The notes under the pieces were generated by a model. That model ran no database searches. It saw only the letters and a program-made list of their open reading frames with translations, and was not told the origin of the DNA. From the NCBI RefSeq assembly GCF_018977255.1, contig NW_024704765.1, positions 4,588,001 through 4,652,000 on the forward strand: a DNA stretch of 64,000 nucleotides. Reading direction: 5' to 3'. Of this stretch, positions 1-64,000 are shown one piece after another. This stretch comes from Callorhinchus milii. Its lineage: Eukaryota. Position 1 is the first letter of the stretch, and every line of letters begins with the position of its first letter. Both the position numbers and the translations under genes were made by a program.

Positions 1-3000
1 GGAGCTGGGCCGGCAAGCGCCCGCCCTTGGAGTTGGTCAATCCCCAGCCGGACACTCGGCAACTCGTTCCCGGGGTCAGGAACGCCGCTCTGCGAGGCAG
101 GGCCACGATCCCAACAAAGTAGTTCAGGTAGGCCATGCGTGACAGCTGGGGGAGGAGACAGGAGACATCTTGTAGCTTTAGAATAATCATCATCATAATA
201 ATAACCCTTGCACTTGACACAGCGCCTTATCACGCCGTCGAGTCGCCTCAAAGCGCTTCACAGGATGCACCGTAAAGTGGAGTGACTGTGCACAGTGTGG
301 GCGAAACGCGGCAGCCAGTTTGCGCACGGCAGCGTCCCACAAACAGCCGTGCAGCGAACGACTAATTTTTATTTAGGGGGATTGTTGGCCAGGACACCGA
401 GGGAAAGAGAGAAACTCCATCTCTTTGAATAGCGCCATCGGGATTTTTAACATGGGCCTGAACAGTCAGATGGCGACCTCGGTTTAACATCTCAGCTGAA
501 GGTGCTGTCACTCACCTGGATGTCAGGTGAATGAAAATTAATGGAACCTATGCTATAGGTGGAACCTCTCTCTCTCTCTCTCTCTCTCTCTCGTTCTCTA
601 AAATATAATTGTTACTGTAATAAGTATATCTTGGATGAGCAACAAAATGTACATCATTCAATGGAACACAGATTGGTTCTATTACCTTTCGGCTGCAATA
701 ACGTGAAATATCCATTGGGGTCTAAATTGCGCTATTTCTTAATAGATTTCTTAATAAGAGAAGGACGCTGCTTGGGTAGCGATGCCTCCCTCAGCGTGTT
801 TGGTGCCTCGGAAGGTTAGATGGGCACACATTTCTTAATAGGAAATCTGTTAAGAAATAGCGCAAAAAAGACTCCGATCGTCTCTGAAAGTCTAAACTGA
901 ATCACGTACACGACTACTTTGAGACGTCTTGAAGACGTGATAAGGCGCTATATCAAATGTAAGGATTATTATTATTACAATTGCTGTGTGCAGGAGCAAA
1001 GGCATTGTACAGCAAAAACGGCTGTAAAGGCCCTGTTAATCGATCGTCGTGCTGAGAACAAGTTACGTTTATGTCGCGCCCCTCACGGAGGGTAGCGTCC
1101 CAGAGAGCTTAGAACACAGCCACTTACCTTAATAAGCATGATATCGCCATTTTTGGTTGTGAGGTTGTACTGCGGGTGGGATATTAGCTTCAGGGGATAG
1201 AATACCTGCTCCGTGCCTTCCCGTCTGAACAGCGAGTGCTCTCCCACCACAATCTGCATGTGGGCAGCCCTGTAGTAACACATGGGGTGGTTGGGGGGGT
1301 GAGAGGATGAGGTGAGAGTTAGAGGGAATAACACACACACAGTTTATAGGAACATAGGAACAGTCAATCCACAACTGTTTGTGGGACACTGCCGTGAGCA
1401 ATTGGCTGCTGCGTTTCCCCACAAAACATGCAGTCAATTCACTTTACAGTAGATACGAAGTGCTTTGAAACGTCTGGAAGATGTAATAAGATGCTATATC
1501 TAATGCAAGGATTATTTAATATAACAGGAGTAGGCCATTCAGCCCCTTGAGCCTGTTCCGCCATTCTATAAGAGCACGGCTGATCTGTACCTCAACTCAG
1601 TTTGTACAAATTAGTATGAAAGACATCCAAGTCCTCTCTCTCACATATATATATACACACACACACAGTCCGTCTGTCTCTCTCTCTCTCATATACACAT
1701 GCAGAGGAACGTAACCAGGAGGAGGCCATTCAGCCCATACAGCTTGTTCTAGATCATGGCTGATCTGCAGCTCAACTCCAATGACCCGCCCCTTGCCCCG
1801 TATCCCTTGATCCCCTGACCTAACAAACATCTATCCACCTCAGTCTTGAAAATGGGAATGGACACAGCATCCCCAGCCTTTTAGGGAGGGAGAGAGAGTT
1901 CCAGATTTTCTACTGTGTGTGTGAAAAACTGCCTCCTGATTTCACTCCTAAATGGTCTAGCTCGAATTTAAAGATTATGCCCCTTGTTCTGGGTTTCTCT
2001 CCTCCCCCCCCACCCCCCAACACCGCCCACCCAAGGAAGTATGTTTAGAACCACACTCCCCCCCAGATTTCTAAGCCCCCCCAAAAAAATTCAATGAAAA
2101 AAAAATTTGACGAACCTAATGCGGCAGTGGGCGGCCGTCAGAACCCATCTCCGTCGGATCAGGGAACCCCCGCAGTAATGGAAGCCCCCCCGTCTCTGCA
2201 GCGACACCTGGTATTTAACAGAGTGATGGGACACAGAGTAGCCCCCGATAATGCGGGCCTGGCCTTGGGGAGAGGGAGGATAACGTCAGTTAGAGGACAA
2301 TAATTCCTTCAAAAAAAGATTATGGTAACTTGGTCACTCAACCCACGACTGTCTGTGGGGACGCTGCTGTGCGCAATTGGCTGTCGCGATTCGCCCACAA
2401 AATAAACAGTCAATTCACTTTGCAGTATATCCTGTGAAGCGCTTTGAGATGTCTCGAAGGCGCTCTATCAAATGCAAGGATGTGCAGGCGACCGGCAGGA
2501 AGGCGAACTGGATGGACCTCTGGCTTTTTTTCCATCTGGCATTTCTTATGTTATGTAAAGCACGGGCTGGTTAGAGGACAGACCCGCCCGCAGTGAAATT
2601 AAATGAATAAAGTGCTGCATTTCTGCGGTGGCTGTAACCATCACGGTGCTTGTTTTGCAGAGAGTCCCATAGCGTAGTGGTTAGTGCGCTCGCGTAGCAA
2701 GCGAGGGGACCCGGGCGGGGAGAAACCTTAGGCACGTTTCAATGTGATCCAATGCCCTCCGGACACTGGCTCAGACCACAACCTCCAGACATCAGTGACC
2801 AAGTCTAGATCTACGCATTTACTGTTTAGAAATTTCCATTGTTAATCTCGCAATTTAACTGATTCTCCCTATATCAACCCCACAAAACCCTCTCCCTTCC
2901 TTCTGCCTCGCTCCCTCCCTCCCTTCCTCCCTCCCTCCTTTCCCCCAACGCATACTGACCATTCCCTGCACCCAACTTATGACTGCCAAACAGTTTTCCC

Positions 3001-3353
3001 TAAGGAAATTAAACCGAAAGGTAAAACGCATCGCATCGGGCTTCCTTTGTGAGAGCGGCGGTCACACGAAATAGCGGGAGGAAGCACTCTGAGGAAATTT
3101 ACGCGTTCCTGAAATGCGATCGGTCAAGTGGCACACGGCAAGGGAGAGAGGGAAAGAGAAGAGTGAGAGAGAGAGTTAGAGAGAGAGAGAGGGGAGCGAG
3201 GAGAGGAGAGGAGGACACTTTTCTTTTTAAACTGACTCGTAAGACAAATCCCAAAAGAAAGCTGAGCGCTCTTCACCCCGGCTTACCTTGATCGGCAGAG
3301 GCTTTTAGGACGAATAGCAAAAGGCTGTAGATGGTGGAGAGGTTCATTCTCAT
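1..3353 (-). CDS. Trypsin-family (S1A) serine protease gene A, 3'-partial; coding exons (minus) 3353-3287, 2263-2116, 1269-1128, 145-<1
   Basis: Spliced translation [85 protein letters not shown]...[25 protein letters not shown]...[12 protein letters not shown]. Shows a signal peptide, IIGG N-terminus, catalytic His (TAAHC) and Asp (DIML) motifs. All introns are GT-AG with compatible phases. The Ser exon lies outside the window. Confidence 0.92.
710..880. mobile_element. MITE-like inverted-repeat element in protease A intron
   Basis: 24-bp inverted arms 727-750 (TTGCGCTATTTCTTAATAGATTTC) and 842-865 (GAAATCTGTTAAGAAATAGCGCAA), with 1 mismatch. Confidence 0.55.
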
Positions 3354-3619
3354 TCCATTCCCCAGAAAGAAAGAGAGAGAGAGAGAGAAGGAGAGCGAGA
3401 GTTGGAGCAGTCTCTCAGGCAGCACAAACGGCTCACTGAGAGAAACACCTCCTGTCTCCGGTGACTGTTGCTTCCTGGATCTTTCAGCGGCAACAGTGAA
3501 CACTGACACTTGGCCTCGGTGAGCAGTGGAAAGCCAGAGTGCGGGGAGAGGGGAGAGAGAATGCGTTGGGTTATATTGGGTACCAGCGCCCTATCACACC
3601 TCATAGCGTTTCACAAGAA

Positions 3620-3985
3620 TTTACGGTGAAATGCAGTGACTGTGTTCTCTGTAGGTGAAAACACACAGCATCGTGCCACAGAGTAAGCAACTGAATCAAT
3701 CTCGGGGATTGTTGACCGGGAGAGAGAAACTCTTCTCTTTCTTCCAAATAGTACCAAAGGATCTTTAACGTCCACCTGAACAACCAGACGATACTTTGTC
3801 TTAACATCTCATCCAAAAGACGGCACCTCCGACACTACAGCATTCTCCCCCACCACCCCCCCTCCCGCTCCGGCACTGCGCCAGAATGTCAGCCTAGAAT
3901 GTGAGTTCAAGGTCCCGATGTGGGACTCGAACCCACAACCTTCTCACTCAGAGGTGAGGGTTCTGCCAACTGAACCAGGCTGACA
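3620..3985 (-). mobile_element. Old tRNA-derived Deu-type SINE between the two protease genes
   Basis: Reverse complement reads TCAGCCTGGTTCAGTTGGCAG...CTCTGAGTGAGAAGGTTGTGGGTTCGAGTCCCAC...GGAGGTGCCGTCTTTTGGATGAGATGTTAA, resembling shark Deu-type SINEs. Similar decayed copies occur at about 5450-5840, 22650-22930 and 48910-49250. Confidence 0.65.
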
Positions 3986-4416
3986 CAATACAATATGGTA
4001 CAGTTTACGTATACGGGCAGTGCCTTTTACGTCAGGAGGACATCCCAAAGTGCTTGGCTGGGGCTGTGCACAAGAGCTGAGGGTTGGGAGCTGGGAAAGA
4101 TGGCCGTAAGCACTGAAATACGCCACCAACAAAACCCGTTGACACCGAAAAACACCACGACCGAAAAACAGTCTCACGCCAATATGGCAACAAAACTTTC
4201 TGCTCTGATCATTAGCCATTCTCCTCCCCGATCCCGAAGGGCATCCAGTTTGGAAATGGCGGAAATTTCCCCTTCACAACATCTGCGTTTCATAGCCCAG
4301 ACAATGAACTGAGCAGAAAATAGCCCAGAACACGTCAGCAAATCCATCGTCCATTATAGCACCCGATTGTTATAGAGAGATCACAATGGAGCGCGGGTCT
4401 GATCATTAACAACCGA

Positions 4417-4605
4417 TGATAAAGGCAGTAACTCAAGAATGACTTTATCAAGCAGCTATTATATTTTATCTTCCTCCATGGTGGGTAAGTACTGTACACG
4501 TAGCAGGGTTACCTTGGCAATGCACTGGCTAATATTACTGTCATATATAAGCGGAGTGAGCATTAAGCATGGCCATTTATAACATAACAGCAAACCCAAA
4601 AACAG
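4417..4605 (+). promoter_or_regulatory. Putative promoter and short non-coding first exon of protease gene B
   Basis: TATATAA at 4544-4550; WGATAR sites at 4417, 4445 and 4466; donor AACAG/GTCAG at 4605/4606. A matching acceptor (ctctcacag/ at 5948) lies 10 nt before the ATG at 5959. Confidence 0.55.
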
Positions 4606-5106
4606 GTCAGGGGAGAGGCCAGCGATCAATCCGTGCTGAAGGTAGGACTATTTGTCTGTTATTCCGCCCCGGATAAAGTGGTCTGAAATAGATGTTAATC
4701 CGTGTATAGTGTTATGATCAAACTATAATCTGTGCATTTGATACAGCTCCTTTCACGTCAAAAGGACATCTCAAAGTGTTTCGCAGGGTTTGACTGTCAC
4801 AGCGCAGCCCTTGTGTGTTTCGTGCTTGTGTTACACTGCTCCACACTGGGGGCACAGGTAGTGTGTTCGATGTTGAGGGCACAGTGCTGGAAATGTATCG
4901 CAGTCCAAGCTGGGATTCAGCAGGATGTGTACTGGGCAGAGCGTGAAACTCAGCCGCTGTCCAGAAAGGAGGAGTTGTTCTTGTTTTTAGACAGCTTGAC
5001 GAGTGCTTTTATTCTGATTGCTGTCAGTAATAATAATAATCCTTGCATTCGATGTGCATTTGTGGGGATGGGGAGACAGGACCTCGGTTTAACTCTTCAT
5101 CCACAA

Positions 5107-5421
5107 AATAATAATAATCCTTGCATTTGATATAGAGCTTTTCACGTCGGGAGGACGTCCCAAAGGCGCTTCACAGAACACACTATAAAGTGAATTGACT
5201 GTATATTTGTGGGCGAACGCGGCAGCCAATTGCGCACAGCAATGTCCCACAAACAGTTGTAGATTGAAAATGACCAATTTATTATTGTTTTGTTTTGGAG
5301 GGATTATTATTAGGCTCTGTGTGGAGTAAGGAAACTTGCCCAAGGTTTCGCCCTCTGCCTGGAATTGAACTCAGGTCTCTCGCTTGCAAAGAGAGACCTA
5401 ACCACTGAGCTACAGGACTCC
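5107..5421 (-). mobile_element. Full-length tRNA-headed SINE (young subfamily)
   Basis: Reverse complement of GGAGTCCTGTAGCTCAGTGGT...GGGACGTCCTCCCGACGTGAAAAG...TATATCAAATGCAAGGA(TTA)n; highly similar to other copies in the window. Confidence 0.9.
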
Positions 5422-5958
5422 ACAAGAGCTCTGACCCGGGGCTTGATCCCCTGAAACCCACTGACGTGAGAGTGCTCAGGCTGAGCCAATTTGCTCTTTC
5501 ATCCTGACTCAGTCAGTAGCACTCTCTCCTCCCACAGAAGGTTGTGGGGGTGGGGGTGAGAGGGGAGTTAGGGGGGAGAGGGGGGGTGACGAGACATTGA
5601 ACCGAGCCCTCCATTTGTGCCCTGTTCAGGTAGATCCCACAGTGCTGTAGGAAAAGAGAAGGGAGTTTCTCTCTCTCTCTCTTGCCCAGTGTCCTGCCCA
5701 ACAATCCCCCAGATAAAATCATCTCCTTCATGGCCATTTGTGGGTCATTCCTGTGTGCAGCGTGGCTGCCGTGTTTGCCTCCAAAAACACACAGTGACTA
5801 CACTTAACAGTAAGTCCCGGGAACCGCTTTAAAACATCCTCCTGAAAGGTGCCATATCAAGTACTATAGTTGGAATTTTAGCTGAATTCAAACAAAGTTT
5901 TGCAGTGACAATGCCATAAGAACCTACTTTATTCTGTTTCTCTCACAGAGATCGAGGG

Positions 5959-8900
5959 ATGGGAGTTCTGGTACGCGCCAGACTGCTCTTCCTGCTGTCT
6001 CTGTCCATGGCACAAGGTAACTTGAGAGCCTCTGTAATCTCATCATCTCCTGTCCTCAACCTAATTTTTTTCCTTGGTCTTTCTTTCTTCTCTGTTTGTC
6101 CTTATAAACTGCTCCCTTCCAATCCCCCAGTTCTGATGAAAAGTCATCGACCTGAAACCACTTTCCTCTCTCCATAGATGCTGCCTGACCTGCTGAGTGT
6201 TCCCAACCACTTCTGTTTTTGTAATAATCCTTGCATGTGATACAGTGCCTTATCGGGTCTCGAAGCGCTTCACAGAATATACTGTAAAGTGTAGTGGCTG
6301 TGTGTTTTGTTCCTCTCTCCAGCAGCCTTGGACGACAGGATCATCGGTGGCTACTTCGTGACTCCGCATGCCATCCCCTACCAAGTCTCCCTGAGAGGAC
6401 TAAGAGGACATTACTGCAGTGGGACCTTAATCCACCCGTCCTGGGTGCTGTCGGCAGCACATTGTTTCAGGTCGTGAGTTCAGTAAATTGGATACAGATT
6501 GCGAGTGCAGAGCATCGCTGCCTTATACACCATCACTCCCCCCCTCTTTCTCTCGCTCCCTCTCCCCCTCTCTCTCTTGCTCCTTCCCTCTCCATCACTC
6601 TCTCTTCCTCTCGCTTGCTTCCTCTCCATCGCTCTCTCTCTATCCCTATTGCTCTTTCCCCCACTCCCTTCTATCCCTCCCTCTCTCTATCCCTCTCGTT
6701 CAACCCTTCTCTATCACTCGCTCGCCCCCAGGAGGAATATGGAGGTGGTTGCTGGCGAGCACACTTTGTACAAGTCGGGGGAGAACGAGCAGAGGTTCAG
6801 GGTTGTGAGGATCATCGTTTACCCCTATTACGACCCCTCCACCTTCAACCACGACATCATGCTTCTGAAGGTAGGCTCGCATAGAGGACAGCAGCGACGA
6901 TGGTCTGAGAGTGGAGTCCTGTAGCTTAGTGGTTAGACCACTCGCCTTGTAAGTGAGAGGACTTGGGTTCGATTCCCGGACAGGGCAAAACTTTGCCTCC
7001 TTCAAGACGTGCCTTTGATCACCCTCTTTCCATCCCTGCCCTCCACCCTCCCCGATCCTGAACCCAGCTCGGGTCCGAAACACTGATGGTCCAGCGCCTT
7101 GGGAGGTCCTCCTGACTTGAAAGGCGCTATACACATGTAATTTTATTGTTGTGGTTAGGCAAGTTTCCTTACTCCACTTGCCTCTGTTTACCCAGCAGTA
7201 AGTAGAAACCCGGCTGTTAGTCGATTGGCAGATCCCTTTTCCGGGGGGTAATCATCCCGCCCCCAAAAAATAATAATAATTTGGTCACTCAATCCACGAT
7301 TGTTTGTGGGACAGCAGTGGGATGTTGTGCGCTACCCTGCATGAGGGGTGCTGTATAAATGCAAGTTGTTGTTGTCATAATAATAACAACCTTGCATTTG
7401 ATACAGGGCTTTATCACGTCGATGAGAGGTCTCAAAGTGCTTCACTGTTGAGTGGAGTGACAGTGTAATTCAAGATCCTCATCCTCACCTACAAGGCCAT
7501 TCACGGCCTTGCTCCCTCCTACCTCTCTGACCTACTACCCCCCTACCTACCTGCCCGTACCCTCCGTTCCTCTGGCTCCGGTCTGCTCCACATTCCCCGC
7601 CCCAACCGCCCTACCATCGGTGGCCGAGCCTTCAGCCTCTCAGCCCCGAGGCTCTGGAACTCTATCCCCCAGTGCCTTCGCCGCTTCCTCCCTTTCCTCC
7701 TTCAAGGCCGGTCTCAAGACCTTTCTTTTCGACCGTGCCTTCAGCTCCCTCTCGACTCTCTCCTCGCTCCCTCCCTTCCCTCCCCTCACCCTGATCTTTT
7801 CCCCCCTGCTCGGGTCCCGACACAACTGTCCAGTGCCTTGGGACGTCCTCCCGACGTGAAAGGTGCTCTATAAATGAAATCTTGTTGTTGTTGTAATTTG
7901 TGGGTGCAACGCAGCAGCCAATTGGACATAGTTGTTGTTGTTAATCAGTCATTCCCTGCAATGGCTGTTGGTGGGACCTCGCGGGTGAGAGCTGGTTATA
8001 GATTGTCTCCTAGATTATCAGAGATTTACGATGTTTGGCCCATCAAATCCCTGACTGTCAAGCATCTTGGGACGTCCTCCTGACTTGAAAAGCGCTGTAC
8101 AAATGTAATTTTGTATTGTATTTTGTATTGTCTCGAGTCTGCACTGGCTCTCGGAGCAAACTGTCCACTCAACCCAACTACCTGGCGCTATCCACACACG
8201 TAACAAGAAGTTAACTTTGTTTTTTCACTGAATCAGCTGGACGGATCGGTGGTGCTGAACGCCTTCATTCAACCCGCCGTGATGCCAACCACCCGTCACA
8301 TCGTGGCCTCGTACACCATGTGCACCGTCTCTGGCTGGGGCCTCACCAGCCTCAGCAGTTACCGTCTCTCCAACGTGCTCAAGGCTGTGAAGGTCCCAAT
8401 CGTCCCCAGGTACAAGTGCAATGCCGCCTCCTCGTATGCTGGTAAAGTCACCCACAACATGCTGTGTGCGGGGAGCAGAGGCAAAGACTCCTGTCAGGTG
8501 AGGCCCACAACTACCATGTTCATCCACCCCCACCTCAGGAGATGCTGTCCTTTGGACATGGTGTTAATATACCCACGTCCCATCTGCCTGTTCGGGTGGG
8601 CATTCAGGATCCTATTGAAAATGAGAAGGGAGACTCTCTCTCTCTCTTGGTGTCTCGGCCAACAATCCCCCAAAATAAAATTGGTCGTTTACACCACTGC
8701 TGTTTGCGGAACATCTCTATGCTCAAGTGGTGGTTTGCTTACAAAACACACAGTCACTACACTTCACTAGTAACATCTCTGAGACATCTTCCTGACACGA
8801 AAGGCGCCGTACTGAACGTAAGGAATATTATAATCATTGTTATCTTTTGCAGGGAGATTCTGGAGGGCCTTTGGTATGTAATGGAATTCTTGAAGGAATC

Positions 8901-9002
8901 GTGTCCTGGGGGATCAGCTGTGCACATTATAAGTATCCTGGCATTTACACCAAAGTAACCAATTATTATAAGTGGATAGGCAGAAAAATACGGAAATGTT
9001 GA
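5959..9002 (+). CDS. Trypsin-family (S1A) serine protease gene B, complete; coding exons 5959-6016, 6323-6473, 6732-6870, 8237-8497, 8853-9002 (~252 aa)
   Basis: [43 protein letters not shown]...[17 protein letters not shown]/...NHDIMLLK/...CTVSGWG...[26 protein letters not shown]...PGIYTKV...RKIRKC*. Full H/D/S triad, Asp189 (KDSC) tryptic S1 pocket, GT-AG introns in phase, AATAAA at 9117-9122. Confidence 0.95.
6120..6222 (+). mobile_element. Penelope-like element terminal fragment with hammerhead-core remnant
   Basis: CTGATGA-aaagtcatcgacct-GAAAC followed by CTCTCCATAGATGCTGCCTGACCTGCTGAGT, a motif I recognise from chondrichthyan Penelope-like repeats. Confidence 0.55.
7465..7895 (+). mobile_element. 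L2-clade LINE 3' fragment
   Basis: [16 protein letters not shown]-like sequence, [19 protein letters not shown] motif, and tail GGGACGTCCTCCGACGTGAAAGGTGC...(TTG)n. Confidence 0.8.
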
Positions 9003-9116
9003 ACCAGCGAGGACTGCTTGCCACTCGCCAGTGTAGGATTCCCAATACGGTACCCATGACTCACTTAGACTTTTCACTTGCTTATATTAGTCATAAAAAC
9101 AAGTACAGTAATGCTC

Positions 9117-9122
9117 AATAAA
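9117..9122 (+). terminator. Polyadenylation signal of protease gene B
   Basis: AATAAA ~115 nt after the stop codon at 9002. Confidence 0.7.
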
Positions 9123-10329
9123 GATGTGTAACTATCCTAACTTACTGTGTGTTTAGATCATGAATTGGTTGTTCCACTGTTATTAAATATCGCTCCCCCT
9201 TACTCAACACTCTCTATAAGTCACCAATGATAATCGACCTCTCGCTTCCCGCAAGGGACGGGGAAACATCCACATTCACAGACAAATCTCCCACTCCCCT
9301 CTGTAAACCAACGAAGCTAAGACAAGTGCGATTTGGATTCAATACTTGTCAGCAGTTTACAAAAATAAGGGCAAATGTTTAAAAAAAAGGGAATTTACCC
9401 ACAAAATCTCAGGTGTCTCTGTTTAAATGATCCTAGCCTCAACACCCTACCTGCCAATTCTGTTCCAGTCGTTCTTTACCCTCTGGGTAAAAGAAAATAC
9501 TTCCTGGTTTCTGCTCTGAAATTACCCCTTGTAAACTCTAGACCCGCGTCCTCTTGTTCTATTGTCTTGGTGCGTCATCAAGTGTTGTTCTGCGCTTTAC
9601 TGTGCAGTATCTCCTGTGGGGAGTTAGGGAACATTCAGTATAAACAATTACAAACATGCATCTAATGTCTTGCTCCTCACAAGACGATTGTTTGCCCAGG
9701 ATTGGTCAAAAAAGTTTATTCCCCCTCCTCACCCCCTCCTCTCTCCCGCCTCTTTCAATTTTGGATGAGTTTACGAGCAATTAAATGTTAATAAATGCAC
9801 CCACCAGGTGCAATCAATTGTTTTCTGCCTGTAATTTTCTCATGTTTGCATTGCTGTAGTTTAATTAAAACTTGCAATATTAGTGTTCGAAGAGGGGAAA
9901 TCTTCTATATTTATATAAATGTGTTTTTTTTTATTTCGTTTCATTCTTTGCGTGAATTCAAATCTGGCCCGAGAGCGAAATGGGTCTCATATCTGCCTAC
10001 AGAATAAGTCACCAATGATAAATTAGCGTTTTGAACCACGAGTTACTACTAATAAAGTTGTTTCTCTTTGTCCCCAATTGAAATCTATGTCTTTGCTACC
10101 AAAGACCAACACAATTAAGATGTAATGTAGCGCCATCCTGTGTCGAGGCAGACAATTGCCAACCTATGGTCAAGACATTGTTTCGCCCACAAAAGTCGAT
10201 CCATTTTACAATATATCCTGCGAAACACTTACAGACACCTCAATGAAGTGATAACATAACATGTAGGAGCAGGAGTAGGCCATTCGGTCCTTCGAGCCTC
10301 TGCCCCGCCATTCAATCATGGCTGATCTT

Positions 10330-10552
10330 AATAATAATAATAATAATCCTTGCATTTGATATAGCGCTTTTCACGTCAGGAGGACGTCCCAAAGCGCTTC
10401 ACAGAACACACTGTAAAGTGAATTGACTGTATATTTCTGGGCGAACGCGGCAGCCAATTGCGCACAGCAATGTCCCACAAACAGTCGTAGATTGAAAATG
10501 ACCAATTTAATTATTGTTTTTGGTTTTTTGGAGGGATTATTATTAGGCGTGT
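10330..10552 (-). mobile_element. 5'-truncated SINE inserted into a CR1 3' fragment (10255-10790)
   Basis: SINE body with (TTA)n tail. The flanks are contiguous CR1-like 3' end sequence (AGGAGCAGGAGTAGGCCATTC... / ...CTCAGTCTTGAATATGTTCAAGGACTGAG). Confidence 0.85.
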
Positions 10553-12602
10553 GGTCTTCTAATCTAACTCCAGCTAATAACCTGACGCTGCCTTATCCCC
10601 ATATCCCTTAATCCCTTTTGCAATAAGAAATCTCTCTATCTCAGTCTTGAATATGTTCAAGGACTGAGCGTCAACAGCCCTTTGGGGTAGTGAGTTCTAT
10701 ACATTCGCCACTGTTTGAGTGAAGAAGTTCTTCCTCAATTCAGTGCGAAAGGACTGGTCTCTGATTTTAAGGTTGTGACCCCTGGTTTTAGTTAAGATGG
10801 AGCAAGGCTGAAGGGATTGTAAACTAAAAGAAACAAATCCAACTTTATGAGAAAATTCAGTCCCTGTTCATCAGCAATGTTTTTTCTCACTTTCTCTTAT
10901 TTTACCCCTCGTGAAAGATACTTACTAAATGCAAGTCATCGTTATTTATGGGTTTGGGAAGCAGGTGAGAATTTCATACACCATAATAAAGACCAAAAAC
11001 TCCTACTCATGTACCACACTTGGGTGTCAGCTTTGCTCAGTAGCTGGAACTCCCGCTTGTGGTTGAAGTCCTATGTCGAGACATAAGCTTACCTGGCCTG
11101 ACTTCCAGTGCAGTACTACAGAACTTGCATTTACACAGTGCTTTTCACATTGGGTAGCGTCTCAGAATGCTTAACTGTGGCAGCAATGACGCTGAGTTGG
11201 GGGAGGTGACCGTAGACACGATCAAAGGTTTTCAGGTGCGATCTGAAAACGGGGAAGGAGAGGGCAAGGCGGAGGGATTGAGGGAGGGTTCCAAAGTTTT
11301 GGGGCGTAGTGGCTGAAAGCACGGCCACCAAAGGTGGGAGTGGAAGGGACAAGGGACAAGCAGGAGGCTAGAACCAGCTGAGGGAAGTGGAGAACACTGC
11401 ACTGTGTGTTCACAACTTCCAGCCAGATTAACAACTCACTGCCGGAAGCTGAGGTTGAATTAGAAGGTTTCAACGTATTTAAGACAACTCAACAATTATA
11501 CCAATATACCAAATATTTATGTGCACAAATTGGCTACGTTTGCCTATAAAAAACAGTCACTACACTTTACAGTGAATCAGGTGAAGCGCTTTGAAGCGTC
11601 CTCCTGCTGTGAAAGGTGGCGCCGTGCTGTGAACATCTGGAATTGAAGATCGATCGAGGATGGTTGGGGGGGTGGGTGGGAGTAATTGATTAAAAAAAGT
11701 CTCTTGCGTTAAACCAAAGCGGGTCAGTTTAATTCAACGAATGGACGAATGCCGAACGGAGACGTTTCACCTGGTGTAAAGTTACAAATAAAAAACACAA
11801 GTCAGACTCCTGCCATCGCTCTGTAATTCTTAAATGAGTTTTTAACAGAAGCCTCGACTCGTGAGGGAACCAAACTCATACAACCGGCACATACACAGCA
11901 TTACCCGTCCACCACCCACTACTCCCAACCCCCCACCCCCTGGCAAAATAAAAGCTCAAAAGCCTTCGTTAACCTCCATATGGTTAAAGAGGGGCAATTC
12001 AAAAGGCCAACCAAAGTGTTAATTGAGCTCCTTAAAGGGTTAACAACAAAAAAGGATATCAGCAATATCAGTTACTTTAAATAAAAAAAGTGGCACCGGA
12101 CGACTCTTTGAGAGGAAACCGGTCGCCCTTTTTACGTGGTGGGGTTTGAGTTTTTTTGAGGCTCAAATTGTGAGACTGAGTGAGTTTTAACACGAACACA
12201 CCATCACTTGTTTTCTCCACATTGTCTAGCATTTGTAGCAACCAAGATTAAAAATAATTACCCCACCTCCCCCCCGTATCAACCCCAACTCCCACACCAC
12301 CCACCCGTACCAACCCCCACCCCCCTTATCCACCCACACATAGAAATAACAGGCAGAAATCCAAAGTTACAGGGTCTCAGAACACAAATCTGCTTAGAAA
12401 CTATCACACAGTCTGGCTCCTTTGAGTATTCCTTTTTGCTTTGTTGTGTTTGATGGGTGTCTGCCCAGTGAGTTCAAGAGCTGCCCCTCGCATGTCCAGT
12501 GTTACTGAGCAGTCGGTAGTGCGCTGAGCGAGAGAGAGAGAGAGAGAGAGAGAGGGGTGGCAGGAGAGTCAAAGGAGGGGAGAGTCACCCCCGACCGAGC
12601 CT

Positions 12603-15600
12603 TTATGTGAAGTAATGTGGCTTCTTCACGTTAATGCCGTACTCTGTGAGAGCAGGGATCAGGTCTTCCATGGTGAGTGTGTACTTTTTGTCCTGGGGAA
12701 ACATTCAGCCAAGAGCGAAAAGTCCATTATATGAAGGATCAGAGTACAGATAGAAACAGCAGCTCACAACAACCACAACAACTTGCATTTATACAGCGCT
12801 TCTCATGCAGGGCAGCATCTCAGAGCGCTTAACGTTTGTAGTTTGATGCCACAAAAAGACATGATGGTTATGTCTGCTGTTCTGGTTACTTTAGGATAAT
12901 TTAGTTTTTTTAAAAAAAACTTAAAATTGATGAACTCCTTGTTAAATAAAATGTTTGTTTGGGGAGAGTGCAGAGTAGTCAGAGCAAACATTCACAAGCT
13001 TAACACATATTTCTGCTGCCCAACCAAGCAGCGCTGTGGATACTATGGCAATCTCTCCCCTTCCCAATCCAGATCAGATAATTCAAAACAGAGCGGGGTT
13101 CGAACTGACAACTTTCTAGTTATGTTGAACCTGGACATACCTTACTCTTGTTCCTGGAGCTTCCTGATGCCGTCCCCTTCATCTTACAGTGCTGCAAGGC
13201 ATCGTTTGCAATATCTGAGATGAACTTTTGTGCAGCCAAAGATATGAGACGAATTCTAGTTAGGAACACACACGGGGAGCAACAGTTACACAACAACAAG
13301 AACAGGAAGGGACATGAAGAGGACTTTAAATTCATTCCTTAAAAGATGACTTGAGTTGAGCTAAAACAAAATGACCCACAGCTCACTCTCAGCATAATGA
13401 TAATCCTAATGATTTTATTCTAAAAGGACATGCCATCTAACAGAGAGACATCAAACCAAGTCTTCTCTGTTCTCGTAAGTGAAGGATCCTGTGACGCTAT
13501 TGGAAAAGGGAGAGTCTACAGGGCAAACGTTTGTAAGCTTAATGCACATTTCCCCCCAAAACTGTGCGCGCGCGCATGTGGGGTGTATGTGTGTGGTTCT
13601 CCAGTGCAAAACTAGCCGCCTGCCTTGTTTTGTGCATCAGGAAGAATAAACTATCGCCGTTTTAATTGACGGAATTTGAAGCAAATTTAATGTTAACTTA
13701 CATGCGCGGGTCAGAAGCCTCGAACCCTGCCCTGTTCAGGTAATAGCCTGTCACAGCATCAGGTATCTGAAAATGAAACACACACACGCCACACAGTGTT
13801 AAAATTCTAAATGGCTGAAACACGCATAAATTTGTACCACTGTCAATACCACTTTCGTCTCAGCTGCATTTTTCAAATTCAGTTTCACGCCCAGCGATCA
13901 GCAATTCCTTTACGCTTAACGGTTAACTGTTATGGGACGTGCGTTGACCCCGTTATAATGCGCTCTGGTGCAGTGTGGGTCTGCGCCTCCCAGTGATGGG
14001 TTGGTATTATTTACACAATTAGGATTTCTCAAATTTATATAGATCTCCCCCAAGTGACACAATCATCCAGTGACATAATGAACATAAGGAATGGTGGCCT
14101 CTGGGGCAGTACTCCTTATTCACTTCCATATATCAACAATAAATTACATTTGTACAGCTCCCTTCACGTCGGAAAGACATCCCAGGGCACTGGACAATCA
14201 AGAGTTTTTTGGACTCGACATTTGAGTTAAGGTCAGGAGGGGTGGCGGCAGGAAGTGGGAGGGTGGCCGAAGGCACGATCGAAGAGGAAGGCCTTTAGAT
14301 GGGACTTGGAAGAGGCAACAGAAAGGGAAAGGTGGAGGGATTGCAGGATAGCATTCTAAGCCACGAGGGGTGTGGTCTCCCCCACCACCCACATTCAGAC
14401 TACAGTAATAGGAGAAAGACTGCTCCATACTTACAACTCACCTCCCTTTAAATCGTTTACAATCGATCGACTGTCTTGTCAAAGTAATTTTGGTGCCAAA
14501 TTTCAGTGTCAAAGTAGTTAACTTAAAAATCACTTTTTTTTATAGAAAAAAATGCAAACAATCTTACTGTTGGTGTGTAATCCTCCAGTTGCATGAGAAA
14601 GTCTGCCAGCGGCGTGGTCGAGATCACGGGTTTGACGTCTCCATTCGCAATCCCTGACGGAATATAGACACCGTTTGACACGGATGCCTCGCTTGCAGAA
14701 GCGGCAGCAACTGAGAGCCACGGAGAGAATCAGGAGGTAAGGGGAGAAGGAAAAATAAAGATAATGAGGATTTTTTTTTAATTCAAAGGCATTTTATTGC
14801 ACATTACCACAAACTTCACAAATAAATAAGTTCAGATCTTAGTTGGAAATAATAATAACCCTTGCATTTGGTATGGAGCCTGATCACGTCTGTGAGACGT
14901 CTCAAAGTGCTTCACAGAAGAAACTGACTGTATTTTGTGGACAAAAATCCTTATAAAACAGGAAAAGTTTAAAAAATAATAAGTGTCTTATGATCAATAC
15001 AGATGATAAAAAAAATCTATCTTTGCAACCATGTCAATGGCCCTCTTCCTCCTCGCTCAAAGACTGATCCCACCATTTGGAAGACATTATATGTGTGCAA
15101 TGGGGCGGGCTCGAATCTGTGACTCTCAGACTCGGACACGAGAGAGAGAGAGAGAGAGAGAAAGGCCGAGACGCTTCACACAGGGAGCGGGCACAAAACT
15201 CGAGCGTTTGGGAGCTGGGTTTGAGGCTATCCGGCGTCTACCTTCCTTCAGAGATTGAGACGGAGACCTCAAAGTATGGACAAATCAGATAAATTTCTGT
15301 TAGAAAATAATCTCTCTGGATACCGTATACAGTTTGGGATACGACACGTCATGCGACTGCCAGGATGGTGAAAGGCGAACTCGATGGACCTCGGGCTTCT
15401 TTCGTCTCTCGCGATCCTTCTGGTCTTAGGTCAAACCTGTGACATGTCAAGTCACTACAGTGTGCTCTTGGGAGTCCTGTGGCTCAGTGGTTAGAGCACT
15501 CACTTTGCAAGTGAGAGACCTGAGTTCAATCCCAGGCAGAGGGCGAAACCTTGGGCAAGTTTCCTTACTCCACACAGAGCCTAATAATAATCCCTCCAAA

Positions 15601-16171
15601 ACAAAACAATAATAAATTGGTCATTGTCAATCTACGACTGTTTGTGGGACATTGCTGTGTGCAATTGGCTGCCGCGTTCGCCCACAAATATACAGTCAAT
15701 TCACTTTACAGTGTGTTCTGTGAAGCGGCTTTGGGACGTCCTCTCCCGACGTGAAAAGCGCTGTGTGTCAAATGCGAGGAATATTATTATTATTATTACA
15801 CTTCGCGGCGGATTCCTGGAAGACGGGAGAATGGCGCCGCATCGGAACGCGAGGATTACGACTGTTATAGCATTGCTATCGTTCGAACAACAACCCCCAC
15901 ACTCGGTGCGATTGACTGCTTGGATTGTTTGGGCCTGGTCCGGCCTGGTCCGGCCCAAACTCCACACATTTTTACCTCACAGTCAAGGCCGACTCCCCCT
16001 CCCTCCCTCCCTCCCTCCCTCACCAGCTGCCGCCGGTCCCCCGCTCCCTGTCGCCGCCGCCGCCGCCGCCGCCGTCGTCGTCGTCGCAGCCGCCACCGCC
16101 GCCGCCGTCACAGTCCCGGCCCCGGTCACAGCCGCCACCGCCGCCCCGACCTGCGAGCTGTCCGCGTTCAT
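12603..16171 (-). CDS. TAF10: Transcription initiation factor TFIID subunit 10; coding exons (minus) 16171-16024, 14710-14568, 13766-13702, 13255-13141, 12692-12603 (186 aa)
   Basis: Spliced protein has an Ala-rich N-terminus, then ...[115 protein letters not shown], the TAF10 histone fold. Exon lengths sum to 561 nt; introns are GT-AG. Confidence 0.97.
15471..15797 (+). mobile_element. Full-length tRNA-headed SINE in TAF10 intron 1
   Basis: tRNA-like head with A/B boxes, Deu-like core TGTGCAATTGGCTGCCGCGTTCGCCCAC, and (TTA)n tail. Confidence 0.9.
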
Positions 16172-16339
16172 GGCGCCGCTGAGCCCGAGCCGCGGCTCTC
16201 CACTCCCTCTTCCCGCCCCTCCACACCACGGCGCGCACGCGCGCGCGCGCTGGCCTGTCCCGTCCCGCGCTCAGCCCGCTCCGCCCCGTCACGCGCCCGC
16301 AGCTTGGTTCCGCTGTGCAAACTGTCCCCCCCACACCAC

Positions 16340-17680
16340 ACCACACACTCATACACACTCACAGCTAGTCTCACACTCAGACATACTCACAATCACACAT
16401 ATACTCACCCCGGCACACTCACATATATATTCACACTCACACACTCACATATATATTCACACTCAGATATATATTCACACTCACACACTCACATATATAT
16501 TCACACTCACATATATATTCACTCACACACTCACATATATATTCACACTCACACACTCACATATATATTCACACTCACACACTCACATATATATTCACAC
16601 TCACACACTCACATATATATTCACACTCACACTCACATATATATTCACACTCACACACTCAGATATATATTCACACACACACACTCAGATATATATTCAC
16701 ACACACTGGCACACTCAGATATATATTCACACTCACACACTCAGATATATATTCACACTCACACACTCAGTTATATATTCACACTCACACCCCGGCACAC
16801 TCAGATATATATTCACACACACTGGCACACTCAGATATATATTCACACTCACACACTCAGATATATATTCACACTCACACCCCGGCACACTCAGATATAT
16901 ATTCACACACACTGGCACACTCAGATATATATTCACACTCACACACTCACATATATATTCACACTCACACACTCACATATATATTCACACTCACACACTC
17001 AGATATATATTCACACTCACACACTCAGATATATATTCACACACACTGGCACACTCACATATATATTCACACTCACACACTCACATATATATTCACACTC
17101 ACACACTCACATATATATTCACACTCACACACTCAGATATATATTCATACTCACACACTCAGATATATATTCGCACTCACACACTCAGTTATATATTCAC
17201 ACTCACACCCCGGCACACTCAGATATATATTCACACACACTGGCACACTCAGATATATATTCACACTCACACACTCAGATATATATTCACACTCACACCC
17301 CGGCACACTCAGATATATATTCACACACACTGGCACACTCAGATATATATTCACACTCACACACTCAGATATATATTCACACTCACACCCCAGCACACTC
17401 AGATATATATTCACACACACTCACACACTCAGATATATATTCACACACACTGGCACACTCAGATATATATTCACACACACTGGCACACTCAGATATATAT
17501 TCACATTGACACACTCAACAATAACAAGAAGAAGTTTACATTCGTATAACGCCTTTTTTGGGGAGGATGTCCCAAGGCACTGGACAGTGTACACTCAGAT
17601 GTATATTCACACTTTACACCCTGACACACTCAGATGTGTATTCACACTTACACACTCACTGATTCACACTGACACTTACA
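16340..17680. repeat. Minisatellite, 26-bp basic unit (CTCACACACTCAGATATATATTCACA) with 90-bp higher-order repeats
   Basis: Directly visible tandem array. The variant marker CCCGGCACAC recurs at 16791/16881 and 17209/17299 (90-bp period). Copies decay at both ends. Confidence 0.95.
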
Positions 17681-17874
17681 AGAAGAATAACTTGCAATGT
17701 TGTAGTGCCCTTTGGCAATACTGAGAGGGTGGGGTGGGTGACTTAAGAAGTGGTGGTGACCCTTTAGGGGCAGGGTCGAGTTTACTGAAAATATATAAGT
17801 AATAAAGAAACAAGTATAATATGTTATATATTTATTTACCCAATGACACTGGGAATCGAAGTGGTCTGTAAACG

Positions 17875-18068
17875 AGGGGCGGGGCTAGCGGATTAGGGGG
17901 CGGAGCTAGTGACGTATAGGAGGCGGGGTTGTGCTTTGGGGGCGCGGGGGGTGAGTGGGTTAGGGGGCGGGGTGAGTGACGTGAGGGGGCGCGGGGCTGG
18001 GCTTTGGGGGCGGGGTGAGTGACGTAAGGGGGCGGGGCCGGGCTTTGGGGGCGGGGCGGAGTGGGGTT
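17875..18068 (+). promoter_or_regulatory. PPIH CpG-island promoter with GC boxes and CRE/ATF-like sites
   Basis: Multiple GGGGCGGGG boxes and TGACGT at 17910, 17977 and 18020, immediately upstream of the PPIH ATG at 18069. Confidence 0.7.
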
Positions 18069-21000
18069 ATGGCGGCCACGGCGACGAACCCGGTCGTCTT
18101 CTTCGACGTCACCATCGGCGGCCAGGTACAGACAGCGGGCCCCGGGAGCAGGGCAGGGACCCCGGGGGGGGGGAGGCGTGAGGAGAGAGCCGGGGCTTGG
18201 GGGCCTAATTCCTGAGGGGAGCCGGGCCTCCTGCGTGGGGGCCGCGCCGCGCTTTGCTGTCTTTTCACACACGTGGGGCCTGTGTCAGGGAGGCGGCAGC
18301 GGTTCTGGAATGTTCCCTCCCTCCTTCCCGCTTCACTGACACGGAGGGGGGGGGGACAAACATGTCTCTTGTGGTGAATGTTGATGTCCTCTCCCCTCTC
18401 CTCTCCCAGGGCGGGTGGGGCAGCTTCTCTCATGGTGATTCCCACTCCTGCACCGACGGGGACGGGGGGGGGGTGGGGGAGGGGTAACAGTAATAACAGT
18501 AATAATAGTAATAATAATAATAATAATCCTTGCATTTGATATAGCGCCTTTTCACGTCTTCTCGATGTCCCAAAGCGCTTCGCGGACTGTGCTGCAAAGT
18601 GAATTGACCGTATATTTGTGGGCGAACGCGGCGGCCGATTCTGCACAGTCCCACCAACAGCCGGTGGATTGAAAGTGACCCGATTTATTATTGTTTTTGT
18701 TTTTTTTGGTGGGATTATTATTAGCGCTGTGTGTGGAGTAAGGAAACTTGCCCAAGGTTTCGCCCTCTGCCGGGAATTGAACCCATCTCGCTTGCAAAGT
18801 GAGCGCTCTAACCACTGAGCTACAGGGCAACGCAGGTAAGCCATACACGGATAAGCCATGACTATTAATAATTATTAATAATGATTAATAATTAGTTGTT
18901 GGGAGTCCTGTAACTTAGCGATGAGACCGCTCGCCACGCAGGCACGAGGACCTGGGTTCGATTCCTGGGCAGGACGAAACGGGGTGGCCAAGTTTCCTTA
19001 CTCCACGTTGCTTTCCTGGGGATAATAATCCTTTCAAAATAATAATAATAATAATTTGGTTACCCAATCCACGGCTGTTTGTGGGACACTGCTGTGCGCA
19101 ATTGGCTGCTGCGATTTGACCACAAAATATACAGTCAATTCACTTTACAGTATATCATGTGAAGCGCTTTGAGACGTCGCGACGACATGATAAGGCGCTA
19201 CTTCAAATGCATGGATTATTATTATTAACATTTGGGGATCACTGGGTTGGTGCCAGGATATCTTGACATTATTGGAATTCAATTTAATTATTTTATTTAA
19301 TTGCACTAAATTGTTACAGACCCACCACTCGTAATTCTACTAACTGTGTTGCGGTTACATTTGCCTCCAAAAGACCCACCTCCTGGACAGTCACTTCACT
19401 TGACATCTAAACTTCATGGATGTTTAATCTCTGAGATCCTCACTCGCATGAAGGGTGCTACGTAATTGCAATTTGCTGTTGATTTTTGATGGGACATTGC
19501 TGTACACAAATTGGCTATCCCAAAATACACAGTCATGACAAATCCTGAGATGCGCTTTACGTTTTGTTGCCGTGATAAGGCTCTGTCAAATGCAACATTA
19601 TTATTTTAAAGCTTCTTGTTATCTTAGGGGAAATCTGTATTTCTAGCATCTCAGTTCACCTACCTCCGCAGCCTATTAACACAATATCAAATGCAAGGAT
19701 TATTATTATACCAACTTGTCTGCTCCTTTCTCGCTGTGGGCACTGGCCTGCTCCATGTCCGTGTCTGCCACTGGCGGTCGGGCCTTCAGCTTTTCTGCCG
19801 TCACCCTTTGGAATTCCATTCCAGAATCCCTCCACCTCGTCTTCTCCCTTAGTTCCTTCAAGGCCCGTTATGGAGTCCTGTAGCTCAGTGGTTAGAGCAC
19901 TCGCTTTGCAAGCGAGACACCTGGGTTCAATTCCAGGCAGAGGGCGAAACCTTGGGCAAGTTTCCTGCCTCCACACAGAGCCTAATAATAACCCCTCCAA
20001 AACAAAACAATAATAAATTGGTCATTTTCAATCCATGACTGTTTATGGGACTCTGCTGTGCACAATTGGCTGCTGTGTTTCGCCCACAAATATACAGTCA
20101 ATTCACTTTACAGCATATTCTGTGAAGCGCTTTGAGACGTCTAGAAGACGTGAAAAGCGCTATATCAAATGCAAGGATTATTATTATTTTCTCAAGACCT
20201 TCCTGTTTGACCGAGCCTTCAGCCACCCTCCCTTACCTTTCAACCTTCTTGATTCCAACACCCAGCTCGGGTACAAACCCTTAAACCCTCCAGCGTGCAG
20301 GATGTTCTTCCAACATGGTAGGCTCTATACAAATACAATTTGTTGTTGTTCCCGAATTGGGTGCAAGTGTGTTATGAACAAACCATTGATAAAGGTATTC
20401 CTACAGCCTACACCCAATGTCCACTGATCTCCCATTGAAAGCCTTCTGTGTATTTGTGTGTTGGGGTGGGGAGTGTATTGCTCTTGTGAAAACTGCAATC
20501 ACAATCTTTATTCATAAATCAACTCAATTAAGTTTATTAACCAACATGGATACAACAAGTTTATTAACCAACATGGATACAACAAGTTATCAGTAATCAC
20601 TGATTCGTTTTCAAAGTTATCAGTAATCACTGATAACTTTGAAAACGAAACCTGGAAGATTTACGCAACAAAAGATACACCCAACAAAAGTATGTGGTGA
20701 AGCAGGTTATGCAAGGAGCAATTTCCTCCTCCTCCCTTTTTCCCCTGGGCAGAATCTTGGTTTAATGCAATATCCAATCCACCCCAAAAACACTGCACTC
20801 TGCACAGCTCAACTATGTGACCCAGAGACGAGAATGCTAGCGACTGAGCCAAGCTGATACCTGAAGAAAAAAGGCTGCCTCAGATTTTAACTGGGTGAAA
20901 AAAAACAAAAAATCTTGAAAATACAACATATTCCCAATTTACATTTATTATTACATGTCACCTTTCCCGTCGGAACGAGGTCTCAGAGTACTTGGATGGC

Positions 21001-24000
21001 ACAGATTGAACGTGAAATTCTATAAGTCTTGGCACACATTGACTAGCGTCCTCTCTGGTTGTGGCACCGAGCTAGGCTCGTGTGTTCTGGGCCTGCACAT
21101 TGATCTGCAGATGTTCCAGTCGTAGATAGGCTCTGGAAAGTGTACGGCTGAGTCCAGCTGGCCAGCCTTGCACCAGTATAGAACTCTTATTGCAAAGCTG
21201 TTGAAGCACAGAAGGAAGAAGGTGTTCATGCTGATGTAGGCCGGGACTGGAATACGTAGGAGAATGCACACACTGCTTATCATCATAAAGGGCATCCAGT
21301 TACAAAGGAAGCTAATGGCAATGCAGAGCAGCAAGGGTGCATTGTCTTGTGTCGGCAGGCTGAGCAGCGGGCTCTCCCTGGGCTCCTTACAGCTGATGAA
21401 TACGTTGCTTTGCAAAGAAGGTGGTTCATCTGCTGTGGTGAACAGCTGGAAATTGGACACCCTCATAGACAACGCAAAGGCAGGAATTGACCACCAAGCT
21501 GAAAGCCCAACCAGGACCGAGAAAGCCATCATCACAAGCGAGCAGATCAGTATCAGATCAGTGCTGTGAATTGGACAGAATTGAACCTTTAAGTTGTCAT
21601 GTATCAGGACCTGCAGCCCCGAAATGGAAGTGCTTTGAAGCATGTAGGTTATGGCGGCTGCCCACACAGCCACCACCGCCAGCCAGTAGCCTACACTCTT
21701 CTTGCGTGAAAGCAGGCAGGGCTCAGCCTGAAGGTTGTAATAATTGTCGACTACAGTCAAGATGAAGATGGGAGCATGGATCCCGGTGTACATCCCAGAG
21801 AAGAACTGCAGCACTGAGCACAAGACGGAAGCCTTGATGTCAGGAGTCTCAGAAGAAAGAAACAAAACTGTGCCAAAGAGCAAAAGATCAGAGGCGCACA
21901 GTGTCACAGTGAAAGCCCCCACGATACTCCGCCATAGACTTTTGTTTGCAAAATAAAAGCTAACGTAGTTCAGCACACATTTCAGCAGGAGCAAAAAGAT
22001 TATCTCAGTGGTATTCAACAGAGGGGCCTCTCTGTCAGCAGCAGCATTTGGACTACTTTGCAGGAGAACAAGCATTTTTCGCACTTCCTCACTACTCCGT
22101 TCTTTTTTTCAGTACGGGGGGGAAAAAAATGCAGATTAGTCCAACTATCTCCTTGCCAGCCTCCCAAGCTCATACAGAACTCCCATCTCCCACATTTAAC
22201 TCCAAGTCCTAGTCTTTTTAGCCCCCTCTGCCCCCCCCACCCCACCTTGAGAATAACTAATCTTCAAATACTTCCATGCTCTTAAACCTCCCTTATTTAG
22301 TACTCTGCTTCCCACGCTGTTTTACGACCCTCTACACTCTCCAGCTCTGGCTTGTTGCGTCTCCCTGTCTCCTGTCACCTGCACTCTGATCTTCTCGGTA
22401 AATGTTGGCAAATTAATAGGGAAGACAATTACATAAAAAAATTAGGAAATAATATCGCAGAGCAACAAATATTTTGTTTTTGTAGCGCCTTAGGTCTACA
22501 TTTCAGTCTTAGTTACTTCTTTATGCAGTGTAGCAGGCAAAATCAGCGAAGATTTTATGCAAAACAAAGATAGTATCTTCGACAATACAGTGCTCCCCCC
22601 ATCATTGCACTAGATTGTTAGCTCAAGTCTTAATGTGGGGCTCAAATAGATTTCTGGCTCAGTTGGTAGCACTCTCGTCTCTGAGTCGAGAAGGCTTTCG
22701 GTTACAACCCCAGGTCAGGGCTTTAGGTTCTAGCCTCATGTTAGGACATTGAGTTCATTGTCTAGTTAGACACTCCAGTGCAGTGCTGGGGTTTGCTGCA
22801 TTGCTGGAAGTACTGTCCTTCAAATAAACATTAAACCGACGTCCCTTATACCCGTTCAAGAGGATGCTAAAGATTCAAAAGAGAGGAAGTTTCTCTCGGT
22901 GTCCCGGCCAACAATCCCCCAATTAAAATTGGTCTAAAAAAAATCTGGTCACTCAATTATAATAATAATACTTGCATTTGACATATAGCGCCTTATCACG
23001 CCTTCACAGAATAAAAAGTAAAGTGAATTGACTATATATTTTGTGGATGAAATGCGGTAGGCAATCACACACAGCAGTGTCCCACAAACAGTCGTGGATT
23101 AAGTGACCAATTTATTATTTTTTTTGAAGGAATTATACCCCCCCAAAAAAGCAATCCGCCAACTGACTAACAAGCGGGTTACTCCAAGTAAACAGAGGTG
23201 TGCGGAGTAAGGAAATTTGCCCAATCTTTTGCCCTGCCAGATCTCTTGCTTGCGAAACACGTTCTCTAACCACTGAGCTACAGGATTCCACGGCAACCAA
23301 TTGCGCTGCCGTGGATCCACGACTATTTGTGGGACACTGCTGTGCGCAATTGGCTGCCGCATTTCGTCCACAAAATATAGTCAACTCACTTTACAGTATA
23401 TTCTGTGAAGCGCTTTGAGATGAATCTTAAGACGTAATAAGGTGCTATATCAAACGCAAGAATTACTATTGTAGAATCATAGAATTATACAGCACAGAAA
23501 GAGGCTACTCAGTCAGTGCATCAGCCATGCCCTCACTTCACTTCACAGTAAATCCTGTAATGCACTTTGAGACAAAGTGAGACAAAGTGCACAATTCACT
23601 TTACAGTATATTCTGTCAAGCGCTAGAAGACGTGAAAAGCGCTACATCAAATCCAAGGATTATTATTCTTATTATTACCAATGTGAAAGGCGCTCTGCAA
23701 TGGAAGGATTTTTATTTTTTGAACTCACAACCTTTCTAATCCTGAAGTGAGAGCGCCACAAACTGAGCCAGGTAGATCTGCAGTTACAGGCTCTACAATC
23801 TTAAAACTGACAATTGAAATGGATTTATGTCAACGCCCAGTGTAAAACATTCCCAATCACTCCGTATTTCAAACCTAGGTTTCACTAACCAACTAAAAAA
23901 AATCCCCTAATATAGGGCTAGATTTATTTGGAGAGATTAGCGAGCAGATGAGAATGTTTGTACCTACCTGAATTTTACTGAACAATAAGAAGCAGGTGAC

Positions 24001-27000
24001 TATTCTCTTACCTGTAATCTCTTACCTGTGTGCTTGTGTCATAAAGGAGGTTGTCCTTAATAGCCATATGGTGTTTTCTAGCTTCCTTTAAAGGTGGATC
24101 TCAACTGTTGTCATGCTCCAAAGCAACTATAATAATAATAATAATCCTTGCATTTGATATAGCGCTTTTCACGTCGGGAGGACGTCCCAAAGCGCTTCAC
24201 AGAACACACTGTAAAGTGAATTGACTGTATATTTGTGGGCGAACGCGGCAGCCAATTGCGCACAGCAATGTCCCACAAACAGTCGTAGATTGAAAATGAC
24301 CAATTTATTATTGTTTTTTGTTTTTTTGGAGGGATTATTATTAGGCTCTGTGTGGAGTAAGGAAACTTGCCCGAGGTTTCGCCCTCTGCCTGGAATTGAA
24401 CTCCGGTCTCTCGCTTGCAAAGCGAGTGCTCTAACCACTGAGCTACAGGACTTTGAATATGTAAAACGCGTAATACAGAAGCACAGTGATCGGGGAAGCA
24501 CTGCATTATTGGAGGAAGAAGTTTAACGAAGGTCCCGTCTGCCCGTTCAGGTTAAATATCTGAAGGCACTTTTTGAAAAGAGAAGGGGGATTCTCACTGT
24601 TTCCTGGCCTATAATCTCAACTGTATGGAGGACCTTGGTGGTACATTTGGCTGCTACGTTTGTCCACAAAAACAGTTATTGGCATCTATACTGTGAAGTG
24701 CTTTGAGACATTTTTACATAGAATTACAGAGAATGTACAGCACAGAAACAGGCTATTCAGCCCAAATGGACTATGCTGGCATTTATGCTCCATATAACTT
24801 CTTAACGTCTTAACTTATCCTTGTGGTAGCAAGTTCTACATTCCCACCACTCTCTGGTTAAAGAAGTTTCTTCTGACTTTCCTATTTGATTTATTGTTCA
24901 TGCTTTTATCACCTCCAGGCTATGCAAACGCCCTGCTTCTCCTGCACCAAACTCCGTGACCCCATCTCCCTCACTCTCGTCCGACTCCATTGGCTCCCTA
25001 TCCTTCAGAGAATCCAGTTCAAGATCGTGGTCCTCACATACAAAGCCCTCCATGGCCTCGCCCCACCCTACCTCTGCGACCTCCTAACCCCCTACCAACC
25101 CGCCTGTTCCTTCCACTCAGCCGGTTCCAGCCTGCTCCACCCCCGACCCACCTGCCCCAACATTTGTATAGCGGGAGAGCCTTCAGCCACCCCGCCCCCA
25201 GGCTCTGGAATTCCATCCCCCAGTCACTCCACCACGCCCCCCTCCTTAGCCTCTTTCAACTCCCACCTCAAGACCCTCCTCTTCGACCATGCCATCGGCC
25301 ACCCCTCTTCCCCTCTCCTCCTTCCACTTCCACCCCCGACCCCAGCTCAGGTCTGAAATGCTGTACTCTGTCCAGTGCCTTGGGATGTCCTGAAGTGAAA
25401 GGTGCTATACAAATGTAATCTTGTTGTTGTTGTTTTCGAAATCCGTGCTGAGTATTTATTATACATTTGGTTTCTAGATGTTTTTCTATTACCTCTTTCA
25501 GTAAGGATTACCATTTTAATTGGCTAATATGCCAAAAACAGCAAGTTCTTCATTTCCAGTGGAAACAAGAAACAAGCAATTCCATATAAAATCTTAATAC
25601 AACGATCATTTCTATAGAGCCCTTCACGAAGGGTAACGTCTTGGAGTACTTTACAACGGTGGGGTTGGATGCCGAGGAAGGAAGCAGAGGATGATGGTAA
25701 GAACTCTGAGACGCTATCCTGCGTGAAGGGTGCTATATAAGTGCAAGTTGTTGTTAGTGATCGTCGGCACAGTTGGAGAGGTAGATTTTAAGGTGAGATT
25801 TAAGGATAGATAGAGAAGGAATGATTCAGATGGATAGAGGGTTGGGGTTCCAAACGTTAGGGGAATAGTGACTAAAGGCTTGGCCACTGATGGTGGTGCA
25901 GCAGACTTGTGTTAGCTGAGTGGGGGGAGTGAACAGTGGAGTGGAGAACACGCAGATAAGGGAAATAATAGTAATGGTTAAAAGCATGATTTTACTGAAC
26001 AGTTTTTCTCATCTCATTTCATTCTGCCTGTTAATACTACTACTAATAGTCCTTGCATTTGGTATAGAGCCTTATAATAATAATAATAATAATAACCCTT
26101 GCATTTGATATCGCGCTTTTCACGTCGGGAGGACGTCCCAAAGCGCTTCACAGAACACACACTGTAAAGTGAATTGACTGTATATTTGTGGGCGAACGCA
26201 GCAGGTAATTGCGCACAGCAATGTCCCACAAACAGTCGTAGATTGAAAATGACCAATTTATTATTGTTTTTGGTTTTGGAGGGATTATTATTAGGTGTGT
26301 GGAGTAAGGAAACTTGCCCAAGGTTTCGCCCTCTGCCTGGAATTGAACTCAGGTCTCTCGCTTGCAAAGCGAGTGCTCTAACCACTGAGCTACAGGACTC
26401 CGTCATCCTTATTACGTCATCGATTTTACTGTGAATTGTACTGTGTACTTTGTAGGTGAATGTAGCAGCCAATCTAAACACAGCATTGCCTTGCAAACAG
26501 CCATGGAGTAAATGGGCAATTTTTAACTGGGGGCTATCAGCCAGGTCACTGAGGGAGAGAGAAACTCTCTTCCCTTTCCCAATTGTGCTGTGGGATCTTT
26601 TAACGTCCACTTGAACGGGTTTAAAATCTCTCCCGAAGGACTTAAAGGGATTTTGCTGAATTTGAAATAATATACCAATTTGAAAGATTGTCACGTTGAT
26701 TCAGTAATCAGAACTTTGCCCATACCAAATATCATAATGATAATAATAACCCTTGCATTTGATATAGCGCCTCATCCCCACCATTGACAGGAGAGTCTTC
26801 AACCACTCTGCCCCCAACCTGGAATTCCAAACCCCAATCACTCCACCTCGCCCCCTCCTTAGCCTCCTTCAAGTCCTGCCTCAAAACCCTCCTCTTCAAC
26901 CATGCCATCGGTCACCCCCCCTTCCCCTTCCCTCCCTTCTCCCTCCCTGACCCCAGCTCGGGTCTGGTACTCTGTCCAGAGCCTTGGGACGTCCTCCCGA

Positions 27001-30000
27001 TGTGAAAGGAGCTATACAAATGTAAACTTGTTGTTGGCTTTGTTGTTATCGCATCTATATCGAGTGCAAGGATTATTACAGAGCGCTTCACAGAATGTAC
27101 TGTAAAGTGAGTAGACTGTATACTTTATGGACAAAACGCAGCAGCGAATTTCGCACAGCAATGTCCCACAAACAGTGGTGGATTGAGTGACCTTTTGGAG
27201 AATAATTATTCTGTCAAATACAATTATTCTGTTGGAGAATAAGTGAATACTTTTGAAACTGTTAATTACTTAAGTTTCAACATTACAGGCACAACAGGTT
27301 TGTCAGTTTCAGTAAGTATTGCAAGCCAGTTATTAAAAGCCAATTATCCTGTGCATAAGATCTGGGGGGCAAAAGCACGACTTAAGTGAATTTGAAGAAG
27401 ATCCTGTCCCATGTCTCTCGCTTACGAGGCGAGTGCTCTAACCACTGAACCACAGATACCTTTACCTAACAAATACAGGGTGACTAAAAAGTCATGATAT
27501 TACCTAAAAAATATATATAAGCAATTGTTTACAATAATAATGATAATCCTTGCATTTGATACAGCATCTTGTGTCTTCGAGATGTCTCAAAGCGCTTCAC
27601 AGGGTATACTATAAAATGAATTGACTGTAAAATTTGTGGGCGAAACGTGTTGCCAATTGCGCACAGCAGTCTCACAAACATTGGTGGATTGGGTGACCAA
27701 ATTACGATTTTTATTTATTTAAGTACAATTTACAGAAACGTTGTAAGGGGCGTTGTGCCATTTCAGTGTGATAAGGCATGAGGTCAAATGAAAATATTAT
27801 AATTCCTGATATTATAATTCCTGATATTGCTAAGCGATTCCTATTGAGCCCTCCATCCTCTGAATGGAGATCCTTTCGGAGCAAGGTTCTCCTGGAGTTC
27901 AGTCCAGGTTACCCAATCAATTTATTCTTTAAAGTCTCTATTGCGATGCTCAGATTCCTTATTAAGGAATCTTATGAAGATTTAGACTCCCGTGGGTGGA
28001 TTTCTGTCACGCTTGTTTCAGGGTGCATCCATCGTTGGGTGATTGTTGATTTTCCTGATGAGCATTGGCGCCTTAAGTATATGCTGTGTGTGCTGTTTTT
28101 TCCCTCCACCAGCTGAAGGTCTATAATGCATGTTGTGTAAACGGTGTGTAAACTGCTGGGATCTATAATGGGTCTATTATGGGAATTGTTAACACTGTAT
28201 ACACCTGGAAATTGGAGATATCCTTAGTTATGTTAACAGGCAACCAAACCTTCTATGGCACTGCTGACGACAGCACAGCTGGCTCATCGGCAGGACTCAG
28301 CAGAGCAACAACAACAACAAAAAAATTACACTTATAGTGCGCCTTTCACGTCGGGAGGACGTCCCAAGGTGCTGGACAATCACGGGTCAGGACCCGAGCA
28401 TGGGGGAGTGATGGGGTAGGGATGAGGGAAGACCATTCACTGGAATAACAACCACAACAAATTACGCTTGTCTAGTATCTTTCACTTTGGGAGGACGTCC
28501 TGATCCTCATAGGTGCCTTTTTCCACACCCAACTCTTAAGGTGGATTTCTTTTCATTCAGTCCCAGGTTCTCAATACCACGTGCAAGCATTCAGTAAATA
28601 CCTGGGGCTCCTGCTTGCCTGAGGAATGTGTGGCATTTCTGAAAACTCTTAACTCTCACAGCCGATAATATAAAACTACTTTATATCATTCAGACTTGTA
28701 TATGTGTATCAGTTCTCTGAAACTCTTCCTCCCCACCCTTTAGTTTTATATTGTGGAGTCCTGTAGCGTATTGGTTAGAGCACTCGCCTCGCAAACAAAG
28801 GGACCTGTGTTCGATTCCTGGTCAGGGCAAAACTTTAGGCAAGTTTCTTTACTCTACACGCCTCTATTTACCTAGCAGTAAGTAGGAACCTGGGTAATAA
28901 TTCCTTCAAAAAAAGAATAAATTGGTCACTCACTTTACTGTTTGTGGGACACTGCTGTGCGCAATTGGCTGCCGCGTTTCACCAACAAAATATAAAATCA
29001 ATTCATTTTACGGTATGTTCCATGAAGCGCTTTAAGACGTCTTGAAGATGTGATAAGGTGCAACATCAAATGCAAGGATTTTCTTTTCTTTTTCACATAA
29101 CTGCCCAATTCCCTTTACGTACTGCTGCAGTTTCTCCCCATTAACCGTATCAAAACTCCGTCATCATTTTTACACCTCTTTCATGTCTCCTTTCAATCTT
29201 CCTCCGTTCTAGTGAAGTTACAGTATAATCTTCACATTCAATGTAGGATTTCACATCAGGAGGATGAGTCAGAGTGCTTCACAGGATTTCACTGTAAAAT
29301 AGAGTGCTGTATGTTTTATAGATGAAAAGAACCCCAGATTCTCATATTTCCATCCACAAAGTACACAGTCACCACACTGATCAGGATTGTTCCAAATCCC
29401 TACTAGTCCTCACCCTTCCCTACCTTTCCAGCTTCACTCTCCTGTCCCCCTCCACTCAGCAAACCAGGCCTATGGTGCATTCCTTGCCCCCTCCATCCCG
29501 CCATTGGCGGCCGAGCCTTCAGCTAGTATACCCCTACACTCTGCAACATTCTCTAAATCCTTACACCTCTCCCCCTCTCTATCTGTCTTTAAAATCCTCT
29601 TAAAAATCCTACCTCTTTGACATCTCCTATGTTTATCTCCACCCTCCCCACTCTTGTGTGCATCACCGTCATTGTAAGGGGCTCTGAGATAATTACTCTA
29701 GATGAAACGCGCGTTGTATTAATGTAAGTTGTTGTGTATTTCTGGTGAGAGTTTACATGGCTCACAGTCTAGGCTGTCGCTCCGGCACAGTAGTGGGGGG
29801 AGAGCACTGCATTGTTGGAGGTGCTGTCATTCAGATGCGCAACTCTACTTGTAAAGAGAAAGGAGTTTACCACAACATCTTGCATATTTTTTGATATAGC
29901 GCCTTATTGTTACTGGGATAACTCAAGGCACTTCACATAATATATTGTGTTTAATATCAATCCACTTTACAATATATAAATATATTTGGGAGGATCTTGG

Positions 30001-33000
30001 ACAACAATCCTCCAGAAAATTGGTCACAGGAGCTATTATTTTGTTCCTTGACTTGAGCAAAATGACAGTAATTACTGCACCTAGAACATTTTGTGTCGTT
30101 TTGACATCTGTTCAAAGTGCACGTTTCTGCTTTGACCACGCCCCTGACACAACACTCTACATTATCTACTTCCTTGACGATAATCTGAAATGTGATCGAC
30201 TTTTACATTAAGGAAGTTGATAAGCAAGTGGTAATAATAATCCTTGCATTGGATATAGAGTTTTTCACATCTTTGAGACGTCTCAAAGCGCTTCACAGAA
30301 TATACCGTCAAGTGAATTGACTGTATATTTGTGGGCGCAACACGGCAGCCAGTTGCTGATCTTCTACACAATTACATTTGTATAGCACCTTGGGACATCC
30401 TCTCAATGAGAAAGGCCATATCCAAATGTAATATGTTTTTTATATTATAACATTGTAGACCAGTTAATCCAAAATGGCTGTGTGTTTCTAAGTGAATGTG
30501 AACCCGATGGAAAATTCCATTGTTTGTGTTCAAATTTGAATTTATTCGAAGTATTCCATTGCATTTGTTCATTTGGGAGGGTGGGGGGGCAGAAGTCAAC
30601 TGTATGTTTTCAAATTTGTTATTGAAAGCAAATAAAATGTTATGCCATCATATGTTCTCTCATTTTTATATGTATTATTACCTTATTAGTATACCTGTGA
30701 TCTTTATTATTTCCCAGATAAACGGTTAAACATGACCAAGTTAAGCACTATGATTGACAGCAATTTGCTTTGAAGTGATTTGAGACATTTATAGGCGAAA
30801 TATAAAATACAAAAGGCTTTTAACATTGTTATGGAGTTTTTATAATGCAGATAATTACTTGCATTAATCTCTTACTCTCTCCCTTCCACCCACCTGCAGC
30901 AATAATAATAATCTTTGATTTGATATAGTGCTTAATTACGTTTTCGAGACATCTCAAAGCGCTTCACAGAATATACTGTAAAGTGAATATACTGTATATT
31001 TTGTGGGTGAAACGCACAGCAGTGTCCCACAAATAGTCGTGGATTGAGTGACCAAATTTTTTTCTTTTTGTTTAAATTCAGTTAACCTTTTTTTTGAAGG
31101 GATTATACCCCTCGGAAGAGTGATCCGCCAATTGACTAACAACTGGGTTCCTACTTACTACTTGGTAAAAAGAGGCATGTGGCGTAAGGAAACCGGTCTA
31201 ATGTTTCGCTTTCCCCAGGAATCGAACCTATGTCCTATCGCTTGCAAGGCGAGTGCTCTAACAAATCTCCTAGCAGTCGTAATAGCAAATACAGAACTGT
31301 TAGCAGTAAAGTAATGATACTTGCGTTTGATGGAGCCCCTTATTGATCGAGGCTAAAGGTTTCAAAGTAGTTTGCAAGGTGAAATGATTGTGGGTTTATT
31401 CATTACTTTACCCAGAGTGACAGGTGTGAGAGACCCAGAAAATTCATGTCTTAACTAACGTGTTTTTCCTAAAGGAGGTGGGCCGGATGAAGGTGGAATT
31501 GTTTGCAGATGTAGTGCCGAGGGCAGCAGAGAATTTCAGGTACCAGTCTTTGTGATTCGCTAATAACATCAGATATCATCAGATACCGTTAAGATCGCTT
31601 TCAATTCCCATGTTTTTTCTGCCCTGCATTATTGAGCAAATCTTTATTTTTCTGATTTAGGCAATTCTGCACAGGAGAATTCAGGTGAGCACTTATTTTT
31701 TCTTGTCAAATTTAGTCTGATTAATCTCTTATTGACTATATTTTCTGGGTGAAATGCAGCAGCGAATTGCGCACAGCAATTGAGTGGCCAAATTATTATT
31801 TTAAAAGATTGTGAAGGTTTTAGCAATGTGATAAGGTGTTATATCAAATGCAATGATTATTATTATTCGAAATTTCTTTCATTTTAATTGGCTTGAACTT
31901 GCTACTACTCCTTAGAAGATCAGTCTTTCACTTTCTTTTTCTCCCAACAGAAAGGATGGCGTGCCTATTGGATTCAAAGGATGTACTTTCCACAGGTCCG
32001 TGTTGATATTTGTACTGTTTAATCTCCACACAACCTACCTACCTTTTGTGCCGCTAACAATTGTTTGGCGAGGGAATGTCGTAAAAGGTGCCAGCCTAGC
32101 TCTCGCCTACGAGTCTGGAATGCTGCGTTATCCCAGTGGTATGTTTTGTATTCTGTGCCTGGAATCCGGATCCACCGCCTCAAAACCACCGCCTCTAAAA
32201 GCACCTTCTCTTTTCCAGGGTGATTAAGGACTTCATGATCCAAGGAGGAGACTTTGTAAATGTGAGTTCCACAATGAGGGTTCATGTGCCCCAGTAATAC
32301 AGTCATTCACTGTTTGCTCTCTTTTACCATCCATCCATATTCCCAGTTAACAGGGCATCTGTTGCCTGATCTCTTGTGTGGAATTAACGGCCCGGACAAG
32401 TGGCCAGGAAGGCAAACGTGCAAATCGCCTGCTGGGTTCACCTATGGTACAATACAATACGATCGTCACCTTAGGAAAGCTGATTGATTGACTGCTATGG
32501 GATTGACAGGGATTTTATTGATTTATGTGCTGGTGTATTGGTCCCCATGTAGAGTTAAAAAGAGTTTTTTTTTTAAAAAAACTCCTCTCTCGCCCACCCC
32601 CCATTTTTAAATGGTCGCCGCGTTCCGTGGCAGTTGCAGGGACGGAATTCTCAGCCTTGCTGAAGGCTCCGGAATTCTAGGGGGGGATTGAAAGCGTGAC
32701 CAATGGGGATCCCAGGACTGCTCAAAAATGGACCAATAGGAACCCCCCCCCCCCCCCCCAAAATGGACCAATGGGACTTCCCCAATATGGACCAATGGGA
32801 ATCTCCGATCTCCCCAAAAATGAACCAATGGGAGCCCCAGAAACTCCTGCCCCAGATGCACCAAATGGGAATACCAGAACTCCTCTAAAAATGGACCAAT
32901 TGGAATACTGGAGTCACCCCAAAAGAAGGTATAGAATTGAATCGGATGATTAGAAGGGAGCAAGAGAGAGACACCGGAAGGATGTTAAGAGAGAGAGATT

Positions 33001-36000
33001 AACCAATGCGTTGTGATCCAGTACAATGATGGAAAAGGCTCAATTGCCTCCACCCTCCTCCTGTTCTCTTTGACCGAGCCTTCAGCTCCCCTCTCGACTC
33101 TCTTCCCCCTCCTCGCTCCCTCCCTTCCCTTCCCTCCCCTCCCCCTGACCATTTCCCCCTCCTCTCTCCCTCCCTTCCCTCCCCTCACCCTGACCATTTC
33201 CCCCCTGCTCGGGTCATGACCCAACTGTGCAGCGCCTTGGGACGTCCTCCTGACGTGAAGGCGCTTTATAAATGGAATCTTGTTGTTGTTGTTGTTGTTC
33301 CTATCTAACTGATCTGCAAAAAAACAATTCCCCTTAAAAAACATTCTTGCTTCTACTTGATGATTTCCTTCTGAAGGTTGCTTGCTTCTCCTCCGCAGGG
33401 TGATGGAACAGGTGTGTGCAGTATCTACAGAGGTGTTTTTGGAGATGAAAACTTTAAAGTTAAACACTCATTACCCGGTTTCCTCTCCATGGTAAGGCTT
33501 CATTGGTGATGTGCCTTTCTTTCCCTTCTCCCCCACTTCCCTTCTCCCCCCCACCCCCCAGGAAAATAAGTAACAACCAAACTTCTCGTACTTCTATCTC
33601 GAACAGGCAAACAGTGGCCCGAACACAAATGGGTGTCAGTTCTTTATTACCTGCTCCAAGTGCGACTGGCTTGACGGGAAGCATGTAGTTTTCGGTAAGT
33701 GAGGAAAGTTGGTAAGGTTTGTCACCGCAAGTGGCCAGTTAACTGGCCAGCAGGAGTTCCTGAGAAATAAAAAGGGAAATTAATATTAATAATAATCCTG
33801 GCATTTGAAACGCAGCAGCCAATTGCACACATTATTATTATTAAATGAAGGATAGAGGTGGAAAGTGGCACAAACACGATGGGCCGAATAGCCTCCTTCA
33901 GCGCAGATGCGTTTCCGCGAAGCGAATCCGCAGGTGATTTCATGAGCAGATGTGGGAGTTGGACCTTGCGCTCTGGGATGCTACCCTGCATGAGGGGCGC
34001 TACATAAATGAAAGTTGTTCTGGCTCTGCGATCGACCCAACAGTGTGCCACGTGTTGCTCTCTGTCCCTCTACCTACAACTAATCTGGCATAAGGTGAAT
34101 GCTTTGAGAAACAACAATTTTTTGTTGCTTTGGAAAGGCAGCCAGCACCATTGCCCAGAAACCTTGAAGCAACAACTTGCAGCGCCTTCACAAAGGGTAG
34201 CGTCTGAAGTGCTGAACAATGGCGTAGCTTCACCGAGCTGGAGAAAGGGGAGGTGTCCGTAAGCTAAGTCCAATTGGAAAGTCTTCTGGCGCGAGGTTAT
34301 AGAGGGGGCAAGGTAGAGGGATTAAGGCAGAGGTTCAGGGTGTAGTGGCTGAAGGCGTGGCCACTGTTGGAATGGAAGGGTCGAGGGATTGCGTAGAACA
34401 CATCTTTTTTACTCAGAGGTAATATGAGTTCAGTGTTGCTGCTCTCTGGTGTTTGAATGGAATAAAAGCAACAAAGACTTGCACTTTCTCTGTCCTTGTG
34501 TCAAAATGTCTGAGGACGTTACAGAAATTACTGTCAAGTGTAGCGATTATGTTTGCGAGCAGGTATTTAACACGCCTAATAATAATCCCTCCAAAACCAA
34601 AAACAATAATAAATTGGTCATTTTCAATCTACGACTGTTTGTGGGACATTGCTGTGCGCAATTGGCTGCCACGTTCGCCCACAAATATACAGTCAATTCA
34701 CTTTACAGTGTATTCTGTGAAGCGCTTTGGGACGTCCTCCCGACATGAAAAGCGCTATATCAAATGCAAGGATTATTATTATTTTGCGCCATCTACAAAC
34801 TGCCATGAGATGAATGATGTGGAGGATTATTGGCCCAGAAACCGTGAGAAAAAGAAGCTTCTCTTTTGGAACACTTGTCATAGGGTCTTTAACGTCTTGG
34901 AAAAACAGCCAGGAAGGACCTTGTTATTAACATCTCATCCAAAGGACAACATCCCTAAGAGTGCAGCACTCCCCGAGTCCTGCACTGGATGTCAGTCTAG
35001 ACAGAAGATAGGTCCCAACAAGAGGCTTGAACCGACAACGTTTGACACGTGCTACCAACTGAACCCAAACCAACTCAAGGGGTATTGAATGCATCAAGTT
35101 AAAGTCACCCGTGCTACACAAACTCTCCAGATAGTTGACTAATTAATGGTCTTAACAATATTGAAACACAAAGAGAATGTTTAAGAAGATTACTCAAGGG
35201 TGGCAATTAGAAGTCAGCTTTGAAGTAACAACACAGTATAACAAACTGCTACCAAGGGAGGGCATGTATCTGGGACTGTGATTGCTATCTCTCCCCCCGC
35301 ATACACAGAACACAGTATACCCAAATACTGAACTGTTAACCTGAGTGATGTTTTATATCAAATTTATTGAACACCTGATAAGGCGCTATATGAAATGCAA
35401 GGATTATTATTGTATAGTCCTGTAGCTTAGTGGTTAGAGCACTCACCTCGCAAACGAGAGACCTGGGCTTGATTCCCGGACAGGACAAAAGGTTGCGTAA
35501 GTTTCCTTATTCCAGATGCCTCTGTTACTTAGCAGTAAGTAGGAACACAGTTTTCACAGTGTATTCTGTGAAGCGCTTTGAGATATCTCGAAGGCAAGAA
35601 AAAGCGCTTCTCAAATATCAAATGCAAGGATTATTATTATCCTGCAGTTGTGCTCCTCAACAATTTTCATGTAAAGAAAATCTTGCTGTGCATTCAAAAC
35701 TAGATGCCTAGCTTTTGAAAAAAAAGTCATTAGTTTCGGCGGAAATGCTCCAGCAAATGGCATATTTTAGGGACAAAGGATTGTCATAGCTGTGAACGGG
35801 CAGTGTTCGATTTTATTATAAATGTGAATTTAGCTGCAATATTTCTACCGAACAGGAGAGTAAAAACAGTGTTACAAAACAGCATCGTTAGTTGGATGAT
35901 TTATCTGCTTCTTGTCCACAAAAACCAGTAAACTTGGCAATAATTGCTTATGAAGCCCTTTGAGACGTTTTGACAATGAATATTGTAAATTTAACTAACC

Positions 36001-37423
36001 ACAGGAGGGTGATTGATCCATGGAGGGGATACTCCGAGAGTTCAGTGTTCTCTGTCCAACAGCATGGTTGAGGTTTAGGATAACACTTCAGAGGATTGTA
36101 GATTTAACACTTTGGGTTACTGCTCAATACCATGTGGTTTGGTGTCATTAATTATAATACTTGCATTTGATACAGCGCCTTATCACATCTTTGAGACGTC
36201 TCAAAGCGCTTCACAGAATATTCTGTAAACTAAATTGAATTTTGTGGGCAAAATGCGGCAGCCAATTGCGCACAACAGTGGTGGTGGATTGTGTGACCGA
36301 ATATTTATTGTGATGTGCTGTGTGCCTCTACACTAGCTAAAGATTAGTCTTTGGGTTATTGTTCTGTGGGGCAAAATGATTCTGCTTATTAAAAAATCTA
36401 AACTGGAAACAACTGACTCGTTGTCTGTCTTTCAGGGAAAATCATTGACGGGCTACTTGTAATGAGGAAGATTGAGGTAAGTGGCAGCGTGTTTCTGTAA
36501 TATTTTAAAACTGAAAGGCAAGTATGCATGAGAGGTGAGGACAGTTTTCACGGCTGAGTGATTTCTATACTGCTGGAGGGTGATATTTCTATATATTTCT
36601 AAATAAGAACATAAGAATTTGCTAGGCGAAAGCAGACCCAGATCCATCCAGTTTGCCTTCCACCATCCTAGCAGTCACTTGACATATCGCATCTCAAACT
36701 ATATATTGTACTCCGAGATATTATTTTCTGTCTGAAATCTATCTAATTTGTTCTTGAAACAAACAACACTTTCTGCTTCCACCTAGGGAGCCTGTTCCAT
36801 AAATTTACTACTTGCCCACTGAAGTAGTATCTCCATAGATTTGTTCTAAATTTACCCCCCTTCAATTGCAGGCGGTGTCCTCTGGTTCTACTGTTCAGTA
36901 CAGGATAAAGAAATTATTGTTATTTCTAGGATTACCTTTTTAGTTGGCCAACAAAACAATTGTAGAAATAACAAAATAGCATAGATTTATGCCATATCAA
37001 GAAATATTCAATCAAGAAACACTATTTTGGTGGCCAACCGAAGAGGTGAAGCCATTAACAACAACAAACTACATTTGACGTGACGCCTTTCACCTCACGT
37101 CAGAATGATGTCCAAGGGTGCTGGACAGTCAGGGATCCGCATCCGAGCTGATCAGGAGTGGAGGGCGGTGGGGTTTGGGGTAGTCACACAAAGGGGTAGT
37201 TTAACCGCCTGTCAAACACCAGAATGCCAAGAAGTGTCCCCACTTCAGAACGTCTGGATTGGGGAATGGTGTATGGACCGGGCTGGGAGGGTGTGGGCTC
37301 CACCTCCGCCACAACTTAATCCCTTCATTTAATATCTTTCCCTTCTGCCTCCAGAACGTCCCCACTGGACCCAACAACAAGCCCAAGCTTCCAGTTATAA
37401 TTGCACAGTGCGGAGAGATGTAG
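18069..37423 (+). CDS. PPIH: Peptidyl-prolyl cis-trans isomerase H (cyclophilin H); coding exons 18069-18125, 31475-31539, 31661-31684, 31951-31995, 32219-32261, 33399-33491, 33607-33694, 36436-36476, 37355-37423 (174 aa)
   Basis: [83 protein letters not shown]...[68 protein letters not shown]. 525 nt in frame, GT-AG introns, and adjacent to YBX1 as in mammals. Confidence 0.97.
18485..18827 (-). mobile_element. Full-length SINE, PPIH intron 1
   Basis: Same family, reverse orientation, with tail microsatellite at 18485-18527. Confidence 0.85.
18902..19227 (+). mobile_element. Full-length SINE (older subfamily), PPIH intron 1
   Basis: GGAGTCCTGTAACTTAG head, Deu-like core, GCGCTTTGAGACGTC...ATTATT tail. 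Confidence 0.85.
19872..20187 (+). mobile_element. Full-length SINE nested in an L2 3' fragment (~19740-20350)
   Basis: The SINE interrupts L2-like sequence ...TCCTTCAAGGCCCGT / CTCAAGACCTTCCTGTTTGACCGAGCC. Confidence 0.88.
21020..22075 (-). CDS. GPR160-like orphan 7TM receptor (351 aa, single coding exon), nested antisense in PPIH intron 1
   Basis: Intact ORF (ATG at 22075) with seven hydrophobic segments. Motifs align with GPR160 as recalled: LLKCVLN~[15 protein letters not shown]~[18 protein letters not shown]~[17 protein letters not shown]~[16 protein letters not shown]~[19 protein letters not shown]~VNSFLIATVYW, EPIYDW~DPFVNW. N-glycosylation sequon NTT. Minus-strand AATAAA at 20944-20949 and 20507-20512. 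Confidence 0.9.
   Translation of the reverse strand: MLVLLQSSPNAAADREAPLLNTTEIIFLLLLKCVLNYVSFYFANKSLWRSIVGAFTVTLCASDLLLFGTVLFLSSETPDIKASVLCSVLQFFSGMYTGIHAPIFILTVVDNYYNLQAEPCLLSRKKSVGYWLAVVAVWAAAITYMLQSTSISGLQVLIHDNLKVQFCPIHSTDLILICSLVMMAFSVLVGLSAWWSIPAFALSMRVSNFQLFTTADEPPSLQSNVFISCKEPRESPLLSLPTQDNAPLLLCIAISFLCNWMPFMMISSVCILLRIPVPAYISMNTFFLLCFNSFAIRVLYWCKAGQLDSAVHFPEPIYDWNICRSMCRPRTHEPSSVPQPERTLVNVCQDL
24129..24452 (-). mobile_element. Full-length young SINE
   Basis: Near-identical to the reverse complement of 58902-59219. Confidence 0.9.
24914..25432 (+). mobile_element. L2-clade LINE 3' fragment
   Basis: ORF2 C-terminal peptide [34 protein letters not shown], followed by the tail GTGCCTTGGGATGTCC...GTGAAAGGTGCTATACAAATGTAA(TTG)n. 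Confidence 0.85.
26074..26401 (-). mobile_element. Full-length young SINE
   Basis: Same family: tRNA-like head ending at 26401 and (TAA)n tail. Confidence 0.9.
28755..29080 (+). mobile_element. Full-length SINE (older subfamily)
   Basis: GGAGTCCTGTAGCGTATTGGTTAGAGC head, Deu-like core and tail. Confidence 0.8.
30901..31262 (-). mobile_element. SINE (older subfamily)
   Basis: Reverse-complement head, core and tail motifs. Confidence 0.78.
32697..32910 (+). repeat. Degenerate tandem repeat (about 7 units of ~24-37 bp) built on an AAATGGACCAATGGGA core, PPIH intron 5
   Basis: Core recurs at about 32698, 32724, 32760, 32784, 32816, 32854 and 32887. Confidence 0.8.
34570..34783 (+). mobile_element. 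5'-truncated young SINE, PPIH intron 7
   Basis: Body and tail are nearly identical to the 3' two-thirds of the full-length copies. Confidence 0.85.
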
Positions 37424-37711
37424 AGAGAGCACACTCGTCTCGTCGCCCCCGGCCCCAGTGATCACGAAGCTCACTGGAGTATACCTGGCAAGCCGCTGAG
37501 ATATTGCTTCCGGTCCTGATCTTTAAAAGAATATGCACAAATGGCGTGGGATTTTGATGAGCTCCTTGTTACCTTGCTACGATAATTCCTGCATTGATGG
37601 GATAAGACTGTAGGAAGTGGGCGTTGAATGTAACTTTGATACCATTTTTTCCCCCATCTTAGTTTTATTGATGGGTTCAGTTACAGGCAGCGATGATTTT
37701 TCTTATAAAAA

Positions 37712-37717
37712 AATAAA
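37712..37717 (+). terminator. PPIH polyadenylation signal
   Basis: AATAAA ~290 nt downstream of the PPIH stop. Confidence 0.65.
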
Positions 37718-40669
37718 GTTATTACCTGGAGAGAAAAGGATGAAGTTTTGATCTTTAAGTGCTTTACGAAAAGAACAATCTTAGCTTTTTTAAAACAAAC
37801 TTTCAGGTCATGTTCCACCTGAACTAGAATTCTAATTAAATTGCCCGGGTTGGGGAATAGTGGGGGGAGATTTCTGGTGAGCTTGTTTAGTAACTTGCAC
37901 TTGTGCAGCGTTTTTCGTGCTGGATGAGTGTGTTGGATGCACTACACAGATGTAGTGGAGTACACCTAGCAGAGGGAATAAGCAGATTTAAGGACCTTGA
38001 CCGAAAGTGGTGGAGGTTTGTTATGCGCAAACTGTCTCCGACAAAAACAATCGCTGTACTTGACGGTTGTTGCTGTGAAGCGCTTTGAGATGGTTTGTAC
38101 AAGTGCTGCGACAGTATAAATTGTGGAGCCCTGTGGCGGTTAGAGCATTCGCCTCACAAGCAATGTTCCCGATTCCCGGGCGGGGTTGTTAATTGATCGG
38201 CGAATCGCTTTTCAGGGGTAACAATCCCTTGAAAAAAATAATTAAAAAAAGAATAATTTGGTCACTGAATCCATGACTATGGGACCGTGCTGTGTGCAAT
38301 TGGCTGCCACGTTTTTCCCACAAAATAGACAGTCAATTCACTTCACGGTATATTCTGTGAAGTGTTTTGAGACGTCTCAAAGATGTGATAATTTTCTATA
38401 TCAAATGCAAGGATTATTATTATAAATTCTGATGTCAAGCATAGCCACTAGTGAAACCTCTGCAGTCTAATATGAATTCAAGGTCTCCAGGTGAGCTGTG
38501 GTCGCGCTGTGGTTTCTGCCGTGCGGCTGAATTCCTGATGTACATGACTGTAATTAACCAATCCCGTGGGCGCCACATTACCTCTCTGTCCCTGAATCAA
38601 TTAGCATAATTAGTGCACTTCACTTTGTGAACCATTATTTCAAGTGTGTTTTCTTAACCGTCTTGCCCTTTCTCCCGTTGGTTATTATGGAACCTGCCCC
38701 GACAAGCGCAGTGTGTGCTGAGAAAGAAGACTTCCTTTTTAAATGTTGGGTTCATCAAACCGTTTAACAGCCCATTGTTCATTCTGCTGATTAGGCTTAG
38801 AAACTTACAGTGGACAAAGATCTTGAGGTGGCCTTAACTCTTCCCTCAATGCTGGGTAAACCTGCATTTGTTGTGTAATTTAACATGTTCTATAACCTAT
38901 TCAGCTGTACAGCCTTTAAGCTATGGCTGAGTACCCTAGTTAAACAGGGTATACATATAGCATGAGAAGAACTACTGTATTCTCTCTTTTTTTCCCTAAA
39001 GGCTAATTCATGCTGGCATTAAGTTCCAAAAGTGGACACTCTGTGTGCGTGAGTTTTGATAATGATTGTCTGCAAAGTATTGGGGGGGGGAATTTGTTAA
39101 GATTACAAGAGAGAGCTTGTATTTTTACAGTTTTTTATCACTTCAAAATGTCTTCACAGGTAATTGCTACCAAGTGTATAGTCATTTGTAGGCAACCATT
39201 TGCACTAGCAAGGCCAAGGTGAATAACCAATTAATTTGGAATATTGTTGGGTCAGTACATCAGAGAAATCTCCCTTTTAATAGTGTCACAGATTATTTAT
39301 CCTAAACAGGTAGCTACGACTTCAGTTTAACATCTCATGTAAAGGATGGTTTCTCTGACAATGCAGTGCTCCCCCAACACAGCACTATTTCATTGTGAAA
39401 AGAAATTACATCAGTGCTCCATTTAGCCTGGAAATTAGATCAAAAGTGTCTCTTACACATCCTCTCTTGATACAGCTGTTTAAGATCATCAAAGGGTTCA
39501 CCAGATCTCCCAATATGCTGATCACATCCTTTGTTTGGGGGGGCATACATTATAGTCTCAGGATAGTGAATAAATTTGAGCTCTGGAGCACCCTAGAGAA
39601 ACCAGTTCCTTTCATGAATATGTTAGAACTCGCTCCTAAACAAGAGTAAAAATGTGGACATTGAGAGAATAATGAAATATTTCATCCACGGCTTGTTCCT
39701 TCTATAATATATACTAATAATCCTTGAATTTGATATAGTGCCTTATCACATCTTTGTGACATTTCAAAGTGCTTCACAGAATATACTGTAAAATGACCGG
39801 TCATGGATTGAGTGACCAAATTCTTCTTATTTTTAAGGGATAATTACCCCCAGAAAGCGATCTGCCAATCTAACAACCTGGTTCCCACTTACTGCTAGGT
39901 AGACAGGCATGTGAAGTAAGGAAACTTGCCTAATGTTTCGCCCTGCCCTGGATTCAAACCCAGGCCCTCTCTTTTGTGAGGCGAGTGCTCCAATCAATAC
40001 ACTACATGTGTTTGTTTGTGTTGGTATCCATTTGGCTCGGCTGCAACCACTTTTTTTTCCAGTTCAAAAGGTACGGGTTTATTCATGCCCCAAGTGGCAG
40101 CTGGAGCTCACAGTCCAATCATACAGCACAAAAGGAGGCCATTCGGCCCATCGTGTCTGCCGGCTCCTTTGAAAAGAGCTACCTAATTCAATCCCACTCC
40201 TCCGCGCTCTCCCCAAAGCCCTGCAAACTTGAGCTCCCCAGGCTGATTTTCACTGCAGTACAGGAGCGCTGCATTGACACTGCTCTTGCTTATGAGACAA
40301 GTGCTCTAACCATTACGCTAACGTACTCAGAGTTCAGGTACAAATCAGCCATGATCTAATAGAATGACAGAACAAGCCCGGGGGCTGAATGGCCTATTCC
40401 TATTGCTATGTTCCTATGGTTCTAAACTCTGCTGGATTAAAGGATCGCGCCGAACCTACACGTGCTCCGAAGATAGAAACAGGAGTATGCCATTCAGGCC
40501 TTCGAGCCTGTTCCCCCATTCTATAAAATCGTCCCCCAAAAATAAATTGGTCACTTTAATCCACGACTGTTTGTGGGACGCTGCTGTGTGTAATTGGCTA
40601 CCTCGTTTCGCCCACAAATATACAGTCAATTCACTTTACAGTATATTCTTTGAAGCTCTTTGAGACGTC

Positions 40670-40985
40670 TCCCTGCTCGCTTCTTCCACTCAGCGGGATC
40701 TGGCCTGCTTCATGTCCCCCGCCTCACTCGCCTCACTATTGCCACTCTGCCCCCACCCTCTGGAACTCCATCCCACAGACCCTCCGCCTCGCTCCCTCCC
40801 TTGCCTCCTTCAAGACCCATCTCAAGACCCTCCTCTTCAACCGTGCTTCCGATCTCCCAGCTTACCCCCCTGCCCTCCACCCTCCCCTACCCCGACCCCC
40901 AGCTCGGGTCCGAAACACTGCCTGTCCAACACCTTGGGACGTCCTCCCGACGTGAACGGCCCTATACAAATGTAATTTTGTTGTG
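40670..40985 (+). mobile_element. L2-clade LINE 3' fragment
   Basis: [30 protein letters not shown] peptide and L2 tail. Confidence 0.78.
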
Positions 40986-41199
40986 GTCTAGAAGATGTGA
41001 AAAGCTGTATGAAATGCGAGGAGGGTTATTATTATTATTATTATCCTGGCTGATCTGGAGCTCAACTCCAAATACCCGCCCTCGCCCAGCATCCCGATAC
41101 CCTGACGTAACGTATCTATCCACCTCAGTCTTGAAAAGGTGAAAGGAAGGCGGAAGTCACTTGTGTGTGTCACTCAATGGGTTTGAAGCCCTTTGGGGA

Positions 41200-41600
41200 T
41201 GGCAATGGGTTTCCACGTGTGTCAGACACCCGCTGGTCACCTGCTCACAAAGCAGGAGGAGGAGGACAGGGGGTGGGGAAGGCGAGCATGCGTTTGATTG
41301 ACAGCGGCTCAACCCAATTGGAGGCGCGCCTCGGTGGCGATCGACGGACCTCGCGGTGGACCAATGGGCGCTCAGGCTTTCGAGGCTCTGGGGAGGGCGA
41401 GATCCGCCCACGTGCCTGTCCGTTAGTGTCGTGGACCGGGGGGGGGCGTGGCGCCGGGGTTGAGTGGCGCGGCGGGCTGGCCAATGGGAGGCTGAAAGGC
41501 GCGGCCGGGACCAATGGGGAGGTGGGGGGCGGGGTTGTGGGCGGGGCCGGAGGCGGGGCGCCGTATTTAATGAAATTCTCGCGAGAGCCCAGCCATGTTC
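41200..41600 (+). promoter_or_regulatory. YBX1 CpG-island promoter
   Basis: CCAAT boxes (about 41314, 41361, 41481, 41511), E-boxes CACGTG (41214, 41409), GC boxes 41525-41560 and TATTTAA at 41564, upstream of the ATG at 41707. Confidence 0.75.
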
Positions 41601-41706
41601 TTTCAGCAGAGGGAAAGAGAGGAGAGAGAGAGCGGAGAGAGCGCAGGCAGCCGCCACCTCAGAGCCGGCCCCACTTTACCATCAGCAGGAACAGCCCAAG
41701 AACACC

Positions 41707-44700
41707 ATGAGCGAGGCCGAGACAGAACAGCAACCCGAACAGCAGGAGCAGTCGCCGCCGCCGCCGCCGCAGCCACAACAACAGCCGCAGCAGCAGCAGC
41801 AGCAGCAACAGCCAGAGAAACCCAAGTCCCCCGGGGAGAAGAAAGTCATCGGTGAGGAGGCGGCGGGTGGCGTCCTAACGGCCCGAGCACGCGGCGGGGC
41901 CGGGCTCGGGCGGGCGGGGCGGGCGGGCGCAGGCCTCGAGCGGGTGGGCGGTTGGAGGAGGAGGGGGGGGGGGGGAGAGAGAAAGGCCGTGTCGTGCCAT
42001 TCTTTCTCCTCACACGCTCGCTCACTCGACGGCGGGAGGGAGGGAGGGAATGCGTGAGGGAGGGAAGGAAGTCGGGGCGGCTTCCCACCAGAAGGAATGT
42101 GGGAAGAGATGAGGGGGTCGAGGAAAAACCGAGGCTCCCCGTGCGGCCTTTTTTTTTTTTCCCCTTTTTCTTCCCCCCCCCCCTTCTCTCTTTCTCTCTT
42201 TCTCACGTTTCTTCTCTCTCTCTTCTTTCTTTCTTTTCATTCGTTTCTTTTCTCACCTTCACCCCCTTCCCCGATTCCTCGAGCGCCGCCACGGGTTGGG
42301 GTTTAACGGCCGCCGCTTGGAACCCGAGCCCGCGGCTTTATTCAAATTTCTAACCGTTTTTTCTCTCACGCTTTACAATTACTCCCCCCCCTCTCCCCCC
42401 TCTCTCCCTCTCCCCCTCACCACCACCACAGAGAGAGAGAGAGAGAGAATCTGGTCGTGGGTTTGAGGAGGGGTGGGGGAGGAGGGGACAGATTTCTCCC
42501 ATTTTCCTTCCTTCCCACTTTTCCTTATTTTTCCCTCGCTTTCTCCCTCCCTCCCTCCCACCCCTCCTCTCTCTCTCTCCCCCCCCCCCCCCCCACAAAA
42601 AAAAAAGACCCTGGTGGAATAGGAACGTGTACAAATATATATTTTATACACATTTTTTTTCTCCTCCTCCTCCTCCTCCTCGTTTTTTTTTCGGTTAAAA
42701 AGAGGAGAAAAAATATTTTTTTTCCCAAAAAAATAAATAAAATGTGTGTATGAAAGAAAAATGTCGTGGGGTTAGGGGTGGTGGTGGGGATGGATACATG
42801 GATGTGGTGTTAATCGAGGGATGGGGTGAAATTTCCTGTGTCAGTACGTGTGTGTGTGTGTCAGTCAGTCTGTGTCTGGCTGTCAGTTTATTGCTGTTCT
42901 TTCTCCCTCAAAAGAGGGTTGGGATGGGGGAATCTTTTGTTCTGTTTCCCACCGTCAACAGGAGAGAGAGAGAAAGCGCCTGGTAGTGGGAGCGACCATT
43001 TCACTGAGATTTATATATATTTTCTATGTGTGTGTTTCTCTCCTGGCGTCTCTTGAGCCACGTGGGTTTTTGGGGGCGACACACACACGCATTCTTAATC
43101 TTTAAAAGTTTTGCACTTTGATTCATTTGCTTCCTTCCTTTGACTCATAATGAAAGCGACGGGCAGTATTTTTTGGGGGGGGGGGGGGCTGGCGATAAAT
43201 GGGGAGTGAGAATATAAATCTTGAAGCTATTATAGAGAGAACAATTTTCTTTTCCTCTCGTTATTCCCACCGCACATGTGTAGAAATTCTGCTTTCTCCC
43301 CCCCCCACCTCCAAAAGAAAAGTCCCCTAAGATGCAATCCTGAACCAGGTGTTGGTGCCACATGTGTCTGCACTGGGACATGTGGTCTGCGCACAGTATT
43401 GATTCTATTGCTTCCGCAAACTTGCTGCAACTCAAGAGGGCTTTTTATTTAAAGTTTCGGAACACTCTGCCAGCCGCCTCTCTAGCCCAAAGACGTTTCC
43501 AGTTGAAGGAATCTCGGCAGCTGTTTGAAAAAGGCCTGAGCGTTATTTGAAGCGACTAGGAAGTTCTGACCGAATGGTTGCTCAACCCGGCAGGCTGATA
43601 CGTGGTGGAAACCACACCTTAGTCACGTTGTTTTGATCTAGTATAAAAAGGGTGTTGCTGCCAGAGAGCCCACGTATTAATTAATACCTACTTTCATATT
43701 AAACACTACACCATCAGTTTTGGGTTGTTGATAGATATTCTATTTGCTCCTTGTTCCCACTTGCTGATCTGACAAAGTTTGCAAAGATTTTTGGATAGTC
43801 AGCTGCAGGAAGTCAGTCTTGCCTGAAAGCCAGGCACCCTAGTGACTACTCGGCTCCATGTGTTTTCTGGACATTAAGTGTTGGGAGTGACGTGTAAAAC
43901 CATTTGAAAGTATTCACAGCTCTTGTGTAATGTATGCTATACCAGGACTAATTCACTCCTTGTGACCTTTGGTACTGAATGAGATTTGGCATATCTGTAT
44001 GCTACACTGTCATAGCTCAATGGGTTCGATTCTCAGGCAGTGCGAAATCCTAGTTTCCTTACTCCACATGCCTCTAAGCAGTAAGTAGTTGTTAGTTGAT
44101 TAGCAGAATCCTTTCTGGGGGTAATGATCCCATCAGTTTTTTTTAAAATTGTAGTCACTCCATCCACGACTGTCTGTCTGAAATTGGCTGCTGTGTTTCA
44201 CCCACAAAATATACAGTCCATTCACTTTTTTTCAGACGGTAGTTTATTCTGCGAATCACTTTGAGACGTCTCAATGGCATGATAAGCCACTATATCACAT
44301 GTAAAGATTATTATTATAGTTTGATGATTTTTAACTAAAAAGAATCACTTTTCTGAAAGCAGAGCTGACAAGTAGTAAGTGACGTCTACTTTAATCTGTA
44401 TGCCCTTCAGAAAGCAGTTTTGCGCTGTGTAAGTAAAATACCCTTATCCTATGGAAGCCACTACTATACAAACACCCTACTGTCTAATCTGGATTTTGCA
44501 GCTTTGTTGACATGGCAGTGTGCCAACTGAGGCTCCGAAAGACTTAATGGACAGTAAACTTTGGCAGTTTCTAAGAACAAAAGCTCAAGACTAAAGATAT
44601 CTGCTGTCAGCGGCAGAAACCCAGGACAAAGAAATAATCTTGGAGGCATATTTACCGTTTCTGTACCTGGTTTCATTTTATGGGAAAGCTGGCAGTATAG

Positions 44701-47700
44701 AGTATCCAGACAAGGTTTTCAATCCTTATCTCTGTTCACCCACCTTTCTTCGTGCAAAACTGATTTTTCCTTTCACTTTCCCGTGTTGGGTTGAGGTGAC
44801 TGCTGGAGTCTAACCAGCTAAAACGGCATAGCTTGCCATTGTTATTGCATCTGGCAAGACTTCCCGCTACTTGTCCAGCCAGGACCACCCTACCCATTAG
44901 GGCTGTGGATTGCTGGGTTAACAGGAGCTGAGTGGAATGACTCCCTGATCCCAGTGACTTGTCTGCCCTTCTGGGTCTTGTCAATAATCCTGGTTGACTG
45001 TGCCCTGGAATATTGCAGAGCTGCCTGGCTTAGGAACCGGACTATCGATACTGCCACAGAGGGCTGGCTCGATTCTAACATCCCATTGCCAGGCATGTCA
45101 CCTTGGAGCCAGTTTAACTCCCAAGAAGTCCTGGCTTACCTCTCTTCCTCCGCCCCCATGACAACAGTTATTGCATTATAAAACTTTCTCCAAACCTGTT
45201 GGTATTGCTTTGCTATTGCACAGGAACATAGGAACAGGAGTTGGCCATTCAGCCTCTTGAGCCTGTTCCACCATTCTAAGATCATGGCTGATTTGTACCT
45301 CAATTCCCAATTAGCCACCCTTGCCCATAATCCCATGATGACCTGACAAACATCTATCCATCAATAGGGTTCATCAGAAATTAACAAAGAAAAAGGTAAC
45401 TACAGCTGAAATTAAGTTCGCTCCTGGTGGCGGGAGAAGGTTGTTAGTGAGTTAGTATAGATTGATCATAATTGCACCCTTTTCTATAAAGCCTGAAATC
45501 TCATTACGAACCCAATGACTTTATTCCAATATGAACGAGATGTTTCTGATTTCATGAACAATCATTTGAAATCAAACCTTCATTAATTTTCATTAATAGC
45601 CTAGATTAAACTATTGTCATATTTGCTTAGGGGCACAAAATGATTGAAATCAGAGCAACAATGATGGGGCGTGATTGGCCTGGCTTAACAAACATTCCCA
45701 AATGAATTCTCAGCCAGTTTGTTTTTGTTACAGGATCTTTCTAGTTTATAGCGTTCCATTTAGTTAAATCAGTGTAATTCACCAAGTAGAAACGTTGCAT
45801 TCTGGACTGCTCTTAGAAGCCAGAAAATGATTTATTAACTAATCCTAGTAAATAGTCACTTGACCTTCTGTCCTGAATTTAGTTTTGAATACTTTTGTGT
45901 TCTGTAGTTCACCAGAACTTATACGTGGGTATCGCTTCTATGACTAATTTAATAGCACCCATTTCGCAAGCATTTGAGGGTGGAGTATGAAACTCCCACC
46001 AGGAAGCTGATATGAAGCTAGGTCATGTGAGCATCTGAATAAAACAATGGAATGATAAGTCACCACTAGTTTGCTGTCATCACACTGCTGAGCTCAGTAA
46101 GTCCTTCACACCAGTGCAGATGTCAACTACACTGACCATTAAAGCTGAACTAGAGAATATAAACTTAACACTGTATCCTGAAGGAAGTTCTTGACTTAAT
46201 GTTGCGAATGTTTTGGATTGGTCAACTGCTAGGCTTTCATGCTGTTATGTTCATCCTACTTTGTACTGATCCATGCTCTGTAGTATAAAGTTCACTGGTA
46301 CTCAAAGCCACTTGACAGATTTGAAATTCATCTTTTAACTGGCTGAGTTGATTTTTTTTAAAACAATCTATTGGTCAGATTTGGAATTTGGTAACCAAAA
46401 TCTAAAGTGGATCTCCCTGTACCTGACATCAGAGCGATGGATGGTAGGATCTTTTGGAAGAGATTTGGGTGTGGGTTCCTTTAAAAAGAAACGTTTAACA
46501 TGTAAGGTATAGTTGGGAAGGATTGAGAAACCCAGCTTCAGACACTGGAAGATACTAAGACTACTCTTATTATAAAGATGTATTTGTATTTTTTCAGCAA
46601 CAAAGGTCCTTGGAACAGTAAAGTGGTTCAATGTACGAAATGGCTATGGATTCATCAACCGGTCAGTACAATTTTTTGAAGCCACATGAAATTGCCTGAA
46701 ATATAATTAACATAATTGTAACTGTTTAAATAAAGCTATTCAGACTAGATAATAAGGCATTTGTGTAACACTCTGGAACCATTTTTGAACTTTGCTCTTT
46801 GGGATCCAAGGCCCCATTACTAAACCCTTGCCAGTAACTTGTGTATTGTATGTTGCTTTTAAACCTTGATTAATAGTAATGTTGACTGAATCACTAACAG
46901 TATGATACATACACGTGGCAGTAAAATCTTCTTCATAACTGCATTTAAATGTGTGAATTGTATTTTCCTTTGTAGGAATGACACGAAAGAGGACGTATTT
47001 GTACATCAGGTGAGTGTCCAGCCTGAGGAACGACTACACGTAGCTGGGAAGTCTTTCAGAAAGTTCTATTCATGTGTACTGGTACTAGGGAACATTATTA
47101 CCACGACACTCAGTTTGTAATGTGGACCTCTAGTTTACCTCCATATTTCACTGCTGCCCTACATTAATGTAAAATGGCTTGTTTAATTTTTTTACATTCA
47201 CAAGGCAGTTATGTTCCTTGTGACATCGTAAAAGACCAGTAGAATTCTGTTCTCATTCTTTCTTCTCCCCCTCCCCATTATACTCAATTGGGGTTTGTGA
47301 TGTTCTTTGAAACCAAGTACTTGAATCATTGTGTCTGATTAACTGAAAAATCTGAGGCAGTAATATTCTGAACTGGTTCAACTTGTGGCACAGTGCTGAG
47401 CACTTGTTTGAAGTTCCACCTACTGCTAACAGTGGTGATCAGTGTCTGGCTCCCATTACATCCTCTCCCAAGGACAGGAGTTCTATTCCTTACTTTACTT
47501 CCAAGAACGAAGGACGGAAATCTTAGCTGTTGCATGCGAGTCAAATGCTTCTGAGTGGGGGAAAGGAATAACTGCAGGATCTTCCACTCAGGTCTCAAAT
47601 GTCCTAACAACTGGCTTGAATCCCGATCCTGTCAGTGAACTTCAGAGTCCAGGAATAGTGGATAAGGAGGAGAGAAAATGGTTGAAATGAAGTTGGGTTA

Positions 47701-50700
47701 GATTGAAGAACATTTTTTAGATTTTTAATTTACATTCTTAACCTGTATGTGCTGTCTTTGAGAAGTGAATTTTAGTTACAGACTCAAGGTTTCTCTTTGC
47801 TGCAATTTACCCTAGGTAATCAACTGCACAGTATATTATTGTTTTTAAAATGTTAATGAAGTTTGTAGAAGTCCTAGATCTATACTGAATAGGATCAGCT
47901 AAATTATCTTTCACTAGGGTCAATGTTTCAGAGTATGGATTAAGATTTAATTTAGCTCTAACTGCAAAAGATATTGTTCTGCCCAGCAGTGTGATAATAC
48001 CTCTACATTGAAGTTTATGCCCAGTATATGAAGGTTATTATTCAATCCCATTGTCCAGAATTGTTTTTGAATTTCTAGCTTCAGGAAGATCTCTTGAAGC
48101 AGCTTCTGGTGGAAGTTTGACTGATTGAGTTCTCGGCCCAACCCTAGCCTGAATTAAAACCACATAGTATTAATGCATAATCCTACATGGTGAAGGTGCA
48201 CTTATCAATGTCTCTAAAACTTCTAGCTTAAAGGTGGTGTGGCACAAAGTTTTAACTTATTTCAGAGCTGCCGCTGAACAAACAAGTCAAACTACCTACA
48301 ACCCACCATTCCTATTCATAATACTCAAACACAGCAGGGCATTTTTGAACAATAAAATGTGCCGGTCTGTAGTTTTGTTTAATCTTCATTCCAATGCTAT
48401 TAGCAGAACTTCATCAAACCAAGTTCATCTATTATTGCATTCCTAAAGCAGCAGTACATATTGTTTTACCGCATTTGTTGTAGGTTTCTCTTTACTTTGA
48501 AGCTTGTAAATAAATACAGTAGCCTGAAAGTTTGATTGTCAACCTTAAAGATTTGGCTGTATTGAGATTTCACATTAAAGCTGCAGAGGTACTTGCCTCT
48601 GATGTTGGTAACAAATCTCTTAAATCTTTTGCAATTGATATTAGCAGTAATTCACTCCAGAGGGAGAACTGTTTGATTAATGAGAAGGAGAACTTTTATC
48701 ATAAAATTTCTGACTTGAACTATTGAATTCTTGACAGACTGCCATAAAGAAGAATAATCCACGGAAATATCTAAGAAGTGTTGGTGACGGTGAAACAGTG
48801 GAGTTTGATGTCGTGGAAGGTGAAAAGGTACAATCCACAATGTAATATTTTCAGTGCAACTGCAATGAAGTGTTAGCTGCTGAAATACTTTTTAATAATA
48901 TGATCATATAATCCTTGCATTTCGAACAGCACCTTATCATGTTGTCAAGACGCCTCAGAGGACATAAAAGATGTAGAGTGAATTGTCTTTTTTGGATGAA
49001 ACTCGGCAGTCAGTTTGTGCACAACATTGTCCCACAAACAGCCATGGAGCAAGTGACCAATTTTTATTTGGGGGATTGTTGGCCAGGAGAGAAACTTGCT
49101 TCTCATTTTGAATAGCGCCACAGGATCTTTAATGTCCACCTGAACAGGCAGATGGGAGCTTGGTTTAACTACCCGATTCCAAGTTCTGATGTGGTCTTGA
49201 AGCCACAACTTTCTGACTGAGGCAATAGTGCTACCACTGCACCAGGCTGATGCATAAAACATGGTGAACATTGCACATAATACATTTGCCCACAAAAAAG
49301 TCTGCACTTTACAGTGAATCCTGTGAAGACATCCTCAGCTGCCCCTTAAATCACCTAACGTGTTTCTGTTAGCTGCCCTGTCTCACGTAGGGATCCTGTT
49401 TTATTTGTGGGATCATATTGCTGATTTTTTTTTATTTTGTCATTGCCCTCGGACTTGCAGAAAATCTACAATGGAGTTGCCTTTACCAGAACTCCCAAAC
49501 TACTAAGCTACCCCATGTTGTTGAAGATTATGTTTGTATTTCTAGTAATTTTAACAGTTTCATGCCACTTAAAAGACGATAACTTGCATTTATATAGTGG
49601 CCCTCACACAGGGTAGAATCCCAGAGCACTGAATCTGCATTCATGCTCACGTTTTGATCTGTTTATGCTCACGTAGTGTTTTTTTCATCTGATTGTGAAT
49701 GGTTAAATAGACTCTATTGAAGCCTGGTTTTGATCACAACCAGATACATTGCTCAACTCTCCCCTCTGTGTTTCAGGGAGCAGAGGCGGCCAACGTGACC
49801 GGTCCCGGTGGAGTTCCTGTTCAAGGAAGCCGATATGCTGCGGATCGAAATCGTTACCGTCGTTACAACCCTCGACGTCGAGGACCACCGCGGAATGTAT
49901 GTCCAAAACGATTTTGCATCTGTTACCATTCATGCTTGTAGCCCCATGTTACCTGGAGCCCCAGCAGCCACCAATGCAGCTTTGTGGCCAGTTGTCAGAC
50001 CCCAATTGTTCCTCCTCCGAGAGTTCTTCCAATATTCTATCAGCATGTGGTTCGGTTGGAGGAATTTAAAGGCTAAGGGACCCAAAGAAAATGCAGTGTG
50101 TGTTGATGTGTCTGATTGTGATTTGCTGTGTCTATGGTAGGTTCAGAGTAGTCTGGTGCTGACTGTTCTGTTCTCTGTGTGGAATTGACTGTTATACAAA
50201 TGAGCAAGTTTTTGTTTTTCCATAAGATGTCTGAATATCTTGGCTCTAAAAAATCACTGCATGATATTGATGAAGTAGGAAATGGTAGCACAGCTGTTGA
50301 ATTTTGAGGTAAATTGGTTGAGCTATGCCAAGCTTGGGAAGAGAGGCCTGTGGTGATGAGGAGTGACAGATTTGGGAGGTGGGAAAGTGTAGCAGGTTGA
50401 TCTTGATGCATTTTTGAAGCTTCAACGTAAAGTTCAGAGGATGGTGACCGAAGGAGTCTAGGTTTTACAGTGAAACAGAGATGGGCAGAGCTGAGAAGGA
50501 TCACTCATCAGATGACGAACCTTTTCTTGTATCTTGTCCAGGAGTGTGAGAGGTGCTAGGAAAGCTTCTTCAGATATGCGAGCAGTGTTCAAGTCTTGGA
50601 CTAACTTGGGGCTTGATAGACAGGTAAGAGTTGTTGTTCAGGGGCACACGAGTGTTTGGCCTGACAGGGAACCAAGTGTCGGAAGAAGCTTTAGCATCAG

Positions 50701-53700
50701 AGCTGCGTGTATTGTATATTGGTGACCAGTTACTTTTCTGGTCTGCTCTGGCTTTTACTGTTGCATGCTGTAGTTGTGGAGAATGTGTTCATGAGCATTT
50801 CTCTAGTTGTATTTTAGGAAGGTGGAGTTGATGGCACAGTGTGCTAATTTAAACATTTTTTTGTTAAGGACCAACAGAACATTGAAGGTGGAGAGAAAGG
50901 AGATGGAGCGGAGACTGCAACTGACGGAGAGACCCAGGAATATCAAAACCAACAGCAACGCCCTCCGTACAGAAGACAGCGTTACCCACCTTACTTTGTT
51001 CGACGTCGGTATGGTCGTCGCCCACAATACGCCAACCAGCCTCCCCAGGGAGAAGTTACTGAGGTAAAGAGCAGCGAATGGCTTAAGATTAGCTGGTCTT
51101 TAGCTAACCAACCAGCGCCTTATCAAGCCACTGAGACATCTCAAAGCACTTCAGAGAATGTACTGTAAAGTGGATTCCCCTTATCCCATTTGGGCCCTTT
51201 ATTAAATGTAGGAAAACAGCTGCATGATATAATAACTGCTTCAGTTGCAGACCTGGTTCTAGTCAAACTCAGTATATTATGAATGTACAAAAAGGTGGGT
51301 TGCAATTGGCTTTGAGCTGAGTATAAAATCTCAAGGCGGGTGAGCAAAGAGTGTTCTCTCCTAGACCACAGAGCAACAAGTGATAATACTTGCATTTGAT
51401 ATAACTCAAATGAGATGCCTTAAAGCGCTTTATATAATAATAATCCTTGCATTTGATAAAGTGCTTTTCACATCTTCTCGACGTCTCAAAGCGCTTCACA
51501 GAATATACTGTAAAGTGAATTGACTGTATATTTGTGGGCGAAACGCATCAGCCAATTGCACACAGCAATGTCCCACAACCAGTCATGGATTGAAAATGAC
51601 CAATTTATTATTTTTTGTTTTGGAGGGATTATTATTAGGCTGTGTGTGAAGTAAGGAAACTTGCCCAAAGTTTCTTTACAGAATATACTCTTAAGTGAAT
51701 TGACTATTTTATGGGTGTACTGGGTTGGCTGAATTGTAACTTAATTACATTTTGTATATGAACTTTTCCTTGGGCTTTCTTATTCTGCTTCTCTAAACTT
51801 GTATCCAAATCTAGTGGTCATATATTTGTAACTATTCTTGGGTTTCAATCTCCCTTCAGTTATCCACCTTTATTTGAACAGCATGAGAGCAGTTTGGTTT
51901 GTAGCAGTCTTGGCCCTGGCAGGATGCTGGAGAGTCAATATTTGTCTAGCCTGTGGCAGTCTCTTGAGGTGTTCCACGCACAAAGTTTGAAGAATTGCAA
52001 CCAACTAATTCTCTGTCCCTCTGGAGACTGTCTGATCCTAAGCATCCACTAAGATCAGATGTTCAGTGTAACACTGCTAACAGTAGTCTGGCTTTAGACG
52101 CTGTTGATGCAGGTCAGGACTGTGAGCATTGGTTTGGTATGTACGTTTCTGGTGTTTAACTCCTATTCCTGCTGGAATAGCTTACTCATACTGCATGATC
52201 CCTGCTTTTTCAATCACCCTTTGAACCTCAAAATGCGGTCACTACACTTTACAGTATATTCTGTGAAACGCTTTGAGACATCTCAATGACGTGATGTATA
52301 TCAAATGTAAGGATTATTTTTGTAAATTCAGATTTACACAGCTCTGACTCGAATCGTATTGGAGTAACTACTGCATGAGAACGGCACCTTTGGTTGGTGA
52401 AAGCTTTCTTAGCATGGATTGGAGAATGGTTAACAGGAAGAAAACAGAGTGGGGATAAAAGGGTCCTTCTCAGATTGGCAGGGTGTGACTAGTGGAGTGC
52501 CACAAGGATCAGTGCTTGGGCCTCAATTATTTACAGTCTATATCAATGATTTAGCTGAGGAAATGGAATTTAACATATCTAAATTCGCAGATGATACGAA
52601 GCTAGGTGGGAGAGCAAGCTGTGAGAATGATACAAGAAGAATGCAAAGGGAAATAGACAGCCTAGGTGAATGGGCAAGAAGGTGGCAGATGGAGTATAAC
52701 GTGGGAAAGTGTGAAGTTATTCACCTAGGTAGTAAAAATAGAAAAGCAGATTATTTTCTAGAGGGGGAGACTAGGTAGTATTGGTGTTCAGAGGGATTTG
52801 GGTGTCCTTATAGTCACAAAAAGTTTGTATGCAGGTACAGCAAGCAATTGGGAAGGCTAACGTCATGTTGGCGTTCGTTGCAAGAGTAGTACAAGAGTAG
52901 GGAAGTCTTGCTGCAGTTGTATAAGGCCTTGGTGCGACTGCACCTAGAATATTGCGTGCAGTTTTGGTCTATTTAAGAAAGGACATACTCGCCTTTAGAG
53001 GGAGTGCAGCGTAGATTCGCTAGGTTGGTTCCTGGGATGAGGGGCTCGACCTATGAGGATAGATTGAGTAAACTAGGCCTATATTCTCTAGAATATAGAA
53101 GAATTGGAGGTGATCTTATAGAAACTTGTAAGATTCCTAAGAGTCTTGACAGGGTAGATGCTTTGAGACTGTTTCCCCTGGTTGGAGAATCTAAAACTAG
53201 GGGTCATAGTCTGAAGATTAAGGGTCAGCTTTTTCCAAACTGAGTTGAGGAAACATTTCTTTACTCAGGGTAATGAATTTGTGGAATTCTCTATCCCAGA
53301 GGCTGTGGATACTCAGTCCTTGAACATATTCAAGACTGAGGTTGACAGATGTCTGAAAGATAGAGGGATTAAGGAATATGAGGATAGGGCCGATAAATGG
53401 AATTAGGTTAGAAGATCAGCCATGATCTTATTAAATGGCGGGGCAGGCTCGAGGGGCTGAATGGCCTACTCCTGCTCTACGTCTTATGGACTGTCACTAA
53501 ATAGTGTTTTCTTGTCTTGATGTTGTGAGATTATTTTAATGTGTTAATGCCAAGGGGGGAAAGGCTGAATATGTGTGAGATGTTATGTCCCCATCTCTGG
53601 TTTGTGCAGGGTGGTGAAGTAAACGAAAACCAAGTTGCTGGGGAAGACGGTGGTAAACCAAGCCGAGGACAAAATCGCTTTAGGGGCTATCGCCCACGGT

Positions 53701-54921
53701 ACCGCAGGTAAATACTGTTTCTCTTCGCCTATTCTTGACGGGGTGAGGCATGAAGTCAGCATAGCTGGTGTCTAGCTCCATTTTCTCATTGTGTTTTATG
53801 GTGGAGGGAGGGGGGGTTGCAGTTTAAGTATTAAATCTATTAGAGGGAAAGGGAATATTACTTTGAATATGTTTTTAATAGGAGCTTAATTTTTTTTTTG
53901 AATCACTGGAGATGTCACATCTAATGCACGATCTGGTCTCCTTTAAGTAGCAAAGAGCTACTGTTTTCATTACACTCAGTATGAGCATGATGTAGAGGAC
54001 CGGTGATAATATTAATTAATATGCAATGGTATTCCAATTCAGCAAGTTTGTAGTCTAATCTTTCTTGGTATTTCTGGTGATATTAAACCTTTAGATTTGG
54101 GTGAATCCCATCTATTTTACTATATAAACTTTAAATAAAATGAAAGCACGGCTATGCTGTCCTATCTGTCTGTATGTGTAGCACAATTCTAACCTGATTC
54201 TAACCTGTTTTTTAGCTTCAACGAATCGGTTCATTACAGAGGACCCCCTCGCCCACGTCCACCCCGGGAGGGAAGTAGTGAGGAAGACAAAGAGAACCAA
54301 GGTGACGGCCAACAAGACCAGCAGACTCACCCCAGACGATTTCGCCGCAACTACAACTACAGGCGTCGTCGCCCACAAAACCCTAAACCCAAAGATGGCG
54401 AGGAGGTAAGGCAATATCAGGGGGCTGGAGACCCGGTCCTTGATTCCCACCTTCTCTCTGCTTTGCTCTCGGACTATTTTGGGAGGGGTGGGGGGTATTT
54501 CAGTGATGGAGAATGATTGGAATTTTAGTAAAAGGATTCAAAGGTTGTGGAGGAGCTTCGAGGAAAGCATTCAATTGAATTTTGGACATTAAAAGAGAAT
54601 TTACCTAAATTTTTTGGAGGGATTACCACCAGTTGATTTGGAAAGCCAATTGACTAAACGACCAGATTCGTACTTACCGCTAGATAAACAGAGGCATGTG
54701 GGGTAAGGGAAATTTGCCTAACGTGTTGCTCTGCCAGAAGCTATCAAATTATTGTAGCTCATCCTGCCAGCCTGGATTTTGATGCTAGAAGTGTTGATGT
54801 TCATTTGTAATTGGAGCAAATGGTCTTACCTTTGGCTTGTCATATTTTTCAGAGCAAGGCACCCGAAACACCAGCTGAGAACATCTCTGCTCCGGAGACC
54901 GAGCAGGGCAATGCTGAGTAA
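41707..54921 (+). CDS. YBX1: Y-box-binding protein 1; coding exons 41707-41851, 46598-46661, 46976-47009, 48738-48827, 49777-49896, 50869-51063, 53610-53707, 54240-54405, 54853-54921 (326 aa); non-coding last exon from 55495
   Basis: MSEAETEQQ...[93 protein letters not shown]... is a cold-shock domain. It is followed by alternating basic/acidic blocks ([25 protein letters not shown]) and the C-terminus [14 protein letters not shown]. 981 nt in frame; PPIH synteny supports YBX1 rather than YBX2/3. Confidence 0.95.
41960..42800. repeat. Low-complexity polypurine/polypyrimidine and homopolymer tracts at the start of YBX1 intron 1
   Basis: Runs of G, C, T and A, plus (CT)n, (GA)n and (CTC)n. Confidence 0.75.
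51435..51668 (-). mobile_element. 5'-truncated SINE, YBX1 intron 6
   Basis: Reverse-complement body and tail. Confidence 0.8.
52408..53488 (+). mobile_element. CR1-clade LINE 3' fragment (decayed reverse transcriptase), YBX1 intron 6
   Basis: [20 protein letters not shown]...[13 protein letters not shown] motifs and GLYSLEYRR...TRGHSLK; frameshifts and stops; CR1-type 3' end GGCTCGAGGGGCTGAATGGCCTACTCCTGCT. Confidence 0.92.
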
Positions 54922-55494
54922 CACCAGCTCAGCATCTCTTACCATCAAAAAGGTAAGTTTTTTTTTCCTGAACATCGCATTAAACTGACGCCCATTCCTG
55001 CAGCCCGTGTCCTCTCCCGCTCTGAGCTCCTTAAGCCGATCACCCCCATCCTCACCCGGCTTCACTGGCTCCCCATCTCACAGAGGATTGAATTGAAGGT
55101 CCTCGCTTTTAAAGCCTCTGCAATCTTGCTTCTCCCTATGACTGCGACCCACTAAAATGTTACCAGCCTACCAGATCCCTCCGCTGGCACTGGGCACTTC
55201 CACCATCGGCAGTTGGACTTTCTGCCCCCACCCTCTGGAACTCCATCCTAGAGCCCCTCTACCTCGCCCTTTATTCAAGGCCTTCCTCTTTGATCGTGCC
55301 TTTGATCATCCTGCGATTGATCCTGGTTTTCGATCTTGCGCAAACATTGGAACAAATGCTCTTACTTCTGGAAAGTAATGTAAGTTTGTGGGAATAGTGT
55401 AAGAAATGCCCAGGTTGATGATAATAATAATCCTTGCATAACTTGCTCACACTTTGCCACAAGGATCGCTAACCGGCTGCCCTTATCTTTACAG

Positions 55495-55850
55495 TTTTGT
55501 CATCAAACGGAAGACCATCAAAGTCAAATTCCAGCAATAATAAAAAGTGAGCTTTCGACTGTAAGATCTGCAGTGCTTGCATACAGTTGACCAGATACCA
55601 GAATGTTTCACAATAGTAAAACCTATGCAGCATGGTTTCTTAACCTTTCTTGAAACTGCTTTTTTGGAACTGGCTTAAAAGAGATTTTTGTAGATGGTCT
55701 ATTTTCCTTTATACTTCTGATGGTTTTTAAGCTTATTTGATATCTGGTCAATTTGAATTTTTGAAATACCAGTTTTTAATTTGTAAGCATTGTACAACTG
55801 AACTTTAAGTACAACCGGGCACTAATAAAGGTCCGAAAACACCATTTACT
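55495..55850 (+). other. YBX1: YBX1 terminal 3'UTR exon with AATAAA at 55824-55829
   Basis: Donor at 54952/54953 (31 nt after the stop) and acceptor ctttacag/ at 55494. The exon contains AAATTCCAGCAATAA, GTTGACCAGATA, TATGCAGCATGG, TATCTGGTCAA and TAATAAAGGTC, blocks recognisable from mammalian YBX1 3'UTRs. Confidence 0.85.
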
Positions 55851-57901
55851 GCCTATCATTTACAGTGTAAGATAGTTCATGCGTGTGGGTGGTCCAGGCT
55901 AGAACATACAAAAAAAATCTGTTGGGCTGATGATGCAAATACTAAGATAATATCTGGACTATGGGGATTCCACATGTTCATACAATAATCCGTGAGTTAA
56001 ACCTCTATTTGCCTTCCCCCTGATAAACAGGGTGTCATCCAACTGAACTCTTGACTTTGTTGAGCACATATTAAACTAATGGTTGAGGAAACTAATTGGA
56101 TAGTGGATAACATGGGTGTGGTATTAGGGCTATTTCCTATCATTTAATCAAGGTGGGCAGTTTGGGTGAGCAAGGTACTGAGACAATGTTCTATTGACTT
56201 GGTATGAGCCACCCCCAGCATCATCCTGAAGTGTCCCCAGTCTTGTCGGAGCTCAAAGTCTTCACATTAGGGCTGCAGCCAACATCCTTCTCATTCTGAG
56301 AATCACTCACACCTGCCAGTAAATGGCAATGAGCACCTGTGTTTTAAGTCAGTACCTTGCTGGGACACAGGGAGGAAGCTGAGCAATCTCTTTTAATTAA
56401 CTCCATCCAATGGAAATGTGGATCAAAGAAGTAAATTGCTAAACATGCAGGTACGTGTAACCGACCCTGGAGACAAAGGGATGCTTACAAGTAATTAAAT
56501 TAAAAAAAAATTCTGTGCAGAGCACATAGACTGGTCAGCCAGCTCCTAGATGGCTCAGGACTGTCTAAGTGTCTCAAGAGATGGCTATTTTGAATCCTGG
56601 TGGCTGCCGTGGGCTAATTATAATCTGTAATCAACACTCCACTCCAGAATGCCAAGTGCAGTAACATTTCTAGGTGAGCTAGTGTTGGGGCTTGAGTTGC
56701 TGAAACATGTGACTGAGACGAGGAGTAGTGGGCTAGAAGGGAACACGTTGTGCAATTGCTGACAGACCAAATTCCCAATTGAAGTGTCCTCAGGGCATTG
56801 GATTATCCTGCATTGGGTAAAGTACTAACGGCAGTGTCCAACCAGCCGTCTGATTAAAAGAAAAGTCAACTGTTGGGCTTTGACATTGGTGGAGAAGAGG
56901 TTTGATACGAGCTTGATGGACTAAAAATCAATGGACTTCCTTCGCAGGGACTTCCAGAAATTGGAACGTAACTGAGTTGGCAACAGAGACCAGTGTCTTT
57001 TGTTTGCCTTCAGATAAATGGTTCCTTCACCATTTTGTGGGCCTCGTTTGTGGCGCTGCGCTGGGGCAAAAACAGCCGCTAGTTTGGCTGCAAAGAAGCT
57101 CTGCTTGACAGCGATTGCACTTTTGAGATGTTTGGACGCATTAGGCATTGTAAAAATACAAACTCCTGCTATAAGGACTACTGATGGTGAAGACTATTAA
57201 TCCGAAGCGTCCAGTGCTGTACCTGAGTGTTGCCACGAGGTGGTGCCACTTTGCTACGATACAGTACTGGATCTAATACGAATTCGGAGCAATCTCCAGG
57301 CAATTCTACGCGGGACGAAGAAATGAAACGTATACCTGAATGTCTGCACTCTCGCCCGTCAAATAGCAAAGTGAGCGAAGCTATTGATAACACTTGCATT
57401 TCATGTCGTGCCTTATTACACAACGTCTCCCAAGCGCTTTAACGATTTCACAGCGTTTCACAGATTCACGGTTTAACATCTCATCTGAAGGAGACCGGGA
57501 GAAGCCCACATGTTTTGGGGCACGCCTTCCAGAAAGAGAGAGAGAGAGTTTGTGGAGAAAATTAAGATGGCGAAGACATTTTAAATATACTTGTAGATTC
57601 TAATTGAGATTAAAACAGCGGGAATACTTTTCTGGAGATTATAAACATGTGAAATGTTGCATTGTCAAGATAATCAAATTTGCTACCAGTTTTGGGGATT
57701 CCTACATAAGAAAGAAGTTACATAACTACACTTCCTCCACTAACCAGAGGTTCATCATTGTCACCTTGTGTTCTCCACTGCAACTCGGTCTCTCTCCAGC
57801 CCTGGAATAATGGCAATTTATGCAGGAATTCCGGTAAGAGATACAGTACTGCAAATTACAACCGCTCCATCTTTGGGATAGTTTGAGATCTCCATTACTT
57901 T

Positions 57902-58462
57902 ACAACAACAAAATTACATTTGTATAGCACCTTTCAAGTCGGGAGGATGTCCCAAGGCGCTGTTTCAGCCCCGAGCTGGGGGTCAGGATCGTGGAGGGTG
58001 GGGGGAGGAGGCAGGGTGATCGAAAGGAGGGTCTTGAGATGGGTCTTGAAGGAGGCAAGGGAGGTGTCGAGGCATAGGGACTGCCGGATGGAGTTCCAGA
58101 GGGTGGGGGCAGAGTGGCAGAAGGTTTACCTGCCAATAGTGGAGCAGGCCAGGTGGGAGAACATTAAGCAGGCTGGGGCCCGCTGAGCGGAGGGAGCGGG
58201 CAGGATGATAGGGGTTTAGGAGGTCGCAAAGGTAGGTGGGGAGCAAGGCCATGGTCGGCCTTGAAGGTGAGGACAAGGATCTTGAACTGTATCTTCTGTG
58301 TGTTGGGAAGCCAATGGAGTCGGCCGAGGATGGGGGTTATAGGGTCACGGAGCTGGTGCAGGAGAGGACACGGGCTGCAGAGTTCTGGATGATATGCAGC
58401 CTATTTAGGAAAGAGTTGGGGAGGCCAACAAGCAAGGAGTTTGCACAGTCCAGCCTCGATGT
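57902..58462 (-). mobile_element. L2-clade LINE 3' fragment
   Basis: SRLDCANSLLVGLPNSFLNRLHIIQNSAARVL peptide (L2 ORF2 C-terminus) and (TTG)n tail. Confidence 0.85.
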
Positions 58463-58510
58463 TACTTTAAGACAAGCAATTAGAACAACCACACACATAC
58501 ATGAGTTAGC

Positions 58511-58825
58511 AATAATAATAATCCTTGCATTTGATGTAGTGCTTTTCACGTCTTCTCGACTTCTCAAAGCGCTTCACAGAATAGACTGTAAAGTGAATTG
58601 ACTGTATTTGTGGGCAAAATGTGGCAGCCAATTGCACACAGCAGCGTCCCACAAACAGTCATGGATTGAAGTGACCAATTTATTATTGTTTTTGTTTTGG
58701 AGGGATTATTATTAGGCTCTGTGTGGAGTAAGGAAACTTGCCCAAGGTTTCGCCCTCTGCCTGGAATTGAACTCAGGTCTCTCACTTGCAAAGCGAGTGC
58801 TCTAACCACTGAGCTACAGGACCCA
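58511..58825 (-). mobile_element. Full-length young SINE (left arm of an inverted pair)
   Basis: Reverse complement of the family consensus. Confidence 0.9.
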
Positions 58826-58901
58826 CAATGCTGGGTGTGAGATGGCCAATTCATATCAAATCTATACATCAATAGCAACTTGCCTTTTGGGGCAAATCAG
58901 T

Positions 58902-59219
58902 GGAGTCCTGTAGCTCAGTGGTTAGAGCACTCACTTTGCAAGTGAGAGACCTGAGTTCAGTTCCAGGCAGAGGGCGAAACCTTGGGCAAGTTTCCTTACT
59001 CCACACAGAGCCTAATAATAATCCCTCCAAAACCAAAAACAATAATAAATTGGTCATTTTCAATCTACGACTGTTTGTGGGACATTGCTGTGCGCAATTG
59101 GCTGCCGCGTTCGCCCACAAATATACAGTCAATTCACTTTACAGTGTGTTCTGTGAAGCGCTTTGGGACGTCCTCCCGACGTGAAAAGCGCTATATCAAA
59201 TGCAAGGATTATTATTATT
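58902..59219 (+). mobile_element. Full-length young SINE (right arm of an inverted pair)
   Basis: Consensus-like copy with A box TAGCTCAGTGG, TTGCAA anticodon-loop-like sequence, B-box-like GAGTTCAGTTCC and (TTA)n tail. Confidence 0.92.
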
Positions 59220-61012
59220 AAATCACATTGGCAATATTGGCAGTAAGTCATATGTTATGAATTTGACTGGAGAGATTATTATCATACAGTAATAAAAGGC
59301 AGATGAGGGCATGCCCTAAACAGAGAGAGGAATGTTTTGATAATGATCAATGTGCACGTAATCACAGTCCAAATTTAGGGGGTTTTCAACTGAATCAGCT
59401 GCGGGTCTAATTCTATTTTGAAGTGTTCCTTTTTTGTTTCAACCCTCACTGAGAGGTTGTCACTGGGTTGTGGGTTCAAGCCCTATGTTGGGGCTTTAAC
59501 ATCACAGTCTAGTCTGACGCTCCAATGCAGTGTTACGAGACAAAAACGAGCACCAAGAATCCTTCCTCAACCGCCCTGATAAAATTCATCATTCAACAAC
59601 AAAAACAATTTACACAGCACCCCTCACATAGGGTAATGTACCGGAGAGTTTATGGATCTTTGTGGCACATTGCACTGAGCAGATTAGTTGCGTGTAACCT
59701 TGTCCTACAAAATACACAGTCACTAGACTTTACAGCAAAGCCTGTGATGTGCTTTGAGACGACTTCCTGAGCCGCAACATTTCAATGATTTTAAATTGAA
59801 AGATAAAATGGCCAATTCGGGCTCAGGGGAGTGTGACTGCCATTTTCATGTCTGCCGCCCGGCGGCGCTACCGCACCTTATTTCTGATTCAATCTCCACA
59901 CAAAGGGGAGAGGAACATTCAACTCCACCGGTTCTTGGCAGATCTTTTAATAATGTGAATAATACTTGCATTTGGCAAAGAGCCTTGTCATGTTGTTGAG
60001 ACATCTGAAAGCGCTTCGCAGGATATATAATCCCAATGTCTTGCCATTTCACCACACCTCTTAATACTTGTTAGGCTCTGTCTATCTCTCTCTCTCGTTT
60101 AAACATCTGTTGATTCCACCACTCGCGCTCTCCACATCTTCACAACCCTACGTGTGAGGAAAAGCTCTCTGGCCTTAGTTCTAACTGTCCTGGCTCTGAA
60201 TTTAAGTTCAGCCCCTTGCAATGATCAAGGGGAAGAATCATTCATTCTCTAACTTGTCAATTCCTTTCGTCATTTGAAATACCTCAATCAGATCCTCCCT
60301 TATTAACCTCCTGTGCTCTTAAATCTCTCCGGTCTTTCATCATAGCTCAGTCCTTTCAGACCAGCTATTAATCAACTGATTTGATGGCTTATGTGAGGTT
60401 TACTGTAACAATATTACAGTATGATAAGGCGCTATATCAAATGCAAGGATTATTTTTTCTATTATATTGAAGGGAGGACGTGCATTGGGACAGGAGACGA
60501 TCAGATGGGCCAAGGGGAGATTCTATCTGCTCACAGACGACCTCGCTGCAGTGTTTAAGAACTCAGGCTGAAACCCGGGATTGTGTTGGTTTCAGATCGT
60601 GACATTTATTTGAAGCGTTATTTACAAAAAGCTGTATTTACAAGATGTATTTTCATTCGGTGGCCGAGGGCTTTGGGCCATAAATTCAGGGCTAAATCAC
60701 CAGGAAAATGACAAAGAGACAATGTCAATAAATAGAGGCTAACAGGAGTGTTACTGAGGGACACACATCTCGGCGCTGTGGACACTGGCTGGAACATTTG
60801 TGCTTTTAGACTAAACCCAATGAAGATACTTCACACCGACACACCAGAGAGATGAGAATCACAAACATGGGATTGTTTTTTTTACACACACACACACCGA
60901 GGCAGTTTTAAACGAGAATATCGCCATCAAAGTTCAATCAAACTCCGCACTTTCTCTCTCTCTCTCTCTCTCTCCCCTTCTTCCCTTCTCTCCGAAGCTC
61001 TCCGGCGGATGC

Positions 61013-61192
61013 TCACTTTGCCGGTTTGCCGTCGGCTGGTTCCCGCTTGGGTAATGGTAACGACCCCTCGTCCTCGCTACTGGCTGTCATCCGGCTTTTC
61101 CTCAGCTCCAGCAGCTTGTGTCGCTTTTGGTGGCTCTGCCAAAAACACACAAACCACACGGCAAAACAGGGTCACCCACACCCAAACTAATA

Positions 61193-61227
<35 letters not shown>

Positions 61228-63771
61228 CACACACTGGATTTGGGGTGAATCTGCCTAATTCTCCCAGAATCAGAGACGTTTACGGTGCAGGAGGAGGCCA
61301 CTATTTTAGCTCAGTGGTTAGAGCGCTCGCCTCACAAGCGAGAGGACCCAGGTTCGATTCCTGGGCAGGACGAAACCTTAAGGCAAGTTTCCTGACTCCA
61401 CACGGCTCTGTGTACCCAGCAGCAAGTAGGTTGTTAGTTGATTGCTGGATCGCTTTTCCAGGAGTAATAATCCCTTCAAAATAATAATAATTTGGTCGCT
61501 CAATCCACGACTGCTGTGCGCAATTAGCTGCCGCTTTTCCCCCACAAAATACACAGTCAATTCTCTTTGGAGTACATTCGGTGAAGCGCTTTGAGACGTC
61601 TCAAGGACGTGATAAGGCGCGATGTCAAACGCAAGGAGGACTATCACTATTGCCGTCGGGCAGAATATTCCGTATCCCGACAACTCTAATGTCAAAAAAA
61701 AAAAATTCTAAACTCTCCTTTTGCCCTTTTTCTGACTATCCGTCTTCTTTCTGTGTGTGACCGTGGGAGCGGGGAACCAGCAAAGAAGCTGTCGATAAGT
61801 CTTAATATAACGCCCGATCTTGAGACGGCCTTCCCTTACACCTCGCGGATTCCTTTCCCCCGGGTGAGAATGAGACGTGTTGGCACGTGCAGGTTGGAGA
61901 TATCACAAAGCCTCTTTGTTCCCGCTCAGCGCTGCCTCCGCCAGCTTTGGCTCAATTTGCCGCTGTTTGTTTCTCAAAGGGTTTCTTAGTCGAACGCCCC
62001 CCCCTCACGCCTTCCTCTCTCCCCCACATCCCCCTCCCAACATCCAGACTGGGGGGGAAATTCTAGATTTTCCTCGATGGCTCTGCCTTGCTCTTGACGG
62101 TGCCGCATCGTAACGACAACCCTCGCAGCTCAGACGGGGCCTCTCGCCTCGAGGACGCCGCCGCGAAGGGTTGCGCGGGATTTGACCGCCGAGTGTAGCG
62201 ACTGTGAAATCGTTGAAGAGATCTCAGCCGTTAAAAACAAAAGCCTTTTTTTTTAACCAGAAGCAGACATCGCCGAGGCTAAGAGCTTCGAATTGGGAAT
62301 CGGACGAATTGTGGAGGGCCCCGGAAGCTTTCCGGGGGAAATCGGGGCCTGGGTGGAATTCCCACCCCAAATTGTGTGTTCCTCTCTTCCCCCCCCACCC
62401 TTTCCCTCCCCACCACCCTCTCTCGAAGGCAAAAGGCAGAATGGGGAGTGTGTTTGAGGTGAAAGGAAGGTGATGCTTCAGGTTACATTGCAGCCACGCT
62501 CCCCCCCCAGCCACATTCCTGCAGGATGATAAAACTGCCTGGAATAAGAGACGGGCAGATGGACGGACGGACGGACGGAGGTGATGGATGTGATTGATGA
62601 GAACGACAGCTGCTCCTGCTCTCCCAGCGAAAGCACTAACTCACTCCGCAGCTCACAGCCTGAGCAGCTATTCTTAGCAGCTGACGAACGCAGGCAGCCA
62701 CAGGGGGATTAAAATGATCTCGATATAATCCCCACCCCCACTCCTCTCCCCCCCCCCCTTAAGACACATTCCCCTCTTCTCTGTGACCCACAAACTGAGT
62801 TCACTGTCAGCTACCCCCCCCCCCCCCCACTCACTCTCCCCCTCCGTGGATTAATCCATTCTAAGAGGGAATTAGATCGGGTTGTCCAGGGCGAAACCTT
62901 ATCGAAGTGGATGGCATTCCCACAACAAGGTTCACAAATGTACCAAATATTACAGCCTCTAATACGGATTTCCAGAGCTGGGATTGGCCGAGGATTGAGT
63001 GAAATTCAATGGGAAACTGTTCCCGAGAGCGATTCCCTATCTGGCCTGCCTGTGGGACGTTCAGAACATACCAAACACTGGAGGAGAGAAGACTAAGGTC
63101 CATCCTACTTGCCTTTCACCATCTTGGCAATCACATGACATGTCATGTCCCAAACTAGATGTAGGTTGTCCAAGAAGTCGTGATAGCATTACAATGTCTG
63201 ATAAATCTAAAAAATATATATTTTGGGTTTTTTTTAGGTAATAGGGTAGTTACCAAGACGTTTTCGTCACTATATAAACAATCCCACAACTTTACTGTAA
63301 CATATACAGTATCAATATATATATTTTGGTAATATAATATCTGTATCCCGAGATACTATTTCCTACAAGAAATATTACAGTCTCTAATACGGGGGACAGG
63401 AGGTGGGTGGGGCAGTGGGGTTATGGGGTGGAGGGGTTAGGGGACGGGGCAGAAGCAGAGGTGGGGAGGGATTGTGATTGCGAGGCTCTCACCTGACTGT
63501 GTTTGTGCTGCTCTGGTTTTTCCAGCTTGATTTTGACCTCCGGCCTGGGTGAGTCTCCAGCTCTGGTCACGTCAGTCTGGAATGTCCGAGGCCCCCCTGC
63601 TTGTGGTGAGGGGTGGGGTGGGGAGAGCGAGGGTCAGAACACAAACAACCTCACAAATCCACAGTCACTACCTCTTGGTTTGGTTCTGCGCTGGGGAAGG
63701 GCAGTAGGGGTGGGTGGTGGAGGAACGTAATTGGGGTCTCCTTGAGGCTGTGCTGACTCTGACGTAACGTG
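61013..63771 (-). CDS. 3' exons of an unidentified protein-coding gene (5'-partial); candidate exons (minus) 63771-63672, 63596(or 63599)-63493, 61135-61013
   Basis: Phase-compatible GT-AG exons give HVTSESAQPQGDPNYVPPPPTPTALPQRRTKPR/GGPRTFQTDVTRAGDSPRPEVKIKLEKPEQHKHSQ/SHQKRHKLLELRKSRMTASSEDEGSLPLPKREPADGKPAK*. Minus-strand AATAAA at 60605-60610. The protein is not recognised and the boundary of the first listed exon is uncertain. Confidence 0.55.
61305..61640 (+). mobile_element. SINE (older subfamily) in the last intron of the unidentified gene
   Basis: TAGCTCAGTGGTTAGAGCG head, GGTTCGATTCC B box, Deu-like core and tail. Confidence 0.8.
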
Positions 63772-64000
63772 CTTTACAACGGAATGAAGCCAGCCCTCTG
63801 TGCCGGTCTCCAGTCTGGTTCCCGAGCCAGGCAGGTCCACAGTATTCCAGGGCACTGCACAGCCCGGCCTGGCTCATTGGCAGAACCTGGAAGGACAGAC
63901 CAGGCACTGTGGGCAGGGAGTCCTCCCACTCAGCTCCTCTTAACCCTGCAAGCTACAGCCCTGATGAGTGGGGTGGTCCTCGCTGGACAAGCAGCGGGAA

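Follow-up and report, generated by a model that had tools for sequence, protein, structure and literature searches.

An intact gene lies antisense in intron 1 of PPIH in the chimaera Callorhinchus milii. We are fairly confident that it is orthologous to an ancient second GPR160 gene of the zebrafish si:dkeyp-100a1.6 type, probably a product of early vertebrate genome duplication, and that it encodes an orphan receptor predicted to be an atypical seven-helix protein. The window (the whole stretch of DNA that was analysed) contained 64,000 nucleotides, with the following features.

18069 to 18125, plus strand: coding exon 1 of the host gene PPIH, from exon mapping.
18126 to 31474, plus strand: PPIH intron 1, 13,349 bp, about 42% repeats, containing the receptor gene.
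20507 to 21019, minus strand: likely 3' UTR of the receptor gene, from AATAAA signals and from contigs of X1 and X2, which end nearby.
21020 to 22075, minus strand: intronless stretch encoding the 351 amino acids of the GPR160 paralog, a clade B member of the si:dkeyp-100a1.6 type, from the ORF, family, clade and seven-helix model.
22076 to 22101, minus strand: putative 5' UTR portion of the coding exon, 26 nt, from contig ends and the AG acceptor.
22102 to 22139, minus strand: splice acceptor with a branch-point-like CTAAT (22135-22139), a pyrimidine tract and AG (22102-22103), from the sequence and from contig ends in two studies.
24012 to 24130, minus strand: candidate upstream non-coding exon, from two consensus donors (CAG/GTAAGA) after 24026 and 24012.
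31475 to 37423, plus strand: PPIH coding exons 2 to last, end approximate.
41707 to 48824, plus strand: YBX1 from the first coding exon to the cold-shock-domain exon; the gene runs on.

The receptor ORF is a single exon on the minus strand. It contains 351 codons plus a stop at 21020-22075, which reproduces the intact antisense ORF of the preliminary description, and it is embedded in a 362-codon stop-free frame. The longest stop-free frame in mononucleotide shuffles of intron 1 (n = 200) had a mean of 136 codons and a maximum of 217. Four AATAAA motifs are present on the minus strand (20944-20949, 20560-20565, 20533-20538 and 20507-20512), in agreement with the poly(A) signals described earlier. 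Upstream of the ATG, the AG acceptor coincides with the ends of contigs from presumed RNA runs of two studies; the contigs are strandless. The fit of a contig of X1 extends to 22101, with 30 more letters unplaced, and one of X3 ends at 22103 (both from presumed RNA runs). At the 3' side, contigs of X1 and X2 reach 20559 and 20554, which may not be the RNA end because a short tandem duplication occurs there. The receptor gene likely has a minus-strand promoter of its own, both strand and promoter being predicted. A non-coding first exon would be spliced into the acceptor at 22101, judging from the contig ends, and polyadenylation is likely near 20510-20560. The 15 splice joints listed (there were 6,653 others) did not include one between the coding exon and the upstream exon. 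The variants listed included six in the ORF, three synonymous and three non-synonymous, which are too few to inform on selection. A 19.9-kb stretch contained at least 329 differences.

The host gene was identified by its exon at 33607-33696, for which the best PDB match was cyclophilin H (29 of 30 residues identical). The exon at 48738-48824 of the downstream gene was identical to YB-1 at 29/29 residues. Intron 1 is outsized, as previously noted: the next-largest gap between the PPIH exons mapped, which are a subset, is about 2.7 kb. The reported contrast between an intact ORF and a repeat-rich intron also held. Repeats recurring in 264 kb of the same genome covered 42% of intron 1 and 0% of the ORF, which lies within the longest unique block of the intron (20650-22653).

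The receptor protein belongs to the GPR160 family. Its three best clusters in the ESM Atlas were GPR160 (0.95-0.98). There were 49 homolog matches at E ≤ 0.001, and 48 of them were assignable to two GPR160 profiles. Among the 49 representatives, 21 were looked up by name and eight fell outside the length range of the first tree. All 20 of the bony-fish, skate and tetrapod clusters looked up were GPR160 family by name or profile. The gene had been called an uncharacterised receptor, but it is already in RefSeq as XP_007896087.1, "probable G-protein coupled receptor 160" of Callorhinchus, which differs at one residue. UniRef A0A4W3HIL3 (Callorhinchus) is the same gene, in a model that lacks 45 internal residues and has a different C-terminus. 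The label on these entries conceals a paralog that is not the ortholog of human GPR160.

The motif table confirmed VDNY in TM3, without DRY, and NSF in TM7, without NPxxY. The protein keeps all eight invariant columns of the 60-row family alignment (K32, D63, P102, C167, W260, P278, N284 and S293). It also keeps the TM3 and ECL2 cysteines C86 and C167, which probably form a disulfide, as well as D3.49 and W6.48/P6.50. R3.50 and the NP of NPxxY are missing in all 28 family rows (the nested protein and 27 others). The eight invariant residues and both absences are common to the nested protein and canonical GPR160 (clade A), but the two are only 21-27% identical. The nested protein lacks the proline of the canonical TM7 "NVPW" and has a loop about 15 amino acids longer. 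The loci also differ, with the nested gene in a PPIH intron and canonical GPR160 in a SEC62-NADK-PHC3-PRKCI-SKIL block. Canonical GPR160 is at 3q26 in human and has orthologs in sharks, rays, coelacanth, gar and tetrapods. With the clade B fish genes, the nested protein shares its clade and the long TM5-TM6 loop, at 22-32% identity; their TM3 reads D-Y/H-x, compared with D-N-Y in the nested protein. It is the only cartilaginous-fish member of clade B that we found.

The relationship to class A GPCRs is seen through the family profile. A Pfam scan of the receptor protein alone returned no family, and its sequence, run singly against those in the PDB, gave one chance match (E = 0.33). The family profile matched 5-HT5A (E = 6e-12), 5-HT2 and beta-adrenergic receptors among PDB sequences. 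PF00001 (7tm_1) was matched at E ≤ 0.1 by 11 of the 60 family members. One survey describes GPR160 as the most divergent human rhodopsin-family receptor (PMC2117022). The AlphaFold2 model of the nested protein has seven helices (pLDDT 82, pTM 0.81) and an ECL2 hairpin, both shared with class A receptors. The preliminary description counted seven hydrophobic segments. Kyte-Doolittle analysis (window 19, cut-off 1.6) gives five clear ones, with TM3 and TM7 under the cut-off, so that the count of seven stands for the modelled helices and not for the hydrophobicity plot. In comparisons with solved structures, the top rows were GPCRs, with VIA Z of at most 8.1 and rmsd of 5-6 Å, values that have no ordinary-GPCR control beside them. 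Foldseek TM scores against solved class A receptors were 0.22-0.29. The model of shark canonical GPR160 matched solved GPCRs similarly weakly. The structure searches ranked no non-GPCR fold above the GPCR rows. The nested protein differs from class A GPCRs in its degenerate DRY and NPxxY, and the structural similarity of its model to them is low.

Two clades were recovered in an unrooted 28-row tree. One contained 16 canonical rows (clade A), and the other contained the nested protein and 11 bony-fish rows (clade B). The split had 100/100 support, and both sides broadly track the species tree. Members of clade B occur in bichirs, sturgeons, gar, bowfin, teleosts, coelacanth and lungfish, so the gene was not retained in the chimaera lineage only, as had been proposed. 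Coelacanth, gar and bichir each encode one gene per clade, on contigs of differing size. Profiles built with the query left out scored the nested protein at 208 bits for B versus 119 bits for A. At 93 amino acids, the span from the ECL2 cysteine to the TM6 tryptophan of the nested protein is within the range of B (83-103); the same span is 76-78 in 15 of the 16 A rows. Of 23 diagnostic columns, the nested protein is B-like in nine, A-like in five and neither in nine. Judged by these sequences, the nested gene is a paralog and not a 1:1 ortholog of canonical GPR160, in line with the earlier proposal. The shape of the tree would place the duplication before the split of chondrichthyans and bony fishes. 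In this outgroup-free tree, parsimony would place the root between A and the nested protein plus B. The date has no lower bound because the named matches contained no cyclostome or invertebrate member.

The nesting appears to be shared with zebrafish. In supplementary file 8 of PMC5690287, si:dkeyp-100a1.6 (ENSDARG00000092141) lies at chr8:47,197,688-47,208,002, inside ppih (47,162,238-47,215,933), and ybx1 (47,153,363-47,161,620) adjoins ppih. The assignment of si:dkeyp-100a1.6 to clade B comes from tarpon and cavefish proteins bearing its name; both its strand and its number of introns are presumed. Nesting in PPIH beside YBX1 is common to both species examined, from the chimaera window and the zebrafish coordinates. 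si:dkeyp-100a1.6 is the probable zebrafish counterpart of the nested chimaera gene. The gene may already have been nested in PPIH by the split of cartilaginous and bony fishes.

Other readings of the ORF and its tree position are less probable to different degrees. It is highly improbable that the ORF is a silent relic or a young pseudogene. The sequencing runs are presumed to be RNA and none is recorded as such, and half of the six ORF variants listed are non-synonymous. Against this, the 362-codon frame is unbroken despite about 30% identity to the closest relatives, the invariant positions are retained, and the contig ends coincide with a splice acceptor. It is scarcely more probable that canonical GPR160 left the SEC62-PHC3 block for the PPIH intron in the chimaera lineage and then evolved fast. 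The canonical block lacks GPR160, the branch of the nested protein is long (1.58; the tree tool flags possible long-branch joining) and the A-like diagnostic columns would fit such a move. The preliminary description had proposed that a translocation would appear as a 1:1-ortholog grouping with no other GPR160 in the genome. No other GPR160 was found, but the grouping was rejected: the AU test gave p-AU = 9.9e-5 for a clade of the nested protein and eight elasmobranch canonical rows. The best BLAST matches were B proteins of bichir (141 bits) and sturgeon (132 bits), which outscored the A proteins of sharks and rays (at most 97). An independent move also leaves unexplained why a B-named zebrafish gene lies inside ppih. 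Translocation of canonical GPR160 in the chimaera lineage is therefore largely refuted by the AU test, the BLAST ranking and the zebrafish nesting. A third reading, which we consider unlikely, has three old paralogs, the "B" genes of coelacanth and lungfish being a different copy than the one nested in PPIH in chimaera and ray-finned fishes. Support for the monophyly of bony-fish B was only 89/89. Alternative placements within B gave p = 0.089 and 0.070, the latter for the nested protein with ray-finned B, and neither is rejected. The coelacanth B gene may have a different locus because it is on a 432-Mb contig. The best tree nevertheless fits the species tree with a single duplication.

The neighborhood of the nested gene points to duplication of a block. 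On the contig that holds the window, a PHC paralog is 216 kb away and NADK 440 kb away; a greater distance, about 4 Mb, separates the nested gene from members of the PRKC and SKI families. Counterparts of PHC, NADK, PRKC and SKI are clustered with SEC62 on a second contig, C11. The preliminary description had claimed such neighbor paralogs, and they are indeed on the nested gene's own contig, which fits whole-genome duplication. In ray-finned fishes, this cluster includes gpr160 (PMC6325677). The nested gene and canonical GPR160 probably arose by early vertebrate genome duplication.

A separate GPR160 beside PHC3/SEC62 had been implied, but the block on C11 was found to lack it. A GPR160 profile run on 200 kb of C11 gave a best E of 0.038 (score, 1.5) outside the canonical slot, and the same profile found the nested paralog in the window at E = 1e-38. 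A search for a decayed GPR160 in the slot (stops read as X; tblastn) returned nothing over noise. Genome-wide queries with skate, shark and coelacanth canonical proteins found only the nested locus among the best three to nine candidates per query. The nested gene is thus the only family member detected in this genome. A skate-query protein search gave 16 matches (14 elasmobranch clusters, a bird and a mormyrid) and no canonical chimaera protein. All 14 elasmobranch clusters were canonical, which suggests reciprocal loss. No elasmobranch or tetrapod clade B protein was among the 49 representatives, although an intron-nested gene may be unannotated. The loss in mammals that had been proposed is consistent with these matches. 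The word-seeded homolog searches are insensitive, with two matches for the nested protein and five for the B alignment (8000 candidates scored), and are no evidence that sharks or tetrapods lack the gene. These results suggest that the chimaera genome kept only the nested copy and that sharks, rays and tetrapods kept only the canonical copy. The history may have been a duplication followed by a likely reciprocal loss, with both copies retained in coelacanth, gar and bichir.

Two further explanations bear on origin and loss, and we give both a low probability. The paralog could have entered the PPIH intron as an ancient retrocopy or by duplication of a single gene instead of whole-genome duplication. 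Its coding sequence is intronless within the intron of another gene, and the PHC paralog is 216 kb off, not adjacent as PHC3 is to human canonical GPR160. Against this, canonical GPR160 probably has a single coding exon too, and four families that flank the canonical slot (PHC, NADK, PRKC and SKI) have paralogs on the same 10.2-Mb contig, two of them within 0.45 Mb. A random insertion would rarely land there, so the paralogous block speaks against a single-gene origin. It is about equally unlikely that the organism retains a canonical GPR160 that is missing from the assembly or was overlooked, in which case there was no reciprocal loss. The C11 region contains a 45-kb duplicated block (98-99% identical) and a 30-base N run at 10,083,330, together a sign of local assembly trouble beside the slot, and the genome searches score few candidates. 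The slot itself, between the PHC and NADK-like genes, is contiguous without N; the N run is the only one in the region and lies outside it. The skate-query matches also count against a hidden gene.

By analogy, we lean toward the nested protein acting like GPR160: it would be a receptor at the cell surface, couple to G proteins weakly or in a non-standard way, and bind some ligand other than CART. D3.49 and W6.48/P6.50 are kept, and R3.50 and NP are missing as in the family, so GPR160-like behavior is most likely. It is less probable than any of the three unlikely readings above that the protein is a receptor for CART peptide with conventional G-protein coupling. Yosten 2020, as cited in PMC13494238, put GPR160 forward as a CART receptor, and fishes have several cart genes (PMC13364575). 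In the IUPHAR account, two studies did not back the GPR160-CART pairing. When CART(42-89) was applied to human GPR160, cAMP was unchanged and none of 12 G-protein dissociation assays showed a response (PMC10935005). The absence of R3.50 and NPxxY throughout the family also argues against conventional coupling.

Searches of the literature on GPR160 paralogs, synteny, zebrafish and Callorhinchus covered titles and abstract openings, with subscription papers and orthology databases outside their scope, and no second GPR160 gene was described there. Searches under dkeyp-100a1.6 or GPR160-like, a, b, l or ohnolog names gave no match. Both lineages are named alike in databases, so the chimaera "GPR160" entry, like many from fishes, is probably not orthologous to human GPR160. 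That would be a case of paralogy concealed in a genome used as a reference for early vertebrate evolution. We suggest only tentatively that GPR160 is not the lone gene it is usually taken for but belongs to an undescribed ohnolog pair with reciprocal loss (nested only in chimaeras, canonical only in sharks, rays and tetrapods, both in bony fishes). The nested copy would have been antisense in PPIH intron 1 since the jawed-vertebrate ancestor. Both copies would be an unusually packed seven-helix bundle without DRY/NPxxY and may act without classical G-protein coupling. If chimaera and zebrafish share the antisense nesting, it would rank among very old arrangements of one gene within another. 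Having a second lineage, 21-27% identical to the first, reveals residues that both copies must keep, which aids work on structure and ligand. The zebrafish copy offers an ordinary knockout route to function. It is in a gastrulation-enriched zebrafish expression cluster and, if the two genes are ohnologs, would be a direct genetic handle on a disputed orphan receptor.

The receptor gene is intact and lies antisense within the repeat-rich intron 1 of PPIH, as the preliminary description had proposed. Its ORF of 351 codons is enclosed by a 362-codon stop-free frame. The longest frame in shuffled copies of the intron was at most 217 codons (200 trials). Repeats match 42% of the intron, and the ORF sits in its longest repeat-free block. 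YBX1 comes next after PPIH in the window. The main features are as follows.

21020-22075, minus strand, receptor coding sequence from ATG to stop (351 aa)
18126-31474, plus strand, PPIH intron 1, containing the receptor ORF antisense
33607-33696, plus strand, PPIH exon, best PDB match cyclophilin H (29/30 identical)

Upstream of PPIH, the window contains trypsin-family serine protease exons at 6487-6921 and 8204-8767 (plus strand). A CA-rich low-complexity tandem repeat at 16369-17721 (plus strand), just 5' of the PPIH start, is a source of spurious long open frames. In the likely 3' UTR of the receptor gene, tandem duplications of about 25-30 bp lie at 20533-20585 and about 20590-20635, and one of the two copies an AATAAA signal.

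The protein is GPR160-like, as first described. Its three best ESM Atlas clusters are GPR160, and the family profile matches class A receptors at an E value of 6e-12. Pfam returned no family for the protein searched alone. The gene is already annotated, since RefSeq holds a Callorhinchus milii protein named "probable G-protein coupled receptor 160" that differs from the ORF product by one residue. The UniRef model of the gene has 45 residues of the TM5-TM6 loop removed and an altered C-terminus, apparently because introns were predicted within a frame that is open without them.

GPR160 proteins fall into two clades. Clade A contains the canonical orthologs, from sharks and rays, coelacanth, tetrapods, and ray-finned fishes. 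Clade B contains proteins from lungfish, coelacanth, sturgeon, bichir, holosteans, and teleosts, some of them named si:dkeyp-100a1.6. The clades separated in a tree of 41 proteins out of 51, restricted to lengths of 295-400 and without the two near-copies of the query, and in a tree of 28 chosen rows (without near-duplicates, fragments, and most teleosts). Both types occur in coelacanth, spotted gar, and bichir, with a single protein per clade in each species and the two on contigs of different length. A HMMER search retrieved 49 representatives, 21 of which had their names looked up; the clade B profile was the better for 39, the clade A profile for 9, and neither for 1, with profile members scoring high by construction.

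The query fell outside clade A with support of 100/100 and was sister to the bony-fish members of clade B with support of 89/89 (unrooted, no outgroup). This is the position expected of a cartilaginous-fish clade B ortholog. Profiles built without the query scored it at 208 bits for B versus 119 bits for A, and its TM5-TM6 span is B-like. Counting against the B placement, the query branch is long and was flagged by the tree tool. Of 23 diagnostic columns, 9 are B-like and 5 are A-like, and more than one placement inside clade B is compatible with the data. Grouping the query with eight elasmobranch clade A rows was rejected (47.6 log units worse; p-AU, 9.9e-5). The trees, the AU test, and the profile scores thus uphold the proposal of a paralog rather than a 1:1 GPR160 ortholog. 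The further idea that the paralog is peculiar to this lineage fails on the membership of clade B.

The nesting appears to be shared with zebrafish. Supplementary file 8 of PMC5690287 places si:dkeyp-100a1.6 at chr8:47,197,688-47,208,002, entirely within ppih (47,162,238-47,215,933), with ybx1 immediately adjoining ppih. The gene is tied to clade B through tarpon and cavefish proteins bearing the zebrafish name. If zebrafish ppih precedes ybx1 as in the window, the distance from the gene to the 5' end of ppih would be 8-18 kb, consistent with intron 1. In a list in PMC7014666, ppih and ybx1 are given as neighbors in zebrafish, medaka, and fugu, and the nested gene is absent from that list. In zebrafish, si:dkeyp-100a1.6 belongs to expression cluster 007, which is enriched for gastrulation and mesoderm terms.

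Paralogs of the human GPR160 neighbors had been placed on 1p, the arm that carries PPIH-YBX1, and in this genome counterparts were found on the contig of the receptor gene. The canonical block on contig C11 contains a SKI-family gene (9.957 Mb), a protein kinase gene, a PHC-type gene, an NADK-like gene, and SEC62 (10.056 Mb). We infer the names SKIL, PRKCI, PHC3, nadkb, and SAMD7 from gene order, PMC6325677, and background knowledge. The contig that contains the window, C24 (10.2 Mb), bears PHC, NADK, PRKC, and SKI-family counterparts, with PRKC and the SKI-family gene about 4 Mb from the receptor gene. The closer pairs are as follows.

C24:4,826,463-4,832,054, polyhomeotic-family gene with HD1, FCS finger, and SAM exons (PHC2 or another PHC paralog), 216 kb from the receptor gene
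C24:5,049,674, NADK, 440 kb from the receptor gene
C11:10,041,994-10,053,000, second NADK gene, nadkb type, adjoining SEC62, with its paralog on C24

Zebrafish nadka is also on chr8, according to PMC5690287 supplementary file 8. The pairs are compatible with an early-vertebrate block duplication, which they do not date.

A separate GPR160 beside PHC3/SEC62 was not found. A 21-sequence clade A profile detected no canonical gene in the 26 kb around its expected place on C11 or in the whole 200-kb stretch of C11 searched; the same profile detects the paralog in the window at an E value of 1e-38. The expected place contains no N. The sole gap is 30 N at 10,083,330, beside a duplicated block. This block of about 45 kb (NADK-like, SEC62, and likely SAMD7) occurs twice in C11:10,038,135-10,127,325, with copies 98-99% identical flanking the gap, and is probably an uncollapsed haplotype. 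Genome-wide searches with canonical skate, sevengill shark, and coelacanth queries (best 6, 9, and 3 candidates scored) gave the window locus as the sole real match. The evidence that this genome has lost the canonical gene is fairly good. Clade B may in turn have been lost in elasmobranchs and tetrapods, judging from protein collections, among whose matches no clade B member was seen in either group. The skate query gave 16 matches, and its 14 shark and ray clusters were all clade A. Missing annotation could also account for this absence. Reciprocal loss of the two copies, with misleading annotation, is the likely reading. It is common for ohnologs to persist in fishes and to disappear from tetrapods.

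The gene and its relatives are already in databases under the canonical GPR160 name or a clone name. In the open literature, as covered by titles, abstract openings, and the papers cited here, no account of a second GPR160 gene was found. Its interest lies in the nesting common with zebrafish, the likely reciprocal loss with its misleading annotation, and a handle on a disputed orphan receptor.

The AlphaFold2 model of the query (60-row alignment; pLDDT 82, pTM 0.81) shows seven helices long enough to span the membrane, together with an ECL2 hairpin. Seven hydrophobic segments had been reported; the model agrees, and a hydropathy scan shows five clear ones. The protein has the VDNY (TM3) and NSF (TM7) motifs first described, conserved cysteines C86 and C167, and a W260/P262-type TM6 motif. 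R3.50 and the N-P of NPxxY are missing in 28/28 rows, by numbering from alignment to 5-HT5A. The protein would be an orphan receptor of an atypical kind, coupling to G proteins weakly or in a nonstandard way.

Both GPR160 paralogs gave confident models, neither of which superposes well on any solved GPCR. The query model (VIA Z ≤8.1) and the shark canonical GPR160 model (VIA Z ≤7.2) both gave rmsd of about 5-6 Å and Foldseek TM of 0.22-0.29; the ESM Atlas's own model was also weak (TM 0.41-0.48). Family-wide atypical packing could explain this, as could a shared modeling artifact, the two AlphaFold models having been built from one sequence set. Atypical packing is a lead only.

GPR160 had been presented as a contentious CART receptor. 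The pairing is indeed disputed: two later studies did not support it, per IUPHAR (PMC13494238), human GPR160 with CART gave no cAMP or G-protein response (PMC10935005), and PMC13364575 describes Cart as still an orphan ligand.

Assembled contigs from four sequencing runs, none recorded as RNA and all unstranded, were aligned to window positions 15500-35400 and cover the gene as follows.

X1: 20559-21892 and 21894-22101, the second with 30 further letters unplaced
X2: 20554-20809 and 20922-21815
X3: 20914-22103, in three pieces
X4: 20965-21271

On the minus strand, a CTAAT, a pyrimidine tract, and an AG come directly before position 22101. Contigs of two studies ending at this acceptor, from runs not recorded as RNA and unstranded, hint at splicing from a noncoding first exon. 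Candidate upstream donors are two consensus sites near 24012 and 24026. Run X4 is labeled as another organism; its sole contig is nearly identical to the ORF end and has a 16-letter loose end at 20965, which we take to resemble a template-switch cDNA adaptor. The loose end suggests a cDNA library and does not settle the strand. Six variants are listed in the ORF, half of them synonymous, and they are uninformative on selection. Long-term constraint is shown at the level of the protein alignment, where 8 invariant positions are retained at about 30% identity.
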